64,000 nucleotides of DNA from Blastocatellia bacterium. Lineage in GTDB: Bacteria > Acidobacteriota > Blastocatellia > UBA7656. Of the stretch, positions 1 through 64,000 are shown one piece after another. A model generated the notes under the pieces. The model saw only the letters and a list, made by a program, of their open reading frames with translations. It was not told where the DNA came from and did not search any database. The translations under genes were made by a program, and so were the position numbers. Position 1 is the stretch's first letter. Every line of letters starts with the position of its first letter. The DNA is taken from contig CAVXWP010000007.1 in NCBI GenBank assembly GCA_963765495.1, positions 480,001 through 544,000 of the forward strand. The letters are read 5' to 3'.

Positions 1-408
1 GTAGGCGGTGGTCAGGCAGAGCCGGTCGCTCAGCATCGCCGAATGTATGTGCAGACAGATCGCGAGCCGGATCAAAGGATCAAGCAGGAAGGAAATCAAC
101 TCTTCCGGCGCACGCAAATCCCCAGGAGCCGAAAGGAACTCAAGAACTTCGGCAGGCAATTGGCGCTTGAGGCGCTCGACATGACAAACCCGGACCTGCG
201 ACTTTATCCCAACCCTTCGAGAGAGAATTGCGGTGCTTGCGCTTATGTCAGACCCTGTATTGCGTTGAATGAAGGCGCGAGCGCAGGCCGTTTGCTTGAA
301 GCCTACTATCGCAAGCGCGACGAAGAGAGCGAAGCAGGCCGGATCGGCGGGTCTACGTGGTCGGTTGATCGTGGAGCGATGCCTCCCGGTTGGGGAAGAA
401 AATCATAA
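1..408 (+). CDS. 3' part of a putative PD-(D/E)XK / Cas4-like nuclease-family protein (5' end outside window)
   Basis: Frame is open from base 1. C-terminal YPNPSRENCGACAYVRPC resembles the P-x(n)-CxxC-x5-C Fe-S tail of Cas4/AddB-like nucleases; catalytic motifs are not visible. Confidence 0.5.
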   Translation, partial: VGGGQAEPVAQHRRMYVQTDREPDQRIKQEGNQLFRRTQIPRSRKELKNFGRQLALEALDMTNPDLRLYPNPSRENCGACAYVRPCIALNEGASAGRLLEAYYRKRDEESEAGRIGGSTWSVDRGAMPPGWGRKS

Positions 409-456
409 ACCGCAGACGTGACCTTCGGGGCATATGGATGGTAAGAGTTGAATTTT

Positions 457-489
457 TTAGACAGGATTAACAAGATTTTTCCTGTCTAA
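457..489. repeat. Intergenic palindrome, ACAGGATT(G) 9-mer family
   Basis: TTAGACAGGA(457-466)...TCCTGTCTAA(480-489). Confidence 0.75.
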
Positions 490-560
490 TCCTTTCTGGC
501 TCTGGCTTTCTGTTAAACTCGGACCGTAGAGTATTCCTTGACTCAGGGAGAACTGAGACG

Positions 561-1583
561 GTGGATGCAAATAATAACCTTCAGGGCAACGGCAAAGTAT
601 ATCACTCTATCAAGGAGATAGATGTGCTCTGGATCACAGCGGGACTGGGTTGCGACGGTGATACCATAGCAATGACGGCGGCCACACAGCCGAGCATCGA
701 AGATGTTGTGCTCGGGGCCATACCGGGAATTCCCAGAGTGAAGTTGCACAATCCCTTTCTCGCCTATGAAAACGGCGATGAGTTTATGGACTTTTTTTAT
801 CGCGCCGAAGCCGGTGAGATAGATCCGTTTATCCTCGTAATCGAGGGCTCTATCCCCAATGAAACGAACAAAGCGGAAGGCTACTGGGCGGGCTTTGGCA
901 CAGACAAACAGACGGGTCAGCCCATTCTGACGTGTGAATGGATAGACCGGCTGGCCCCAAAAGCCTGGGCCGTTGTGGCGGCTGGAACCTGCGCGACTTA
1001 TGGCGGCATCCATGCGATGCAGGGTAATCCTACGGGTTGTATGGGGCTTGCAGATTATCTCGGCTGGGCGTGGAAATCGAATGCAGAGATTCCCATTGTG
1101 TGTGTGCCGGGGTGCCCGGTGCTTCCCGACAATTTTATGGAGACGCTGCTTTACCTGCTCTATCAAGTGGCGGGGCTCGCGCCGATGATCCCGCTCGATG
1201 AGTCTCTCCGCCCCGTATGGCTTTTTGAACAGACGCTGCACGAAGGATGTGATCGCGGCGGTTATTACGAGCAGGCCGAATTTGCCGAAGAGTACGGCGG
1301 GCGTCAGTGTATTGTGAAACTCGGATGCTGGGGGCCTGTCGTACAATGCAACGTAGGCAAACGGAGCTGGATGGCCGGTGTCGGAGGTTGCCCGAACGTA
1401 GGCGGCATCTGCATAGGCTGCACGATGCCTGGCTTCCCCGACAAGTTCATGCCGTTTATGGATCAGCCTCCCGGATCGCTTCTGTCATCAGCCGCCGTGA
1501 TGACCTATGGCAAGGCCATTCACGCGTTGCGCAGGTTTACTCAGGCATCGCTGAACAAGGAACCGGATTGGCGGCGACGCTGA
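561..1583 (+). CDS. Group 1h [NiFe]-hydrogenase small-subunit paralog (orphan copy upstream of two-component system)
   Basis: WITAGLGCDGD, GTCATYGGI, VPGCP, HEGCDR, CIVKLGCWGP and GGCPNVGGICIGCTMPGFPD motifs; highly similar to 4847..5911; no Tat signal. Confidence 0.93.
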   Translation: MDANNNLQGNGKVYHSIKEIDVLWITAGLGCDGDTIAMTAATQPSIEDVVLGAIPGIPRVKLHNPFLAYENGDEFMDFFYRAEAGEIDPFILVIEGSIPNETNKAEGYWAGFGTDKQTGQPILTCEWIDRLAPKAWAVVAAGTCATYGGIHAMQGNPTGCMGLADYLGWAWKSNAEIPIVCVPGCPVLPDNFMETLLYLLYQVAGLAPMIPLDESLRPVWLFEQTLHEGCDRGGYYEQAEFAEEYGGRQCIVKLGCWGPVVQCNVGKRSWMAGVGGCPNVGGICIGCTMPGFPDKFMPFMDQPPGSLLSSAAVMTYGKAIHALRRFTQASLNKEPDWRRR

Positions 1584-1631
1584 TCCGACTGCTCACGAAA
1601 GCCTGTTCGACAGCCGGGTCATATCGAAGAG

Positions 1632-3569
1632 ATGATGAAGACGCAATCACAAAGTGGAGCTAACAGCGCCTATGCAGGCAATCGTAAGGGGGCGGCCTTT
1701 GAAGAGCCTCAAGCGGTGAGTCTGCCCGATGCGGAGAACATACTGAACGAGCTTGCCAGCGTCTTCTTTCCTGTTGATTCGCCGATTCAGACATCGGCAA
1801 GCGGAGCCATCGAGAAGCGGAGGCGGGCTACGATACAGGCAGCCGAACTGCCGAATGCCGTGGCTCGATATCGAACTCTCGTCGAGCAAATCCCCGCCGT
1901 TGTCTTCATGGCTTTTCTTGATAAAGGCATCGGCGAAGCCTACGTCAGCCCGCAGATCGAAGCGATGCTCGGCTTCTCTCAGGAAGAGTGGCTAAACGAC
2001 CCCGTGCGCTGGTATCGACATATCCACCCCGATGACAAAGCGCGCTGGAGCAACGAGGCGGCGCAGATGTTTTTGACCGGCGAGTCGTTGCGCTCCGTCT
2101 ACCGAGTGATCGCCCGCGACGGGCACGTCGTATGGTTTCACTGCGAAGCAAAGATGGTGAGGCGCGATGATGGCCGTCCCTGGTTTATCCACGGAGTCGG
2201 GTTTGACATTACCGAACTGAAACAGGCCGAGGCAGCGCTGAAAGAGGCGCACGACGAATTGGAAGTGCGCGTGCGGCAACGAACGGCCGAACTCGAAACC
2301 GCCAACCGCGAATTGCAAATGGAGATTGCCGAGCGCGAACGCGCCGAATCCGAGTTGCGGCAGGCGCACGATGAACTGGAAGATCACGTCCAGATGCGCA
2401 CAGCCCAGTTGGCGGAAGCGAACGAAGAGTTGCTTGTGGAAATCGGCGAGCGCCGCCGCGTCGAAGACGCCCTCCGCAAAAGCGAGGGCATGTTGCGCGG
2501 CCTCTTTGAGTATGCTCCCGATACTATGGTGCTCGTAGATAGCAGCGGGCACATTACGCGGATAAACGCGCAGGTGGAAGCTATGTTTGGGTACAGGCAG
2601 ATGGAGTTGCTCAATCAGCCGATTGAGTGCTTGTTGCCCGAACGCTTCAGGCAGGGGCATATAAAGCACCGCGCCGATTATAATATCGAGCCGCATATTC
2701 GCACCATGGGCGCAGGGCTTGAGTTATCCGGCAGGCGCAGGGACGGCAGCGAGTTTCCCGTAGAAATCATGTTGAGCCCGATAGAGACCAGAGACGGTCG
2801 TCAGGTGATAGCCGTAGTGCGCGACACCACCCGGCGCAAGCGCGCCGAAGCGGCGCAGCGCGAATATGCCGAGCGCCTGCAAATACTCTCTCGTCGCCTG
2901 ATGGAGGTTCAGGAGGTTGAACGCCGCAACATCGCGCGCGAATTGCACGACGAAATCGGGCAGGTGCTGACCGGCCTCAAACTCAGCCTTGAGATGTGTT
3001 CGCGGCTGCCGGCAGACCAGATGGGCGCGAGCCTCAATCAGGCGCAGATGCTCGTCAACGACCTGATGGCGCGGGCGCGCAAGCTATCGCTCGATTTGCG
3101 CCCGGGCATGCTCGACGATCTTGGCCTGTTGCCGACATTGCTATGGCATATCGAACACTATACGGCGCAAACCCGCGTTCAGGTGATCTTCAAGCATAGC
3201 GGCATTGAAGGGCGGAGATTTGCGCCGGAAGTCGAGACCGCGGCCTATCGCATCGCTCAGGAGGCGCTTACGAATGTCGCGCGACACGCGGGCGTAAATC
3301 AGGCCACACTGCGAGTCTGGGCATACCATCAAACGCTCAACCTGCAGATCGAAGATTATGGAAACGGCTTCAATTCCGATGCGGTTGTCGCCGCAAGCGA
3401 CACCAGCGGAGTGGCGGGAATGCGCGAACGCACCATGCTGCTCGGCGGGCAACTGACTATTGAGTCGCAACCCGGATTCGGCACCAGTCTGACTGCGGAA
3501 CTGAGAATAGACGACGAGCCTGACGCGCAGTCGGAAGCGGAGAGCTTGCCGACTGCTAAAGAGGATTAG
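1632..3569 (+). CDS. Cytosolic PAS-PAS sensor histidine kinase (HisKA_3/NarX-type)
   Basis: Two PAS/PAC domains, ERRNIARELHDEIGQ H-box, YRIAQEALTNVARHA N-box, EDYGNGF G-box; no TM segments. Confidence 0.92.
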   Translation: MMKTQSQSGANSAYAGNRKGAAFEEPQAVSLPDAENILNELASVFFPVDSPIQTSASGAIEKRRRATIQAAELPNAVARYRTLVEQIPAVVFMAFLDKGIGEAYVSPQIEAMLGFSQEEWLNDPVRWYRHIHPDDKARWSNEAAQMFLTGESLRSVYRVIARDGHVVWFHCEAKMVRRDDGRPWFIHGVGFDITELKQAEAALKEAHDELEVRVRQRTAELETANRELQMEIAERERAESELRQAHDELEDHVQMRTAQLAEANEELLVEIGERRRVEDALRKSEGMLRGLFEYAPDTMVLVDSSGHITRINAQVEAMFGYRQMELLNQPIECLLPERFRQGHIKHRADYNIEPHIRTMGAGLELSGRRRDGSEFPVEIMLSPIETRDGRQVIAVVRDTTRRKRAEAAQREYAERLQILSRRLMEVQEVERRNIARELHDEIGQVLTGLKLSLEMCSRLPADQMGASLNQAQMLVNDLMARARKLSLDLRPGMLDDLGLLPTLLWHIEHYTAQTRVQVIFKHSGIEGRRFAPEVETAAYRIAQEALTNVARHAGVNQATLRVWAYHQTLNLQIEDYGNGFNSDAVVAASDTSGVAGMRERTMLLGGQLTIESQPGFGTSLTAELRIDDEPDAQSEAESLPTAKED

Positions 3570-3572
3570 CCG

Positions 3573-4229
3573 ATGAATACGCTCACCATCGTGCTTGCCG
3601 ACGATCACAATGTCGTGCGACAGGGTCTGCGGGCATTGCTTGAGGCGGAGACGGATTTCAACGTGGTAGGCGAGGCCTGCGACGGTCTGGAAGCCCTGCA
3701 ACTGGTCGAACAATTAAGGCCGAATGTGCTGGTGCTTGATGTGATGATGCCCGGACTCAACGGCCTGGAGGTTTCTCGACAGCTTAACAAGCTCTCGCCG
3801 CAAACGCACATCGTCGTCCTGTCAATGTATTCCAACGAGGCATACGTCCTTGAGGCATTGGGCAACGGCGCATCGGCCTATGTCCTCAAGGATTCCAGTT
3901 CGGCTGATCTCGTGCATGCCGTACGCGAGGTTGCAGCGGGCCGGCGCTATCTGAGCCCGCCGCTTTCCGACCGCGCCATCGAGGCGTACCAGGAGAAGGC
4001 CAGGGCCGTCGTGCTCGACAAGTATGAAACCTTGACCACCCGCGAGCGCGAAGTGCTGCAACTGTCAGCCGAAGGGCATACCAGCACCGAGATTGCCGCG
4101 CGGCTTGGCATCAGTTCACGCACGGCCGAGACGCACCGCTCCAACCTTATGCATAAACTCGGTCTGCACACGCATGCCGACCTCATTCGGTATGCCCTGC
4201 GACGCGGCATCATCCCGATGGATAATTGA
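3573..4229 (+). CDS. NarL/LuxR-family response regulator
   Basis: LADDH and VLDVMMP receiver motifs; LTTREREVL...TAETHRSNLMHKLG HTH; starts 3 nt after kinase stop. Confidence 0.95.
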   Translation: MNTLTIVLADDHNVVRQGLRALLEAETDFNVVGEACDGLEALQLVEQLRPNVLVLDVMMPGLNGLEVSRQLNKLSPQTHIVVLSMYSNEAYVLEALGNGASAYVLKDSSSADLVHAVREVAAGRRYLSPPLSDRAIEAYQEKARAVVLDKYETLTTREREVLQLSAEGHTSTEIAARLGISSRTAETHRSNLMHKLGLHTHADLIRYALRRGIIPMDN

Positions 4230-4278
4230 ACGCCGTTCGCGCGCCTTCAGGCTCCATTTTCCCTCCAATCCTGAAAAA

Positions 4279-4345
4279 TACGTAATAGTTTCGCTCTAAT
4301 TACGTAGGTTTACGAATAGACAGTCGGATAGCAGCGCGATATGAT
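4279..4345 (+). promoter_or_regulatory. Putative response-regulator boxes plus -10 element upstream of hhySL
   Basis: TACGTA 4279-4284, TACGTA 4301-4306, TACGAA 4311-4316; TATGAT 4340-4345. Confidence 0.45.
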
Positions 4346-4380
4346 CAGCCCGTATTCGACGGCTCTAGTTTCTCCAAACT

Positions 4381-4412
4381 GCTAGAGACACTCTGGGGGG
4401 GGTGTCTCTAGC
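4381..4412 (+). terminator. Strong hairpin (terminator/attenuator or sRNA 3' end)
   Basis: 11-bp perfect stem GCTAGAGACAC/GTGTCTCTAGC; no long U-tract. Confidence 0.5.
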
Positions 4413-4846
4413 TGACTATCCGCAGCCAACGCTTATACATGCATGGATTGGGACTCATATTTGACCTTGAAATCACTCGGTGTTAAGATGGTGTCACATT
4501 GGATGGACGCATGTGGTAATGAAGCTGGTCTGATATACATGTGCTCATTCAAACAACTGGCGCGACAGGCGCTCCAATCAAAAATTCATTTACGGCATAT
4601 CACAAGAGCTTACTCCCTTCATCAGACGCTTTTTCTTATGAGCGATCATTTGCAACCTCACCGTTGCGCCGTACCAGTATTTGTTGATCATAAGGACCGG
4701 CGCGCTCGAGGCAATCGCGCTTCGAGACAAACCGGCTCACCGAGTTGCAAGAGTCATGGCTGATGCTAGCGCCCTCTTGCGAAAGCAACCGCGGGCCCAC
4801 CAACATCAACCGGCGACATCCATAATGATAGAAAGGAGGGACTACC

Positions 4847-5911
4847 GTGGCACAAGAAACGGTTCCATACGGGAGAAAAACCCAACACGCGCCCGCGGTA
4901 AAAGAAGTGCATATTGTCTGGATAACGGCAGGACTCAGTTGTGATGGTGATTCCGTGTCAATCACCGCAGCCACCCAGCCCAGCATCGAAGAAGTCGTAC
5001 TGGGAGCGATACCGGGACTGCCAAAGGTGCATCTGCACAACCCCGTACTTGCCTACGAAGTCGGCGATGATTTCATGCAGTATTGGTACAAGGCGGAGAA
5101 GGGCGAACTTGATCCTTTTGTACTGGTGGTTGAAGGCTCGATTCCAAACGAGAGGATTAAGAGCGAAGGTTACTGGGCGGCGATGGGCACAGACCCCGCG
5201 ACCGGACAGCCTATCACGACCAATGAGTGGATTGATCGCCTCGCCCCGAAAGCGCTGGCTGTGATGGGTTGCGGGACCTGCGCCACCTACGGCGGAATCC
5301 ATGCCATGGCAGGCAACCCTACAGGTGCCATGGGGCTCGCGGATTATCTGGGATGGGATTGGAAATCGAAGGCCGGGCTGCCGATCATCAATGTTCCAGG
5401 CTGTCCCGTGCAGCCGGATAATTTCATGGAGACCGTGCTCTACCTGCTCTATCAAGCGGCGGGGCTCGCGCCGATGATCCCGCTCGATGACCAGTTGCGG
5501 CCCACCTGGCTGTTCGGCAAGACGGTGCACGAAGGCTGTGACCGCGCGGGCTATTACGAGCAGGGCGATTTCGCCACCGAATATGGATCGCCGAAATGTA
5601 TAGTGAAGCTCGGATGCTGGGGGCCCGTGGTCAATTGCAACGTTCCAAAACGCGGCTGGATGGCCGGCATTGGCGGCTGCCCAAACGTAGGCGGCATATG
5701 CATAGGCTGCACGATGCCCGGCTTCCCCGACAAGTTCATGCCCTTTATGGATGAGCCGCCCGGCGGCAAGCTCTCTTCATCGGCCGTAGGTCTTTACGGC
5801 AAGGCGATTACGGCGCTGCGCAGCATCACAAACTCGACCCTGAACAAAGAACCCAAATGGCGGCACACGCGTCCCGAACTCACGACCGGTTATCGGCCAA
5901 GGTCATACTAA
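4847..5911 (+). CDS. hhyS: Group 1h [NiFe]-hydrogenase small subunit
   Basis: AGLSCDGDSV proximal-cluster motif (Asp ligand) and full Fe-S Cys set; RBS AGGAGG before GTG; directly upstream of the large subunit. Confidence 0.95.
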   Translation: MAQETVPYGRKTQHAPAVKEVHIVWITAGLSCDGDSVSITAATQPSIEEVVLGAIPGLPKVHLHNPVLAYEVGDDFMQYWYKAEKGELDPFVLVVEGSIPNERIKSEGYWAAMGTDPATGQPITTNEWIDRLAPKALAVMGCGTCATYGGIHAMAGNPTGAMGLADYLGWDWKSKAGLPIINVPGCPVQPDNFMETVLYLLYQAAGLAPMIPLDDQLRPTWLFGKTVHEGCDRAGYYEQGDFATEYGSPKCIVKLGCWGPVVNCNVPKRGWMAGIGGCPNVGGICIGCTMPGFPDKFMPFMDEPPGGKLSSSAVGLYGKAITALRSITNSTLNKEPKWRHTRPELTTGYRPRSY

Positions 5912-5928
5912 GGAAAGGAGCGAATCAG

Positions 5929-7737
5929 ATGAGTGCTTCAACGAAACCGAAATCAAAGTCTCCGACTGCGGCGCAGAACCTGGTTGAGATGAATTGGGAC
6001 CCGATCACCCGCATCGTCGGCAGCCTCGGAATCTTCACCAAGATAGACTTTGAGAACAAACAGGTCGCGGAATGCTACAGCACCAGTTCGATCTTTCGCG
6101 GCTACAGCATCTTCATGAAGGGCAAAGACCCGCGTGATGCGCACTTTATCACGAGCCGCATCTGCGGCATCTGCGGCGATAATCACGCGGTATGCGCGAC
6201 CTATGCGCAGAACATGGCCTTTGGCGTCCGCCCGCCCGCGCTCGGCGAATGGATAACAAACCTCGGCGAAGCGGCCGAGTATATGTTCGATCACAATATT
6301 TTTCAGGACAATCTGGTAGGCGTTGATTTCTGCGAGCAGATGATTAAAGAGACCAACCCGAGCGTCTGGGACAAGGCTCAGAATACCTCCGCGCCGAATG
6401 CCGACAAACACGGTTACAAGAAGATCTCCGACATCATGACGGCGCTAAACCCGTTCACGGGCGAGTTCTATCGCGAGACCCTGCAAGTGAGCCGTTACAC
6501 GCGCGAGATGTTCTGTTTGATGGAAGGCCGCCACGTTCACCCCTCGACACTCTATCCGGGCGGCGTCGGCACCGTGCCTACCGTGCAACTCTTCACCGAT
6601 TACATGGTCAGGCTGATGCGCTATGTGGAGTTCATGAAGAAAGTCGTGCCGCTGCACGATGACCTCTTCGACTTCATGTACGAGGCGCTGCCGGGTTATG
6701 AAGAGGTGGGACGGCGGCGAATACTGCTCGGCTGCTGGGGATCGTGGAATGACCCAGATATATGCGATTACACTTACAAAAACATGTCCGAGTGGGGTAA
6801 AGGCATGTTTGTCACGCCGGGCATTGTCGTAGACGGCGAGCTTGTGACCACGGACCTTGTAAAGATCAACCTCGGCATACGCATACTGCTCGGCAGTTCC
6901 TACTATGACGACTGGGAGAATTCCGAAGTCTTTGTCCGCGAAGACCCGCTCGGCAATCCCGTAGACAAGAAGCATCCGTGGAACCAGACCACCATTCCTC
7001 GACCGCAAAAGCGCGACTTCGATGACAAGTACACCTGGGTCATGTCGCCGCGCTGGCTCGACGAGCGGACGGGCGATCATCTGGCGCTCGATACGGGCGG
7101 CGGGCCGATTGCGCGGCTCTGGGCGACTGCGCTTGCCGGGATCGTGGACATCGGCTACATAAAGGCCACGGGCCACAGCGTCAAGATATACCTGCCGAAG
7201 TCTGCGACCCTGCCCGAAGTCGAGTTCGAGTGGAAGATTCCGCAATGGTCGAACGCCATCGAACGCGACCGCGCGCGGACATACTTCCAGGCTTATGCAG
7301 CGGCAGCCGCGCTTCATTTCATCGAGAAAGCGATGGCCGAACTCCACGCCGGAAGGACAAAGACGTGGTCTGATTTCAAGGTGCCGGATGAGGCGATTGG
7401 CTGCGGTTTCCACGAAGCGGTTCGCGGGGTGCTCTCGCATCACGTAGTCATCCGCGACGGCAAGATTGCCAACTATCATCCATATCCGCCTACGCCCTGG
7501 AACGCCAACCCGCGTGATATCTACGGCACGCCCGGCCCGTATGAAGACGCGGTGCAGAACACGCCGATCTTCGAAGAGAATGGGCCTGACAAATTCAAGG
7601 GCATAGACATCATGCGCGCCGTTCGCAGCTTTGATCCCTGTCTGCCCTGCGGCGTGCACATGTATCTGGGCAACGGCAAGGTGCTCGAAGAGCGTCATTC
7701 GCCGATGTTCGGCGTGGTAGGAAATGAGAAGAAATGA
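5929..7737 (+). CDS. hhyL: Group 1h [NiFe]-hydrogenase large subunit
   Basis: L1 TSRICGICGDNH and L2 SFDPCLPCGVH group-1h signatures; start moved to ATG 5929 after AAGGAG. Confidence 0.96.
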   Translation: MSASTKPKSKSPTAAQNLVEMNWDPITRIVGSLGIFTKIDFENKQVAECYSTSSIFRGYSIFMKGKDPRDAHFITSRICGICGDNHAVCATYAQNMAFGVRPPALGEWITNLGEAAEYMFDHNIFQDNLVGVDFCEQMIKETNPSVWDKAQNTSAPNADKHGYKKISDIMTALNPFTGEFYRETLQVSRYTREMFCLMEGRHVHPSTLYPGGVGTVPTVQLFTDYMVRLMRYVEFMKKVVPLHDDLFDFMYEALPGYEEVGRRRILLGCWGSWNDPDICDYTYKNMSEWGKGMFVTPGIVVDGELVTTDLVKINLGIRILLGSSYYDDWENSEVFVREDPLGNPVDKKHPWNQTTIPRPQKRDFDDKYTWVMSPRWLDERTGDHLALDTGGGPIARLWATALAGIVDIGYIKATGHSVKIYLPKSATLPEVEFEWKIPQWSNAIERDRARTYFQAYAAAAALHFIEKAMAELHAGRTKTWSDFKVPDEAIGCGFHEAVRGVLSHHVVIRDGKIANYHPYPPTPWNANPRDIYGTPGPYEDAVQNTPIFEENGPDKFKGIDIMRAVRSFDPCLPCGVHMYLGNGKVLEERHSPMFGVVGNEKK

Positions 7738-7740
7738 ATC

Positions 7741-7845
7741 GTGATGCGTGAAGAGTGATTCGTGACTTTCAGGCAGGGCGCTGATTAAAGACATCTCGCC
7801 GGCCTGCTTGAATCACGCATCACGCATCACGTATCACGCATCACT
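7741..7845. repeat. Heptamer-armed palindrome (TGCGTGA/TCACGCA family)
   Basis: GTGATGCGTGA..GTGATTCGTGA left arm; TCACGCATCACGCATCACGTATCACGCATCAC right arm; core CTGATTAAAGAC 7781-7792. Confidence 0.8.
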
Positions 7846-7850
7846 ACTTT

Positions 7851-8393
7851 ATGGAAGAACAAGAGTTTCAACAACGTATACAAAAGATCGGGGCGCTGGT
7901 TCACAAGATAGAGAATCTTGCTGACGCGGAAGCGCGAACCAGCGCCCTGGAGCTTTTTCAACTCGTCATGGACCTTCACGGAGCCGGCGTGGAGCGCATG
8001 ATGAATCTCATCTTCGATGCCGGAGAGCCGGGCCAGAGGATCATCGACACCCTTGGGGATGACGATCTGGTTGGCAGCCTGCTCCTGTTGTATGGACTTC
8101 ACCCGCTCGATCTTGAAACGCGGGTGATGCAGGTGCTCGACAGGCTAGGCCCTGAATTGCGCTCTCACGGAGCTACGGTCGAAGTGCTCGGTTTCAATGA
8201 CGGGGTCGTGCGGTTGCGGCTTGAGCAGAGCGCGGGCGGATGCGGGTCGTCGGCGCAGAATCTGCGGGCCGGTCTCGAAGAGGCGATCTATACGGCTGCC
8301 CCCGACATAAGTGGTCTTGAAGTCGAAGGCGGAGTGGCACCGTCCTTTCCCTCCGGCCTCGTACAACTGGCCGGATTATCAAGCAAGCGATGA
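7851..8393 (+). CDS. NifU/NfuA-like Fe-S scaffold accessory protein of the hhy cluster
   Basis: LLYGLHP and LRSHGATVEV...GGCGSS NifU-C-like motif; position after hhyL. Confidence 0.8.
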   Translation: MEEQEFQQRIQKIGALVHKIENLADAEARTSALELFQLVMDLHGAGVERMMNLIFDAGEPGQRIIDTLGDDDLVGSLLLLYGLHPLDLETRVMQVLDRLGPELRSHGATVEVLGFNDGVVRLRLEQSAGGCGSSAQNLRAGLEEAIYTAAPDISGLEVEGGVAPSFPSGLVQLAGLSSKR

Positions 8394-8557
8394 TCGATTG
8401 AGTGTTTTTCTCCTCTTTGTGAGAGGGGTCGCGGCATGGGACCACAACCTGTTGTCTCGAATATAGGAGGGAAAGATTATGGCAGATCAGGATATAACAC
8501 GGGGCGCGCCGTCGCATCATCCGGGCGCTAGAAAAGGCGAAGAAATTTATGAAAAAC

Positions 8558-8635
8558 CTTTGCCCACTTTGCGGCTTTGCGCCTTTGCGACATTCTATTT
8601 CTCGCAAAGGCGCAAAGTACGCGAAGTACGCGAAG
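8558..8635. repeat. Palindrome with CTTTGCGC/GCGCAAAG 8-9-mer arms
   Basis: CTTTGCGGCTTTGCGCCTTTGCGA..TCGCAAAGGCGCAAAGTACGCGAAG; degenerate copy at about 11971-12040. Confidence 0.8.
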
Positions 8636-8727
8636 ATTTTCCTGGAAATTAAACGACGCTGGGGCAACCACAAAATATAAATTCGGGCTGCCCCTACAAC
8701 CCTACGCTATTGCAATTCGCAAAAATT

Positions 8728-9399
8728 ATGAGTTCTACACGATCATCAGGGCCAGATAGCTCGTTTGCGACGATCCGCCAGTTTGTACGGGCGCGCGCGC
8801 CGGTCGAACGGTGTGAATTATGCAGCGCGCAACTGGCCGCCGATCATCCGCACCTGATCGAGCCGACTGCCCGTAAATTGGTCTGCGCGTGTGACGCCTG
8901 CGCCATTTTATTCAGCGGGTCGGCGGAGACGAAATATAGACGCGTCCCCCGGCGGATACGCCTGCTGACCGATTTTCAATTGACCGATGCGCAGTGGGAA
9001 AGCCTGATGATACCGATCAACCTGGCGTTCTTCTTCAACAGCACGCCTGCCGGACACGTCGTCGCGCTGTATCCAAGCCCCGCCGGCCCTACGGAATCGC
9101 TGCTCGGCCTCGATGCGTGGGAAGAGATCGCGCAATCAAATCCCGTACTCAACGAAATGGAGCCGGATGTTGAAGCGTTACTGGTAAACCGCGTAGGCAG
9201 CGCGCGCGGTTACACGGGCGCTCAGTATTACATCGTCCCGGTTGATGAATGCTATAAGCTTGTGGGATTGATTCGGGCGCACTGGCGGGGGTTGTCGGGG
9301 GGCGCAAAGGTTTGGGAAGAGATCGCTGTGTTCTTTAACAGACTGAAGGAACGGTCAATCCCGGTCGGAGAGAAAACGAATGCCAGACCTGAGCTTTGA
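8728..9399 (+). CDS. Conserved hhy-associated protein (DUF5947-like)
   Basis: ERCELC..H.H..LVCACDAC, YPSPAGPTES and PVDECYKLVGLIR motifs. Confidence 0.8.
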   Translation: MSSTRSSGPDSSFATIRQFVRARAPVERCELCSAQLAADHPHLIEPTARKLVCACDACAILFSGSAETKYRRVPRRIRLLTDFQLTDAQWESLMIPINLAFFFNSTPAGHVVALYPSPAGPTESLLGLDAWEEIAQSNPVLNEMEPDVEALLVNRVGSARGYTGAQYYIVPVDECYKLVGLIRAHWRGLSGGAKVWEEIAVFFNRLKERSIPVGEKTNARPEL

Positions 9400-10057
9400 G
9401 GTGGAAACGGCCGAAGCGGTCCCCTTCGCCGTCACGCCGCTTCTGGCGTTCAAACTGCGCGTCAGCAATCGCTATCGGGATGAGCCGATTCACACGATTG
9501 CCTTGCGGTGCCAGATCATGATTGATCCGGCTCGCCGTCGCTACCAGGATGAAGATCAAGAGCGATTGCGTGATCTCTTTGGTGAATCGGAGCGGTGGGG
9601 CCAGACCCTGCGCCCGATGCTCTGGACCAATACCAGTATCATAGTTCCCTCATTCACCGGCAGTGATGTGGTTGATCTTCAGGTGCCCTGTACATTCGAT
9701 TTCAATGTCGCGGCGACGAAGTATTTTGCGGGGCTTGAAGATGGCGAGGTGCCGCTCAATCTGTTGTTCAGCGGTACTGTTTTTTATGCAAGCGGCGAGG
9801 GCCCGCTGCGGGTAGCGCAAATTCCATGGGACAAAGAGGCGCGCTACCGCCTGCCTGTGCAGGTGTGGAAGCAGATGATGGATATCTATTACCCCAACAA
9901 TGCCTGGCTCTGTTTGCGCAAAGATGTATTCGACCGGCTCTATCGCTACAAGGTGCAAAAGGGCATTCCGACATGGGAGCAAGCCCTTGAAAGCATTCTT
10001 CCTGACGAGGAGAAGCCCGGCGCTGAGAAGCCCGGCACTGAGGAGATAGTAAACTGA
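9380..10057 (+). CDS. Conserved hhy-associated protein (DUF6084-like)
   Basis: LRCQIMIDPARRRY, DLFG..RWGQTL, PCTFDFNVAATKYF and LLFSGTVFY motifs. Confidence 0.8.
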   Translation: MPDLSFEVETAEAVPFAVTPLLAFKLRVSNRYRDEPIHTIALRCQIMIDPARRRYQDEDQERLRDLFGESERWGQTLRPMLWTNTSIIVPSFTGSDVVDLQVPCTFDFNVAATKYFAGLEDGEVPLNLLFSGTVFYASGEGPLRVAQIPWDKEARYRLPVQVWKQMMDIYYPNNAWLCLRKDVFDRLYRYKVQKGIPTWEQALESILPDEEKPGAEKPGTEEIVN

Positions 10058-11121
10058 TGAACCTCAGACTGGTAGAAAGACTCGTAAACGCCGTGCTCTA
10101 CGAAGGGTACATCCTCTACCCCTATCGGCCATCGGCGGTAAAGAATCAGCGGCGCTTCAGCTTCGGCGCGGTCTGCCCGGAAAGCTATAGCCGCGCAAAT
10201 CACGGCACAGAAGCCTGTAGCATGCAGACAGAGTGTCTGGTGATTGGCGGGCCGCAAACGACGATAGATGTGCACGCGCGATGCCTGCATCTGCTGGCGC
10301 GCGAAGTGGGAGAGGTGGCACCTCCGATAGTCGAGCTAAGCGAAGGCGACGAACCGGAGTATCGCAGGGTCGAGATGCTTGAAATCGGAGACCAGATCTT
10401 TCAAACCTGGGAGGAAGCGGTCGAGCGCGATGTGAGCGTCCCGGGTCTCAGCCTGAATGATCTTGCGGGAAAGCCCCGGCGGCTTGAGTTTGCTTTTTCG
10501 CCAGCGCGCGAGGTGGAACTCTTGCGCGATTCGAGCGACAGGATAGTCGGCGTGATCGTTCGCAAGCAGGAAGCCATCGAAGGGACTCTCGAAATCGCAG
10601 CCGAGTCGATAGGCGATAACCTGTTCAAGGTCTCTGTGCGAATACTGAACCGCACGGGCTTTGACGACGCGGAATCGAAGAACCGCGATGAAGCGTTGAT
10701 GCAATCGCTTGTCTCGACACACACGATCCTCGGCGTTCACGCGGGCGAGTTTGTTTCATTGCTCGACCCGCCCCCGGCTTTGCGCGAGCAGGCGGCGGGT
10801 TGTCAAAACACAGGCACGTGGCCGGTTCTGGTCGGCGAAGAAGGGGAGCGCGATTTGATGCTTTCATCTCCGATCATTCTTTATGACTATCCGCAGATCG
10901 CGCCGGAGAGCCCCGGCGATCTCTTCGATGGAACAGAGATAGACGAGATTCTCACGCTGCGCATCATGACGCTTACGGAAGAGGAAAAGCGCGCCATGCG
11001 CGGCGTGGACGAGCGCGCCCGGCTTATATTGGAACGAACCGAATCGCTTCCAGCCGAGCAACTGATGAAGATGCACGGCGCGATGCGCAGCCTTCGCCCC
11101 ACGCAAGAGGATGAGCGATGA
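10057..11121 (+). CDS. Conserved hhy-associated hypothetical protein
   Basis: AVLYEGYILYPYR and LSSPIILYDYPQIAPESPGDLFDGTEIDEIL motifs; TGATG coupling. Confidence 0.8.
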   Translation: MNLRLVERLVNAVLYEGYILYPYRPSAVKNQRRFSFGAVCPESYSRANHGTEACSMQTECLVIGGPQTTIDVHARCLHLLAREVGEVAPPIVELSEGDEPEYRRVEMLEIGDQIFQTWEEAVERDVSVPGLSLNDLAGKPRRLEFAFSPAREVELLRDSSDRIVGVIVRKQEAIEGTLEIAAESIGDNLFKVSVRILNRTGFDDAESKNRDEALMQSLVSTHTILGVHAGEFVSLLDPPPALREQAAGCQNTGTWPVLVGEEGERDLMLSSPIILYDYPQIAPESPGDLFDGTEIDEILTLRIMTLTEEEKRAMRGVDERARLILERTESLPAEQLMKMHGAMRSLRPTQEDER

Positions 11122-11444
11122 ACGAATGGGAGTGGGAACTTCTCGAAGAGCGAACCCAGTTGGATCATGTCCATGTGCGCGGGATTGATCTCAAGCAGGG
11201 CGACCGCGTTCGGCTCTGCCCGCGAGCGGGCGGCGATATTTTGGACCTTGCGCTCGTGGGAAAGATTGCAACGATTGAATCCATCGAACAGGATTATGAA
11301 GACAAGGTCTATCTGGCAGTGATCCTGGATGACGACCCGGGTCGTGATCTGGGATTGCTCAGACAGCCGGGACATCGCTTCTTCTTTACGCCCGAAGAGG
11401 TCGAGCCGTTTTTGCCCGGCGAAGTCGAAGAGAAAAACTCATGA
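11118..11444 (+). CDS. Conserved hhy-associated small protein (SH3-like)
   Basis: GDRVRL.P...DILD.AL.GK and DDPGRDLG..HRFFF.PEEVEP motifs; ATGA coupling. Confidence 0.75.
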   Translation: MNEWEWELLEERTQLDHVHVRGIDLKQGDRVRLCPRAGGDILDLALVGKIATIESIEQDYEDKVYLAVILDDDPGRDLGLLRQPGHRFFFTPEEVEPFLPGEVEEKNS

Positions 11445-11956
11445 CACAGCCACGCATCCTCATAGCCGGTATCGGCAATATCTTTCTCGGTGATGACGGC
11501 TTCGGCTCGGAAGTGGCGCGACAGTTAGCCGGTCGCGCGCAGCCGGATGAAGTGCGCGTGGTTGACTTTGGCATACGCGGCTTCGATCTTGCCTATGCGT
11601 TGCTTGACGGGTACGAAGTGACGATCTTTATCGATGCGACGGCGCGCGGCGGAGAACCGGGCACGCTTTACACCATTGAGCCTGACCTGAGCGAACTGAC
11701 GGAGATGGGTTCGCAAGAAGCTGCGGTCGAGCCGCACGGCATGGACCCGATGAAGGTGCTTCGGATGGTCAAGGCGATGGGCGGCGAGTTCAAGCGCATC
11801 CTGCTGGTCGCCTGCGAGCCCCTGACGCTTGGCCCGGAGGAGGGGCACATGGGGCTGAGCGAGCCTGTCGAAGCCTCGGTCGGCGAAGCGGTTCGCCTGA
11901 TCGAGTCGCTCATCTCGGAGATTCTTCGGGAAAAGAGTCTGGAAGCGACGAGTTGA
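11441..11956 (+). CDS. Hydrogenase maturation protease (HupD/HybD family)
   Basis: IAGIGNIFLGDDGFG, VDFGIRG, IDA and PHGMDP motifs. Confidence 0.92.
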   Translation: MTQPRILIAGIGNIFLGDDGFGSEVARQLAGRAQPDEVRVVDFGIRGFDLAYALLDGYEVTIFIDATARGGEPGTLYTIEPDLSELTEMGSQEAAVEPHGMDPMKVLRMVKAMGGEFKRILLVACEPLTLGPEEGHMGLSEPVEASVGEAVRLIESLISEILREKSLEATS

Positions 11957-12184
11957 ATCGTTATGAAAAGCTTTGCGTACTCTGCGCCTTTTGGAGAGCC
12001 TGTTTTTCGCACTCACGCTAAGAGCCCTGAGCAGGCTAAGAAGTTGCAGGAAACTGAATGGCCCTGATTAGAGGATGGTCTTTATAAACCTTTAGCTGGT
12101 TGATCGAGTCACTCATACGATATACTGTTAAAGCATAGGTTGGATGCTGTGAGTGATTCTCGAAAGACAGGAGATTATTACAGC

Positions 12185-12325
12185 ATGTACCTTTTTCATC
12201 ACAAAAAATCGTCAAATCACATCGTCTGGAAAATAGTCGGAGGAGCGACCCTCGCAGTCCTCGCCTACGGACTGGTAACGAACCTTCCAGACATCAAGCG
12301 TTACATCGAGATTACAACTATGTAA
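12185..12325 (+). CDS. Small single-TM protein (DUF6893-like, PDxxRY tail)
   Basis: RBS AGGAGA; one hydrophobic helix then LPDIKRYIEITTM. Confidence 0.65.
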   Translation: MYLFHHKKSSNHIVWKIVGGATLAVLAYGLVTNLPDIKRYIEITTM

Positions 12326-12514
12326 TACGGGCTGATCTGTAGCGGGGTTGATCCTCCGGCGTTCGGCTCGAATGAGGAAACGAGCAAGGGTTGGGCAGAC
12401 TAACGCAGGCAACTGCTGAACGGGCGTCTTGTCTCGTCGAGGCGTCCATCACGGAAATCTTAGAAGCATCCGCGATGCGGTTGCTGATCTAATGAAAATA
12501 GGAGAATACCCAAC

Positions 12515-12709
12515 ATGGATAATATCGAGTCCTACGACGGAAAGAGCGCAATGTATTTATTCGGAGGATTGGCCCTGGTCGTTCTCGGCACTGGCCTGAT
12601 CATCTCGCATCCATCCATTCAGAAGTATATGGGGCAGATGGGTCTCACCGATATGGTGCAGGCGGCTGTTCCTGATGTCGAACGATATTTGAAGCTCAGG
12701 TCGATGTGA
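12515..12709 (+). CDS. Small single-TM protein (DUF6893-like paralog)
   Basis: RBS AGGAGA; hydrophobic helix; ends VPDVERYLKLRSM. Confidence 0.65.
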   Translation: MDNIESYDGKSAMYLFGGLALVVLGTGLIISHPSIQKYMGQMGLTDMVQAAVPDVERYLKLRSM

Positions 12710-12833
12710 TTGACGTTGACCTGAGCCGCTATGCCACTTCTTGCCGCAGCGAAAGGGCGTAACTGAGCATAAAGGCTCGCGCAGTCTACGCCCTCTGCCG
12801 GGCTGCGCTGGAAGGAATGACAGGTGAGACCGT

Positions 12834-13403
12834 ATGAGCGCTAGTGAAACCGGCGCAGTAATCTATCGTGTGGACCCCAGGCGAAGTCGTTTTATCGTTC
12901 GCACCTTCGCCACAGGCATGTTGTCGGCCTTTGGGCATAACCCTACGTTAGCCATCCGCGATTTTACGGGTGAGGTGCAGTTCTCGCCCGAGCATCCCGA
13001 AGATGCTTCATTGCGTTTGCAGATCAAAGCCGACTCGCTTGAAGTCACCGACGAAGTAAGCGACAAAGATCGCCGGGAGATCGAGCGGCAGACGCGCGAA
13101 GATGTGCTTGAAGCCGCTCGTTATCCCGAGATCGTTTTTGAGAGTACGAAGGTTTCTGCGGAAAAGGTTATGGGGAGTCAGTACCGCGCACGTATCACCG
13201 GAAAGTTGACATTGCGCGGCATCACGCGCGATTGCGTGATCGACTCGCAGGTGATCGCCGGAGAAGATACCTTGCGCGCCAACGGAGAATTTCCCCTGCG
13301 CCAGAGCGATTTCAATATCAAGCCGGTCAGCGCCGTCGGCGGTACGATCAAGCTCAAAGACGAATTGAAGTTCTCATTTGATATTGTCGCTTATCGGCAG
13401 TGA
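12834..13403 (+). CDS. YceI-family protein
   Basis: LEAARYPEIVFES, GKLTLRGITR and QSDFNIKP pattern. Confidence 0.85.
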   Translation: MSASETGAVIYRVDPRRSRFIVRTFATGMLSAFGHNPTLAIRDFTGEVQFSPEHPEDASLRLQIKADSLEVTDEVSDKDRREIERQTREDVLEAARYPEIVFESTKVSAEKVMGSQYRARITGKLTLRGITRDCVIDSQVIAGEDTLRANGEFPLRQSDFNIKPVSAVGGTIKLKDELKFSFDIVAYRQ

Positions 13404-13497
13404 TCGGTGGTCAGTGGTCAGTGATCACTGTCCGATGGCAATAATTAAAGATCAGCAATCAATAACTGACCACTGACTACAGACCACTGGCCACTGT
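13399..13497. repeat. Heptamer-armed palindrome (CAGTGGT/ACCACTG family)
   Basis: GTGGTCAGTGGTCAGTGATCA left; CTGACCACTGACTACAGACCACTGGCCACTG right. Confidence 0.8.
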
Positions 13498-13503
13498 GAA
13501 AAT

Positions 13504-13848
13504 ATGCACGAGTTATCCATTGCTCTGAGTATCGTGTCGATGGCCGAGGAAGAGGCCAGAGAGCGAGGCGTTCAGGTCAATGCTGTTCACCTCAAACTCG
13601 GAACGCTTTCAGGCGTAGTCAAGGATGCGTTGCTCTTCTCTTATGAACTGGCCTGCGAAGGGACCGCGCTTGAGGGTTCGCAGTTGCTTATAGAGGAAGT
13701 CCCGACGGTGGTCTACTGCCCGGCCTGTCAGGCAGAGCGGAGGCTTGATTCCATTCAGCGATTCTGCTGCTCGGTTTGCGACAGCCCGACGCCTGATGTC
13801 GTGCAGGGGAGGGAGCTAGAAGTGGTTGCCCTGGAGATACAACAATGA
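13504..13848 (+). CDS. hypA: Hydrogenase nickel metallochaperone HypA
   Basis: MHELSIA start; two CxxC; GREL. Confidence 0.95.
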   Translation: MHELSIALSIVSMAEEEARERGVQVNAVHLKLGTLSGVVKDALLFSYELACEGTALEGSQLLIEEVPTVVYCPACQAERRLDSIQRFCCSVCDSPTPDVVQGRELEVVALEIQQ

Positions 13849-14546
13849 GCACACCGCCGCGTCTGGTTGAAGTCAGACAAAAAGTTCTGAAGCAAAATGA
13901 TCTGCTCGCTCGCTCTCTGCGCGAGCGATTTCAGGAAGCCGGGGTTTATGTAATAAGTCTTGTATCAAGCCCCGGCTCGGGCAAGACCATGTTTCTTGAA
14001 AAGATGCTCGGTCGTCTTGGCGAACGCTATCGCGTAGCCGCGCTGGTCGGCGATCTGGCTACGGAAAATGATGCGGCGCGACTGGCGCGCAGCAAGGCTC
14101 CGGTCAGGCAAATCATCACCGGCACGGTCTGCCATCTTGAAGCCGCGATGGTCGAGCGCGCCCTGGAAGGATGGAGTCTCGAAGAGTTGGATTTACTCTT
14201 TATCGAAAACGTAGGCAATATGGTCTGCCCGTCGAGCTATGATCTGGGCGAAGATCTCCGGCTGGTTCTGATGTCGGTGACCGAAGGCGAAGACAAGCCG
14301 CTCAAGTACCCGACGATCTTCAATACGGCCGATGTCGCCGTGATTACCAAGATGGATTTAGCTCAGGCAGTCGAATTCGATTCGGTCGCTGCCAACAGCA
14401 ACATCCAACGGGTTCGGCCCGGCATGCAAATCTTTGAAGCCTCGGCAAAGACCGGCATCGGGTTTGACACGTTTCTGCAATTTATCGAGTCGCGCTTCAA
14501 GGAATCGAGCGGCGACGGTCTCGGCGAGCGAGCCGCTCATTACTAA
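13845..14546 (+). CDS. hypB: Hydrogenase nickel incorporation GTPase HypB
   Basis: SSPGSGKT, CHLEA, ENVGNMVCP and EGEDKPLKYP motifs. Confidence 0.96.
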   Translation: MSTPPRLVEVRQKVLKQNDLLARSLRERFQEAGVYVISLVSSPGSGKTMFLEKMLGRLGERYRVAALVGDLATENDAARLARSKAPVRQIITGTVCHLEAAMVERALEGWSLEELDLLFIENVGNMVCPSSYDLGEDLRLVLMSVTEGEDKPLKYPTIFNTADVAVITKMDLAQAVEFDSVAANSNIQRVRPGMQIFEASAKTGIGFDTFLQFIESRFKESSGDGLGERAAHY

Positions 14547-14563
14547 AATTCACTGTTGAAATT

Positions 14564-16861
<2,298 letters not shown>

Positions 16862-17128
16862 ATGTGTCTTGCAATACCCGGAAAGATCGTCGAGATCGTA
16901 GACGCCGAAAATGACATCGCCAAAGTCGAGGTCGGCGGCGTGCGGCGCAACATCAACATCGGCATGCTCGATAAGGATGATGCGCGCATCGGCGATTACG
17001 TGTTGATACATGTCGGCTTTGCGATGAGCAAAATTGACGAGAAAGAAGCCGTAGAAACGCTCAGGCTTCTCGAAGAACTGGGATCGTATGAAATCGAGAT
17101 AGATCAGTTCAAGAGTTCGATTCAGTAG
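16862..17128 (+). CDS. hypC: Hydrogenase chaperone HypC
   Basis: MCLAIPG start; VLIHVGFAM. Confidence 0.97.
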   Translation: MCLAIPGKIVEIVDAENDIAKVEVGGVRRNINIGMLDKDDARIGDYVLIHVGFAMSKIDEKEAVETLRLLEELGSYEIEIDQFKSSIQ

Positions 17129-17137
17129 GGTGGCGTC

Positions 17138-17827
17138 ATGGCAAAAACTATAGACGATTTCTCTCGCTCGTTTTACCCCTTCCTGCACGATGACGATAAG
17201 AAGCCGCAGGACTTGCAGGAAGAGTTGCGCTTCTCGTTGCTTGAGAAAGCCCGCGAGAGCGTCGAAGTCAAACAACGTTTCTTTCAAGAGAACGCCGATG
17301 CCATTCTCGAAGCGTCACTGGCGATGGCAAAGAGCTTTCAGCGCGGCGGCAAGCTGCTGGTTTGCGGCAACGGCGGCTCGGCCACCGACGCGCAGCACAT
17401 CGCCGTAGAGTTTATGCATCCGATCACGGTAGGCCGCAAGGCGCTGCCTGCAATATGCTTGACCAATGATATGGCGATGGTCACGGCGGTCTCAAACGAC
17501 GTAGGATTTGCCGATGTCTTCTCGCGGCAGGTCATCGCGCTCGGGCGTGAAGGCGACATCCTGCTGGGGATTTCGACCAGCGGCAATTCCGACAACCTGA
17601 TGCACGCCTTCGAGACGGCGCGAAAAATGAAGCTCGTCACCATAGGTTATGCCGGTGGCGACGGTGGCAGGATGGTCGAGCTGCACGCAGCCAGGCGGCT
17701 TGATTTCTGCCTGACGGTTCCGACATCGAGCATCCACCGGATACAGGAAAGCCACGTGACGCTTTATCATACGATGTGGGACATGGTGCACACTTATTTA
17801 GAGCATCGCTCGCTTGTCGAGGGCTGA
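17138..17827 (+). CDS. gmhA: SIS-domain phosphoheptose isomerase (GmhA-like) inside the hyp operon
   Basis: CGNGGSATDAQH, ISTSGNS and RIQESH motifs. Confidence 0.85.
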   Translation: MAKTIDDFSRSFYPFLHDDDKKPQDLQEELRFSLLEKARESVEVKQRFFQENADAILEASLAMAKSFQRGGKLLVCGNGGSATDAQHIAVEFMHPITVGRKALPAICLTNDMAMVTAVSNDVGFADVFSRQVIALGREGDILLGISTSGNSDNLMHAFETARKMKLVTIGYAGGDGGRMVELHAARRLDFCLTVPTSSIHRIQESHVTLYHTMWDMVHTYLEHRSLVEG

Positions 17828-17845
17828 GACGATGGAGGGACTCAA

Positions 17846-18973
17846 ATGAAATTTATAGACGAATACAGACAAAGCGACCTGGCTCGCCGTCTCGCCGATC
17901 AGATCGCGCAGCTGACCGACGAGCCGCTAAAGCTTATGGAAGTCTGCGGCGGCCATACGCACACGATCTTCAAGTACGGCATCGAAGACCTGCTGCCGCC
18001 CAACATCGAGATGATTCACGGGCCGGGATGCCCCGTCTGCGTCATCCCGCTTGGCCGAACCGATGACTCGATCTCGCTCGCCCTGCAACCAGACGTGATT
18101 TTTACCACCTTCGGCGATATGATGCGGGTCCCCGGCTCAAGCACTAACCTGTTTGACGCCAAGGCGGCGGGCGCTGACGTGCGCATGGTCTATTCGCCGC
18201 TCGATGCCTTGAAGATCGCAAAGAAGAATCCCGACCGTCAGGTGATCTTTCTGGCGCTCGGATTTGAGACCACCGCGCCTTCGACGGCGATGACCGTCCG
18301 GCAGGCGGCAAAAGAGCAGGTCGAAAACTTCAGCGTATTTTGCAACCACATCATGATAGTTCCGGCGTTGAAAGCTATGCTCGATTCGCCCGATCTGAAA
18401 CTGGACGGCTTTCTGGGGCCGGGCCACGTCAGCACGGTCATCGGCACGCGCTGTTACGAATTTGTCTCGACCGATTACGGCAAGCCGATAGTCGTGTCGG
18501 GCTTTGAGCCGCTCGACATTTTGCAATCGGCCTATATGATCGTAAAGCAGGTGGTCGAAGGCCGCGCCGAAGTCGAGAATCAGTATTCGCGTGTCGTTTT
18601 GCGCGATGGTAATATCAAGGCATTGGAAGTGATTTTTGATGTCTTCGAACCGCGCGATTATTTCGAATGGCGCGGCCTTGGCTCGATACCAAACAGCGGC
18701 ATGAAGTTGCAGAAGAAGTACGCCGCCTTTGACGCGGAATTGAAATTCGCGGTGCCGGGTCTGAAGATCGCCGACCCGAAAGCCTGCCAGTGCGGCGAGA
18801 TTTTGAAAGGCGTGAAGAAGCCCTGGGAGTGCAAGGTATTCGGGACCGCCTGCACGCCTGAGACGCCAATAGGTTCGTGCATGGTCTCTTCGGAAGGCGC
18901 GTGCGCGGCATATTACAACTTCGGGCGACTCTCGAAAGTCGCCGAACGTTCAGCCCTGAATGCGCGGCCCTGA
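17846..18973 (+). CDS. hypD: Hydrogenase maturation protein HypD
   Basis: MEVCGGHTH, GPGCPVC, GFETT, PGHVS and CMVSSEGAC motifs. Confidence 0.97.
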   Translation: MKFIDEYRQSDLARRLADQIAQLTDEPLKLMEVCGGHTHTIFKYGIEDLLPPNIEMIHGPGCPVCVIPLGRTDDSISLALQPDVIFTTFGDMMRVPGSSTNLFDAKAAGADVRMVYSPLDALKIAKKNPDRQVIFLALGFETTAPSTAMTVRQAAKEQVENFSVFCNHIMIVPALKAMLDSPDLKLDGFLGPGHVSTVIGTRCYEFVSTDYGKPIVVSGFEPLDILQSAYMIVKQVVEGRAEVENQYSRVVLRDGNIKALEVIFDVFEPRDYFEWRGLGSIPNSGMKLQKKYAAFDAELKFAVPGLKIADPKACQCGEILKGVKKPWECKVFGTACTPETPIGSCMVSSEGACAAYYNFGRLSKVAERSALNARP

Positions 18974-19019
18974 ACGCGCGGCCCTGAATGCGCGGCCAAA
19001 CCGTGTCGCAGGAAAAGCT

Positions 19020-20156
19020 ATGACTGACGAATTCAATGCATCGCCGCTCTTTCAACGAGTCGAGCGGGCAAGGCGAAGAAAAGCGCGGATCAGAGAGACC
19101 AACATCACGCTTGCGCACGGCAGCGGCGGCAAGGCTATGCACGAACTGGTCGAGGGTCTGTTTCTGGAATACCTGAGAAACCCGCTGCTTGAGATGCTCG
19201 AAGACCAGGCGGTCTTTGAAGTGCCGCAAACGACGGGCGCGGCTGATTCTTCCGCCGATCAACGTCGGACGAGGCTGGCCTTTACTACCGATTCATTTGT
19301 GGTTGACCCGATCTTCTTTCCCGGAGGCGACATCGGCAAACTCGCCGTCAACGGTACGGTAAACGATCTGGCGATGAGCGGTGCGCGGCCTCTTTATCTC
19401 TCTGCCGGTTTTATTCTCGAAGAAGGTTTTGCCATCGAGGATTTAAAGCGCGTACTCCAGTCCATGCGCGAAGCAAGTGATGAAGCGGGCATACAGATCG
19501 TCACAGGCGACACAAAAGTCGTGCAGAAAGGCAGCGCCGACAAGCTGTTTATAAACACGGCAGGCATAGGCATTCTCGAATCGCCCGCAACGATTTCTGC
19601 GGCGCGCGCGCGCCCCGGCGACAAGGTGATTCTAAGCGGCACGATTGGCGACCACGGCACTACCATCCTGATTGCGCGCGGCGAGCTTGAACTAGAGACG
19701 GACATCGAAAGCGACTGCGCGCCGCTAAACGCCCTGGTGAGTGATATGCTCGATGAGGCCGCTCGCGCCGAACGTCTCGATGCGATCCACTGTCTGCGCG
19801 ACCCTACGCGCGGCGGCGTGGCCACTACGCTGAATGAAATCGCTCTTAGCTCGGAAGTCTGCGTGCAGATTTACGAAGACCGCATCCCGGTGCGCGAAGA
19901 GGTAAAGGGCGCGTGCGAGATACTGGGGCTTGATCCGCTCTACGTTGCAAACGAAGGCAAGTTAATCGCCATCGTCGCGGGCGATATTGCCGACGCGATT
20001 GTGGCGCGGATGCGGCAGAATCGTTACAGCCGCGACGCCTGCATCATCGGCGAAGTCAAGACCGAACCTAAAGGCATCGTCGCTATGGTCACGGGCTTTG
20101 GCGGCACGCGCATCGTAGACATGCTGGCGGGCGAGCAGTTGCCGAGAATCTGTTGA
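19020..20156 (+). CDS. hypE: Carbamoyl dehydratase HypE
   Basis: LAHGSGG, GTVNDLAM, RDPTRGG and C-terminal QLPRIC; start likely ATG 19020. Confidence 0.96.
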   Translation: MTDEFNASPLFQRVERARRRKARIRETNITLAHGSGGKAMHELVEGLFLEYLRNPLLEMLEDQAVFEVPQTTGAADSSADQRRTRLAFTTDSFVVDPIFFPGGDIGKLAVNGTVNDLAMSGARPLYLSAGFILEEGFAIEDLKRVLQSMREASDEAGIQIVTGDTKVVQKGSADKLFINTAGIGILESPATISAARARPGDKVILSGTIGDHGTTILIARGELELETDIESDCAPLNALVSDMLDEAARAERLDAIHCLRDPTRGGVATTLNEIALSSEVCVQIYEDRIPVREEVKGACEILGLDPLYVANEGKLIAIVAGDIADAIVARMRQNRYSRDACIIGEVKTEPKGIVAMVTGFGGTRIVDMLAGEQLPRIC

Positions 20157-20180
20157 AGCGATAGCTTTTAAATCAAAGAC

Positions 20181-20240
20181 TCAGACAGGATTGACAGGAT
20201 TTCTGAAGTAGGATCAAGAAATCCTGTCAATCCTGTCTGA
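20181..20240. repeat. 24-bp perfect inverted repeat (ACAGGATTG family) between convergent genes; possible bidirectional terminator
   Basis: TCAGACAGGATTGACAGGATTTCT / AGAAATCCTGTCAATCCTGTCTGA. Confidence 0.85.
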
Positions 20241-20246
20241 ATCTTT

Positions 20247-20777
20247 TTAGAATGAGATGCTGTAACTCACGCCGGGATTTTTGCCCTGCGCCAGCAGGAA
20301 TGTGAATACGTGACGTTCCCTGAAATTATAGTTCAGCGTCGGGTGGACTTTCACTCCATCAAAAATAATCAGAGATGACAGATTGTTTGTCCAGTTCACA
20401 TTCACCCCGGCAATCGGAAGAAATCTATCTTCATAAGTGCCATAGGCAATTCCCACATAAGGCGAGATCGGCAATCTTACGGCATCAGACAAATTCTTAC
20501 TGACAGTGGCGTAGACGGTCCTGCCGTTCGGCGTGCCGATGCGGTCGGAGCTTGTGCCAAAGATCAGAGCCGGTCTCTTTTCGGTTTCGGTCACGGCCAC
20601 GAAATTTGCAAGCAGTCCTACATCACTTGCTCGCGGATTGTACTCCACACCTATCGAAAGGCGCGGATGGAGGCGATAGGTCAGGGTAGTTCTCAAACCG
20701 GCTCGCGGTATCTGGTTGCTAAGCGCCCTTATCCCGAATGTCCATCTGTCAGGGACTTCATTTTCAGCCCCGCTCAC
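20247..20777 (-). CDS. Outer-membrane beta-barrel-like domain; probably the C-terminal part of a UGA-readthrough fusion with 20805..21713
   Basis: Amphipathic beta strands, ends YSISF; no own signal peptide; in frame with the upstream ORF across two TGA codons. Confidence 0.7.
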   Translation of the reverse strand: MSGAENEVPDRWTFGIRALSNQIPRAGLRTTLTYRLHPRLSIGVEYNPRASDVGLLANFVAVTETEKRPALIFGTSSDRIGTPNGRTVYATVSKNLSDAVRLPISPYVGIAYGTYEDRFLPIAGVNVNWTNNLSSLIIFDGVKVHPTLNYNFRERHVFTFLLAQGKNPGVSYSISF

Positions 20778-20804
20778 GGCGCGGCCCTCTCCCGGTCAGA
20801 GCGG

Positions 20805-21713
20805 TCAACTCGGAACGCTTGACGCTTTCCCTGACTTCTTTGTCATCGCGACGATTTGTTGCTCCGATTCCTTTTCAGATTCCGCAAGCAAACCGTCTAA
20901 CTGCTTTTTCAGATCGGCCACTTTGATGACTCCCTTGTAGGCCGCAATGATCTTGCCTTCACGACCGATGACGAGAGTGCCGGGCAAAGCGGAACCTAGC
21001 CCCAGCCGCTGCATGTCTTCGGCCGTCGCCCCAAGCCAGATCGGGAAATTGAGTTTGGCTTCTTTTATGAACTGCATTACTTTTTGTTTGTCTTCGGATT
21101 TGTCGGATGCCGCGCCGATTACCTGTACGCCCAACGCCGCATACTGATTTTGAATAGTTACGAGATCAGGCATCTCTTTACGGCAGGGAACACAGTAAGT
21201 AGCCCAGAAGTTCAGCACAACTATCCGCCCGCGATAGGCGCTCAGGTGTTGCTCGACTCCGAAGAGGTCTTTGAGCGTAAGCTCGGCATCGGTGCCGATG
21301 ACGTTCACCTCCGGTTCGGTTGCCGCAATTGGCTCTCGAAGCACAGCGAGCGTATCAACCTTGATGTAGTGCCTGTCCTTCTTCTTGCCCAGAGTGCCTG
21401 TAACCTCGATTCGCTTCCCAACGTAACCGAGCCAGTTTTTTTCAGGCCGTTTGAATTTGTCTGTTTGCAGTTCATAGAGTGTAAATCCGCCTTCGCTGTT
21501 TTCAACCGCGAGTAAAGTCGGGTCGCCATTTGCGACGCACTGCGCCGCCTGTTCCAGATCGGCGCGAGTGCCGTAGGGCACGGTCTTGCGATCCGCTTTC
21601 GCCCAGCAATCTTCGCAGCAGACTACCTCTCCTGTCAGTTTATCCGGCTGCCGTGCCGTCGCCTGAGAGAGCGAGGCAAGTATGAAGAAACCAATTAAAA
21701 ACATTCGATTCAT
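20805..21713 (-). CDS. Secreted TlpA/ResA-type redoxin with N-terminal Cys-rich OB-like domain
   Basis: RBS AGGAGA; signal peptide MNRMFLIGFF..; VCCEDCW; LNFWATYCVPCRKEMP thioredoxin motif. Confidence 0.88.
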   Translation of the reverse strand: MNRMFLIGFFILASLSQATARQPDKLTGEVVCCEDCWAKADRKTVPYGTRADLEQAAQCVANGDPTLLAVENSEGGFTLYELQTDKFKRPEKNWLGYVGKRIEVTGTLGKKKDRHYIKVDTLAVLREPIAATEPEVNVIGTDAELTLKDLFGVEQHLSAYRGRIVVLNFWATYCVPCRKEMPDLVTIQNQYAALGVQVIGAASDKSEDKQKVMQFIKEAKLNFPIWLGATAEDMQRLGLGSALPGTLVIGREGKIIAAYKGVIKVADLKKQLDGLLAESEKESEQQIVAMTKKSGKASSVPS

Positions 21714-21805
21714 TTGATAATCTCCTGAGTGAAAAGAGAATAATTCCAGCCATGTCTCAATTCGAGAGACAGGCAGTTTATCTGGCGTTACTCGTTTCGG
21801 GAGAT

Positions 21806-22177
21806 TTAAATGCGCAGAATGCACAAATGGTCGAGAGGGGGGTCTGAATATAAACGGGGTGCTCTTGTGCAGTGATAGTCAGTCGGGTTATCGCCCGGCT
21901 GATTGACGGCCTTCATCGGCGGCGCTTGATAGAAATGGCTGTCAATCTGTTTAGCTACGGACGAACGTTCCGGCATCAGGCTGCTCAGTGTGTGTGTGAT
22001 CGGGCAGCAATCGTCATAATCATAGCCGGTTACTGAGGTTATCGAATACGCGAGGCGCGTATGATGAGTTTCGGCGGTGTGCTCGCAGCAAAATATGACA
22101 CAAGCCACAAATATCCACGTGAAGCAAAGTGGCAGCATTAATGCGAGCAACTGTTTGGATGAGACTCGTGACAACAT
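21806..22177 (-). CDS. Small Cys/His-rich membrane-anchored protein (DUF2946-like leader of metal loci)
   Basis: TM helix, CCEH..HH, DDCCP, terminal PP..HLCILRI. Confidence 0.55.
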   Translation of the reverse strand: MLSRVSSKQLLALMLPLCFTWIFVACVIFCCEHTAETHHTRLAYSITSVTGYDYDDCCPITHTLSSLMPERSSVAKQIDSHFYQAPPMKAVNQPGDNPTDYHCTRAPRLYSDPPLDHLCILRI

Positions 22178-22562
22178 TGTGCTGAAAATATACCTCAATT
22201 GAATGCTTGCCTACAATCTCGGAGCGGATTCGATTGAGTTTGAAAGGGCAATGCAGCGGAGCCATTTAATACCAGACTTCTACAGGTCTTAACGAACCTT
22301 CTCAGACTCTTCACAAATTTTTGACACCATATTCAGTTGATGAGCGTTCTATTGTGTGAAGCATGGAGCAGAGCAGGTATCTTGAGCAGACATTGATGTC
22401 TCTTGCCTGATCGCGGAACTGATCTGAACAACATGCGCTCTTGATTGCGCGCAACAGTAATCAACCACCGATAGTCGTTTGCTATCTGTAAGGGATAAGT
22501 GCGCTCTGAATCCCGTGCCGAACATATAGTGCCCAAATCAACCGATGACGAGAGTAAAAGAC

Positions 22563-23165
22563 ATGCAGTACAAAACTTCAAACAGTCGAAAGATAATGTC
22601 GGTTGCGGTCGCAATCCTGTTAAGCATCCCGATCAATGCTTTTGGAGGCGACGGCAAGCGATAGATCAGATTGCACAGTCGATCACAACAAGAGCTTGAT
22701 GGTGACGACGACGATGATGATGACGATGATACCTCGACCGTTACGGGTGAAACTGCTCCCGTCGTTGTATCTGCCCGCGTCGCTTCATCCGTAGCGACTA
22801 CAGGCCAGGACTTTTACGTTGCGATAATACTAAACGGCGACGCCGAAATCTCATCTGCCGTCATCTCGCTCAACTATGATCCGAATATATTTGACGTAAA
22901 AGGGGTGCGCGACGGCGGATTGTTCCGTGCGGGAGGAAATACGGAGCCTCGCATAATAGAACAAAGCGGAAGGCTGACTGTGACGCTTGAGCGGCAACCA
23001 GAGCAGGGAGGGGTGCGCGCGCGCGGCCAGTTGTTGCTCATAGTATTTACGCCAAAAGGCCGGGGGCAATCATCGTTGAGCCTCGACAGCCAGACGGTCC
23101 TGTATTCGAAGGATGGCCGAATGATTCTGGTTAAACTAGAAAACGCGACGGTTGAAGCAAGATAG
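22563..23165 (+). pseudogene. Signal peptide + poly-Asp + cohesin-like domain interrupted by in-frame TAG (22662-22664)
   Basis: MQYKTSNSRKIMSVAVAILLSIPINAFGGDGKR* is in frame with ORF 22671..23165 (LNYDPNIFDVKGVRDG, GQLLLIVF cohesin-like strands). Confidence 0.55.
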
Positions 23166-23225
23166 AATCATCAACCCGGTGGTTCAATCGAGATGCTCTA
23201 CACTCTAATTGATAGTCGAGCTAAA

Positions 23226-23316
23226 CGTGATGTGTGATAGGCAATGCGCGATGCGCGATGCGAGAAAGCTCTCTCTTTTAACAGAAAAGCTTCTTTCACG
23301 GATCACGCATCACGCA
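23226..23316. repeat. Heptamer-armed palindrome (TGCGTGA family)
   Basis: ATGCGCGATGCGCGATGCGAGA..TCACGGATCACGCATCACGCA; core TCTTTTAACAG 23274-23284. Confidence 0.75.
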
Positions 23317-23361
23317 CACAGCACTTTCTCATTGCCGGTTGTTCTGATAAAAAGAACGGGT

Positions 23362-25740
23362 ATGTCGAAACCATTCCGCTTGATATTCTGGCTGGTTATT
23401 ATCTTTGGGCTGACCGTTACCGCCTGGGCGCAGATTCAAATCGGCACGGTAAAGGTTATAGTCACGGATTCAAGCGACGCGGTTTTGCCCAATGTCAGGA
23501 TCGTGCTTACCAATCCTGTTTCGGGTTATCAAACCCCTTCTTCGACCGATGAGCATGGCATCGCTACGTTGAATAACGTCCCGCTGGCGCGCTACATCTT
23601 GCGAGTAGAGACATCCGGGTTTCAAGTCTCGCAACAGAATGTCGCAGTTCGCTCAAACATACCCGTTACGGTTTATGTGACACTCGTGCCTGTCGGCGCG
23701 AGCGAGTCCGTCACCATTGGAGCAGGGAGAGATCTGGTTGAAAGGGGCGCGTTGACCACGGAGTCGGCGATAAGCAGCAGCCGAATCGAGCGCGTTCCAT
23801 CCATCACGGGCAGCCGCGACCTGCAACGATTGATTGCAACCACGCCGGGGTGGATGACGGAAAATAACGGTCTGCTTCACATACGCGGAGTTGATGACGG
23901 CATTCTGTATGTTATTGACGGCATCCCGACAGTCGACCGCCTCGACGCCGTTTCGGCGAGCGTGTTCGATACGGAGATGATCCAGTCTCTGAAGATAATA
24001 ACCGGCAATATCCCCGCCGAATTTGGCGGGCGCAGCGGCGCGGTTGTGATTATTCAACCAAAATCGGGTATCAACACGCCGATTGCGGGCGGCGTGAGCC
24101 TGGGCGGCGGAACTTTTCACGCGGGCGAAATCGCTTATTCGCTCGGCGGGAGCATAAACAGGAAACTGGGCTTTTTTATAAATAACTCGGCCAGCCGCTC
24201 CGACCGCTTTCTTGATCCCGTAGACTTTCGCAACTTCAATAATCGCGGCGGGACGTTCAAACTCAACCTGAGAGCCGACTGGCATCCTTTAACAAACGAC
24301 ACCCTGCTCTTCAACCTTTCGGTCAACGGGACAAACTTTCGTGTGCCGAATGATTTAGAGCAGGAACTGGCAGGGCAGCGCGAGCGGCAACAGCTTAGAG
24401 ATAACAGTCAATCTATAAGCTGGCAGCACGTATGGTCTGCGGCCACAGTAGGAGACTTCGCCTGTTTCCACAGGTTCTATCGCTCCAGGCTGACCGGCAG
24501 CCAGTTTGACATACCGATATTTGCAAATCAGGACCGCGAGCATACGCGTCAAGGGGTTATCGCCAGTCTGTCTCATTTCTCACACGGCCATATTTTAAAG
24601 GCTGGGTTTGAGGCTACGCGCACCTCGGTTCGTGAATTCTTCACCTTTGCGATTACTGACCGGGATGCGGCCGAAGAGCGAGAAGTCAGCGAGCCAGTCC
24701 GGGCGTTTGACCCCGCCAATCCATTTATATTTCAGGATCGCAGAATCGGCGGATACCTGTCCGGCTATGTTCAAGACTCTTTTTCCGCGTTCAGGAATTT
24801 CACGATCAACGCCGGTTTGCGTTACGAGCATTCAAGTCTCCCTGTTGCAGACTACCAATTCAGCCCGCGCATCGGGGCCGCGTATTATATAGAGAGAATC
24901 AAAACGGCGATACGCGCTTCATTCAACCGGCTTTATATGCCGCCGCAAATCGAGAATCTGTTGTTATCGAATTCGGAAGCGGCTCGCCGCCTTTCACCTT
25001 TCGCCACCCCGCAGGCGGAAGGCGGAGCCGTGATCCGGCCTGAAAAAGTATCAGCCTGGGAAGTCGGTTTCTCGCAAGACATCCTTGGGATTTTTAGATT
25101 GGATATGGCTTACTGGTGGCGATCATTTCGCAATTTCGATGACCCGAATGCCTTCTTCAACACGACGATAATCTTTCCCAACAGCGTGGCCAGGGGAAAA
25201 GCGCGAGGGGTTGATGCGCGCGTTGATGTGCCTGAGCGAAAAGGGTGGTCGGGATATTTCAGCTACACAAACGCCCGCATTCTGCAAACAGGCCCGATAA
25301 ACGGCGGCCTGTTTCTGACCGATGATTTCGTAGAGATCGGACCGGGAACCGATTTTATCCCCGATCACGATCAACGAAACGTAGGCGCGTTCGGCATCAC
25401 CTATTACAATCACGCGACAGGATTATGGGCCTCGTTTTCAGGGCGCTATGAGAGCGGCGTCCCCCTCGAAGTCGAACCCGAACGGCTCGAAGAACTTAGT
25501 AACCTGCCCGGCTCGGACCTTGTTGATTTCACGCGCAGTCGTGTAAAGCCGTGGAAAGCGTTTGACCTTGCGGCGGGAATTGATCTGTTTCGCGATGAAC
25601 GGGTAACGGTCGGCTCGCAGTTTGTGATAGAGAACATAGCCAACGAAAAGTTTGTCTATAATTTTGGCAGCCCGTTTGAAGGAACGCATTTCGGTCATCC
25701 CCGACTCTGGGGAGGGCGATTGAAACTCACCTTTCACTGA
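23362..25740 (+). CDS. TonB-dependent receptor with N-terminal carboxypeptidase-regulatory-like domain
   Basis: Signal peptide MSKPFRLIFW..AWA; plug motifs HIRG/YVIDGIP/PAEFGGR; FSPRIG; C-terminal LKLTF; start moved to 23362. Confidence 0.9.
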   Translation: MSKPFRLIFWLVIIFGLTVTAWAQIQIGTVKVIVTDSSDAVLPNVRIVLTNPVSGYQTPSSTDEHGIATLNNVPLARYILRVETSGFQVSQQNVAVRSNIPVTVYVTLVPVGASESVTIGAGRDLVERGALTTESAISSSRIERVPSITGSRDLQRLIATTPGWMTENNGLLHIRGVDDGILYVIDGIPTVDRLDAVSASVFDTEMIQSLKIITGNIPAEFGGRSGAVVIIQPKSGINTPIAGGVSLGGGTFHAGEIAYSLGGSINRKLGFFINNSASRSDRFLDPVDFRNFNNRGGTFKLNLRADWHPLTNDTLLFNLSVNGTNFRVPNDLEQELAGQRERQQLRDNSQSISWQHVWSAATVGDFACFHRFYRSRLTGSQFDIPIFANQDREHTRQGVIASLSHFSHGHILKAGFEATRTSVREFFTFAITDRDAAEEREVSEPVRAFDPANPFIFQDRRIGGYLSGYVQDSFSAFRNFTINAGLRYEHSSLPVADYQFSPRIGAAYYIERIKTAIRASFNRLYMPPQIENLLLSNSEAARRLSPFATPQAEGGAVIRPEKVSAWEVGFSQDILGIFRLDMAYWWRSFRNFDDPNAFFNTTIIFPNSVARGKARGVDARVDVPERKGWSGYFSYTNARILQTGPINGGLFLTDDFVEIGPGTDFIPDHDQRNVGAFGITYYNHATGLWASFSGRYESGVPLEVEPERLEELSNLPGSDLVDFTRSRVKPWKAFDLAAGIDLFRDERVTVGSQFVIENIANEKFVYNFGSPFEGTHFGHPRLWGGRLKLTFH

Positions 25741-25751
25741 GACTCTCCTGG

Positions 25752-25836
25752 TGCGCGATACGCGATGCGTGATTAACCGGGCTCACAAGTTGTCTTTTAC
25801 AGGCAAGCTACCTAAGAGCCACGCATCGCGCATCAC
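25752..25836. repeat. Heptamer-armed palindrome (TGCGTGA family)
   Basis: GCGATACGCGATGCGTGA..CACGCATCGCGCATCAC; core GTCTTTTACAGG 25792-25803. Confidence 0.75.
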
Positions 25837-25977
25837 TTCGGTGATCTTCACATCTCGTCGCGTGCTGTGATAAATTCGAGGGTCTTCCGATAAGGGAGAG
25901 ATCGAAACCGAGGGGACAGGTTGTTTCAATCTGACTCTCTATTTCGATCACAGCCCGCGATGTTTTCTTGACGGCTT

Positions 25978-26253
25978 ATGATGGTGGCCAGACGTTTCAT
26001 AGTCAGGGGCAGAGTTCAGGGGGTGGGCTTTCGATACTTCGCCCTTCGCCGCGCGCGAGACCTTGCCCTGACAGGCACGGTGCGCAACCTGCCGGACGGC
26101 TCTGTCGAGGCTGTCGCCGAAGGTTCTCTGGATGCGATAGCAGGTTTTCGCGCGGAGCTTGAACATGGCCCTTCCTATTCGCACGTCACTTCGGTTGATG
26201 AGTTCGAGGCCCCACTTACCGGGCGCTATAAGGATTTCGATGTTGTTTATTGA
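25978..26253 (+). CDS. acyP: Acylphosphatase
   Basis: GRVQGVGFR and G.VRNLPDGSVE motifs. Confidence 0.93.
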   Translation: MMVARRFIVRGRVQGVGFRYFALRRARDLALTGTVRNLPDGSVEAVAEGSLDAIAGFRAELEHGPSYSHVTSVDEFEAPLTGRYKDFDVVY

Positions 26254-26311
26254 GCCTGACAATCGGCAACCGGATTGGGTATTCATCTTTAATTTTTAGG
26301 GGAGGAAATCT

Positions 26312-26830
26312 GTGGATAATCTGAAAAAAATGATTCGAACTGTGCCTGACTTTCCAAAGCCGGGCATACAGTTTTACGACATAACGACTCTGCTCAAGGA
26401 ACCATACGGATTGCGTACGACGATTGATCGGCTGACCGAATTCGTGGACCGCCCCATAGACACCGTTATTGGCATAGAAGCGCGAGGCTTTATCTTTGCG
26501 CCCGCGCTTGCATACAGGCTGGGGGCCGGTTTCGTGCCCGTTCGCAAACCGAAAAAACTGCCTGCCGCTACAGAGACCATCTCTTATGCGCTGGAATACG
26601 GGACCGACACGCTTGAGATACACCGCGACGCAATCGGGGCAGGCAACCGTGTGCTGATAGCCGACGATTTGCTCGCAACCGGAGGCACCGCCAAGGCTGT
26701 CGTTGATCTGGTGGAACGTCTTGGCGGCACGGTCGCGGGACTGGCCTTCGTCGTCGAATTGAACTTCCTGAAAGGGCGCGACCGCCTCTCCGGGTACAAG
26801 GTCTCGTCGCTGCTTCGGTATGAGGATTAG
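26312..26830 (+). CDS. apt: Adenine phosphoribosyltransferase
   Basis: [26 protein letters not shown] and DDLLATGGT motifs. Confidence 0.96.
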
Positions 26831-26877
26831 CAATTCCTGGACAGGCTGAAAGTTTATCTGATAAGTTAACATTCTGT

Positions 26878-26954
26878 GCTCCCGTAGCTCAGTTGCATAG
26901 AGCGCGCGCCTCCTAAGCGCGAGGCCGCTGGTTGGAATCCAGCCGGGAGCACCA
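26878..26954 (+). tRNA. tRNA-Arg(CCT)
   Basis: Acceptor stem GCTCCCG/CGGGAGC, D stem GCTC/GAGC, anticodon stem CGCGC-CTCCTAA-GCGCG, T stem GCTGG/CCAGC, encoded CCA. Confidence 0.92.
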
Positions 26955-27094
26955 CTCATACTCAGGCTCAAGGCTATTTACACTGCGTCAAAATTGCAGA
27001 TGCCGGACTCTAGCAAACTGCTCTCTTACCAGGCACAAGAGCGCAACGAAACCGATTTGCGCGACTGTCGCTTGAATTCGGATGAGAGGCTGTC

Positions 27095-27559
27095 ATGAAA
27101 GAGACTACCTATGACAAGGGCAATATCAGTGAGTCAATACTATTGCAGGCATATTTGAAGGCTGGGTTTATCGTCTCAATTCCATTTGGCAGCGGCGCCC
27201 CTTACGATCTATTGGTGGATACCGGATCAACTGTTTTAAAGATACAGGTCAAAACAGGATGGTACAGAAAAGGATGCGTTATCTTTCGCGGTAATCGGAG
27301 AGTTAGAGAAGCGTTACCCTATAAAGCCAGGGCTTATGCCGAAAACGAAGTAGACTTTTTCGCGGTCTTTTATCCTCCTACGGAATCCATCTATGTGGTT
27401 CCGCGCGCCGTGTGTGCTAATGGCTTTGGCTGTCTCCGTCTCGAACCTGTCCTCAACGGCCAGCAAAAACTCATACGGTGGGCCAGCGATTTTACGTGGG
27501 AAAAACACCTCACGCAATTGCAGCAAGATAGAGGCTCTGCCGTGTCGATTTCAACGTAA
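27095..27559 (+). CDS. PD-(D/E)XK endonuclease (group I intron-associated / PDDEXK_5-like)
   Basis: KG.ISE, PFG..PYDLLVD, KIQVKTG and Y...EVDFFAVF motifs. Confidence 0.8.
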   Translation: MKETTYDKGNISESILLQAYLKAGFIVSIPFGSGAPYDLLVDTGSTVLKIQVKTGWYRKGCVIFRGNRRVREALPYKARAYAENEVDFFAVFYPPTESIYVVPRAVCANGFGCLRLEPVLNGQQKLIRWASDFTWEKHLTQLQQDRGSAVSIST

Positions 27560-27567
27560 GGATATAA

Positions 27568-27910
27568 ATGTCTGCCGATGAGATACTGAGCGAAGTCCGA
27601 CAGTTTCGCATGCTCGAGCAGGTGATGCAATGGGCCTTTGCCCGGGTGCCGCCCGCAGAACTTCAAACGGTCATCACTCAGGATGAATTCACGCACGATA
27701 TAGTACTCCGCCTGACGCCTGAACTCTTCCTGAATTTCGATGCCACATGACTTGGCGCAGTCAGGGCGGTCGCTCTCTACGATCACGCGCCGGAGGCGGA
27801 CGAATTGCTAAAGGATCGGCTTGACAAGGGGGTGGGTTCCTACTCCGACCCCCTTGCGCGAAGGCGATCAGATACTGGGGCATGCCGCGTGTCTTTACAA
27901 GGCTAAATAA
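27568..27910 (+). CDS. Hypothetical protein; annotated part 27568..27750, probable UGA readthrough to about 27910
   Basis: QDEFTHDIV..FDAT-TGA-LGAVRAVALYDHAPEADELL continues protein-like; G5 run at 27828-27832 shifts the tail frame. Confidence 0.5.
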
Positions 27911-27925
27911 CTCAGAGGCTCTCAA

Positions 27926-29335
27926 ATGAAAAAGACAATCCTGTTTATCTTGATTTCATCTATGCTGCTTTCAGTTGCTGCTTTGTCTGCTCAAAAGCGA
28001 GCACAATCGCATGCTTCGCCAGACCAGTCAGGTGGCGCGCTCAATTCCGAGATTCAAAAGATAGTACGGGAAATATCGGCGGCAAACATCGAAGCCACGA
28101 TCAAGAAACTCGTAAGCTTTCACACCCGCCACACGCTCTCAGAGACCGAAAGCGACACTCGCGGAATAGGCGCGGCCCGCCGATGGATCAAGTCCGAGTT
28201 CGAGCGCTACAGTCGAGAATCGGGCGGACGTTTGCAGGTCGAGTTCGATGAATATACTCAGGAAGCGGGGGGGCAGATACCTGCTCCGACAAAGATCGTC
28301 AACGTAGTCGCAACGCTCCCGGGAGCGCAGGCGGAAGCGAAGGACAGACTTTATGTCGTCAGCGGGCATTATGATTCGCGGGCTTCCGAACTCAATGACA
28401 CGACGAGCGCCGCCCCCGGAGCCAATGATGACGCATCAGGCACAGCCGCCGTGATGGAGATGGCCCGCGTGATGTCCAAATACAAGTTCGACGCCACCCT
28501 GGTCTTTATGGCCGTCGCAGCCGAGGAACAGGGGCTCTACGGCTCGACGCACTGGGCCGAAACAGCAAAACAAAAAAACATGAACGTGGCCGGTATGATC
28601 ACAAACGACATCATAGGCAGTTCGCACGCCGAAGACGGACGCCGGGACAACACACACGTCCGGCTCTTTGCCGAAGGCGTGCCTCCGGTAAAAGAGATGT
28701 CGGGGGATCTTCGCTCGCTCGTCAGGACCGGCGGAGAAAACGACAGCCCGGCCCGAGAGCTTGCCCGCTACATAAAGGAGACGGGTGAGAAATATGTCTC
28801 CAACATGACTGTGAATATCATCTATCGCCGTGATCGCTATCTGCGCGGCGGCGATCATTCGCCTTTTCTCGACCGAGGTTATGCGGCGGTGCGGATGACC
28901 GAGCCTAACGAAGATTTCAGACATCAGCACCAGAACGTACGCAAAGAGAATGGAGTGCAATACGGCGACCTGCCTGAATTCGTAGACTTCGATTACATAG
29001 CGCAGGTGGCTCGAATCAACGCCTCGGCCCTTGCGAGTATGGCGCTTGCCCCCGCCTCCCCCGAAGATGTTCAGGTAGACACAAGGAGGCTTGAAAACGA
29101 CACTACGCTCAGCTGGGAGGCCAATAAAGAACCTGATCTTGCAGGTTACAAAATAGTGTGGCGCGAGACGACCGCACCTTTCTGGCAAAAGAGTATCTCT
29201 GTAGGAAATGTAGCCACATACAGTGTCAAAGGCGTATCGAAGGATAACTATCTGTTCGGCGTTCAGGCGGTTGATAAAGACGGCAACACAAGCGTAGCCG
29301 TTTACCCCCGCCCTTTTCGTCAACGAAGAAATTGA
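27926..29335 (+). CDS. Secreted M28-family metallopeptidase with C-terminal Fn3-like domain
   Basis: SGHYDS, PGANDDASG, AEEQGL and GGDHSPF motifs; signal peptide. Confidence 0.9.
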   Translation: MKKTILFILISSMLLSVAALSAQKRAQSHASPDQSGGALNSEIQKIVREISAANIEATIKKLVSFHTRHTLSETESDTRGIGAARRWIKSEFERYSRESGGRLQVEFDEYTQEAGGQIPAPTKIVNVVATLPGAQAEAKDRLYVVSGHYDSRASELNDTTSAAPGANDDASGTAAVMEMARVMSKYKFDATLVFMAVAAEEQGLYGSTHWAETAKQKNMNVAGMITNDIIGSSHAEDGRRDNTHVRLFAEGVPPVKEMSGDLRSLVRTGGENDSPARELARYIKETGEKYVSNMTVNIIYRRDRYLRGGDHSPFLDRGYAAVRMTEPNEDFRHQHQNVRKENGVQYGDLPEFVDFDYIAQVARINASALASMALAPASPEDVQVDTRRLENDTTLSWEANKEPDLAGYKIVWRETTAPFWQKSISVGNVATYSVKGVSKDNYLFGVQAVDKDGNTSVAVYPRPFRQRRN

Positions 29336-29345
29336 GAAAGGAGAA

Positions 29346-29434
29346 GTGATGCGAGATTCGTGATTCGTGATCTGAAAGACAGATGCCTTTCAACAGGAAC
29401 CTGCAAATCTCACAAATCAGGAATCTCGCATCGC
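29346..29434. repeat. Heptamer-armed palindrome (TGCGTGA/TTCGTGA family)
   Basis: GTGATGCGAGATTCGTGATTCGTGA..TCACAAATCAGGAATCTCGCATCGC; core CCTTTCAACAGG. Confidence 0.75.
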
Positions 29435-29440
29435 TGAATT

Positions 29441-30196
29441 ATGGAGATTACTAAACAAGGTGAAGAAGTGCGCGCGCTGCTCGAATCGGAGCGCAATGGT
29501 ATGCTTTGCACGTTATCAAAGAAGTTTGCGGGGTGGCCTTTCGGTTCGATAGCCCCTTATGCACTGTCGCTTGCGATGGAGCCGCTCATCTTGATCAGCG
29601 ATATAGCCGAACACACAAGAAACCTCCGCCAGGATGCCCGCGCAAGCCTGCTTGTCCAGGACGCGGCTGCGATCAAAGATCCACAATCCGGCTCTCGCGT
29701 GACGCTCATGGGTTATGCCGTACCCGTAAGCCAGCCGTATCTTGAATCGGCCAGCCGCCTCTATCTGGAATCGTTTCCAAACTCGGCTTCTTATTTCGAG
29801 GCCCACGATTTTTCGCTCTTTCAAATCAGGGTTTCCCACATTCGCTACATCGGCGGATTCGGAGAGATTTACTGGCTCGAAGGCAGCGACGTGGCAGACC
29901 CGGCTGCTGTTGCCGCTCTCGACCCCGTTGCCACGCACGCGGCAGGCATCTGTAGTCATATGAATGAAGATCACGCCGATGCGCTCATCGCGTATGCTGC
30001 GGCGTTTGCAGGTGTAGAGGCCGAGCGCGCCGAGATGATACACGTAGACAGCCGTGGGTTTGATATGGTGGCCGTAAAAGAAGGAACACACAAACATATA
30101 CGGATTGATTTTGAATCAGCCGTCACGACTACCGATGAAGTTCGCGCGGCGATGGTCGATATGGTCCGGCGCGCTCGACAGATGCTCGCGCGGTAG
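29441..30196 (+). CDS. HugZ-like heme-binding / pyridoxamine-oxidase-fold protein with DUF2470
   Basis: GWPFGS, ISDIAEHTRNL, RYIGGFG and HMNEDH motifs. Confidence 0.88.
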   Translation: MEITKQGEEVRALLESERNGMLCTLSKKFAGWPFGSIAPYALSLAMEPLILISDIAEHTRNLRQDARASLLVQDAAAIKDPQSGSRVTLMGYAVPVSQPYLESASRLYLESFPNSASYFEAHDFSLFQIRVSHIRYIGGFGEIYWLEGSDVADPAAVAALDPVATHAAGICSHMNEDHADALIAYAAAFAGVEAERAEMIHVDSRGFDMVAVKEGTHKHIRIDFESAVTTTDEVRAAMVDMVRRARQMLAR

Positions 30197-30231
30197 TCTG
30201 TAGAGATACAGGTGTGGTCGAAGTTTTATCT

Positions 30232-30290
30232 GCCACAGAGCCACAGAGATTCTTAATGATCTTTTCTCTGCGTCTTTGTGGCTGTGTGGC
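30232..30290. repeat. Palindrome with CCACAGAG 8-mer arms
   Basis: GCCACAGAGCCACAGAGA..TCTCTGCGTCTTTGTGGCTGTGTGGC. Confidence 0.75.
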
Positions 30291-30422
30291 TAATTCGAAT
30301 TTTCACTTGAAGGGGCCAAATTTGACATACCGGAATTTGGTCGGCATACTTAAGACTGACGGTTGGACGACTGAGAGTGTTAATCCTCCGAACTCGAAAC
30401 GAACAAATGGAGGGAAACACTA

Positions 30423-30881
30423 GTGGATAACGACAAAGTAATAAGCAAACTCAACGATCTTATAGAGATATGCCGTGACGGGCAGCAAGGCTTCAAAGAA
30501 GCATCTGAAAACGCCGAGAACCCCGATCTGAAATCATTTTTTAATCAGGCAAGTCAACAACGTGCTCAATTCGCAGGCGAGCTTCAACAGGAAGTGCGCG
30601 GCCTGGGCGGCGATCCTGAAACTAGCGGTTCGGCTACGGGAGCCGCGCATCGCGCGTGGATAAATATCAAGGGGACACTTACCGGCAAGGACGATCATTC
30701 GATACTCAACGAAGTCGAAAGAGGCGAAGATTCGGCGGTCGAAACCTATCAGGAAGTGCTCAAAGACGGTCTCCCGACCAACATACTCACAATCGTAGAA
30801 AGACAGTTCCGATCAATCAAGCAGTCGCATGATCGCGTCAAGCAACTGCGCGACGCGAAATCCGCCACAAGCGGCAAGTAG
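30423..30881 (+). CDS. PA2169-family four-helix ferritin-like protein (DUF2383)
   Basis: LNDLIE.CRDGQQGF, AHRAW and EVERGED motifs. Confidence 0.88.
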   Translation: MDNDKVISKLNDLIEICRDGQQGFKEASENAENPDLKSFFNQASQQRAQFAGELQQEVRGLGGDPETSGSATGAAHRAWINIKGTLTGKDDHSILNEVERGEDSAVETYQEVLKDGLPTNILTIVERQFRSIKQSHDRVKQLRDAKSATSGK

Positions 30882-30890
30882 CAAGCCTTT

Positions 30891-30939
30891 GGGCCGGAGG
30901 CAGAACGACCGATTCAAATGGTCGCCCTGTCTTCGGCCC
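30891..30939 (+). terminator. Long GC-rich hairpin after the ferritin-like gene
   Basis: GGGCCGGAGGCAG..CGACC/GGTCG..CTGTCTTCGGCCC. Confidence 0.5.
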
Positions 30940-30954
30940 GCTCCAGTCTTCAGA

Positions 30955-31191
30955 ATGAACAAAGATGAAATCAGAGCCGGTATCGAGCAGCTTGGATCGG
31001 AAGAGGCAAAGCTGCGCGAAGCGCTCGAAAAGCTTGAAGACGCGGTTCAAACCGCGCCCGGCTCACACGGTCCCGGCAGGCCCTCAGCCGAGACGATGAA
31101 AGCCGAGCGCGAGATCACTTCCATAGTTCTCCGCCTCAATGAAATAGACCGTAAACGCCAGGAACTTTCTGTAGCCTTGAATCTGAATTAA
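30955..31191 (+). CDS. Small coiled-coil hypothetical protein
   Basis: MNKDEIRAGIEQL.. heptad pattern. Confidence 0.5.
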   Translation: MNKDEIRAGIEQLGSEEAKLREALEKLEDAVQTAPGSHGPGRPSAETMKAEREITSIVLRLNEIDRKRQELSVALNLN

Positions 31192-31249
31192 GCGATCCCC
31201 TCTCTCATCACCAATCCGGCAGCCTGAACTTGCGTTAGCTTTCGGGCGG

Positions 31250-31278
31250 TTGATAGCTCGCGGCGCGCTCCCTATAAT
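31250..31278 (+). promoter_or_regulatory. Sigma70 promoter of gatCA
   Basis: TTGATA-17 nt-TATAAT. Confidence 0.7.
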
Positions 31279-31313
31279 TGGCAGGTTCATCACAGGTTCG
31301 AACAGGAGACTTT

Positions 31314-31616
31314 ATGTCTATAACGAAAGATGATGTTGAAAAGATAGCCACGCTTGCGAGGCTCGAGTTGACCGAGGGAGAGATGGAATCGTTCACCCAG
31401 CAACTCAGTGCAATTCTCGGATACATAGATAAACTGAATGAACTGGACACTACGGATGTCGAACCGATGTCGCACTGCTCTACGGCGGGTGGCGATACCG
31501 AGCATGCGCGCCGCGATGATATTGTCAGGCCGAGCCTCGGCCAGGAGCTTGCCACCGCTAATGCGCCTGACGCGGAAGCCGGGTACTTTAAGGTCCCGAA
31601 AGTCATCGGCGGGTAG
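31314..31616 (+). CDS. gatC: Asp/Glu-tRNA amidotransferase subunit C
   Basis: ITKDDVEKIATLARL and NAP..GYFKVPKVI motifs; RBS AGGAGA. Confidence 0.95.
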   Translation: MSITKDDVEKIATLARLELTEGEMESFTQQLSAILGYIDKLNELDTTDVEPMSHCSTAGGDTEHARRDDIVRPSLGQELATANAPDAEAGYFKVPKVIGG

Positions 31617-31622
31617 ATGTTT

Positions 31623-31713
31623 AGTGATGGGTGATGCGTGATTTACCCGATTTGCAGTATGTCTTTAACAGGCAGAATTCCTGACAGTCACGCATCACCC
31701 ATCACCCATCACT
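31623..31713. repeat. Heptamer-armed palindrome between gatC and gatA
   Basis: AGTGATGGGTGATGCGTGA / TCACGCATCACCCATCACCCATCACT; core GTCTTTAACAGG 31661-31672. Confidence 0.85.
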
Positions 31714-31716
31714 GAA

Positions 31717-33183
31717 ATGGAGAGAGATTTGGAACTCAAGGAATTATCAATCAACACGATTCGCGAGCGGATAGCCGGGCGCAAGCTTAGCGCCGTCGAT
31801 GTCTGTCGCGCGGCTCTCGATCGGATAGAAGCCCGCGCGGAACTCAACGCATTCATAACCGTGATGGCAGACTCGGCGCTCGCGCAGGCCGAGCGCATTG
31901 ACCGAAGCGCCGAGCGAGGCGAACTGCTTCCTCCGCTCGCAGGCGCTTGTATCGCGATCAAAGACAACATGGTTATCAACGGCGTTCGCACTACGGCAGG
32001 CTCGCGGATACTCTACAACTACAAGCCGCCATACACTGCAACCGCTGTCAAACGGCTCGAAGAAGCCGGAGCCGTTTTGATAGGCAAGACCAACTGCGAC
32101 GAGTTCGCAATGGGTTCGTCGAATGAGAATTCGGCATACGGGCCGGTCAAGAATCCCTGGAACACCGAGCGCGTGCCCGGAGGGTCTTCGGGTGGCTCGG
32201 CCGTGGCCGTGGCTGCGGGGATGGCTACAGGCGCTCTCGGGTCGGATACGGGCGGGTCTGTTCGCCAGCCCGCGTCTCTTTGTGGAGTTGTGGGGCTGAA
32301 ACCAACTTATGGCCGCGTATCTCGCTACGGGTTGATCGCATTTGGCTCCTCGCTCGACCAGATAGGGCCGCTTGCAAACTCTGTCGAAGATGCGGCTCTT
32401 CTGCTTCAAACAATCGCGGGCCACGATGCGAGCGATTCTACATCGAGCAAAATCGAGACTGGCGATTATGTAGCCCGGCTGGGGGAAGACGTGCGCGGAC
32501 TGAGGGTAGGTGTGCCGCGCGAATATTACGGCGAAGGGCTTGACCCGGAAGTCAGAGAGCGTATCGAATCGGCCATAAAGAAATTCGAAGAGATGGGCGC
32601 ACAGATCGTAGATGTCAGCCTGCCCAACACCGAATACGCGGTCCCCGTTTATTATCTGATCGCAACGGCGGAGGCCAGCGCGAACCTGGCGCGTTACGAC
32701 GGAGTGCGCTACGGCTTTCGAGCCGAAGGCATATCGACGCTCAAGGAGATGTACAGCCGCACGCGCGATGAAGGCTTTGGCGCAGAAGTGAAGCGAAGAA
32801 TTATGCTCGGCACCTACGCATTGTCGGCCGGGTATTATGACGCCTACTACGGCAAAGCCCAGAAGGTGCGTTCGCTCGTTGAGCGAGATTTTCGCGATGC
32901 CTTTGCTTCCTGCGATGTGATTGCAACACCGACTTCGCCCACGCCCGCCTTTCGGCTCGGCGAAAAGACGGATGATCCGCTTGAGATGTATCTATCAGAC
33001 ATCTACACGATCACGGCAAATCTTGCGGGCGTGCCGGGTCTGACCGTGCCGTGCGGCTTCTCTTCTTCGGGGCTGCCTATTGGAATACAACTGATCGGAC
33101 GCCACTTCGATGAAGCGACTTTGTTAAAGGCGGGACACAACCTTGAGAAAGGGATGAGGGATTCAGGGAGGGATGAGGGATGA
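31717..33183 (+). CDS. gatA: Asp/Glu-tRNA amidotransferase subunit A
   Basis: [33 protein letters not shown] and [10 protein letters not shown] motifs. Confidence 0.97.
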
Positions 33184-33310
33184 GGGATGAGGGATGAATC
33201 GAACTTTTAGGAAACACTCTGATAAATGGTTACCCGCAATAATCGGTCTATGTCCCCAGATTCTTATTCATCCCTCATCCCTCATCCCTCATCCCTCATC
33301 CTTCATCCCT
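33150..33310. repeat. Heptamer-armed palindrome (GGGATGA/TCATCCC family) overlapping both convergent stop codons
   Basis: (GGGATGA)n 33150-33197; (TCATCCC)n 33267-33310. Confidence 0.9.
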
Positions 33311-35937
33311 TCTTTCATCGCTTCTCTGGCTGTCTCTATCAATTCCTGCAGGTTGATCGGTTTGGTGATATGCGCGAAGAATCCCGGACGGTGCCCGTTA
33401 CCGGAGTCGTCAAGCTGTTCGAATCCGGTCAGCGCAATGGCAGGCACGTGAGCGGTTTGGGGGCGTTTTCTCAACTCATCGAGCAGATCGTAGCCGTCCA
33501 TCTCAGGCATAGAAATATCTGAGAAAATAATATCGAAAACCCGTGTCTCGGCAATTTGCAGGGCTTCGGCGCCGCTCGTGGCCGTTTCGACTTTTGCTCC
33601 TTCGGCTTTCAGCAGATGGCGCAACATGTCTGTCGTGTCTCTGGAATCGTCTACGACCAGAATACGCTTGCCGTATAAGGCCCCCTCCGCGTTAAAGACG
33701 TCCGGCTGGGCGGATTTGTCGGCAGAGGTTTGGAGCGGGAACCTGACCACGAATCGCGCCCCGCGCCCTATGCCGTCTGAATGGGCATCCACGCGGCCTC
33801 CGTGGAGTTCGGCAAGCTGACGAACAAGCGCAAGCCCTATGCCCATCCCGCCGTGTCTGCGGACGGTGCTGGCATCGGCCTGACGGAACATGTCGAACAC
33901 ATAGGGCAAAAAATCCGGCTCAATGCCTTGCCCGTTGTCTTCTACGGTCAGCCGGGCATGCCCGGCCTCTCGCTCAAGTCTTATCATCACGCGGCCCTGG
34001 TCGGGAGTAAACTTGACGGCATTGTTCAACAAATTCCATGCGATCTGCTGAACGCGCACGGCGTCGGCGTTTATTACGAGCGGCTCCTTTGTGATGATCA
34101 TCATCAGTGTGATCTGTCTGGCTTTCGCATCGGCGCGCACGGTTTCGGCAGCGTCGGTGATGATCTGGCCCAGGGCAACCGGCTGGATATTTAATGCGAG
34201 CTTTCCGGTCTGGAATCGCGACAGGTCGAGCAGATCGGATACGAGTTGCGATTGCGCCAGCGCATTGCGATGAATGACTTCTATCGCTCGCTTGATCATG
34301 GGCGCTTTCTGCGCCTCGTCGTTGCGCGACAGAATCTCTGAATATCCAATAATGACGTTGAGCGGATTTCTCAACTCGTGCGAGAGCGTGGCGAGAAACT
34401 CGTCCTTTATCCGGCTGGCGCGCGACAACTCTTTAACAAGGGCGGCTGCGTCGAGCGCGGCGGCTATCTGATTTGAAATCACCTCCGCGATGTGAATGGT
34501 TGCCTCGTCGCAGGGCGGGTCGCTGTAGTGCCAGTACAACGAGACGACGCCAAGCAATTCCCCGCGCGCCCGCAAAGGGATGGAAAGCACTGACCGTATA
34601 GAGTCGCTGCCCGGTCTGTCATCGCTTTTCAGCCAGACGGGGTCCTGATTCAGATCTCGGATGAATAGTGATCGTTTTGCGCGCGCCGCCCGGGCGCTTG
34701 GAGAGGCTGAGTCTAAATTGAGATGTGTCAGGTTGCTCAACTGCCTGCGCCTTATCCGGTCATCCTCGTCGAGTTGCAGCCCGCATACTCCCTTTGAAGT
34801 GAGCCCGGGACCCTCGCGCTCGGATTCTTCAAGGAGCCAGAAGACGCCTCGCGGCGCTCTCGTCACGTGGCAGATGATTTCAATCAGCCTGTCATAGGTG
34901 GGCGTCTCCTGATTTGAAGCGAGCAGACCGACGCTCGCTTCTTCGAGCCGCAGCAGGGCTTCGGTGCGTTGCTCGGCTTCGTGGCGTGCGGCCTTCGCCT
35001 CTTCGTAGAGCCGGGAATTGATGAGCGCGATTGAAGCTGAATCGGCAAGCGCCTCAAGCAACTCTACTTCGCGGTCGCTCGCCCGGTGAATCTTTGCCCA
35101 GTAGACTCCAATCGCGCCCAGCGGTTTGTCCCGCTTCATCGGAACAATCGCAAGGCTCTTTACAAATGTCGCGCGGTAGTACTCTAAGGGTATGCGCTCG
35201 TCGGCGTAGATGTCTTCGACGATGGCAGGAACATGTTCTTTTACGGCCCAGCCGGAGATGCATTGATTTATATGAAATCGCTGCCCCCGCCAGAGCGGAG
35301 CTACGGCGTCTACATCGGCATAGTGGACCTCGTCTTTTTCAAGCAGGACAAAGCTTGCGCCGTTGGCGTTGACCAGATCGCGCGCCGCCCCGCAAACCAC
35401 TCTCATCACATCACCGAGATCGAGCAGAGCCGACAGTTTTCGGGTTACTTCGGCCAGCAGCGCGCTCTCACGCCGCCTCTGCTCGACTTCCATCTCGTGG
35501 AGCCGGGCGTTGCTGAGCGTGATCGCGGCCTGATCGGCGAGCGCCGCAAGCAACCACCGATCTTCTTCGGTCAGATCAGACGCGCAGGCGACGGCGAGCA
35601 ATCCGTTCAGCGAATTCTTGACCAGAACAGGGACCGCGGTCAGTGACCTATCGGGCGAACAGTCGATCAAACTGGAGAGTCTTTCCACCACCGATTCTTC
35701 CATCGGGGCAGAGAACCGGCTGGCCTTGTCCGCATCAATGCCTCTGGCGGCGCGGATGCGAAGCTGCCCCTCGTTGTCGGCAATCAGCAGCAGGCAATAT
35801 TGGGCGCTCACAAGTTCGCTCGCGTTTGTGACAATCAGGCGCAGTAGCTCATCGAAATCGAGCGAGGCTGTGATTGCGCGATTGATCTCCGTAAGACGTT
35901 TGAATCTCTCGATCCTTCTGGATTGTTCCAATGACAT
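33289..35937 (-). CDS. Hybrid histidine kinase with three GAF domains and a C-terminal receiver
   Basis: FLATLSHELRNPL, NLLNNAVKFT, GGMGIGL, LVVDD and FSDISMP motifs. Confidence 0.92.
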   Translation of the reverse strand: MSLEQSRRIERFKRLTEINRAITASLDFDELLRLIVTNASELVSAQYCLLLIADNEGQLRIRAARGIDADKASRFSAPMEESVVERLSSLIDCSPDRSLTAVPVLVKNSLNGLLAVACASDLTEEDRWLLAALADQAAITLSNARLHEMEVEQRRRESALLAEVTRKLSALLDLGDVMRVVCGAARDLVNANGASFVLLEKDEVHYADVDAVAPLWRGQRFHINQCISGWAVKEHVPAIVEDIYADERIPLEYYRATFVKSLAIVPMKRDKPLGAIGVYWAKIHRASDREVELLEALADSASIALINSRLYEEAKAARHEAEQRTEALLRLEEASVGLLASNQETPTYDRLIEIICHVTRAPRGVFWLLEESEREGPGLTSKGVCGLQLDEDDRIRRRQLSNLTHLNLDSASPSARAARAKRSLFIRDLNQDPVWLKSDDRPGSDSIRSVLSIPLRARGELLGVVSLYWHYSDPPCDEATIHIAEVISNQIAAALDAAALVKELSRASRIKDEFLATLSHELRNPLNVIIGYSEILSRNDEAQKAPMIKRAIEVIHRNALAQSQLVSDLLDLSRFQTGKLALNIQPVALGQIITDAAETVRADAKARQITLMMIITKEPLVINADAVRVQQIAWNLLNNAVKFTPDQGRVMIRLEREAGHARLTVEDNGQGIEPDFLPYVFDMFRQADASTVRRHGGMGIGLALVRQLAELHGGRVDAHSDGIGRGARFVVRFPLQTSADKSAQPDVFNAEGALYGKRILVVDDSRDTTDMLRHLLKAEGAKVETATSGAEALQIAETRVFDIIFSDISMPEMDGYDLLDELRKRPQTAHVPAIALTGFEQLDDSGNGHRPGFFAHITKPINLQELIETAREAMKEGMKDEG

Positions 35938-36044
35938 ATAATCAGGTTACCGGTTGGCATCCGCAATCCGCTCGGGCGTGATGCGGGACAGGTGATGAGC
36001 ATGCAGCGTCCAGCCGGAATTTATTATATCAGAGTCGGAGAATA

Positions 36045-37442
36045 TCACTCATTGATTTGGCGGGCATTTGTTACGACGACGCCTTCGGACGAAATCTCAA
36101 GCATGTGCTCACGCTGATCGTGGGCGCTGCCCCGCGTCTTGACGGTACGTATAATGCGGAGCATATCCAGGTCGGAAGTAAATTGAAGCAGCAGCACATT
36201 ATCGCTCATATTCGATACCTGTTCATTGCTGATCTGTTGAAAATCGAAGAGGCGGTCAAGCTCGAGCATCATCAGACAGGTCACGTTTTCGACGGCGCAC
36301 CACTGTGTCAGAGAGTATATGTAATCGGCGAAGCGATTATCATCGAGGCTGGAGCGCCGCAGATCTCCGAGCGCATCTATGACGACTCGCTTGATGCGGC
36401 CCTGGCGGATGCGTTGAAACAACTCCGAGGCAACGCTGTCGAGCTGCATCTCTACGGGCGAGCGATACATAAACTCGAATCTGTCTCCGCCCAGAATCTC
36501 ATCCGGGTTCCATCCGAAATTCTGCATGATTCGCGCAATCTGGACGGGATTCTCCTGAAAGCCTACGAATATGCCCGGTTCGCCTTCCTTCACACCCTCT
36601 CGTATGAAGTGCAGCCCGATGACGGTCTTGCCCGACCCCGTAGGGCCTGCCACAAGCGTAGAGCTTCCGCGCCAGAAGCCCCCTTCGATCATCTCGTCAA
36701 GCCCTGTGATTCCGGTCTTCAGGCGCTGAACAGCGGCGGAATAATCGGGGAAGCTCGAGGGGGTCAGCAGTCGGGGATAAACCTCGATGCCGCTGTGGCT
36801 GATCGAAAAAGCGTGCAGTCCGGAGATGGTCGCCGAACCGCGCAATTTTTCTATGCGCAGGAATCGCTGCTCGCGCGTGCCTATGTGTAGCTTGATGAGT
36901 TGGATCACTCCGTCTGCGATGGCGAATTCAGGCAACCGGGTCATCATCTCTTCCGCATACTCTCCTACCAGAAAACTCGTGCAGGAGTATGAAGTGAGCA
37001 CGCTTGCAAGATCGAATGCCAGCGACCGCCGATCTTCGGCGGTTGGGCGAAGATCGCTCAGGGCCTTGAACGAATCGATGATGATCATCTTCGGTCTGTG
37101 TTTGGCAATCATGTCCGTGATAATACCGGCGAGCGCCGAGGTGCCGTGCTGCTTGAGCATAATGCCCAGGTCTTCGAAGAATATGGATACGCCCACCTTG
37201 CCGGTATCGAAAAAATCGGATGTCTGGCCGTGTATGATAAATTTTTCGAGCGGCTCGGAAAGGGTGGAAAGATAGAGAGCCGGTCGCTCGGGTGTCGCAT
37301 TTGCGAAGGCCATCTGCTGCGCAAGAATCGTCTTGCCCGTACCCGGCGCGCCCATGATGATGTTGATCGAATTGGCGAGAAAACCGCCCCGTAATATGAA
37401 ATCAAGTTCCGGGCTACCCGTGCTGGTTCGTTCGTTACTCAT
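36045..37442 (-). CDS. KaiC/RAD55-family double ATPase
   Basis: Two Walker A motifs (GAPGTGKT, GPTGSGKT); EKLRGS and VKTRGS. Confidence 0.9.
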   Translation of the reverse strand: MSNERTSTGSPELDFILRGGFLANSINIIMGAPGTGKTILAQQMAFANATPERPALYLSTLSEPLEKFIIHGQTSDFFDTGKVGVSIFFEDLGIMLKQHGTSALAGIITDMIAKHRPKMIIIDSFKALSDLRPTAEDRRSLAFDLASVLTSYSCTSFLVGEYAEEMMTRLPEFAIADGVIQLIKLHIGTREQRFLRIEKLRGSATISGLHAFSISHSGIEVYPRLLTPSSFPDYSAAVQRLKTGITGLDEMIEGGFWRGSSTLVAGPTGSGKTVIGLHFIREGVKEGEPGIFVGFQENPVQIARIMQNFGWNPDEILGGDRFEFMYRSPVEMQLDSVASELFQRIRQGRIKRVVIDALGDLRRSSLDDNRFADYIYSLTQWCAVENVTCLMMLELDRLFDFQQISNEQVSNMSDNVLLLQFTSDLDMLRIIRTVKTRGSAHDQREHMLEISSEGVVVTNARQINE

Positions 37443-37881
37443 GTAATTTGTCCTCAGCAAACAACATTTGCTCGGCGATCAATCTCTCAACGGATTTGAT
37501 GAGCCGCTCATCGCCAAGCGGTTTGAGCACAAAGGCATCTGCTCCTGCCTCGCGCGCCCGATCCTTTGCTTCCAGATGGCTGAAAATAAGCACCTTGATC
37601 GGGCGAGTCACGGGGTCGTTTTTAAGCTTGCGGCATAGACTCAGCCCGTCGAGTTTGGGAACCAATATTTCGCTCACAAGTATATCGGGTAAAAGCTCTC
37701 TTGCCCGTTCAAGAGCCGAAAGCCCGTCGGCGGTGAACTCTACGCTGTAGCCCGCCTGTTCGAGGAAGAAGCGTTCCAATCGCTGAACCACCGGGTTGCG
37801 CTCGACGACAAGGATCAGCGCGCGTCTCTCCAGAGTCGGGCGGGTGGGTGCTTTGTTATCGGCTTCTCCGGGCGATGACAT
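37435..37881 (-). CDS. Single-domain (pseudo)receiver protein
   Basis: Receiver fold; VVERNP and LVSEILVP where DD and the phospho-Asp are expected. Confidence 0.85.
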   Translation of the reverse strand: MSSPGEADNKAPTRPTLERRALILVVERNPVVQRLERFFLEQAGYSVEFTADGLSALERARELLPDILVSEILVPKLDGLSLCRKLKNDPVTRPIKVLIFSHLEAKDRAREAGADAFVLKPLGDERLIKSVERLIAEQMLFAEDKLHE

Positions 37882-38034
37882 ATCTGACCTCTTGATCGAA
37901 ACGGGAACGAGCCTTGTCAAATAATTCTGATTTTGGAAGCGCTCGCCACTGGCAAGGGAGTGAAGTTTATACTATCGCGGCAGGAACTGACAATCTGAAA
38001 AAGATGAATGCCAGGAACCTTGAGGACTGACAAG

Positions 38035-38200
38035 CAGGGCCATTCAGTTTTCCAAAATAGAGGGTGAGAAAATAGAAATAGGCCGCGAATTTACGCGGAT
38101 ACGGCGGATGTTCACGGATCAGGTCATATAGAACCAAATCCGTGTAAATTCGCCCGATCCGCGTCCGTCCGCGGTCTATTTCTACTCACCCTACTTTGGA
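38035..38200. mobile_element. MITE-like palindromic element (CAGGGCCATTCAGTT end; CGCGGAT internal repeats)
   Basis: Arms TCCAAAATAGAGGGTGAG..TAGAAATAGGCCGCG / CGCGGTCTATTTCTACTCACCCTACTTTGGA; same end sequence at 12050-12066, 42906 and 43030. Confidence 0.65.
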
Positions 38201-38262
38201 GTTTCGTTTGTACCCATCTTGTGCATTTCGATTTAGTGCCATTGATGCCGGATGCGGGCCGC

Positions 38263-39876
38263 TTATTGCACTGCGGCGTCGGCAGCCGGTTTTTTGTCGA
38301 CGACAAGCCGGTGGTCGAGATTGGCCACGCGCCAGCCCGTAGCAAAGACCATGCGCGTGATCCGCTCCATCTTCTGGAAATCGATCTTGTCAACGTCGTC
38401 GGTCGGACGATGATAATCCTCGTGAACTCCCGTGAAATAGAATATGATCGGGATGCCGTGCTTGGCATAGTTATAATGATCCGAGCGGTAATAGAACCTC
38501 TGCGGGTGGTTCTCGTCGTTGTATGTGTAGTCAAAATTCATGTGAGCCGTGTCTTTGTTTGTCTGCTCACTGATCTTATTCAACTCGGTCGAAAGCTTGT
38601 CTGCGCCGATGATATAGACCGAGTCCTTATCGGTCAATTCCTTATCGCTTGGTTTTGAGTCGTCCGGCGTGCGGGTGCGACCGATCATATCGATATTGAA
38701 GTCGGCTACCAGTTTCTCAAGCGGAACAACGGGTTTGTAATCGGTATTGTATGAGGACCCGAGCAGCCCCATCTCTTCACCCGTGTGAAATATGATGAGA
38801 ATCGACCGTTTTGGTCTCGGACTTATCGAGAGGGCTTCGGCTATTTCAAGCACTGCCACGGTGCCGCTGCCATCGTCATCTGCGCCGTTATAGATTTCAC
38901 CGTTCTTGCCGGTTTGCAGGTGGTCGTAATGCGCGCTGAAGACCACATATTGATCCTTCAGTTTTGGATCGGAGCCTTCGAGTATGCCTGCCACATTCTG
39001 AGCAGGCGGCGCTTCCTTGACCTCTACGCTCATATTGAGAGCGGCCTTGGCCGGAATCGCCATGGGTTTGAAGGCATCGCCGGAAGCTTTAGTAAAGAAG
39101 GCCTCTTCTTTGCCCATTGCTTCGGCAAGAGCTTTGACAAGCGCAGGGCCGGCCAGAACGGCCGGGAATTTGCTCCCCGCCTCAGCGCCCTTCGGCGGAA
39201 GGCTTGCACCCTGTCGGGTGGCAAACATTTTGACCCTCGGCCACATTGACAGCAGATTCGGGACTATGGCTATTCCGCCTATAGCGCCGTGCTTTATGGC
39301 CGCTTTCTCTCCGTGTTCATCCTCGCTGAGCTTTACATTCTTGAGAGGGTTTTCTATGCCGAGTATTACGACGATCTTCCCCTTCACATCCACGTTCGCG
39401 TAATCGTCGTGATTGTTTCCCGGCGAAGAGACTCCATAACCGACAAAGACCAGATCGCCGCTCAGGTTTGTGTTGACCGGCGATTGCGCGGCGAAATCGT
39501 CCGCATACTTGAATTCCTTCTTACCCCCTCCGACCGTCAGCGAAAGTTTTGTATTTTCAGAATCCACGTTGTTATAGCTGAGCGGCACTTTCTGAAAGAA
39601 TGAACCGCCTTCGGCCGCGCCGTGATAGCCGTAATGCTCCAGGCGCGAGGCCAGATAGCGCGCGGCTATCAGGTTCCCCTGGCTCAGGGTATATCGCCCG
39701 CCGAGTTCGTCGGAAGCGAGAAAGCTCAAATGCATTTTAAGATCGGCGGCCGTGATGCTCGATGTAGCTTCCGGCGACGGGAGCGGCATATTACTGGCGC
39801 TCGCAATCGGGGCCAGAGAGAGCGCCGTAAGCAAGACAACCGCAAACACCCTTTTTAACTGATTAGCTCTTTTCAT
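38263..39876 (-). CDS. Secreted M28-family peptidase with PA domain
   Basis: SAHYDH, NGADDDGSG, GEEMGLLGS and RSDHYNY motifs. Confidence 0.9.
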   Translation of the reverse strand: MKRANQLKRVFAVVLLTALSLAPIASASNMPLPSPEATSSITAADLKMHLSFLASDELGGRYTLSQGNLIAARYLASRLEHYGYHGAAEGGSFFQKVPLSYNNVDSENTKLSLTVGGGKKEFKYADDFAAQSPVNTNLSGDLVFVGYGVSSPGNNHDDYANVDVKGKIVVILGIENPLKNVKLSEDEHGEKAAIKHGAIGGIAIVPNLLSMWPRVKMFATRQGASLPPKGAEAGSKFPAVLAGPALVKALAEAMGKEEAFFTKASGDAFKPMAIPAKAALNMSVEVKEAPPAQNVAGILEGSDPKLKDQYVVFSAHYDHLQTGKNGEIYNGADDDGSGTVAVLEIAEALSISPRPKRSILIIFHTGEEMGLLGSSYNTDYKPVVPLEKLVADFNIDMIGRTRTPDDSKPSDKELTDKDSVYIIGADKLSTELNKISEQTNKDTAHMNFDYTYNDENHPQRFYYRSDHYNYAKHGIPIIFYFTGVHEDYHRPTDDVDKIDFQKMERITRMVFATGWRVANLDHRLVVDKKPAADAAVQ

Positions 39877-39897
39877 AAAACTCCTTTTGATGACGCC

Positions 39898-39968
39898 CGA
39901 TACGTGATTCCACTGTTAACGACAACTTGCAACTCTGGTAACTCACGAATCACATATCACGCATCGCG
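39898..39968. repeat. Heptamer-armed palindrome (TGCGTGA family)
   Basis: GATACGTGA..TCACGAATCACATATCACGCATCGCG; core CTGTTAACGAC 39913-39923. Confidence 0.65.
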
Positions 39969-39970
39969 CG

Positions 39971-42742
39971 TCACTTCTTCACATTGCCGCGTTCGTCTAC
40001 GGGGCCGACGACCACGGTGGTCAATCTTTCCGGGTCGAGATATTTCCGCGCGACCCGCGTTATATCCGCGATTGTAACCGCGCGGATCAATTCGGGATAC
40101 TTCTCCAGATAGTCGAAGCCCAGGCCGTAGGTCTCTGCATCGACAAGGAATTCGGCTATCTGCGAATTGGTTTGAAAATCGAAAACGAAATTACCTGTCA
40201 AATATGCCTTCGCCGTCTCAAGCTCTTCTATAGTGACCGGCTCGGCGACTATGCGATGGATTTCGTGACGCAATCCCGAAACCGCCTTTTCAAGGTTTTC
40301 GGGTGCTGTGCCTATATAGGCGACAAAGCGCCCCGGATCAACACCGGCGCTCGCCGTGATGTTGCTGTATGTCGAATAGGCAAGCCCCTGCTCATCGCGA
40401 AGTATTCGAGGAATGCGCGAGGTAAAGCCGGGGCTTGAGCCTAAGATGGTATCGAGCACGAGCAGGGCGTAATAATCCGGGTTGCTGCGAGAGATGCCGA
40501 TGTGACCTATAAGAATGTTGACCTGTTCTTTAGGCGCGGCTACAAACCTCTCGATTGGTTTGGTCTGGCGGGTAGGTACCGGAGGCGGCGCGGGATTGAA
40601 CTCTTCCGCCTTTGCCCACGAGCCGAATGCTTCTTCGATCTTCTTTTTCAATTCGAGCGAATCTATATCGCCTACAATTGTCAGCACTGTGGCGTTGGGC
40701 ACATAGTAGCGCCGATAAAAATCGACCATATCATCCCTCGTCAACCGGCGAACCGTCTCTTCCAGTCCCACCGAGGGGCGATGTTGCGGATGCCCTTCAA
40801 ATACTATTTCGTTGAAGACATCCGAAGCCTGAACTCGCGGAACATCCAGCCTGCTTTTGAGTTGAGCGAGACGACGGTCGATATGCTGGCGGACTTTATC
40901 TTCCGGGAACGTAGCGTTTACGAGCAAATCGGCGATGATGTCGAGGCCGAGACCTACATCCTGAGATAGAAAAGCCGCCCGCGCACCGCTCTCCTGATAA
41001 TCTCCAAAGGTGGCGAGTCGGCCTCCGACCGACTCGACCGATTCGGCTATCTGCTCGGAAGTTCGGCTCTCGGTTCCCTCATCGATCAACTCTCCGACCA
41101 GAGAGGCGAGGCCCGACTTCGAATCGGGTTCGAATCTTGACCCGGCGCGCGCGATTGCGCTGATGGAGACCGAGGGCGTGGTGTGATTTTCCGAGAGCAG
41201 GACCGTCAGACCGTTAGCAAGTTCAAATCGCTCTACTTCAAGACGTGGCCGTGTGCTGTGACGGCTGTTTATTGATCGGTCATCTTTTCCCGGGGTATCG
41301 GGCGCGTGGGTTGAATTCTGCCCCGCGCCGGTTCTAAACGAAGCATTCTCCGAGATCGCGGATTCGGAATTTGAGGTTTGGGATTTGAGATTCGAGACAT
41401 CAGAGTCCGACTCTGATGTCTCGAATGAGTCTTCGTCTATCAAATAGCCGACCGTGCGATTGTCTTCGGTGAAATACTTTCGCGCAACGCGGGCAACCTC
41501 TTCGCCCCGGACCGCGTGAACCTCTGCGGTCAGCGCGTCGAGGTATTTATAACCCCGCGCGTATTCCGGTATGGACGGATGAAAAGCGATGGTTTCATAC
41601 TGTCCGAGCAGTATGGCCTGTTGCAGTGCGTCTTCGTGATTCAGCACGAGGCCCGCTTCGATCTGCCGTTTGGCGCGCTCAAGTTCGGCGCTCTCGACCG
41701 GCTCGCTTTTCAGTCGCTCTATCTCTTCATAGATGGCGCGCTCGACGGCTTCGAGTTCGAACCCGGGTTTCAACTCGGCCTGAATATAAAACAGCGAAGG
41801 GTCTATGTGATCGTGATAGCTTGCCCTGGCGAATGTGACCGACTGATCTCCTTCAACCAGACGCCGGTAAAGCCGCGATGTCTTGCCCGAAGAGAGCAGC
41901 GTCTCTACGATCTGTAGAGCGTGGGAATCGCTGTGGCCGACGGCGGGCGCGTGATAGCCTATCAAGAGGCGCTCGACGGGGGTCTCTTTTTTTACAACCA
42001 CGCGCTTTTCGCCGCGCTGCGGCGGCTCGACTATGGTGAGGTTCCTGACCTCAGGTGTTGCCGGGATGGAACCGAACAATTCGGTTACTTTTTCGACGAC
42101 TTCATCGGTGTTGAAATCGCCTACGATTACAAGCGACGCGTTTTGCGGATGATACCATTTGTCATAATAAGCCTTCATATCATCGGCCGTAGCCGCTTCC
42201 AGGTCTTCGAGCCACCCGACGGTCGGCCAGTGATAGGGGTGCTGGCGAAAGGCGGTCGCCCACACTTCGTTTTCAAGCGCCTCCCACGGGCCGTCAAGTC
42301 CTATGCGCAACTCTTCTTCGACTACACGTTTTTCGGGTTCGAACTCCTCTTCGGCAAACGTGGTATTGCGCATGCGGTTGGACTCTATTTCGAGGGCGGC
42401 CTGCCATCTGTCTGAGGCGAATGTAAAATAATAGGCGGTAAAATCCAGCCACGTGAAGGCATTGTTTGCCCCGCCGTTCTTTAGCGTTATCATATCTATC
42501 TCGCCCCGGCTGTAGCGATCTGTACCCTTAAAGAGCATATGTTCGAGGAAGTGCGATTTGCCGGTCTGTCCTAGCTCTTCGTTACGCGAGCCTACGCGGT
42601 ACCAGATGATCGTGGCGACCACGGGTTTGTCGTGAATCTCTTTTGTGATCAGCGTGAGCCCGTTTGGTAAAACCGTGCGAGTCACGCCGCGAGTGAGAAA
42701 AGATTGAAGCTGTGGTTCGATGTCTGATTCAGGAGTTTGCAT
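39971..42742 (-). CDS. M16 zinc protease (two-lobe PqqL-like)
   Basis: HFLEHMLFKGT inverted zinc motif; second, inactive lobe; start placed at MQTPE. Confidence 0.92.
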   Translation of the reverse strand: MQTPESDIEPQLQSFLTRGVTRTVLPNGLTLITKEIHDKPVVATIIWYRVGSRNEELGQTGKSHFLEHMLFKGTDRYSRGEIDMITLKNGGANNAFTWLDFTAYYFTFASDRWQAALEIESNRMRNTTFAEEEFEPEKRVVEEELRIGLDGPWEALENEVWATAFRQHPYHWPTVGWLEDLEAATADDMKAYYDKWYHPQNASLVIVGDFNTDEVVEKVTELFGSIPATPEVRNLTIVEPPQRGEKRVVVKKETPVERLLIGYHAPAVGHSDSHALQIVETLLSSGKTSRLYRRLVEGDQSVTFARASYHDHIDPSLFYIQAELKPGFELEAVERAIYEEIERLKSEPVESAELERAKRQIEAGLVLNHEDALQQAILLGQYETIAFHPSIPEYARGYKYLDALTAEVHAVRGEEVARVARKYFTEDNRTVGYLIDEDSFETSESDSDVSNLKSQTSNSESAISENASFRTGAGQNSTHAPDTPGKDDRSINSRHSTRPRLEVERFELANGLTVLLSENHTTPSVSISAIARAGSRFEPDSKSGLASLVGELIDEGTESRTSEQIAESVESVGGRLATFGDYQESGARAAFLSQDVGLGLDIIADLLVNATFPEDKVRQHIDRRLAQLKSRLDVPRVQASDVFNEIVFEGHPQHRPSVGLEETVRRLTRDDMVDFYRRYYVPNATVLTIVGDIDSLELKKKIEEAFGSWAKAEEFNPAPPPVPTRQTKPIERFVAAPKEQVNILIGHIGISRSNPDYYALLVLDTILGSSPGFTSRIPRILRDEQGLAYSTYSNITASAGVDPGRFVAYIGTAPENLEKAVSGLRHEIHRIVAEPVTIEELETAKAYLTGNFVFDFQTNSQIAEFLVDAETYGLGFDYLEKYPELIRAVTIADITRVARKYLDPERLTTVVVGPVDERGNVKK

Positions 42743-42889
42743 AATAATCATATCTTGAACGAAATAATTGCTGCGACAGTTCTGCCTGAGTCCCCCTTTC
42801 ATAGTTATCTTGCTTTTAACGGGCAAGAATAAAAATTGTAGTTGGGGGCTTGAATAACTGTCAAACCCGCCACCTGAAAGAATGAGTTG

Positions 42890-43117
42890 AGAGTTGCCAC
42901 GGAGGCAGGGCCATTCAGTTTTTGACTTGCGAGTTGTATGCGACAAAATGTTTGCAGGTTAATACGAACGAAAGGCGAGTGGGAATAGGCCGGGACGGCC
43001 TATTTCTATTTTCCAATTCTACATTTTGGAAAACTGAATGGCCCTGGCCACAGAGGCACCGCAGACACAGAGATTTTTATTCTTTTCTCTGTGTCTTTGT
43101 ACCTCCGTGGCAACTCT
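42890..43117. mobile_element. Nested MITE-like elements
   Basis: Outer IR AGAGTTGCCACGGAGG (42890-42905 / 43102-43117); inner IR CAGGGCCATTCAGTTTT (42906-42922 / 43030-43046). Confidence 0.75.
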
Positions 43118-43407
43118 TCTCTCTTAATAATCAGATACGCTTGAAAGCACCGCCTTAAAATTTGAGGGAAATCTAAGAGCCGAAGAGACTCGAACTCTAG
43201 TAAAGACTTGATTTCCGTCCCCTTGCTGTAGATACTTGAGCGTACTTGCGAGCCATCGGGTCATCAGTACAAATGTTGAGCTTTAAGTTTTGAAAAACCA
43301 TAGGAGCGAATCGCGCTTGTAGCGAGCCGGAGCCGGACGACAAGCGCGGCCATCGAGGAATATTACCTGATCATCCGCCTGAAGTTTGCGGCGCACGTAG
43401 GAGGCAA

Positions 43408-43776
43408 ATGACTAAGGCAGAACTAGTAGAAGAAGTGGCACGCGCGGCTGAGTTGAACAAGCGCGATGCCGAAGTGATAGTCGAGACTGTTTTCGATTCA
43501 ATCATCGGCGCACTGCACAAGGGCGAAAAGGTGGAACTGCGCGGATTTGGCAGCTTCCGCACTCGCGAGCGAGGCCCGCGCCGGGGAAGAAATCCGAAGA
43601 CGGGCGAGCCGGTAGATGTTCCGGCCAAGCGCGTGCCGTATTTCAAACCCGGCAAAGAGCTAAAAGAGTATTTTACCGACAAGCCGGACGGCGACCAGCA
43701 GACTCCTGGCGAAAGCGAGAGTGCTGCGGAAGCCGGCACACCCGACACGTCCAACAGCGGCGGCTTTGGCCTTTAA
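43408..43776 (+). CDS. ihfB: Integration host factor beta / HU-family DNA-binding protein
   Basis: MTKAEL, VELRGFGSF, GRNPKTG and PYFKPGKELK motifs. Confidence 0.85.
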   Translation: MTKAELVEEVARAAELNKRDAEVIVETVFDSIIGALHKGEKVELRGFGSFRTRERGPRRGRNPKTGEPVDVPAKRVPYFKPGKELKEYFTDKPDGDQQTPGESESAAEAGTPDTSNSGGFGL

Positions 43777-43798
43777 GCCACAGACCCGCCTGCCGATG

Positions 43799-43849
43799 CA
43801 ATGAACTATGGATAATGATACTTCACCTGTCATCATCCATAGTCCATCG
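43799..43849. repeat. Imperfect palindrome between convergent genes
   Basis: ATGAACTATGGATAATGA / TCATCATCCATAGTCCAT. Confidence 0.6.
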
Positions 43850-43862
43850 TTTCGACAGCAGT

Positions 43863-44276
43863 TTACGGCGATCTGCTCCGCTTGAAATAGAAGATAAACG
43901 CCGCCACGAAAACCAGGATCGAGGACGCGAGCCCGAGCCAGTACCAGACGGTCCATTCGAGCGGAAATATCCCCGTTGCATGTCCCGTGTCGGTGCGCTC
44001 TTTGTACATCAGGAAGGCGCTCAACCCGCCGCCCACCGTGCCGCTCAGAGCATAAACGGATGGGATGCGATCCGAGATAAAGCGCATCAGCCCGAGCAGA
44101 AACACCAGAAACATCATAAGCGGAATGAGCCACAGCACCGGGCGTGTGTGTCGCGCCAGGTCAAACCCGCTTGCCGAGTCTCTGGATTGATCGCAGCCTG
44201 CCTGTATCCAGGGAAGAAAAAAACAGATCAGGGTGAACGATGCTGCGCTCAGGTTTACTCGTCGCGCTCCGTTCAT
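43863..44276 (-). CDS. Four-TM hypothetical membrane protein
   Basis: CFFLPW...SGFDL motif; RBS AAGGAG before ATG 44276. Confidence 0.75.
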   Translation of the reverse strand: MNGARRVNLSAASFTLICFFLPWIQAGCDQSRDSASGFDLARHTRPVLWLIPLMMFLVFLLGLMRFISDRIPSVYALSGTVGGGLSAFLMYKERTDTGHATGIFPLEWTVWYWLGLASSILVFVAAFIFYFKRSRSP

Positions 44277-44353
44277 ATTCGCGCTCCTTTTATCCTTTGG
44301 CCGTCGCGCCACAAAGCGGCTTACTCCTTTTAGTTTGAATCACACCCTGGCAA

Positions 44354-44382
44354 TTGACAAATCGATTGGCGGAAAATAGATT
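44354..44382 (+). promoter_or_regulatory. Sigma70-like promoter of the cytochrome c gene
   Basis: TTGACA-17 nt-TAGATT. Confidence 0.5.
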
Positions 44383-44423
44383 GATCCTGCCACTATATTC
44401 CTGCTGAAAAAAATGATGGAGGT

Positions 44424-44855
44424 TTGAGTGTGGGTAAAGTTATCACTGCGGTTGTATCGCTGTTGTTGGTGAGCGGGTTTGCAACATCCGGGGCTCAGCA
44501 GACGCAAAAGAGCCGTATCGCGCGAGGCAAATATCTGGTCGAGCAGGCGGCGATGTGCGTAGACTGCCATTCGCCGCGAAACGAGCGTGGCGAGTTTATA
44601 CGTGAACGGTGGCTTCAGGGCGCGCCGCTCGATTTTGCGCCCATTCATCCGATACCCGACTGGGCCGATCACGCGCCTTCGCTTGTCGGATTGCCGCCGG
44701 GTTGGACCGAGGCCGAAACTATCAAGACGCTTGAAACAGGCATAGCGCCTACGGGTAAGATGTTGCGCCCGCCTATGCCGCAGTACAGGATGTCGCGGGC
44801 TGATGCGTCGGCGATTGTGGCCTATTTGAAATCGCTAAAGAGAGCGGGCGACTGA
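44424..44855 (+). CDS. Monoheme c-type cytochrome
   Basis: Signal peptide; RGKYLV..CVDCHSPR; PPMP axial Met. Confidence 0.9.
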   Translation: MSVGKVITAVVSLLLVSGFATSGAQQTQKSRIARGKYLVEQAAMCVDCHSPRNERGEFIRERWLQGAPLDFAPIHPIPDWADHAPSLVGLPPGWTEAETIKTLETGIAPTGKMLRPPMPQYRMSRADASAIVAYLKSLKRAGD

Positions 44856-44911
44856 CTATGTCAAACGACAAGAGATAGGTAGAGATGAAATTGTGTGTGA
44901 AGTGTTGAACT

Positions 44912-44984
44912 TTTTAGACAGGATTGACAGGATTAGAAGAGAAACCCGTTGAATCCTTCAAAATCCCGTCAATCCTGTCTAAAA
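44912..44984. repeat. ACAGGATTG-family palindrome between convergent genes
   Basis: TTTTAGACAGGATTGACAGGATT / AATCCCGTCAATCCTGTCTAAAA. Confidence 0.85.
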
Positions 44985-44995
44985 GTCGATCGCTA

Positions 44996-45226
44996 TCAGG
45001 CGCGGCCTGTGCCGTAGCAACTCCGGCCCGAAGACGAGCAGTTCCCCGGCTCCGCAAGTTTCCCGTCAGGCCCCAGACAGGTTTGGGTGTAGAGACACCA
45101 AAACAGCCCGTCATTGGTCGGGGGAACGTGCGGGTCGTGCTCGGCGAGGATGAATTGTCCCTTCCACCTGAGGCAATGGCAAAGGTCGGCGCGGTCCGTG
45201 CTGAATCGTTCGGCTTCTGTGATCAT
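44996..45226 (-). CDS. Small Cys-rich protein at the end of the Mo-enzyme operon
   Basis: CHCLRWKG, FWCLYTQTCLGPDG and C...RSCY motifs; 3 nt after the FAD subunit. Confidence 0.7.
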   Translation of the reverse strand: MITEAERFSTDRADLCHCLRWKGQFILAEHDPHVPPTNDGLFWCLYTQTCLGPDGKLAEPGNCSSSGRSCYGTGRA

Positions 45227-45229
45227 CTC

Positions 45230-46213
45230 TTAACTCCTTCCCGCGGCCTTTAGTAGCGCGCGTTTGACCGCGACTCGCGCGAGTTGAATCTTGTAGGCAT
45301 TGCGGCCCAGACTCTTTGCGCTTGTCACCGCCGCATCGCCCGCTGCCTGAGCCGTCTCTTCGTTGATCTCCTTGCCCGCAAGTAGCTGTTCGGCTTCCCG
45401 CGCTCGCCACGGCCTCGGGGCCACGTGCCCCATCACTACCTGAGCGTCGCTCACCCGATTGCCTTTCATCTTGAGCACGACCGAAGCCGCAGCCAGCGGC
45501 CAGTCGAGCGCCTCTTTCTGGCGCACCTCATAAGTCGCGCTCTTTGCTCCTCCGGCCACAGGCACAAGGATGTCTGTTACAAACTCCCCCGGGCTCAAAT
45601 CGTGCTCGCGGTCCTTTTCAGTCATAGGCGTGACGAAGAAACGATCCATAGCCACTTCGCGCTGACCCTTCGGCCCGTAAATTCTGACCTTCGCGCCAAA
45701 GGCAATCAGCGCGGGCGCAAGGCTCGAAGGGTTCACAAAGTAGGCCGGACCCGCGTTGCCCAGTATCGCGTGATAGCGGTTATCGCCGCCCGGCACAAGC
45801 GCCTCGCCGTCTTTATCTATGGCGAGAATGCCGTAACCGGCCCGATAAAACCAGCACCTCGGGCGCTGGCACAGATCGCCGCCCACGGTTCCCATATTGC
45901 GAATCTGAGGGCTTGCGATGCCTTCGGCCGCGTGCGCGAGCGCCCGGTACTGACGGGCTACGACGGGCGTGTCGAGCAGTTCCTGAACAGTCGCGAGCGC
46001 GCCTATTCTGAGGCCGTTCGACCCGATGGTGATGCCGCGCAGTTCCTTGATCTCTTTTATGCTGACAAGACGTTTGGGGCTGACCACGTCATCCTTCATC
46101 AGCGAGAGCAGGTCGGTCCCTCCGGCCAGCACCTCCGCCTCGTCCCAGCTTTCGCCCAGTAACTTTACGGCTTGATCTTTTGTCGCAGGGTTTGCGTATT
46201 CAAATGCGCGCAT
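45230..46213 (-). CDS. Xanthine dehydrogenase family FAD-binding subunit (YagS/PaoB-like)
   Basis: LAGGTDL and IRNMGTVGGDLCQRPRCW motifs. Confidence 0.92.
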   Translation of the reverse strand: MRAFEYANPATKDQAVKLLGESWDEAEVLAGGTDLLSLMKDDVVSPKRLVSIKEIKELRGITIGSNGLRIGALATVQELLDTPVVARQYRALAHAAEGIASPQIRNMGTVGGDLCQRPRCWFYRAGYGILAIDKDGEALVPGGDNRYHAILGNAGPAYFVNPSSLAPALIAFGAKVRIYGPKGQREVAMDRFFVTPMTEKDREHDLSPGEFVTDILVPVAGGAKSATYEVRQKEALDWPLAAASVVLKMKGNRVSDAQVVMGHVAPRPWRAREAEQLLAGKEINEETAQAAGDAAVTSAKSLGRNAYKIQLARVAVKRALLKAAGRS

Positions 46214-48347
46214 TGTTGCCTCCCTTCTCTTCGAGAGCCGCGAGCACTCGATCAGGTGTGAGCGGTAGCACAGGCACTCTCACCCCTATGGCGTTTGCAA
46301 CAGCATTCGAGATAGCGGCTCCGGGCGAGATCACGGGCGGCTCGCCGATGCCGATAACTCCGCGATCATCGTATTCCTTTGTCGTCATCATGTGGACCAC
46401 GAGTTCGCCTATGTCGCCGATGCCCGCCAGCTTGTAAAACTCCATGTTCGGATTCAGCATGCGACCCGTCTTTTGATCCATGATCTTCTCTTCATAGAGC
46501 GCGTAACAGACGCCCATAATCAGAGAGCCGTAGACCTGGCTTTCGGCGGTCTTGAGATCGATGATAAGACCGCAATCCTGAACGGCTACGAGCTTGTTGA
46601 TTTTGACTACGCCCGTCTCTATATCTACGGAAACATCGGCCATCTGCGCGCCGCCCACGCCGCTGCTGTTGAGGCGGCCCGGCCCGGGATTCTGACCGCG
46701 AACCGTGATCGGCATAGCGCCCATCTTTGCGCAAGCCTCTTTCCAGCTAAGACTCTGACCTGTGTTCCCAGCCACTCGAATGCGCCCGCCCACGGCTTCA
46801 AGCTCTTCGGGCTTTGCATTGAGCGCGGGCGCTACCTTGGCAAAGAGTTGCTCCAAAGCGTCCTGCGCGCCTCGACGAGTCGAGGCGCTCACGCCTCCGA
46901 TGGTAGTGCTGCCGCCCGACCCGCCCGATACGGGATAGCGGTTGTCGCCTATCATAAGCTTGATGGTTTCAAGCGGAAGGCCGAACGTGTCGGCGGCTAC
47001 GATCATAATCGCCGTGCGGGTGCCGGTCCCAAGGTCCTGCGTGCCCATCTTTATCTCTACCGAGCCGTCGGGCTGAATCGTCACATCGCATGCGCTGGCG
47101 TGACCGCCGCCGCCCCACGTGTGTATCGAAAGCCCGAGCCCGCGTTTCATATGACCGCTCGTTTTGTCGCCGCGTTGATGCCAGTTCTTTTTCCATCCGA
47201 TCAACTCGGCCGCTATGCCCAACTCTTCGCGATAGACCTCGCTGTTTCGCCCGGTCATCTCGATATTCTTCAGGAAGAAATCGAGCGGGTCCATTTCGAG
47301 TTTTGCCGCGAGGTCTTCGAGCGCGGCCATAGTTATCAGCGCCCCCTGCGGATGATTTGGAGCGCGCCAGGCGCGGGCCGGGCCTATGTGATTGACTATC
47401 GCCGTGTGCTGTTTGCGCTGGTTTGGAATGCTGAAGATATAAGGCAGAGGGGGAGAGCCGCCGCCGCCTACTCCACCCGTTCCCCACGACTCCGAATCCC
47501 ACGCCACGATCTCGCCGCTCTTTTTGGCCCCTACTTTCACGTGAGCGTAAGCCGAGGGGCGCGCTCCTGCCACCATCAATTCGGCATCGCGTTCGAGCAT
47601 AAACTTGACGGGTTTGCCGTCTGCAAGCTTCGACACATTTGCGCCTTCGATGCCCCAGCGGTCGGGTCCGAATTTGCTGCCAAAGCCTCCGCCTATGTGA
47701 TCCTGTTTGACCCGGATGTTCCCGGCAGGAATCTCAAGCGGCCCGGCCATCTGTCCAGCGATGCCCGAAACATTTTGCGTAGACATATGCACAAGCAGGT
47801 TCTTTTCGTCTTCCCATTCGGAAATCGAGCCGTGCGTTTCCAGACAGCAATGTGTGATTACCGGCACGCCATACGTGCCTTCGGCGACGACTTCGGCTTC
47901 GGCAAAGCCCTTTTGCGGGTCGCCTACCTTTTGCTCGGCGGTAGCCTTAGCCAGTTCGCCCGCCGCCTTCGGGTCGTCATCGAGCACCAGATGCGGTAGC
48001 ACCTCGTATGTGACTTTGACAGCGCGCGCGGCGTCTTCGGCCGTAGGCTCATCGACGGCCGCTATTGCCAGAATTTCATCGCCTGCCCACTGGATTTCGG
48101 TGCCCGGCCCCTGGGTTATCTTTATAGCTTTTACGCCGGGCATTCGTTCGGCCGCGCTTGTGTCTATGCTGATGACTTTTGCGTGCGCGTGCGGGCATCG
48201 GACTATCTTGCCCTGAAGCATAGCGGGCCGGTTCAGATCATAAGTGTATTTCGCGTGCCCCGAGACCTTTTCAGGTCCGTCAACGCGCGAGATGCGTTTG
48301 CCTATCAGCGACCGTTTCTCAGGTTCCGGCCATTTGTACTCAGCCAT
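46200..48347 (-). CDS. Xanthine dehydrogenase family molybdopterin-binding subunit (YagR/PaoC-like)
   Basis: RVDGPEKVSG, IGGGFGSK, AWRAP, QDLGTG and GIGEP motifs; start at 48347 after GGAGG. Confidence 0.92.
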   Translation of the reverse strand: MAEYKWPEPEKRSLIGKRISRVDGPEKVSGHAKYTYDLNRPAMLQGKIVRCPHAHAKVISIDTSAAERMPGVKAIKITQGPGTEIQWAGDEILAIAAVDEPTAEDAARAVKVTYEVLPHLVLDDDPKAAGELAKATAEQKVGDPQKGFAEAEVVAEGTYGVPVITHCCLETHGSISEWEDEKNLLVHMSTQNVSGIAGQMAGPLEIPAGNIRVKQDHIGGGFGSKFGPDRWGIEGANVSKLADGKPVKFMLERDAELMVAGARPSAYAHVKVGAKKSGEIVAWDSESWGTGGVGGGGSPPLPYIFSIPNQRKQHTAIVNHIGPARAWRAPNHPQGALITMAALEDLAAKLEMDPLDFFLKNIEMTGRNSEVYREELGIAAELIGWKKNWHQRGDKTSGHMKRGLGLSIHTWGGGGHASACDVTIQPDGSVEIKMGTQDLGTGTRTAIMIVAADTFGLPLETIKLMIGDNRYPVSGGSGGSTTIGGVSASTRRGAQDALEQLFAKVAPALNAKPEELEAVGGRIRVAGNTGQSLSWKEACAKMGAMPITVRGQNPGPGRLNSSGVGGAQMADVSVDIETGVVKINKLVAVQDCGLIIDLKTAESQVYGSLIMGVCYALYEEKIMDQKTGRMLNPNMEFYKLAGIGDIGELVVHMMTTKEYDDRGVIGIGEPPVISPGAAISNAVANAIGVRVPVLPLTPDRVLAALEEKGGNNARI

Positions 48348-48975
48348 TTCGCCGCCCTCCCTTTCTGTGGCTCGCGGCCTCGGCGACCGCCGCGCGGATG
48401 CCCATATACGTCCCGCAGCGGCAGAGGTTGCCGCCCAGTCCTTTTTGAACCTCTTCGGGCGTTGGGTTGGGGTTTTTGTCCAGGAAAGCCTTGCAGGCGA
48501 CGACAAACCCCGGGGTGCAGAATCCGCATTGCTGCGCGTCGTTGTTTACAAAAGCCTGCTGAATCGGGTGCAGTTTGCCGCCCTCGGCCAGCCCCTCGAC
48601 CGTAGTGATCTGTTTCCCTTGAGCTTCGACGGCAAGCACCGTACACGAATAGACGGGCTTGCCGTCGAGCAGGACCGTGCAAGCGCCGCAGGTTGCGCGG
48701 TCGCATACGCGCTTTGCCCCCGTGACATCAAGCTCGTTTCGAAGCGCCTCAAGCAGGGTCACTCGCGGCTCTACCTCCGTCTGTCGTTTCAGCCCGTTAA
48801 TGGTGAGCGAGATGGGCATCTTTCCCGGTCCGTAAACCTTTACCTCCGCGCCGGCGACTTTGACTATTCGATAATTCATCACCAGCGGGACCGACAAAGA
48901 GATGCCCGATACTTTCAGGAAATTACGCCGAGACAGGCCCGCGCCCGTCTCTTTCTGCTTTTCATCATCACGCAT
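48340..48975 (-). CDS. 2Fe-2S subunit with Tat signal (YagT/PaoA-like)
   Basis: SRRNFLK; CDRATCGAC; QCGFCTPG; NLCRC. Confidence 0.93.
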   Translation of the reverse strand: MRDDEKQKETGAGLSRRNFLKVSGISLSVPLVMNYRIVKVAGAEVKVYGPGKMPISLTINGLKRQTEVEPRVTLLEALRNELDVTGAKRVCDRATCGACTVLLDGKPVYSCTVLAVEAQGKQITTVEGLAEGGKLHPIQQAFVNNDAQQCGFCTPGFVVACKAFLDKNPNPTPEEVQKGLGGNLCRCGTYMGIRAAVAEAASHRKGGRRNG

Positions 48976-49011
48976 CCGTCGCCTCCAAGTTCTAACGCCT
49001 GCCCCGGCCTA

Positions 49012-49473
49012 TCAAGGCGCGGGCGCGGGCGTTTCTCTGAATTCCATTTCTTCGCGACAACAAGGACATGGCCCCGGCGCATACAACTTTATGTTGCAGA
49101 CTTCGCAAAAATAATAGATGTCATAGAGCTTGCCCTCCTTGATCGCTTGAACCTTTACTATTTCTAACTGGTCCTTCGCGTGAAGGCTGGCGGTAATTAG
49201 AAGCTCCCGCTGGCGCACTCTCTTATCCGTAAATATCGCGGCCATAGAATCGGTGGGTGAAAAGGTGTAAACCCGCGCGTCTTCGCCCACAAGGGCGAAC
49301 CTTTCGGGCGACTCCGGGCACTCGTCAAGGCGGTTGCCGCTCTGGTCCGTGCAGACGACTCTGCCCCGAACCTCTACCGGGCCGGATTTCTCTTCGGACT
49401 GACCGGCCGCCGCAAAAGGCGAGAGCAGAATCAACAGAAGCAATACCGAAAGAATGAGAGAGGGAAATCGCAT
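49012..49473 (-). CDS. Secreted hypothetical protein with C-terminal Cys cluster
   Basis: Signal peptide; GRVVC; YFCEVC..PGPCPCC..M. Confidence 0.75.
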   Translation of the reverse strand: MRFPSLILSVLLLLILLSPFAAAGQSEEKSGPVEVRGRVVCTDQSGNRLDECPESPERFALVGEDARVYTFSPTDSMAAIFTDKRVRQRELLITASLHAKDQLEIVKVQAIKEGKLYDIYYFCEVCNIKLYAPGPCPCCREEMEFRETPAPAP

Positions 49474-49718
49474 GGCCTGCCGCTTCCTGAAAACTATGTT
49501 GTGAAGCTCTATGGTTACGGATGAGGCACAATCGCGCTCCGGGCATCATTGGAATCCCACTGGAAACGGATGCGCGTGAGCGTCAATCTATTTACGTCTT
49601 GGTTACTTTGCTTGCCTCGGCCAATACCTTATCACACGGGCATTTTAAGGCGCAACGATTGGGCAGGCAGCCATTAAAAGAGAATCTCGTTTGATCTTTC
49701 AAAAACCTGTTAATCCTG

Positions 49719-51029
49719 TCAAAGTATCAGGCCGTCAATTTCGTGCATCACGGCGCGAGCGGCCCGGTCAGGGCCCGGCTCGCCTTCGCGCTCAAGCAAC
49801 CGGCGCACGCGCTTCAGATCCTGACGCATTTGAGAAAGACGCGTGGGATTTGAAAGAATCATTTTGACCTCGCGCGCTATCCGCTCGCCCGTCACATCCT
49901 TCTGCATCAATTCGGGCACTATCTTTTGGCCCGCTATCAGATTCACCATGCCGAATGTATCCAGATGAATGAGAGGGCGAAGCAGCCTCCAACTGAGTTC
50001 CGACCCTCGATAGATGATAACCATAGGCGTGAGCGCGAGCGCCGTTTCAACCGTTGCCGTCCCGCTTGCAACGACCGCCATATCCGCGTGATGGAGCGTG
50101 TTATAGAGATCGCCTTCTATTATCCTCACATCCAAAGCGTCGCCCTGGCATCTCTCTTTTATCACCGTTTCGATCTGATCGCGGTCTATCGTAGACGCGA
50201 GCGGGATCAGGAATTGGAAATCCGAGATTTGAGATTTGAGATTTGAGGTTTGAGATTTGAAAGTTGAAATTTCAGACGACGGGTCATCCAAGAGCAGGCG
50301 CGCGGCATCGAGCATGGCAGGCAAATGGTAATGGACCTCTTTTTTTCTGCTGCCGGGAAGCAGCGCAAAGATCGGGCGCGTGGGGTCGAGCCTGTGCGCG
50401 CTGGTAAACTCATCTCTACCGACGCTCGAACGAACGGCGCTTACAAGAGGGTGGCCCACATATTCGACCTCGATTCCCACCCGTTCATAAAATTCTTTCT
50501 CAAACGGCAATATGACAAGCATGCGATTCACGTCGCGGCGGATCGCCCGCACGCGATACTGCTTCCAGGCCCACACCTGCGGGCTGATGTAATAGATTAT
50601 CCTGGTCCCTTTCGGGCGCAATCGTTTTGCCAGACGCAGATTGAAATCGGGCCAGTCTATCAGTATCACCGCAACGGGTCTTCGTTTGCGCGCGGCGGCA
50701 AGTAATCGGCGGTAAGCGCGATACAGCCTGCCGAGCGCCCCGGCCACTTCGAGCACTCCGATGATGCCCACATCGCGAGCATCAACAAGAGTCTCTACTC
50801 CGGCCCGGCGCATCTCCTCACCACCCGCCCCGAATATCTCGAAATCCGTCTCCGGGTATAGCCGCGTCAGTGCCTGCGCAAGCGCCGCCCCGTGCTTGTC
50901 GCCCGAGGCTTCGCCTGCAACCATCATTATGCGGAGCGGAGAGCGATTCGTGATTCGTGATTTGTGATTAGTTAGTGATTCGTGATTCGTGATTCGTGAT
51001 TCATGGTTTGTTTGTTTGTCTTCCGCCAT
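49719..51029 (-). CDS. lpxB: Lipid-A-disaccharide synthase
   Basis: AGEASGD, ID.PDFN, SPQVWAW, YVGHPL, LPGSR and SGTATVE motifs; start uncertain (51029 or 51053). Confidence 0.93.
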   Translation of the reverse strand: MAEDKQTNHESRITNHESLTNHKSRITNRSPLRIMMVAGEASGDKHGAALAQALTRLYPETDFEIFGAGGEEMRRAGVETLVDARDVGIIGVLEVAGALGRLYRAYRRLLAAARKRRPVAVILIDWPDFNLRLAKRLRPKGTRIIYYISPQVWAWKQYRVRAIRRDVNRMLVILPFEKEFYERVGIEVEYVGHPLVSAVRSSVGRDEFTSAHRLDPTRPIFALLPGSRKKEVHYHLPAMLDAARLLLDDPSSEISTFKSQTSNLKSQISDFQFLIPLASTIDRDQIETVIKERCQGDALDVRIIEGDLYNTLHHADMAVVASGTATVETALALTPMVIIYRGSELSWRLLRPLIHLDTFGMVNLIAGQKIVPELMQKDVTGERIAREVKMILSNPTRLSQMRQDLKRVRRLLEREGEPGPDRAARAVMHEIDGLIL

Positions 51030-51095
51030 CTGCAATGTCCCCAGATCAATCACACCTTAACCCACAGTCACGAATCACAAATCACTAACTAATCA
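50945..51095. repeat. Heptamer-armed palindrome (GATTCGT family) overlapping the lpxB 5' end
   Basis: (GATTCGT)n 50945-51003; TCACGAATCACAAATCACTAACTAATCA 51068-51095. Confidence 0.85.
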
Positions 51096-52141
51096 TTCAG
51101 GTCCGACAATGATTCATTCAACCACTCATCGGTCAGGAGGTCTTCAAGCAGGGCCGTCCTTGCCTGATATCTTTCAATCAGGGTGTGCTCACGCAAACGC
51201 GGCATGACGGGCGGTATGGAATCTTCTATGGAGGGCTGGGTTTCAGGCCCCTGTTCGAGGAAATAATCCACCGTCTCTCCGAGCGCCCTCAGATATGATG
51301 TAGGCGAAAACCCGAGGTCGCGTCTTGCCGCCTGTATGTTGCAGGCGATGATTCGCCCGCCGGAAAAATAAGGGAAATGCAGGAGGTTGAAGCCAAGGCG
51401 TTCGAGCAGCCTTGAGGGGATGTGAACCATTTTCGCTTCCGCACCCGCTATCTGAGCGATGTTGTCTATGTGTTTATTGACGCTTATAAGATCGGGTTGC
51501 GACAGATTATAAGCCCGCCCGTCTACCTGGTCGGCTTCTAGCGCGTTGGCGAGCACTTCGGCCAGATCTTTCACATATATCGAATAAATAGGCGTTGCCC
51601 CGTAATTGGGCACGATCACCGGGTCGTCCGCTACTATCCGCTTCAGGTAATAATTCTCTCGCGACTTGCGATCTCGCGGGCCGAAAACGGCCGTAGGGCG
51701 AACGCTCACATAAGGAAACCCCGTCTTGGTATACGCCCATCTGAGGGCGCGCTCGCATTCGGCTTTGTCGTATGCGTAGCCCGCTCGCGGGTCTGTAATC
51801 AGAGGGTCGGATTCAGCCACAGGCATGGTTGTCTCGCGGCATACGGCCAGAGTGCTCAGGTGGACGAACCGCTTCAGCCTGCCTTCGAAAATCTTGATTG
51901 CGGCCTGAGTCTCTTCGCGGGTATAAGCGTTGATGTCTATTACGGCGTCAGGCCTGAGCGCGGGAAGGCGGGACATATCCTCGGGATTATGCCGGTCGCC
52001 TTTGATGAGCGTGATCTCTTGAATGAGACTGGAATGGGTTGTGCCGCGTGCAAAAACCGACACCTCATGGCCTCGCCGCAGCAGTTCTTTCACTGTGTGG
52101 TCGCCGATGTAGCCGGTCCCACCGATGACGAGAACTTTCAT
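51089..52141 (-). CDS. NAD-dependent epimerase/dehydratase family protein
   Basis: GGTGYIG, YAYDK and RPTAVFGP motifs. Confidence 0.88.
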   Translation of the reverse strand: MKVLVIGGTGYIGDHTVKELLRRGHEVSVFARGTTHSSLIQEITLIKGDRHNPEDMSRLPALRPDAVIDINAYTREETQAAIKIFEGRLKRFVHLSTLAVCRETTMPVAESDPLITDPRAGYAYDKAECERALRWAYTKTGFPYVSVRPTAVFGPRDRKSRENYYLKRIVADDPVIVPNYGATPIYSIYVKDLAEVLANALEADQVDGRAYNLSQPDLISVNKHIDNIAQIAGAEAKMVHIPSRLLERLGFNLLHFPYFSGGRIIACNIQAARRDLGFSPTSYLRALGETVDYFLEQGPETQPSIEDSIPPVMPRLREHTLIERYQARTALLEDLLTDEWLNESLSDLND

Positions 52142-52144
52142 AGA

Positions 52145-52219
52145 GGGGTCGGAGGTCAGAGGTCGGAGGTCGTGGCGGGCTTTTTTCAGCCGGCCTCTGA
52201 CCCCTGACCCCTGACCCCT
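52145..52219. repeat. Heptamer-armed palindrome (GAGGTCA/TGACCCC family)
   Basis: GGGGTCGGAGGTCAGAGGTCGGAGGTCG / CCTCTGACCCCTGACCCCTGACCCCTG. Confidence 0.85.
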
Positions 52220-52224
52220 GGCTG

Positions 52225-53409
52225 CTAGGGATTTCGCAACAGTTTCGATCCGTTGTTATCGTTCTTCTTCTTGTCCTTCTTGTTTTTGCCCTTGTTCTTT
52301 TCGGGTGCGACCTGATCCTTTTGCGAATCGGGTGCGCCTGCTTTAACTTCTACATCCTGGCTGGCTCCCGTGGCGCGGCGAGGGCGAGCGTTTGGCTCAT
52401 TGCTTGTCGTGGCGGCATCGGGCGTGACGGCGGAATCGCTCTTAGGCGCGCCGCTCAACCCTTGCGCGCGGGCTACGATCTCTTCGGTTTCAAGATCGCG
52501 GTCTATTATCACGCCTTTGTTGGAAGTGTCTATCTTTGGGCCAAAGACAAATCCAAAGACACGCGAGGGCAGCCCCTTGCCTTCGGGAGGTCCGGCGGCG
52601 AGTTTGTCGGGGTTGGGCTCGGGAACCGGCAGCCCCCACTGCTTGAGCATCTCTTCGGCCTTTGGGCGATATTCCGAAAAAGGATAGCTCTGAATTATTC
52701 GCTCAAGATCGTGGCTGGCCGTAACGGTGTCTTCCTGATCGGCCATCGCCCTTGCATGCAGCCAGAGCGCCTCGTCAAAGAGCGAGAAATTCGGGTACTT
52801 GTTCAGAATCTCTTCCGTGCGTCCCTGCGTAGCCGGAGCCGCCTCGCGATGCTCATAATAGAAGCGGGCAACCTTCAGCTCGTGCATTGCCAGAATCTCC
52901 TGAACATCGGTCATCATGCCTTCGACATCTTCCTTCTTGTCGGTTCCCGGATAGCGTCTGAGCAATTCTTTCAGTTGTCGTTCGGCAAGCCGGGCGTGCG
53001 TTATATCGCGGTCAGGCGCAAGAACCTGTTTCAGATGCACTTCGGCCATCTTCATCATCACGTCATCGGCCAGCGCATCATCGGGGAAGAACTGAATCCA
53101 GTCGCGGTATTCGATTTCGGCCTGTGCCAATCCCTTCGACCCGCCTCCCAGATAGAACGAATCGGCGATGGCCAGCTTTGCAATACGCACCATAGGGCTT
53201 TCAGGATAGGTGTTCATCATAGTGTTCAACAGTATCCTGCCTTCGTCAAAGCGCCCTTTGCGAATCGCGTTTATGCCCGAGCGGAAAAGCTCCTGATCGC
53301 GTCCGGGTTTCGCCTCTTCAAGCGTTATCTGCTTTTTGGCTTTACCGCCGCAGGCGGCAAACGGGAGGCCAAGTGCCAGAGCTATTAGAATGATCTTTAC
53401 TGCCTTCAT
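52225..53409 (-). CDS. bamD: Outer-membrane assembly lipoprotein BamD
   Basis: Lipobox FAAC; TPRs; PDRD; LAMHELKVARFY. Confidence 0.88.
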   Translation of the reverse strand: MKAVKIILIALALGLPFAACGGKAKKQITLEEAKPGRDQELFRSGINAIRKGRFDEGRILLNTMMNTYPESPMVRIAKLAIADSFYLGGGSKGLAQAEIEYRDWIQFFPDDALADDVMMKMAEVHLKQVLAPDRDITHARLAERQLKELLRRYPGTDKKEDVEGMMTDVQEILAMHELKVARFYYEHREAAPATQGRTEEILNKYPNFSLFDEALWLHARAMADQEDTVTASHDLERIIQSYPFSEYRPKAEEMLKQWGLPVPEPNPDKLAAGPPEGKGLPSRVFGFVFGPKIDTSNKGVIIDRDLETEEIVARAQGLSGAPKSDSAVTPDAATTSNEPNARPRRATGASQDVEVKAGAPDSQKDQVAPEKNKGKNKKDKKKNDNNGSKLLRNP

Positions 53410-53516
53410 AAAATCCTTAACCGGCTGCCGACACCATACGCCTTGCGGAGAGCGTGGCCGCCTTCTCCATTTCCTATTATTACGGACGGGATTGCCCTGC
53501 CGTAGATGAGCACGGG

Positions 53517-54182
53517 TTAAACTGTAAGCGGTTCCAACGCCTTCTGGCGGAGAGCGCGAGTAGCTTCCTCAGGGTTGTTGTTGAAGACTGCCGATCCGGC
53601 TACGAGCCATTCGCCGCCGTGACGGACTATCTCAGCAACATTCTCAACCACTACTCCGCCATCTACCTCTATGCGAACATCCAGGCCGCGACTATCAATC
53701 ATACCCCGCAGTCGACTTATTTTGTCAAGCGCGGTGCCGATGAACGACTGGCCTCCAAATCCCGGATTTACCGACATGACGAGCACATAATCTACCAGAG
53801 GCAGCACCTCTTCGACCGCGCAGACGGGTGTGCCCGGATTGAGCACTACGCCCGGACGGCAGCCGAGTTCGCGTATCGCCGTGAGCGTGCGGTGTATGTG
53901 GACGACCGCCTCTACGTGAACGGAGATCAGATTGGCTCCGGCCTTTGCGAGCGTGCCTATAAAACGGTCGGGGTCCGAGATCATCAGATGACAATCGAGC
54001 GGCAATTTTGTGACGCGCCGAACGGCCTCGACGACGAGAGGACCCATGGTGATGTTAGGCACAAAATGGCCGTCCATCACATCGATGTGGATGAGTCCTG
54101 CGCCGCCGCGCTCGGCAGCGCTGACCTGTTGGCCAAGCTGGGCGAAATCGGCCGATAAGATGGAAGGAGCTATTTCTACCAT
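53517..54182 (-). CDS. rpe: Ribulose-phosphate 3-epimerase
   Basis: [32 protein letters not shown] and EVDGG motifs. Confidence 0.97.
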
Positions 54183-54197
54183 AACTGCCTCATTGTC

Positions 54198-54668
54198 TCA
54201 GAATGTTAATGTTAGTGAAGCCGCCGGAACATAATGTTTGAGAGGTAATTTTAGAGAGGCGCGCTCGCTCATTCGAGCCAGACCTCCTGAATCGAGCAAG
54301 CCCGGCAGGCTGCTTTTGTTTTGCGCGGGCCCCGTGCTTATTACTATGACGAGACTGGAATCTTTCTTGACGGATGAATTTGGGCCGGGTCTGGTTTCAA
54401 TCACCGTGTTGGCCGGGATCGTGTCATCGTTACGCCGTTGAATCTTGACTTTCAGACCGGCATCTTCGGCCATCTTCTGGGCCGCCGGCTCGGCCTGCCC
54501 TACGACATTCGGCACGCGCGTGTCGCCACTGCGAAACAGAGTATATATGGTGACGATCGCGCTAAGGAAAAAAGCGATGGCAAGGATCAGCACCATGCCA
54601 AGCCGGCGCGTAATGATCCATGCTATGCTGCTCTCTTTAAGCCGATTAACGCCCTGTGGGGAATTCAT
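54198..54668 (-). CDS. PASTA-domain membrane protein
   Basis: TM helix then VPNVVG..A..GL..VI...P.P. Confidence 0.85.
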   Translation of the reverse strand: MNSPQGVNRLKESSIAWIITRRLGMVLILAIAFFLSAIVTIYTLFRSGDTRVPNVVGQAEPAAQKMAEDAGLKVKIQRRNDDTIPANTVIETRPGPNSSVKKDSSLVIVISTGPAQNKSSLPGLLDSGGLARMSERASLKLPLKHYVPAASLTLTF

Positions 54669-54768
54669 CGAGCCAAGTCTAGCATTCGTATGATGTGGTT
54701 TTCAACCTTGTGAACCGGCTGTCGAGCGTAGATTCGAGCGGGCGTAAAGGGGAGTCGCAAATCCGCAC

Positions 54769-54945
54769 TCAATGAAAAAAGCCTATCATCCTTGCTTCGT
54801 GCTCAAGAGAAGCCGAAGACATCCACAGAAGCGATAACAACCCATACAGCCCGATGACAAATACGAAAAACATGATCAGATAGTAGAAGAACGCCACGAG
54901 TTTCAGCGAGCGCTCGTGCGTGATTGTCTCCTTTGAGTTTTCCAT
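54769..54945 (-). CDS. Small membrane hypothetical protein
   Basis: Single long hydrophobic stretch; AAAGGTG upstream. Confidence 0.45.
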   Translation of the reverse strand: MENSKETITHERSLKLVAFFYYLIMFFVFVIGLYGLLSLLWMSSASLEHEARMIGFFH

Positions 54946-55074
54946 CAGAATCACCTTTCAATTGCATCTTAATTTACGCCCCTTACTACGACCGGCATGT
55001 TTCAAGCGGATTCGTGAAATTGAGTCCGATCCGTGGGAATTGAGATCCGGGCAGTAGAACCAGGTAGTAGAACT

Positions 55075-55146
55075 AGGCCACGGATGCGGCGGGTTATGAC
55101 TGATCCAATTCGCGTTGGTCTGTTTGACCCGCATCATCCGTGGTCT
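55075..55146. repeat. Degenerate CGGAT-family palindrome
   Basis: AGGCCACGGATGCGGCGGG / CCCGCATCATCCGTGGTCT. Confidence 0.6.
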
Positions 55147-55252
55147 GAACCAGGCGCTCTTGATTCAAATACATCGCTACTGGTCTCTAATGATTTTGAT
55201 TCAGATTCGCCCGTCTATTAAGGACGTAAAGCGAAGGTGGGATTTTGCATGA

Positions 55253-55450
<198 letters not shown>

Positions 55451-55456
<6 letters not shown>

Positions 55457-55762
55457 TTTGACGCTCTGCCACATGCGATTGAACCATCCGCCTTCTTCTT
55501 CGCGCTCGCGGACCTGTTCCAGTTCGCCTGCATCGAGCCAGACGCCGTTGCATTTGTTGCATCGGTCTATCATCACCTCTTCATAGGCGATCTCTACAAG
55601 CTTGCCGTCGCATCTTGGGCATTGTAGCATCGCCGCCTCGGCAGCTTTGGCCTGCTCTTCTTCGGCACGTTTTGCGCGCACCTTTTCAATGGCCTCCTGT
55701 TCCTTGCGCCGAAAATACTCTTCTTCGAGCGCCTTTTTACGGTCATCCCATGATCCTGACAT
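55451..55762 (-). CDS. zf-TFIIB-like zinc-ribbon protein
   Basis: EEEYFRRKE N-terminus; CPRC..IDRC.KC.GVWLDAGEL. Confidence 0.85.
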
Positions 55763-55823
55763 TTCACTTTTCTCCTCTTATGAATTTCCAAACAACTGAA
55801 AAAATAACGAGATCAACTCTCTT

Positions 55824-56852
55824 CTAATGCTCTTCGGCAAGTTTGACGATTCGATCAATCGTTTTCTTATCATCGGGCAGCAATCCCGGTTCAACGAGTC
55901 GCGGCGTCAATATCGCCCAGTTCTTATCCATAGCAAAAACGCGTTTGAACAGAGGGAACGATTCATCAACTCGCCCCATGTTCACAAGCGCCACGGCGTG
56001 CCAGTAGACCATTTCCGCGTTGTCGGGGGCAAGGCGGGCAGCCGCGCCGTATTCCTCAAGCGCCCGCTCGTTGTCTTTGTGCTCGACTGCAAGATCGCCT
56101 TCGTTCATGTGATTGTAGGCTCGCTGCAAAACCAGCAACCGGCTCAATTCTTTCAACGGGTCCGGGCTGTCATCGACTCTCAGATCGAATATTCGATCCG
56201 CCCACGCGCGTCCCGTAGGCTTGCCCGTGACTACGATAATCGCCGCCGATTGTTTCCCTCTTATATCACCGCCCGCGGCCTGCGCGGCCTCAAGCGCGGC
56301 CATCATTCGGTCGGCCAGATCGCCTTTCGTCGTCTCGAAAGCCTCAGCCATCGCGGGCCACACCTTTTCGTTCAGCATCAAATTGGCCTGCACAGAATAG
56401 TCTTTGCCTGTCTTGTGGCCTGCGGCCTGTATGCACTTCGCTCCGGTGTGAGCCATCACCCGTCCCTCGGCATCAATCATCGCGACCTGACGAACATCGC
56501 GCCCCTCATCGGCGGCAAGCAACCCCTTTAAGGCGTCGGGCGCGCTGCGGCCCGCGCGCATCAAATCCAATCCCAGCTTGCCGTAGCTCGGATCGACAAA
56601 CGACTGCGTAGCAACCGCACCGACACCGGCTTCGGCCCAGGGCACAGTAGTGCCTACGTCGAACCAGTGCGACTGTACAGCTACGCCGATCTGCCCCGTA
56701 GCCGGATCACGAGCCACGATCGAAAAAGTATGCACCGGACGCAACGGTCGGTGCGCCTGATCTTTGGTCTGTGCTGCCGCATCTTTCGACAGGCTCAAAG
56801 CCGCTATGAGCACCGCGATTATAAGCATCACTTTCTTGAGCATATATTTCAT
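55824..56852 (-). CDS. DUF1028 (Ntn-hydrolase-like) protein with C-terminal TPR
   Basis: HTFSIVARDP, GVGAVATQ, GGDIRGKQSA and LRVDD motifs; start moved to 56852. Confidence 0.88.
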   Translation of the reverse strand: MKYMLKKVMLIIAVLIAALSLSKDAAAQTKDQAHRPLRPVHTFSIVARDPATGQIGVAVQSHWFDVGTTVPWAEAGVGAVATQSFVDPSYGKLGLDLMRAGRSAPDALKGLLAADEGRDVRQVAMIDAEGRVMAHTGAKCIQAAGHKTGKDYSVQANLMLNEKVWPAMAEAFETTKGDLADRMMAALEAAQAAGGDIRGKQSAAIIVVTGKPTGRAWADRIFDLRVDDSPDPLKELSRLLVLQRAYNHMNEGDLAVEHKDNERALEEYGAAARLAPDNAEMVYWHAVALVNMGRVDESFPLFKRVFAMDKNWAILTPRLVEPGLLPDDKKTIDRIVKLAEEH

Positions 56853-56871
56853 ATTCTCCACCTCTTTGAAA

Positions 56872-56989
56872 TAGTAAGCAGTAGGCAGTAGGCAGTTGAT
56901 ACTGAACTGACAACTACAAAGAGAGCACGGCGTATGCATATGAATAGGTGGTATCCAACTCCGTTACTGCCTACTGCCTACTGCTCACT
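56872..56989. repeat. Heptamer-armed palindrome (GCAGTAG family)
   Basis: AGTAAGCAGTAGGCAGTAGGCAGT / ACTGCCTACTGCCTACTGCTCACT. Confidence 0.85.
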
Positions 56990-58584
56990 ATTTCAATCGC
57001 GCCCTGTTCGCGGCGCGCTCTGAGGACTTTTTTATCGAATTTGCCTACGCTGGTCTTTGGGACTTCTTCGATAAAGGCCCATCGTTCGGGAACCCACCAT
57101 TTTGCTACGCGATCAGAGAGAAAGGCGCGCAATTGATCGGCTGAGACTTCGCTGCCCTCCTTCAAGACGACGCAAGCCAGAGGGCGCTCGTCCCACCTGT
57201 CGTCGGGCACGGCTATGACGGCGGCTTCGATTATGTCTGGGTGAGCCATGATCTCGTTTTCAAGCTCTACGGTTGAAATCCACTCGCCGCCCGATTTGAT
57301 GACATCCTTTGCGCGGTCGGTGATCTGGATAAAGCCCTTTGAGTTCATCGTGCCTACATCGCCCGTCCTGAGCCAGCCGTCGTGAAATTTCTCGGGCGTA
57401 TCGTCGCCGTAATAAGCAGCCGTCACCCACGGCCCCCGGACTTCGATCTCGCCTACGGACTGGCCGTCCCACGGCAGGACTTTTTCTCCGTCAACGATTC
57501 GCAACTCGACGCCGAAGCAGACCCGCCCGTTCTTTGCGCGCCATTCCATCCTCTCGTCTTGCGGAACGGTTTTAGGAGGATGCGCGATTGCCGCAAGCGG
57601 GCTTGTTTCCGTCATCCCCCACGCCTGAATTATCCTGACGCCGTAATGCTGCTGAAATTTTTCCATAAGGCTTCGCGGCACGGCAGACCCTCCGCAGGCG
57701 ATCATCCTGAACGACGACAGATCAACGTCTTTGCCCTCGATGTAGCGGAGCATCTCATTCCAGATAGCGGGAACCGCGCCTGAAAACGTAGGCCGTTCCA
57801 AAGCGATCAATCTGCACATAGGCTCGGCCTGAAGGAAGCGGTCGGGCATTACGAAATCAGAGCCGGTCAGCCACCCGGCGTAAGGCAGTCCCCACGCGTT
57901 TGCGTGAAACATAGGCACGATGAGCAGGATGCGGTCGTCCTGACTAAGCCCGAACGCGGCCCCTGTGCATGCGCCCATCGAGTGCAGATAACAGGAGCGG
58001 TGGCTATAGACTACGCCTTTCGGATTGCCCGTAGTCCCGCTCGTATAGCACATCGCCGCAGCCGCGCGTTCGTCAATCTCGGGCCATTCAAAACCGAGTT
58101 GTTCGGCTGCGAGCAACTCCTCGTAGCGGAGCACCTCGCCAAGCGCGCCCGCATCCGAGTCACCGATTACGATGAAGTGCTCGACGGTTTTCAGATCGGG
58201 AGCAACGCGGGCAAGCATCGGGACAAGCGACTCGTCCACGATGATAACGCGGTCTTCGGCGTGATTTATGATGTAGGTCAATTGATCGGGGAAGAGGCGA
58301 ATATTGAGAGTATGAAGGACCGCGCCCATGCTCGGAACCGCGAGGTACGCTTCGAGGTGTTCCTGATTATTCCAGCAGAAAGTGGCTACGCGGTCGCCGG
58401 GACGTATGCCGAGGCGAAAAAGCGCGGCGGCTAGGCGTTCGCTTCTATCGCCGGTTTCAGCGAAGGAGGCGCGGCGCGAGCCTTCGCCCTGAAAAGTGAC
58501 GACCTGACTGTCTGCATAGACGTGTCTTCCGTGATTAAAGATCGAGTTGATCGTAAGCGGCCTGTCCTGCATAGTGCTCTGCAT
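56971..58584 (-). CDS. Long-chain fatty-acid--CoA ligase
   Basis: [31 protein letters not shown] and KTSVGKFDK motifs. Confidence 0.93.
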
Positions 58585-58723
58585 CGCGGTATTCCTCCTA
58601 TGTGAATTGACCTGCCGGACCCGTGATTTTGCGTGTAGGGCATTATCTTAAAGGAGCCGCGATAGAGCAAGCTGAAGGCGCGGAATGTGATGCAGCAGCG
58701 CAAAGGTGAGACGATATTTTGAA

Positions 58724-59353
58724 TCACTGCCCGGCGTTTTCCAACTTTTTTTCAAGCAGTATCAAGTTGTCTTGAGCACCTCTGGTATATGGATGATCGT
58801 CGCTCAGGAATTCGCGAAAGATTTTCAATGAGCGTTCGAATAGAACCTTAGCTCCGTCAATATCCTCTTGTTCTTGCAGTACCAAGCCGAGATTGTTGAT
58901 GTCAATAGCAACGTCCGGATGTTCAGAGCCATATACGACCTCATCAATGGCGAGGGCGCGCTCACGCTTTACGCCATTGAGCAGAGCAGGTTTCGCGGCT
59001 GCTTCGTCAAGCTTTAACAGATCAATATAAACGATAGGATGCAGCAATCCTTTGGTTTCGAATTCGCGGACGCGCACAGGTAACAGCTTGCCTTCTTTGC
59101 CCGTAGGGTCTTTGGCAAACGCGGCGGCCCATTCCGATTGTGTGTAAAGCGCCGCAAGATAATCCGGTGAAAGTACGGCTATCGTGCGTTCGGCTCCGGC
59201 TGCTGCGCGGTCCATCTCAAGGACGAAGTTTGAACCGGCAGGGAAGTCCCATTCCTGAAATATGACCGTGTATTTTTCTTCTTCCAGTATCCACGCGATC
59301 CACCTGCCCCACAGTTTATCCGCTTTGTTGTAGCTGATGAAAAAATCCGCCAT
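58724..59353 (-). CDS. TIR-domain protein with short TPR tail
   Basis: DFFISY, WIAW.LE, VLSPDY..SEW TIR motifs; ALAIDE..YG.EHPDVA..NNLG TPR. Confidence 0.85.
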   Translation of the reverse strand: MADFFISYNKADKLWGRWIAWILEEEKYTVIFQEWDFPAGSNFVLEMDRAAAGAERTIAVLSPDYLAALYTQSEWAAAFAKDPTGKEGKLLPVRVREFETKGLLHPIVYIDLLKLDEAAAKPALLNGVKRERALAIDEVVYGSEHPDVAIDINNLGLVLQEQEDIDGAKVLFERSLKIFREFLSDDHPYTRGAQDNLILLEKKLENAGQ

Positions 59354-59479
59354 CGCATTCTTCCGCGTTTGAGACGTTCGACTATTAGCGCCTGCTACCG
59401 TAGCACAAACCGCCTAACGCGACAATGCGCTCTTTCGGCGTCAAACGTATTGAATGTTAATGTGAACCTGAGGCAGTTG

Positions 59480-59585
59480 GAAATAGGCGGCGGATGCGGC
59501 GGATGCGGCGGATCTACGCGGATTAAACCATATAAGGTCAGATCCGCGAAAATCCGCCGCATCCGCGTCATCCGTGGCCTATTTC
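59480..59585. repeat. CGGAT-family palindrome
   Basis: GAAATAGGCGGCGGATGCGGCGGATGCGGCGGAT.. / ..ATCCGCCGCATCCGCGTCATCCGTGGCCTATTTC. Confidence 0.8.
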
Positions 59586-59627
59586 TACTTTTCCGACTAT
59601 TCTCTTGCGGGATGAGTTAAGACGGCC

Positions 59628-60869
59628 TTACGCCTCGCTCACTTTTCTTTCCTTGCGCGAAGGGAAGAGCGCAAACAACAGCAGGACCGCGAGCGCCGAT
59701 AGCGCGGCCCCGAAAACGAATGTAGCCCACGAGCCTATTTGATCCCACAGCAGACCGCCTATGTAACTCGCCGCGATCTGCGTCACTCCGATCACCGTAG
59801 AATAAATCCCTATCGCCGTAGCCCGGCCCGCGCTTCCGGCAGTGTCTACGGCCATAGCCTTTGCCACGCCGTCGGTCAGGGCGGGGAAGAGTCCGTATAT
59901 CGCAAACAGCGGCCACACCATCCACGCCTGATTCGCAAACGCAAAACCTAAGTAAGCCGCCGCGTATATCGCATAGCCGATGATCAAAAGATTTCGACGC
60001 CCGAAGCGGTCGCTTGCGCTACCGGCTGGCATCGAGGCAGCCGCCGCTACGGCGTTGTATAGAGCGTATGCCAGTATGGTCAGGCTTGTTGAAAGCCCTA
60101 TCTGCTCGGAGCGCAAAATCAAAAACGCATTGGCTGAATTCGCAAGCCCGAGTAGCCCGATTATCACAAGCAGTTTTCTGTATTCGCGTGTAGTTCCGGC
60201 AAGCGAAAGTCTCAGGCTTTTTGCGCCCGTCACTATATCGCTGCGCCGCTCTCGAATAGCCAGAATCAAGAGCGCCGCGACCGTTGCCGGTATGGCCGAG
60301 ATCATAAAGATCGAGCGCGCATCAAGCCCCGCCCAGTTGAGCAGCATCAGCCCCGCAATAGGCCCAAAGACAGCGCCCGTCGAATCCATTGCGCGCTCGA
60401 AGCCGAATGCCTTGCCTCGCTGTTTTTCATCCGTGCTCTCGGCGAGCAGTGCGTCTCGCGGCGCGCCGCGTATACCCTTTCCGAAACGGTCGGCGAATCG
60501 CGCTCCAAGGACTACGGGCCAGCTACCGGCAAACGCTATCATCGGGCGCGATACGGCCGTAAGCACATAGCCCGCAAACGCCACGGGTTTTCGCCTGCCT
60601 ATTCGATCCGATATCCACCCCGATATGCCTGAGATGATGCTGGCCGTGCCTACGGCGATGCCTTCTATCAAACCTACGGCGGTCGCGGGCGCGTTTAGAG
60701 TCTGCGTGAGAAAGATAGGCAGTATCGGATAGACCATCTCCGAACTTATGTCGGCAAGCAGGCTGACAAGCCCGATTATGACGGCGCTGCGGGATAGAAC
60801 AGATGCGGAGACAGGATGATCTCTCCGCGTCTCTTCTTCGCGTGTATCGGTTTTTTCTCTATTTTTCAT
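59628..60869 (-). CDS. MFS transporter
   Basis: GWISDRIGRRK, DRFGKGIRGAPRDALL and SDRFGRR motifs; multiple TM segments. Confidence 0.92.
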   Translation of the reverse strand: MKNREKTDTREEETRRDHPVSASVLSRSAVIIGLVSLLADISSEMVYPILPIFLTQTLNAPATAVGLIEGIAVGTASIISGISGWISDRIGRRKPVAFAGYVLTAVSRPMIAFAGSWPVVLGARFADRFGKGIRGAPRDALLAESTDEKQRGKAFGFERAMDSTGAVFGPIAGLMLLNWAGLDARSIFMISAIPATVAALLILAIRERRSDIVTGAKSLRLSLAGTTREYRKLLVIIGLLGLANSANAFLILRSEQIGLSTSLTILAYALYNAVAAAASMPAGSASDRFGRRNLLIIGYAIYAAAYLGFAFANQAWMVWPLFAIYGLFPALTDGVAKAMAVDTAGSAGRATAIGIYSTVIGVTQIAASYIGGLLWDQIGSWATFVFGAALSALAVLLLFALFPSRKERKVSEA

Positions 60870-62697
60870 CAAGCGTAAGGTTGGCGATGAAATACCACGA
60901 GCCGGAAAGGTCAACGTTTATGTTGCCTACGCGTTTGCGCGCTATGACTACGTTGGATGGATACCAGAGGTAAATCTGAGGCAACTGCTCGGCGACCGCT
61001 TTTTGAATTTTTGAATAAATCTCTTTCTTAACGGCTCGATCAGTTGCGCGCTCGGCCTCGATTATCCAGTTGTCCACCTGCGCATCGCAATAACGCATGC
61101 GATTCTGGCCGCCTCGCCCCGTGAGCAGGCTCGATATGTCGAAATACAATTGCTTCTTTGCTTGCGCGTTTGCGCTCGCGTTTATCTCGGCGGCCTGAGC
61201 GGCGAGCCGCACTACTTCGGGGTCCGCGCAGTAGTCGCGTCGAGCGAGTATCGCGTCAAGCTTATCGAATAAAGGTTTCATCTGGGCCGGGTCTGTGGTT
61301 GCGCGCAGGGCGGTTATGGCGCTCGTAAATTCGGGGTTCTGGTACCGGCTGTGATAGACGAATTGAAATACGTCGGTGCTTTGATTTGCGCCTATGCTTC
61401 TGAGGTAATACAGGTCGAACTGCCCTTTTGTGATTCGATCCATCATGGTCGCAAATTCAAGCGAATCGAGCGTGAGCCCGATGCCTACGCGGCGTAGCTG
61501 ATCCTGCAAAATCGCGCCGATGTTGCGCGACAACTGGTTTGTCGTCGTCAACAGATTGATTTCCAGACGAGTCTGCGGCCCGTCGCCGTCCGGGTCTTTG
61601 AATCCCGCCTCATCGAGCAGTTGTTTTGCTCGCTCGGGGTCGAAGTTGTAGACGGGTATCTCCGACTCGTAGGCCCAGTGCCGGGGTGGAAGGATCGCGT
61701 CGGCCTTGCGCGCCTGATCGCGGAGCAGGCGATGAATTATCACCTCGCGGTCGAGGGCAAAAGCCACGGCCTGCCGCAGTTTTTGATTTGCAAGCAGAGA
61801 GTCTTTCGAAAGATTCAGACCCAGATAATCGATGTTTGTGCCGTCGCTTATGTGCACATTTATGTCGCTGCGATTGCCGAGCGCGCGGATGGTTTCGGGG
61901 TCAAACTGCGCGTTATAAGCGAGGTCGGTTTCGCCGCTCATCAACTCGGCCTGTCTCGTGCTGTTGTCGCCGACCACGGTGACATTGACGCGGGGAATCT
62001 TTGGAGCGCCGCCCCAGTAATCGGCGTTCGCTTCGAGCTTGAGCGGCTGGCCCTCGCTGTAAGAGATAAACTTGTACGGACCGCTTCCGACGGGGTTGTT
62101 GATGATGTCGGGGCCTGCGCCTTCGGGGATTATGCCGATGGCGGGCAGGTTATCAATCAGCGTATAAAACGGCTCGCTTGTGTGAAAGACGGCCGTGAGC
62201 GGGTCGGGCGTGTCTACGGATGTGATGCGGTCGAACCCGGCGCGAAGCGGCGATTTGAGCGCAGGCGAAACCAGCGTCTCGAATGTGTATTTCACATCGG
62301 CCGAGGTGAGGGGTTTGCCGTTATGAAACTTCACATCGGGCCGCAGATGAAAAGTAAACGTCTTGAAATCCGTGGGCGGGTCGAAACTCGCAAGCGACGG
62401 GACAAATTCGAAGTTATCGTTTTTGACTACGAGCGTGTCGTAGACGAGTTGCATTATGCGGGCCGAGATACCGTTACCGGCTGAAAACCTCGGGTCGAAT
62501 CCGCGAGGCGGGGCCTCGATGGCTACGACAAGCGTGCCCGGTTCTCCGCCGCGACGACACGCCGCAGACGGTAGAACGCTCGTCATCAAAACCGAAAGCG
62601 CGATTATGAGTTTCAGACGGAGTGAGCGGTCGTTGCGGCTTGAGGTCTTGGATCGAAGATGAGCAGGACCGGGATTGAACGCCTCGGGTAATTTCAT
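60859..62697 (-). CDS. ABC transporter substrate-binding lipoprotein (family 5, Opp/Dpp/Nik)
   Basis: Lipobox SAAC; LRPDVKFHNG.PLTSADVKYT; GSGPYK; LRQAV.FALDR. Confidence 0.9.
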   Translation of the reverse strand: MKLPEAFNPGPAHLRSKTSSRNDRSLRLKLIIALSVLMTSVLPSAACRRGGEPGTLVVAIEAPPRGFDPRFSAGNGISARIMQLVYDTLVVKNDNFEFVPSLASFDPPTDFKTFTFHLRPDVKFHNGKPLTSADVKYTFETLVSPALKSPLRAGFDRITSVDTPDPLTAVFHTSEPFYTLIDNLPAIGIIPEGAGPDIINNPVGSGPYKFISYSEGQPLKLEANADYWGGAPKIPRVNVTVVGDNSTRQAELMSGETDLAYNAQFDPETIRALGNRSDINVHISDGTNIDYLGLNLSKDSLLANQKLRQAVAFALDREVIIHRLLRDQARKADAILPPRHWAYESEIPVYNFDPERAKQLLDEAGFKDPDGDGPQTRLEINLLTTTNQLSRNIGAILQDQLRRVGIGLTLDSLEFATMMDRITKGQFDLYYLRSIGANQSTDVFQFVYHSRYQNPEFTSAITALRATTDPAQMKPLFDKLDAILARRDYCADPEVVRLAAQAAEINASANAQAKKQLYFDISSLLTGRGGQNRMRYCDAQVDNWIIEAERATDRAVKKEIYSKIQKAVAEQLPQIYLWYPSNVVIARKRVGNINVDLSGSWYFIANLTLDEK

Positions 62698-62737
62698 CAC
62701 TTGAAAGATAGATGTCTCCTGCCCGCCGCCTGTCGGC

Positions 62738-63820
62738 TCATTTCGAGTGCTGCAACACGAGGTTGAGTTCTGCCACGCGCTCGCGAATGCGCGCAACCGA
62801 CATCTCGCTCAGCGAGAGCGGCGGCGACACCATAGACTTGACGCGCGCGATGTGATCGAAGGCGCGGCTTATGTGAGTGTTGTTTATTCGGTTCTGGCGC
62901 GCCGCCTCGATCATTGCCCGCCACGCGATGTCTATGCGGTCGGCCGAGCCTGAAACAATCGCCATGTCGTTGCCCGCTTCGATTGCCATCACAGCCGCTT
63001 CCGGCAGATCGCGCGTAGAGCGAACCGCGCCCATCTCAAGGTTGTCGGCTATAGCAAGCCCGCGATAGCCAAGTTCATCGCGCAGGAAGCCGTTTACTAC
63101 GTTCTTTGAGAGCGAAGCCGGAAGCGCAGCCGGTCCGTCCAGCGCCGGATAGTGGGCGTGGCCTACGATGACGCTGGTCAGCCGCGCATTGATCTTGCTG
63201 AAGAGTTCGGTATAAGGCGCGACTTCCTGTTTTTGCAATTCGTCGCGCGAGCGATCAATAGTCGGCAACGCGTTTTGCGGGTCTTCACGCGCTGCGCCGA
63301 GACCCGGAAAATGTTTCCCTATTCCGATGATGCCGCCGCGCTGGAGCCCTTCCAGGTATGCGCCCGCGAGCCTCACGACCTCTGCCACGGTGTTTCCGAG
63401 ATAGCGCCCTTTGAGCCCGTTTTCCGCCGAATCGTTTCGCGCGATGTCGAGCACGGGCGCGAGGTTTATGTTGCAGCCGAGCGTGCGCAGGGCTTCGGCT
63501 GTGATCTCTCCGAAACGGGCCGAAATCGAGGCGTCATCGGAGGCGCGCAGGTGGTCGGCCGAGGGCAAAGGCGAGAAAATCTCTTTCAGCGGATCAACGC
63601 GCCCGCCTTCCTGGGCTATGGCGATAAAGGGGGGCACGTTTATAATCTGCCGTATGGCAGATGTGAGTTCGTGCGCCTGCTGTGCGCTCTCTATGTTGCG
63701 GCCTTCGAGCAGGATGCCGCCGGGTTGAACCGTTTCCAGCAACTCGCGGGTTGAGGCGTCCATTTCGCTGCCCGGCAGACTGATTAATAGTAGCTGTCCG
63801 ATTCTGTGTTCTAATTCCAT
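62738..63820 (-). CDS. nagZ: GH3 beta-N-acetylhexosaminidase-like protein (NagZ-like)
   Basis: QEGGRV, NLAPVLD, KHFPG, PASLS and LRDELGY.GL motifs. Confidence 0.75.
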   Translation of the reverse strand: MELEHRIGQLLLISLPGSEMDASTRELLETVQPGGILLEGRNIESAQQAHELTSAIRQIINVPPFIAIAQEGGRVDPLKEIFSPLPSADHLRASDDASISARFGEITAEALRTLGCNINLAPVLDIARNDSAENGLKGRYLGNTVAEVVRLAGAYLEGLQRGGIIGIGKHFPGLGAAREDPQNALPTIDRSRDELQKQEVAPYTELFSKINARLTSVIVGHAHYPALDGPAALPASLSKNVVNGFLRDELGYRGLAIADNLEMGAVRSTRDLPEAAVMAIEAGNDMAIVSGSADRIDIAWRAMIEAARQNRINNTHISRAFDHIARVKSMVSPPLSLSEMSVARIRERVAELNLVLQHSK

Positions 63821-63926
63821 ATCGTTTTATAGAAACCGGGTATGCCTTTCAAAGCGATCCTCTCTCGAAACGACTCTCGTCCCCGCCCTCAAAATAGATG
63901 ATGATGATACCAGTTCGGATCGAGAC

Positions 63927-64000
63927 CTATTGATCTTCAAACAACGCCCTCAAACTCAGATCATAAGGTTCGCGGGCCACGCCCCGGTCGGTGATTATCG
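63927..64000 (-). CDS. mtnA: 3' end of S-methyl-5-thioribose-1-phosphate isomerase (partial)
   Basis: Minus strand reads ..IITDRGVAREPYDLSLRALFEDQ*, a typical MtnA C-terminus; not in the ORF track. Confidence 0.65.
   Translation of the reverse strand, partial: IITDRGVAREPYDLSLRALFEDQ

Follow-up and report, generated by a model that had tools for sequence, protein, structure and literature searches.

Architecture of the hhyS2 locus

The window analyzed here is a stretch of 64,000 nucleotides from a Blastocatellia bacterium (contig CAVXWP010000007.1, positions 480,001 to 544,000), and all coordinates refer to positions within it. A paralogue of the group-1h hydrogenase small subunit, termed S2, precedes a two-component system and the canonical hydrogenase genes hhySL. 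The features are the following:

561..1583, + strand: hhyS2 (S2), 340 aa; group-1h small-subunit paralogue with three Fe-S cluster ligand sets; proposed sensory input
1632..3569, + strand: soluble histidine kinase, 645 aa; N-helix, PAS-A, coiled coil, PAS-B, HisKA_3 (His439), HATPase_c
1722..1766, + strand: amphipathic helix near the kinase N terminus, conserved (AExxLxxLAxxF); candidate element for docking
1863..2231, + strand: PAS-A domain of the kinase; constant part of all S2-linked kinases
3573..4229, + strand: NarL/LuxR-type response regulator, type A, 218 aa; Asp56, Lys106; recognition helix SRTAETHRSNLMHKL
4274..4286, + strand: auxiliary upstream half-site (TACGTA at 4279), 22 bp ahead of the main box
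4301..4316, + strand: TACGTAG-GT-TTACGAA, a 7-2-7 inverted repeat; operator predicted for the type-A regulator
4317..4345, + strand: predicted sigma-70-type promoter (-35 TAGACA, 17 nt, -10 TATGAT), immediately next to the operator and directed toward hhySL
4847..5911, + strand: canonical hhyS (S1)
5929..7737, + strand: hhyL, with intact Ni-Fe motifs; no other group-1h large subunit was found in this genome
7851..20156, + strand: accessory and maturation genes (NifU-like, DUF5947, DUF6084, protease, YceI, hypABFC, SIS/gmhA-like, hypDE)

The genes at 7851..20156, presumably the remainder of the regulated cluster, carry hyp and gmhA names that we take from sequence recognition. S2 and the kinase are separated by 48 nt (the reading frames end at 1583 and start at 1632), and kinase and regulator by 3 nt. 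At 97.9% completeness, the genome contains two small subunits of group 1h and a single large subunit, HhyL. Hence, the sequence-only reading, which had assigned S2 no large subunit of its own and the same 48-nt spacing, holds on both points. It had also described a soluble PAS-PAS-HisKA_3 kinase and a NarL-type regulator ahead of hhySL; the kinase is found to be PAS_3-PAS-HisKA_3-HATPase_c and devoid of membrane helices (KD19 not above 1.25), and the regulator is a REC-GerE protein followed by hhyS.

The small-subunit paralogue S2

S2 shares 73–75% identity with canonical HhyS (S1) and 74% with HofK of C. necator, whose structure is the best match (5AA5 chain A, E 3e-176; next match 2e-40). 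All ligand residues are present, namely C31, D34, C144, and C185; H227, C230, C250, and C256; and C263, C277, C284, and C287. Thus S2 keeps H227, the proximal Asp34, and all nine cysteines common to the S1 and S2 sets; the allocation of residues to individual clusters is taken by us from homology. By its placement with HofK/HhyS, its three-cluster ligands, and its proximal Cys3-Asp site—the three-Cys-plus-Asp arrangement of C. necator AH—S2 belongs to the group-1h small subunits. Its sequence contains no Tat motif.

Nevertheless, S2 is not a canonical catalytic HhyS. It is followed by a kinase gene instead of hhyL, is separated from S1 by 14 diagnostic positions, and lacks the conserved C-terminal tail LTTGY (2/125 S2 versus 98/99 S1). 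Because of this missing tail, S2 is not quite full length; the earlier description as a full-length HhyS-like protein with intact Fe-S ligands is right except for the length. Three additional cysteines, Cys125, Cys160, and Cys181, occur in 91, 86, and 92% of S2 as opposed to 12, 38, and 0% of S1. Conservation of residues 20–90 is lower in S2 than in S1 (0.79 versus 0.90), whereas that of the C-terminal helix is higher (0.92 versus 0.79). The proximal Asp is replaced by Glu in 15 of 131 S2-labelled and in none of 101 S1-labelled sequences; with only those 15 carriers, the replacement was dropped as a defining trait of S2.

In a small-subunit tree of 44 rows with the selection motif masked (a 60-row set less 16 rows, of which one was a long branch and 15 were close relatives), S2 forms one clade with a support of 100/99, nested among HhyS. 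It evolves under purifying selection (dN 0.09–0.15 versus dS 1.5–2.5), which rules out a pseudogene and, together with the separate old clade, a recent duplication.

The kinase and the response regulator

The kinase and the regulator show the hallmarks of a NarL/LuxR-type pair: His439, EALTN at 544, and DxGxG at 575 in the former, and the REC-GerE architecture with Asp56, Ser84, and Lys106 in the latter. The unusual N-terminal extension of ~75 aa noted earlier is present, with conservation confined to a short helix at residues about 31–45. The A/E/L/L/A/F positions of this N-helix are at least 90% conserved across 100 kinases, and it is helical in the AF2 model. The motif is found in 0/98 unrelated PAS homologues below 65% identity.

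PAS-A is 65–89% identical in nearly all Acidobacteriota loci despite changing kinase cores and regulators: the outputs behind the constant N-helix/PAS-A comprise HisKA_3/NarL, HisKA, and hybrid kinases. Three of seven close orthologues lack the second PAS domain, which is, judged from these sequences, dispensable. In a fold search, N-helix plus PAS-A matches only generic PAS domains (best 3H9W with 31% identity; LOV, FixL, and AHR with 17–24%), and the cofactor of PAS-A is therefore not assignable. A homologue search with the same segment returns mostly unrelated multi-PAS proteins with 37–49% identity.

Linkage of S2 and kinase across genomes

In 70 of 80 GTDB loci, S2 is followed immediately by a kinase gene that shares this N-terminal helix and PAS-A. 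Viewed from the kinase, S2 lies directly upstream in 71/80 metagenome loci, and in several relatives the two genes overlap or adjoin at the S2 stop codon and the start of the kinase. Phylogeny and synteny, proposed by the sequence-only reading as a check, thus identify the paralogue as a distinct, kinase-linked clade and not as a recent unlinked duplicate. Of 301 genomes sampled evenly across the phylum, 11 contain a group-1h small subunit (identified by motifs), and eight of these possess both S1 and S2; the module is therefore the usual arrangement among carriers in the phylum.

S2 keeps its N-helix/PAS-A kinase where it is located away from hhySL or where the output is swapped (L258, L257, L113, and L116). 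HhyL was found in four of five genomes with unlinked S2. In one genome of 99% completeness (G037), no group-1h small subunit other than S2 was found, and hhyL lacks an upstream hhyS. G049, a Verrucomicrobiae MAG whose completeness is not known, contains S2 and the kinase, but HhyL was not found in it. Other exceptions are L198 and L216, which have kinase and regulator with no adjacent S2, and G018, which retains regulator and box and in which neither S2 nor a PAS-A kinase was found. Three genomes without S2 (G028, G088, and G103) have other kinds of kinase–regulator pairs ahead of hhyS.

A predicted operator at the hhySL promoter

The 7-2-7 box is the sole site in the genome with at most one mismatch. 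Its motif (motif A) is found in the hhyS promoters of 11/11 loci with a type-A regulator and 0/73 with a type-B regulator, whereas a different palindrome (motif B) is found in 67/73 type-B and 0/11 type-A loci. An out-of-sample motif test gave 3/3 and 2/2, and 0/2 in genomes with an unrelated kinase–regulator pair. TAGAC and a -10-like hexamer are conserved in the type-A loci, and the box remains at hhyS where the regulator gene has been relocated (L015, L016, and L088). The box is thus an operator-like site matched to the regulator type and likely the operator of the type-A regulator at the hhySL promoter. Such a match goes beyond the published work that was found. Since it rests on one to two independent evolutionary contrasts and on motifs initially chosen by eye, a lineage-specific third factor is possible; testing operator versus regulator type on independent pairs yields one starred pair, too few for significance.

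The predicted promoter is located ~500 nt from hhyS, with another promoter-like site at 4461–4489. Upstream of hhyS2, no conserved motif is evident by eye, and hence autoregulation via the box is not supported.

Relatives with a private large subunit

Six S2 relatives in Planctomycetota are followed by a large subunit of their own, and in five of these cases a PAS-A kinase comes next. The Ni-Fe motifs are intact in the four S2-linked large subunits examined. The canonical hhySL pair is also present in two of five such genomes; in three Planctomycetota genomes, the S2-type pair is the sole group-1h enzyme found, and maturation genes are present. In a large-subunit tree of 24 rows, a branch with a support of 86/100 sets apart the 19 canonical sequences; however, the root of this tree is a long branch, its bootstrap had not settled, and the four S2-linked sequences form one side in only 12% of bootstrap trees. 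The intact private large subunit goes beyond the published work that was found. It lends comparative support to the earlier idea that S2 borrows HhyL.

Related genomes carry, in addition, another kinase-linked set whose large subunits are devoid of any Ni-Fe cysteines.

Proposed mechanism and alternatives

These arrangements suggest, with a confidence just short of even, that hhyS2, kinase, and regulator form a dedicated control unit of the group-1h hydrogenase, with S2, probably together with HhyL, as its input. S2 would pair with a small basal pool of HhyL and give a minor sensory hydrogenase, in which the redox state of the S2 Fe-S chain would be set by H2 oxidation versus cellular redox. 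The kinase would read this state via its N-terminal helix and PAS-A and set the phosphorylation of the regulator, which would then bind the 7-2-7 box beside the -35 element and activate hhySL and the maturation genes. DNA binding and activation by the regulator are very probable, and a contact between S2 and the kinase is probable; given that contact, pairing with HhyL and H2 as input have an even or slightly better chance. A baseline of hhyL is present in exponential phase, in which hhyS is undetected (Giguere et al. 2021, PMC8027828). Several points count against the control unit: the lower conservation of S2 residues 20–90, the absent S1 tail, G049 with no HhyL found, the ~500-nt distance from promoter to hhyS, L198 and L216 with no adjacent S2, G018 with neither S2 nor a PAS-A kinase found, the published induction by carbon limitation, the hhyS homologue undetected in Edaphobacter aggregans (PMC8027828), and the possible third factor behind the operator match.

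Carbon limitation induces the hydrogenase in two strains (PMC8027828), which would fit S2 acting without a large subunit, as a kinase-bound Fe-S sensor of redox state or O2 that responds to starvation-linked redox or cluster damage and not to H2. The extra cysteines, the more variable N-terminal part and more conserved C-terminal helix, the occasional proximal Glu, the absence of a detected HhyL in G049, and the kinase-linked set with stripped large subunits point the same way. However, the sister group of S2 retains an intact large subunit ahead of the same kinase, and HhyL accompanies S2 in most unlinked-S2 genomes. Small subunits are normally unstable without their large subunit, which also weighs against S2 alone, and this explanation appears rather unlikely.

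The same linkage and operator evidence would serve for S2 as a gauge of maturation or feedback that binds mature HhyL, thereby reports nickel supply and assembly, and adjusts the kinase without regard to H2 turnover. One HhyL must serve both S2 and S1 in this genome, and atmospheric H2 is nearly constant, which counts in favor of such feedback. Yet all three-cluster ligands are conserved in S2, and the private large subunit of Planctomycetota would not gauge the main enzyme; a gauge of this kind is quite improbable. Least likely is S2 as an alternative catalytic small subunit with a co-transcribed kinase that senses an unrelated PAS-A ligand and makes no contact: it would account for the Planctomycetota genomes with the S2-type pair as sole enzyme, for the other kinase–regulator pairs in S2-less genomes, and for PAS-A relatives at 40–48% in unrelated multi-PAS proteins, but S2 stays with N-helix/PAS-A after moves and output swaps, and unrelated PAS homologues do not contain the helix motif.

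For the control unit, a broader proposal is possible, if slightly more doubtful: hydrogenase-based H2 sensing would have arisen a second time, independently, out of group 1h. The full sensory pair—an S2-type small subunit with its own large subunit—would survive in Planctomycetota, whereas the Acidobacteriota sensor would have no large-subunit gene and would share HhyL with the uptake enzyme, which leaves a single large subunit for a respiratory and a signalling small subunit. Such a sensor may read H2 near atmospheric levels, and N-helix/PAS-A could be a portable adapter that became joined to kinases and regulators of several types. Should HhyL indeed be shared, hydrogenase sensors could be constructed in a novel manner.

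Relation to known systems

Atmospheric H2 is removed mainly by soil bacteria that possess high-affinity hydrogenases, and in many of them the module is probably, on the comparative evidence above, the switch that turns the hydrogenase on. According to a 2026 paper, the signals and sensors behind the regulation of Hhy still have to be understood, and the question of how Hhy is induced is raised there (PMC13098282). An extra hhyS ~3.6 kb upstream of hhySL was already reported in Acidobacteriaceae KBS 83, E. aggregans, and Pyrinomonas methylaliphatogenes (PMC8027828, Giguere et al. 2021, citing Greening et al. 2015). Judged from the spacing (3.6–4.9 kb here), it is almost certainly the same module, and "new," as the module had been called, was an overstatement. 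The main text of that paper contains none of the terms "kinase," "sensor," "two-component," or "regulat" and gives no function for the extra hhyS; a functional account of the module was not found in the literature searched, whose coverage excluded most subscription papers. With a predicted operator, a candidate docking helix, and three cultured strains in which the extra hhyS has been reported, the question is directly testable.

The group 2b systems HoxBC-HoxJ-HoxA and HupUV-HupT-HupR likewise place an uptake hydrogenase under a response regulator that works with a soluble PAS kinase and hydrogenase subunit(s). However, S2 is only 33% identical to HoxB, as opposed to 74% to HofK, and has no large subunit of its own in this genome. 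The kinase contains a HisKA_3 core and shares 23% identity with its group 2b counterpart over PAS-B and the coil only; PAS-A is not similar to the N terminus of HoxJ (hhalign probability 0.4). The regulator is of the NarL type and its predicted target promoter of the sigma-70 type; HoxA, by contrast, carries a sigma-54-dependent annotation, and the similarity of the two is confined to the receiver domain. Membership in group 2b is ruled out by the low identity to HoxB, the missing large subunit, and the lack of a HoxJ-type kinase and of an NtrC-type regulator; the module is likely, as far as sequence comparison goes, a convergent analogue.

DosR of Mycobacterium smegmatis is a NarL-type regulator. 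As described in PMC13098282, DosST/DosR of this species resembles the present module in being a two-component control of a group-1h hydrogenase. In contrast, DosR acts globally on over 50 genes and its system includes no hydrogenase subunit, whereas the box described here has a single site in the genome at ≤1 mismatch.

The gene block

In the host genome (7.3 Mb, 97.9% complete; window G000:C7:480001-544000), the group-1h hydrogenase genes hhySL are preceded by a three-gene module. The label Blastocatellia on close homologues of the kinase suggests that the host is an acidobacterium of this class. The sequence-only reading had placed the small-subunit paralogue, the kinase and the regulator in this order, and all three are found at the positions it gave:

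561-1583, hhyS2, the kinase-linked group-1h small-subunit paralogue (S2)
1632-3569, soluble histidine kinase
3573-4229, NarL-type regulator
4847-5911, hhyS, the canonical small subunit (S1)
5929-7737, hhyL, the large subunit (HhyL), followed by accessory genes

A genome search returned two group-1h small subunits and a single large one, so that S2 indeed lacks a large subunit of its own here. S2 shares 73-75% identity with S1 and 74% with HofK, the structure of which is its best PDB match by a wide margin. Its Fe-S ligands are intact, as had been read from the sequence; among them is the proximal-site Asp, part of the Cys3-Asp set that PMC11023054 describes for the C. necator AH. Catalytic motifs are present in both kinase and regulator, and a sequence check found neither a membrane helix nor a Tat motif in any protein of the module.

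Upstream, an ORF of 395 aa (window 1-408; G000:C7:479221-480408), whose product has a Cys cluster at its C-terminus, ends 150 nt before hhyS2; it also occurs upstream in a second genome, G006 (68%), and its in-window part has no Pfam match. Short, perfect inverted repeats, with arms of 10 and 11 bp, lie at 457-489 before hhyS2 and at 4381-4412 in the long hhyS leader. The reverse strand (45230-48975) carries three genes that resemble a xanthine-dehydrogenase-family oxidoreductase, namely its FAD, molybdopterin and 2Fe-2S subunits.

S2 as a separate clade linked to the kinase

S2 forms a separate, old clade of HhyS paralogues: in a 44-row tree with the collecting motif masked, the 24 S2-type sequences make up one side of a branch with a support of 100/99. 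Between S2 (n=125) and S1 (n=99), 14 positions are fixed differently; S2 has gained Cys125, Cys160 and Cys181, and the LTTGY tail is found in 2/125 S2 versus 98/99 S1. Conservation is 0.92 in S2 versus 0.79 in S1 for the C-terminal helix and 0.79 versus 0.90 for region 20-90. The dN of S2 is 0.09-0.15 at a dS of 1.5-2.5. In one small-subunit gene before hhyL (L017:340-1389, genome G017), a stop separates an S2-like N-terminal half from an S1-like C-terminal one; the gene is either a recombinant or an assembly chimera.

The proposed S2-kinase synteny is upheld from both sides. A GTDB motif scan for S2 yielded at least 120 stretches, 80 of them with flanks, and the carriers among the matches listed belong to Acidobacteriota, Planctomycetota, Gemmatimonadota, Verrucomicrobiota and one bin labelled Heliomicrobium. 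Among the 80 flanked loci listed, the next gene is a kinase with the same first PAS domain (PAS-A) in 70, of which 55 carry S1 no more than 7 kb downstream; the others have a large subunit next (six), the kinase on the opposite strand (one), a contig edge (two) or no PAS-A kinase nearby (one). From the kinase side, S2 lies directly upstream in 71 of the best 80 of 563 metagenome stretches encoding a kinase relative and is absent in two; the remaining seven stretches begin too near for a call. When the phylum was sampled evenly (301 genomes), nine genomes had the S1 motif and eight the S2 motif; following up five discordant or split genomes and genome G037 revised the tally to eight with both, two with S1 only and one with S2 only.

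The kinase front end

Across nearly all Acidobacteriota loci, PAS-A identity is 65-89%. It is preceded, via a variable linker, by a short helix, AExxLxxLAxxF (the N-helix), six positions of which are at least 90% conserved among 100 kinases. A looser form of this motif is present in 138/156 PAS-A kinases, the stricter form in 0/98 other PAS homologues. The second PAS domain (PAS-B) is variably present, and the outputs behind PAS-A (domain scan of 26 proteins, one a wrong-strand ORF) comprise a HisKA_3 core paired with either of two NarL-type regulators, a HisKA core, and hybrids that add receiver and Hpt domains. The front end is thus the constant part; we infer that S2 and N-helix/PAS-A act as a single unit. 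Genome G175 encodes two PAS-A kinases (L088, L258/L259), the HisKA-core one adjoining S2 and the HisKA_3 one adjoining the regulator.

A predicted operator at the hhySL promoter

Between regulator and hhyS lies a 7-2-7 inverted repeat, TACGTAG-GT-TTACGAA (4301-4316), with a -35/-10 pair (4317-4345) directly 3′ of it and an additional half-site 22 bp upstream. A genome-wide scan of the host that allowed one mismatch found this site and no other.

Regulators at least 70% identical to that of the window were termed type A, and those at roughly 30% type B; their recognition helices differ. The 7-2-7 box (motif A) occurs downstream of the regulator in 13/18 type-A and 0/95 type-B loci, and the palindrome GGGGAWTCCCC (motif B) in 69/95 type-B loci (shuffle control: 3 and 8 of 2260). 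Upstream of hhyS (84 loci), motif A is present in 11/11 type-A and 0/73 type-B loci and motif B in 0/11 and 67/73, respectively, counts to be read with motifs picked by eye and a regulator type that switches just twice on the tree, and beside an independent-pairs test without power. The box remains beside hhyS where the regulator gene sits apart. Among nine loci fetched later, motif A is found in 3/3 type-A and motif B in 2/2 type-B loci, and neither in two unrelated kinase-regulator loci or two stand-alone S2 loci. The box is thus likely, judged from this covariation, the target of the regulator. Since it adjoins the -35 element, an established activator geometry, activation of hhySL is suggested.

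Elsewhere in the host genome, the perfect palindrome TAGGTAG-TT-CTACCTA (G000:C17:9380-9395 and 14525-14540, the stretch being duplicated ~5 kb away) lies immediately 3′ of a NarL-type regulator paralogue (42% to P0003) and is probably the box of that paralogue. At three loci, L021 (G028), L261 (G088) and L262 (G103), hhySL is preceded directly by another kinase and another NarL-type regulator (33-42%); S2 was not found in these genomes, nor motif A or B at these loci.

The large subunit and the proposed mechanism

At six Planctomycetota loci (L045, L054, L064, L074, L101 and L047), the gene after the S2-type one encodes a large subunit with 75-79% identity to HhyL. A PAS-A kinase comes after it in five of the six, immediately and with the same N-helix in two. 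Both Ni-Fe motifs are kept in the four intact large subunits examined, which deviate at otherwise fixed positions, e.g. T477, W480, P523 and Y532. Five of these genomes were searched: the two with directly linked kinases (G043, G044) have a canonical S1-L pair elsewhere too, and the S2-type pair is the only such pair in the other three. In the tree, 17 S2 without a large subunit (98/91) are sister to the six with one (83/76), one orphan planctomycete S2 falling outside both groups. The Planctomycetota set is a candidate for a complete group-1h-derived sensory hydrogenase.

These relatives, which keep their own large subunit, are the main argument for S2 working with one. Genome G037 likewise favors this, as S2 is the only group-1h small subunit found there and hhyL stands without hhyS. 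HhyL was not found in one S2-carrying MAG (one of five genomes). In the most probable reading, S2 would pair with basal HhyL, the Fe-S redox state of S2 would be relayed to the kinase through N-helix and PAS-A, and the regulator would activate hhySL at the 7-2-7 box; this mechanism as a whole has somewhat less than an even chance of being correct. S2 sensing redox or O2 by itself is unlikely, though the foremost alternative, and S2 as a gauge of mature HhyL is improbable. These two and the S2-HhyL sensor have the circuit in common, the input alone differing. Least probable is that S2 is an alternative catalytic subunit and the kinase independent of it.

Relation to known systems

The S2-kinase-regulator module is real and conserved, its function being proposed from sequence, and the extra hhyS is already in print: according to Giguere et al. 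2021 (PMC8027828), KBS 83 and E. aggregans, like P. methylaliphatogenes, carry an additional hhyS ~3,600 bp upstream, with expression of the extra copy seen in KBS 83 only and hhySL induced by carbon limitation. An excerpt of PMC5900883 describes acidobacterial group-1h clusters without this module. Group 2b is the kinase-linked NiFe sensory group in the HydDB excerpt (PMC5037454), and the HoxBC-HoxJ-HoxA system is described in part of PMC4257681. The module may function like group 2b, yet it is made of different parts; when its proteins were compared directly with those of C. necator, membership in that group was excluded. Both DosR control of hhy and an open question on its regulation appear in an excerpt of PMC13098282. 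A concrete predicted operator, a docking candidate and a candidate complete sister system make this question testable.

A putative nickel-free set and another hydrogenase

A further set was found in all three family-f5 genomes searched:

L024:8050-15698 (G040), putative nickel-free set
L025:2146-9604 (G032), putative nickel-free set
L026:1884-9475 (G036), putative nickel-free set

The gene order is a short small subunit (~283 aa, 41% to S2, with a proximal CxxC and without the distal-cluster ligands), a tandem pair of HhyL-like genes (34-38%) and a large PAS gene with kinase-like similarity, in which no PAS-A orthologue was found. The large subunits (four aligned, six motif-checked) lack the Ni-Fe cysteines, ending at IRSFDP/L without RxCGxC. 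By its motifs, the set appears to be a pseudo-hydrogenase devoid of nickel and linked to signaling. Genome G017 harbors a second hydrogenase (L018:2413-5685) with a long small subunit, intact Ni-Fe motifs and 42% identity to HhyL. Its large subunit and the nickel-free pair have an MVFKNLPIEFD-type N-terminal extension in common.
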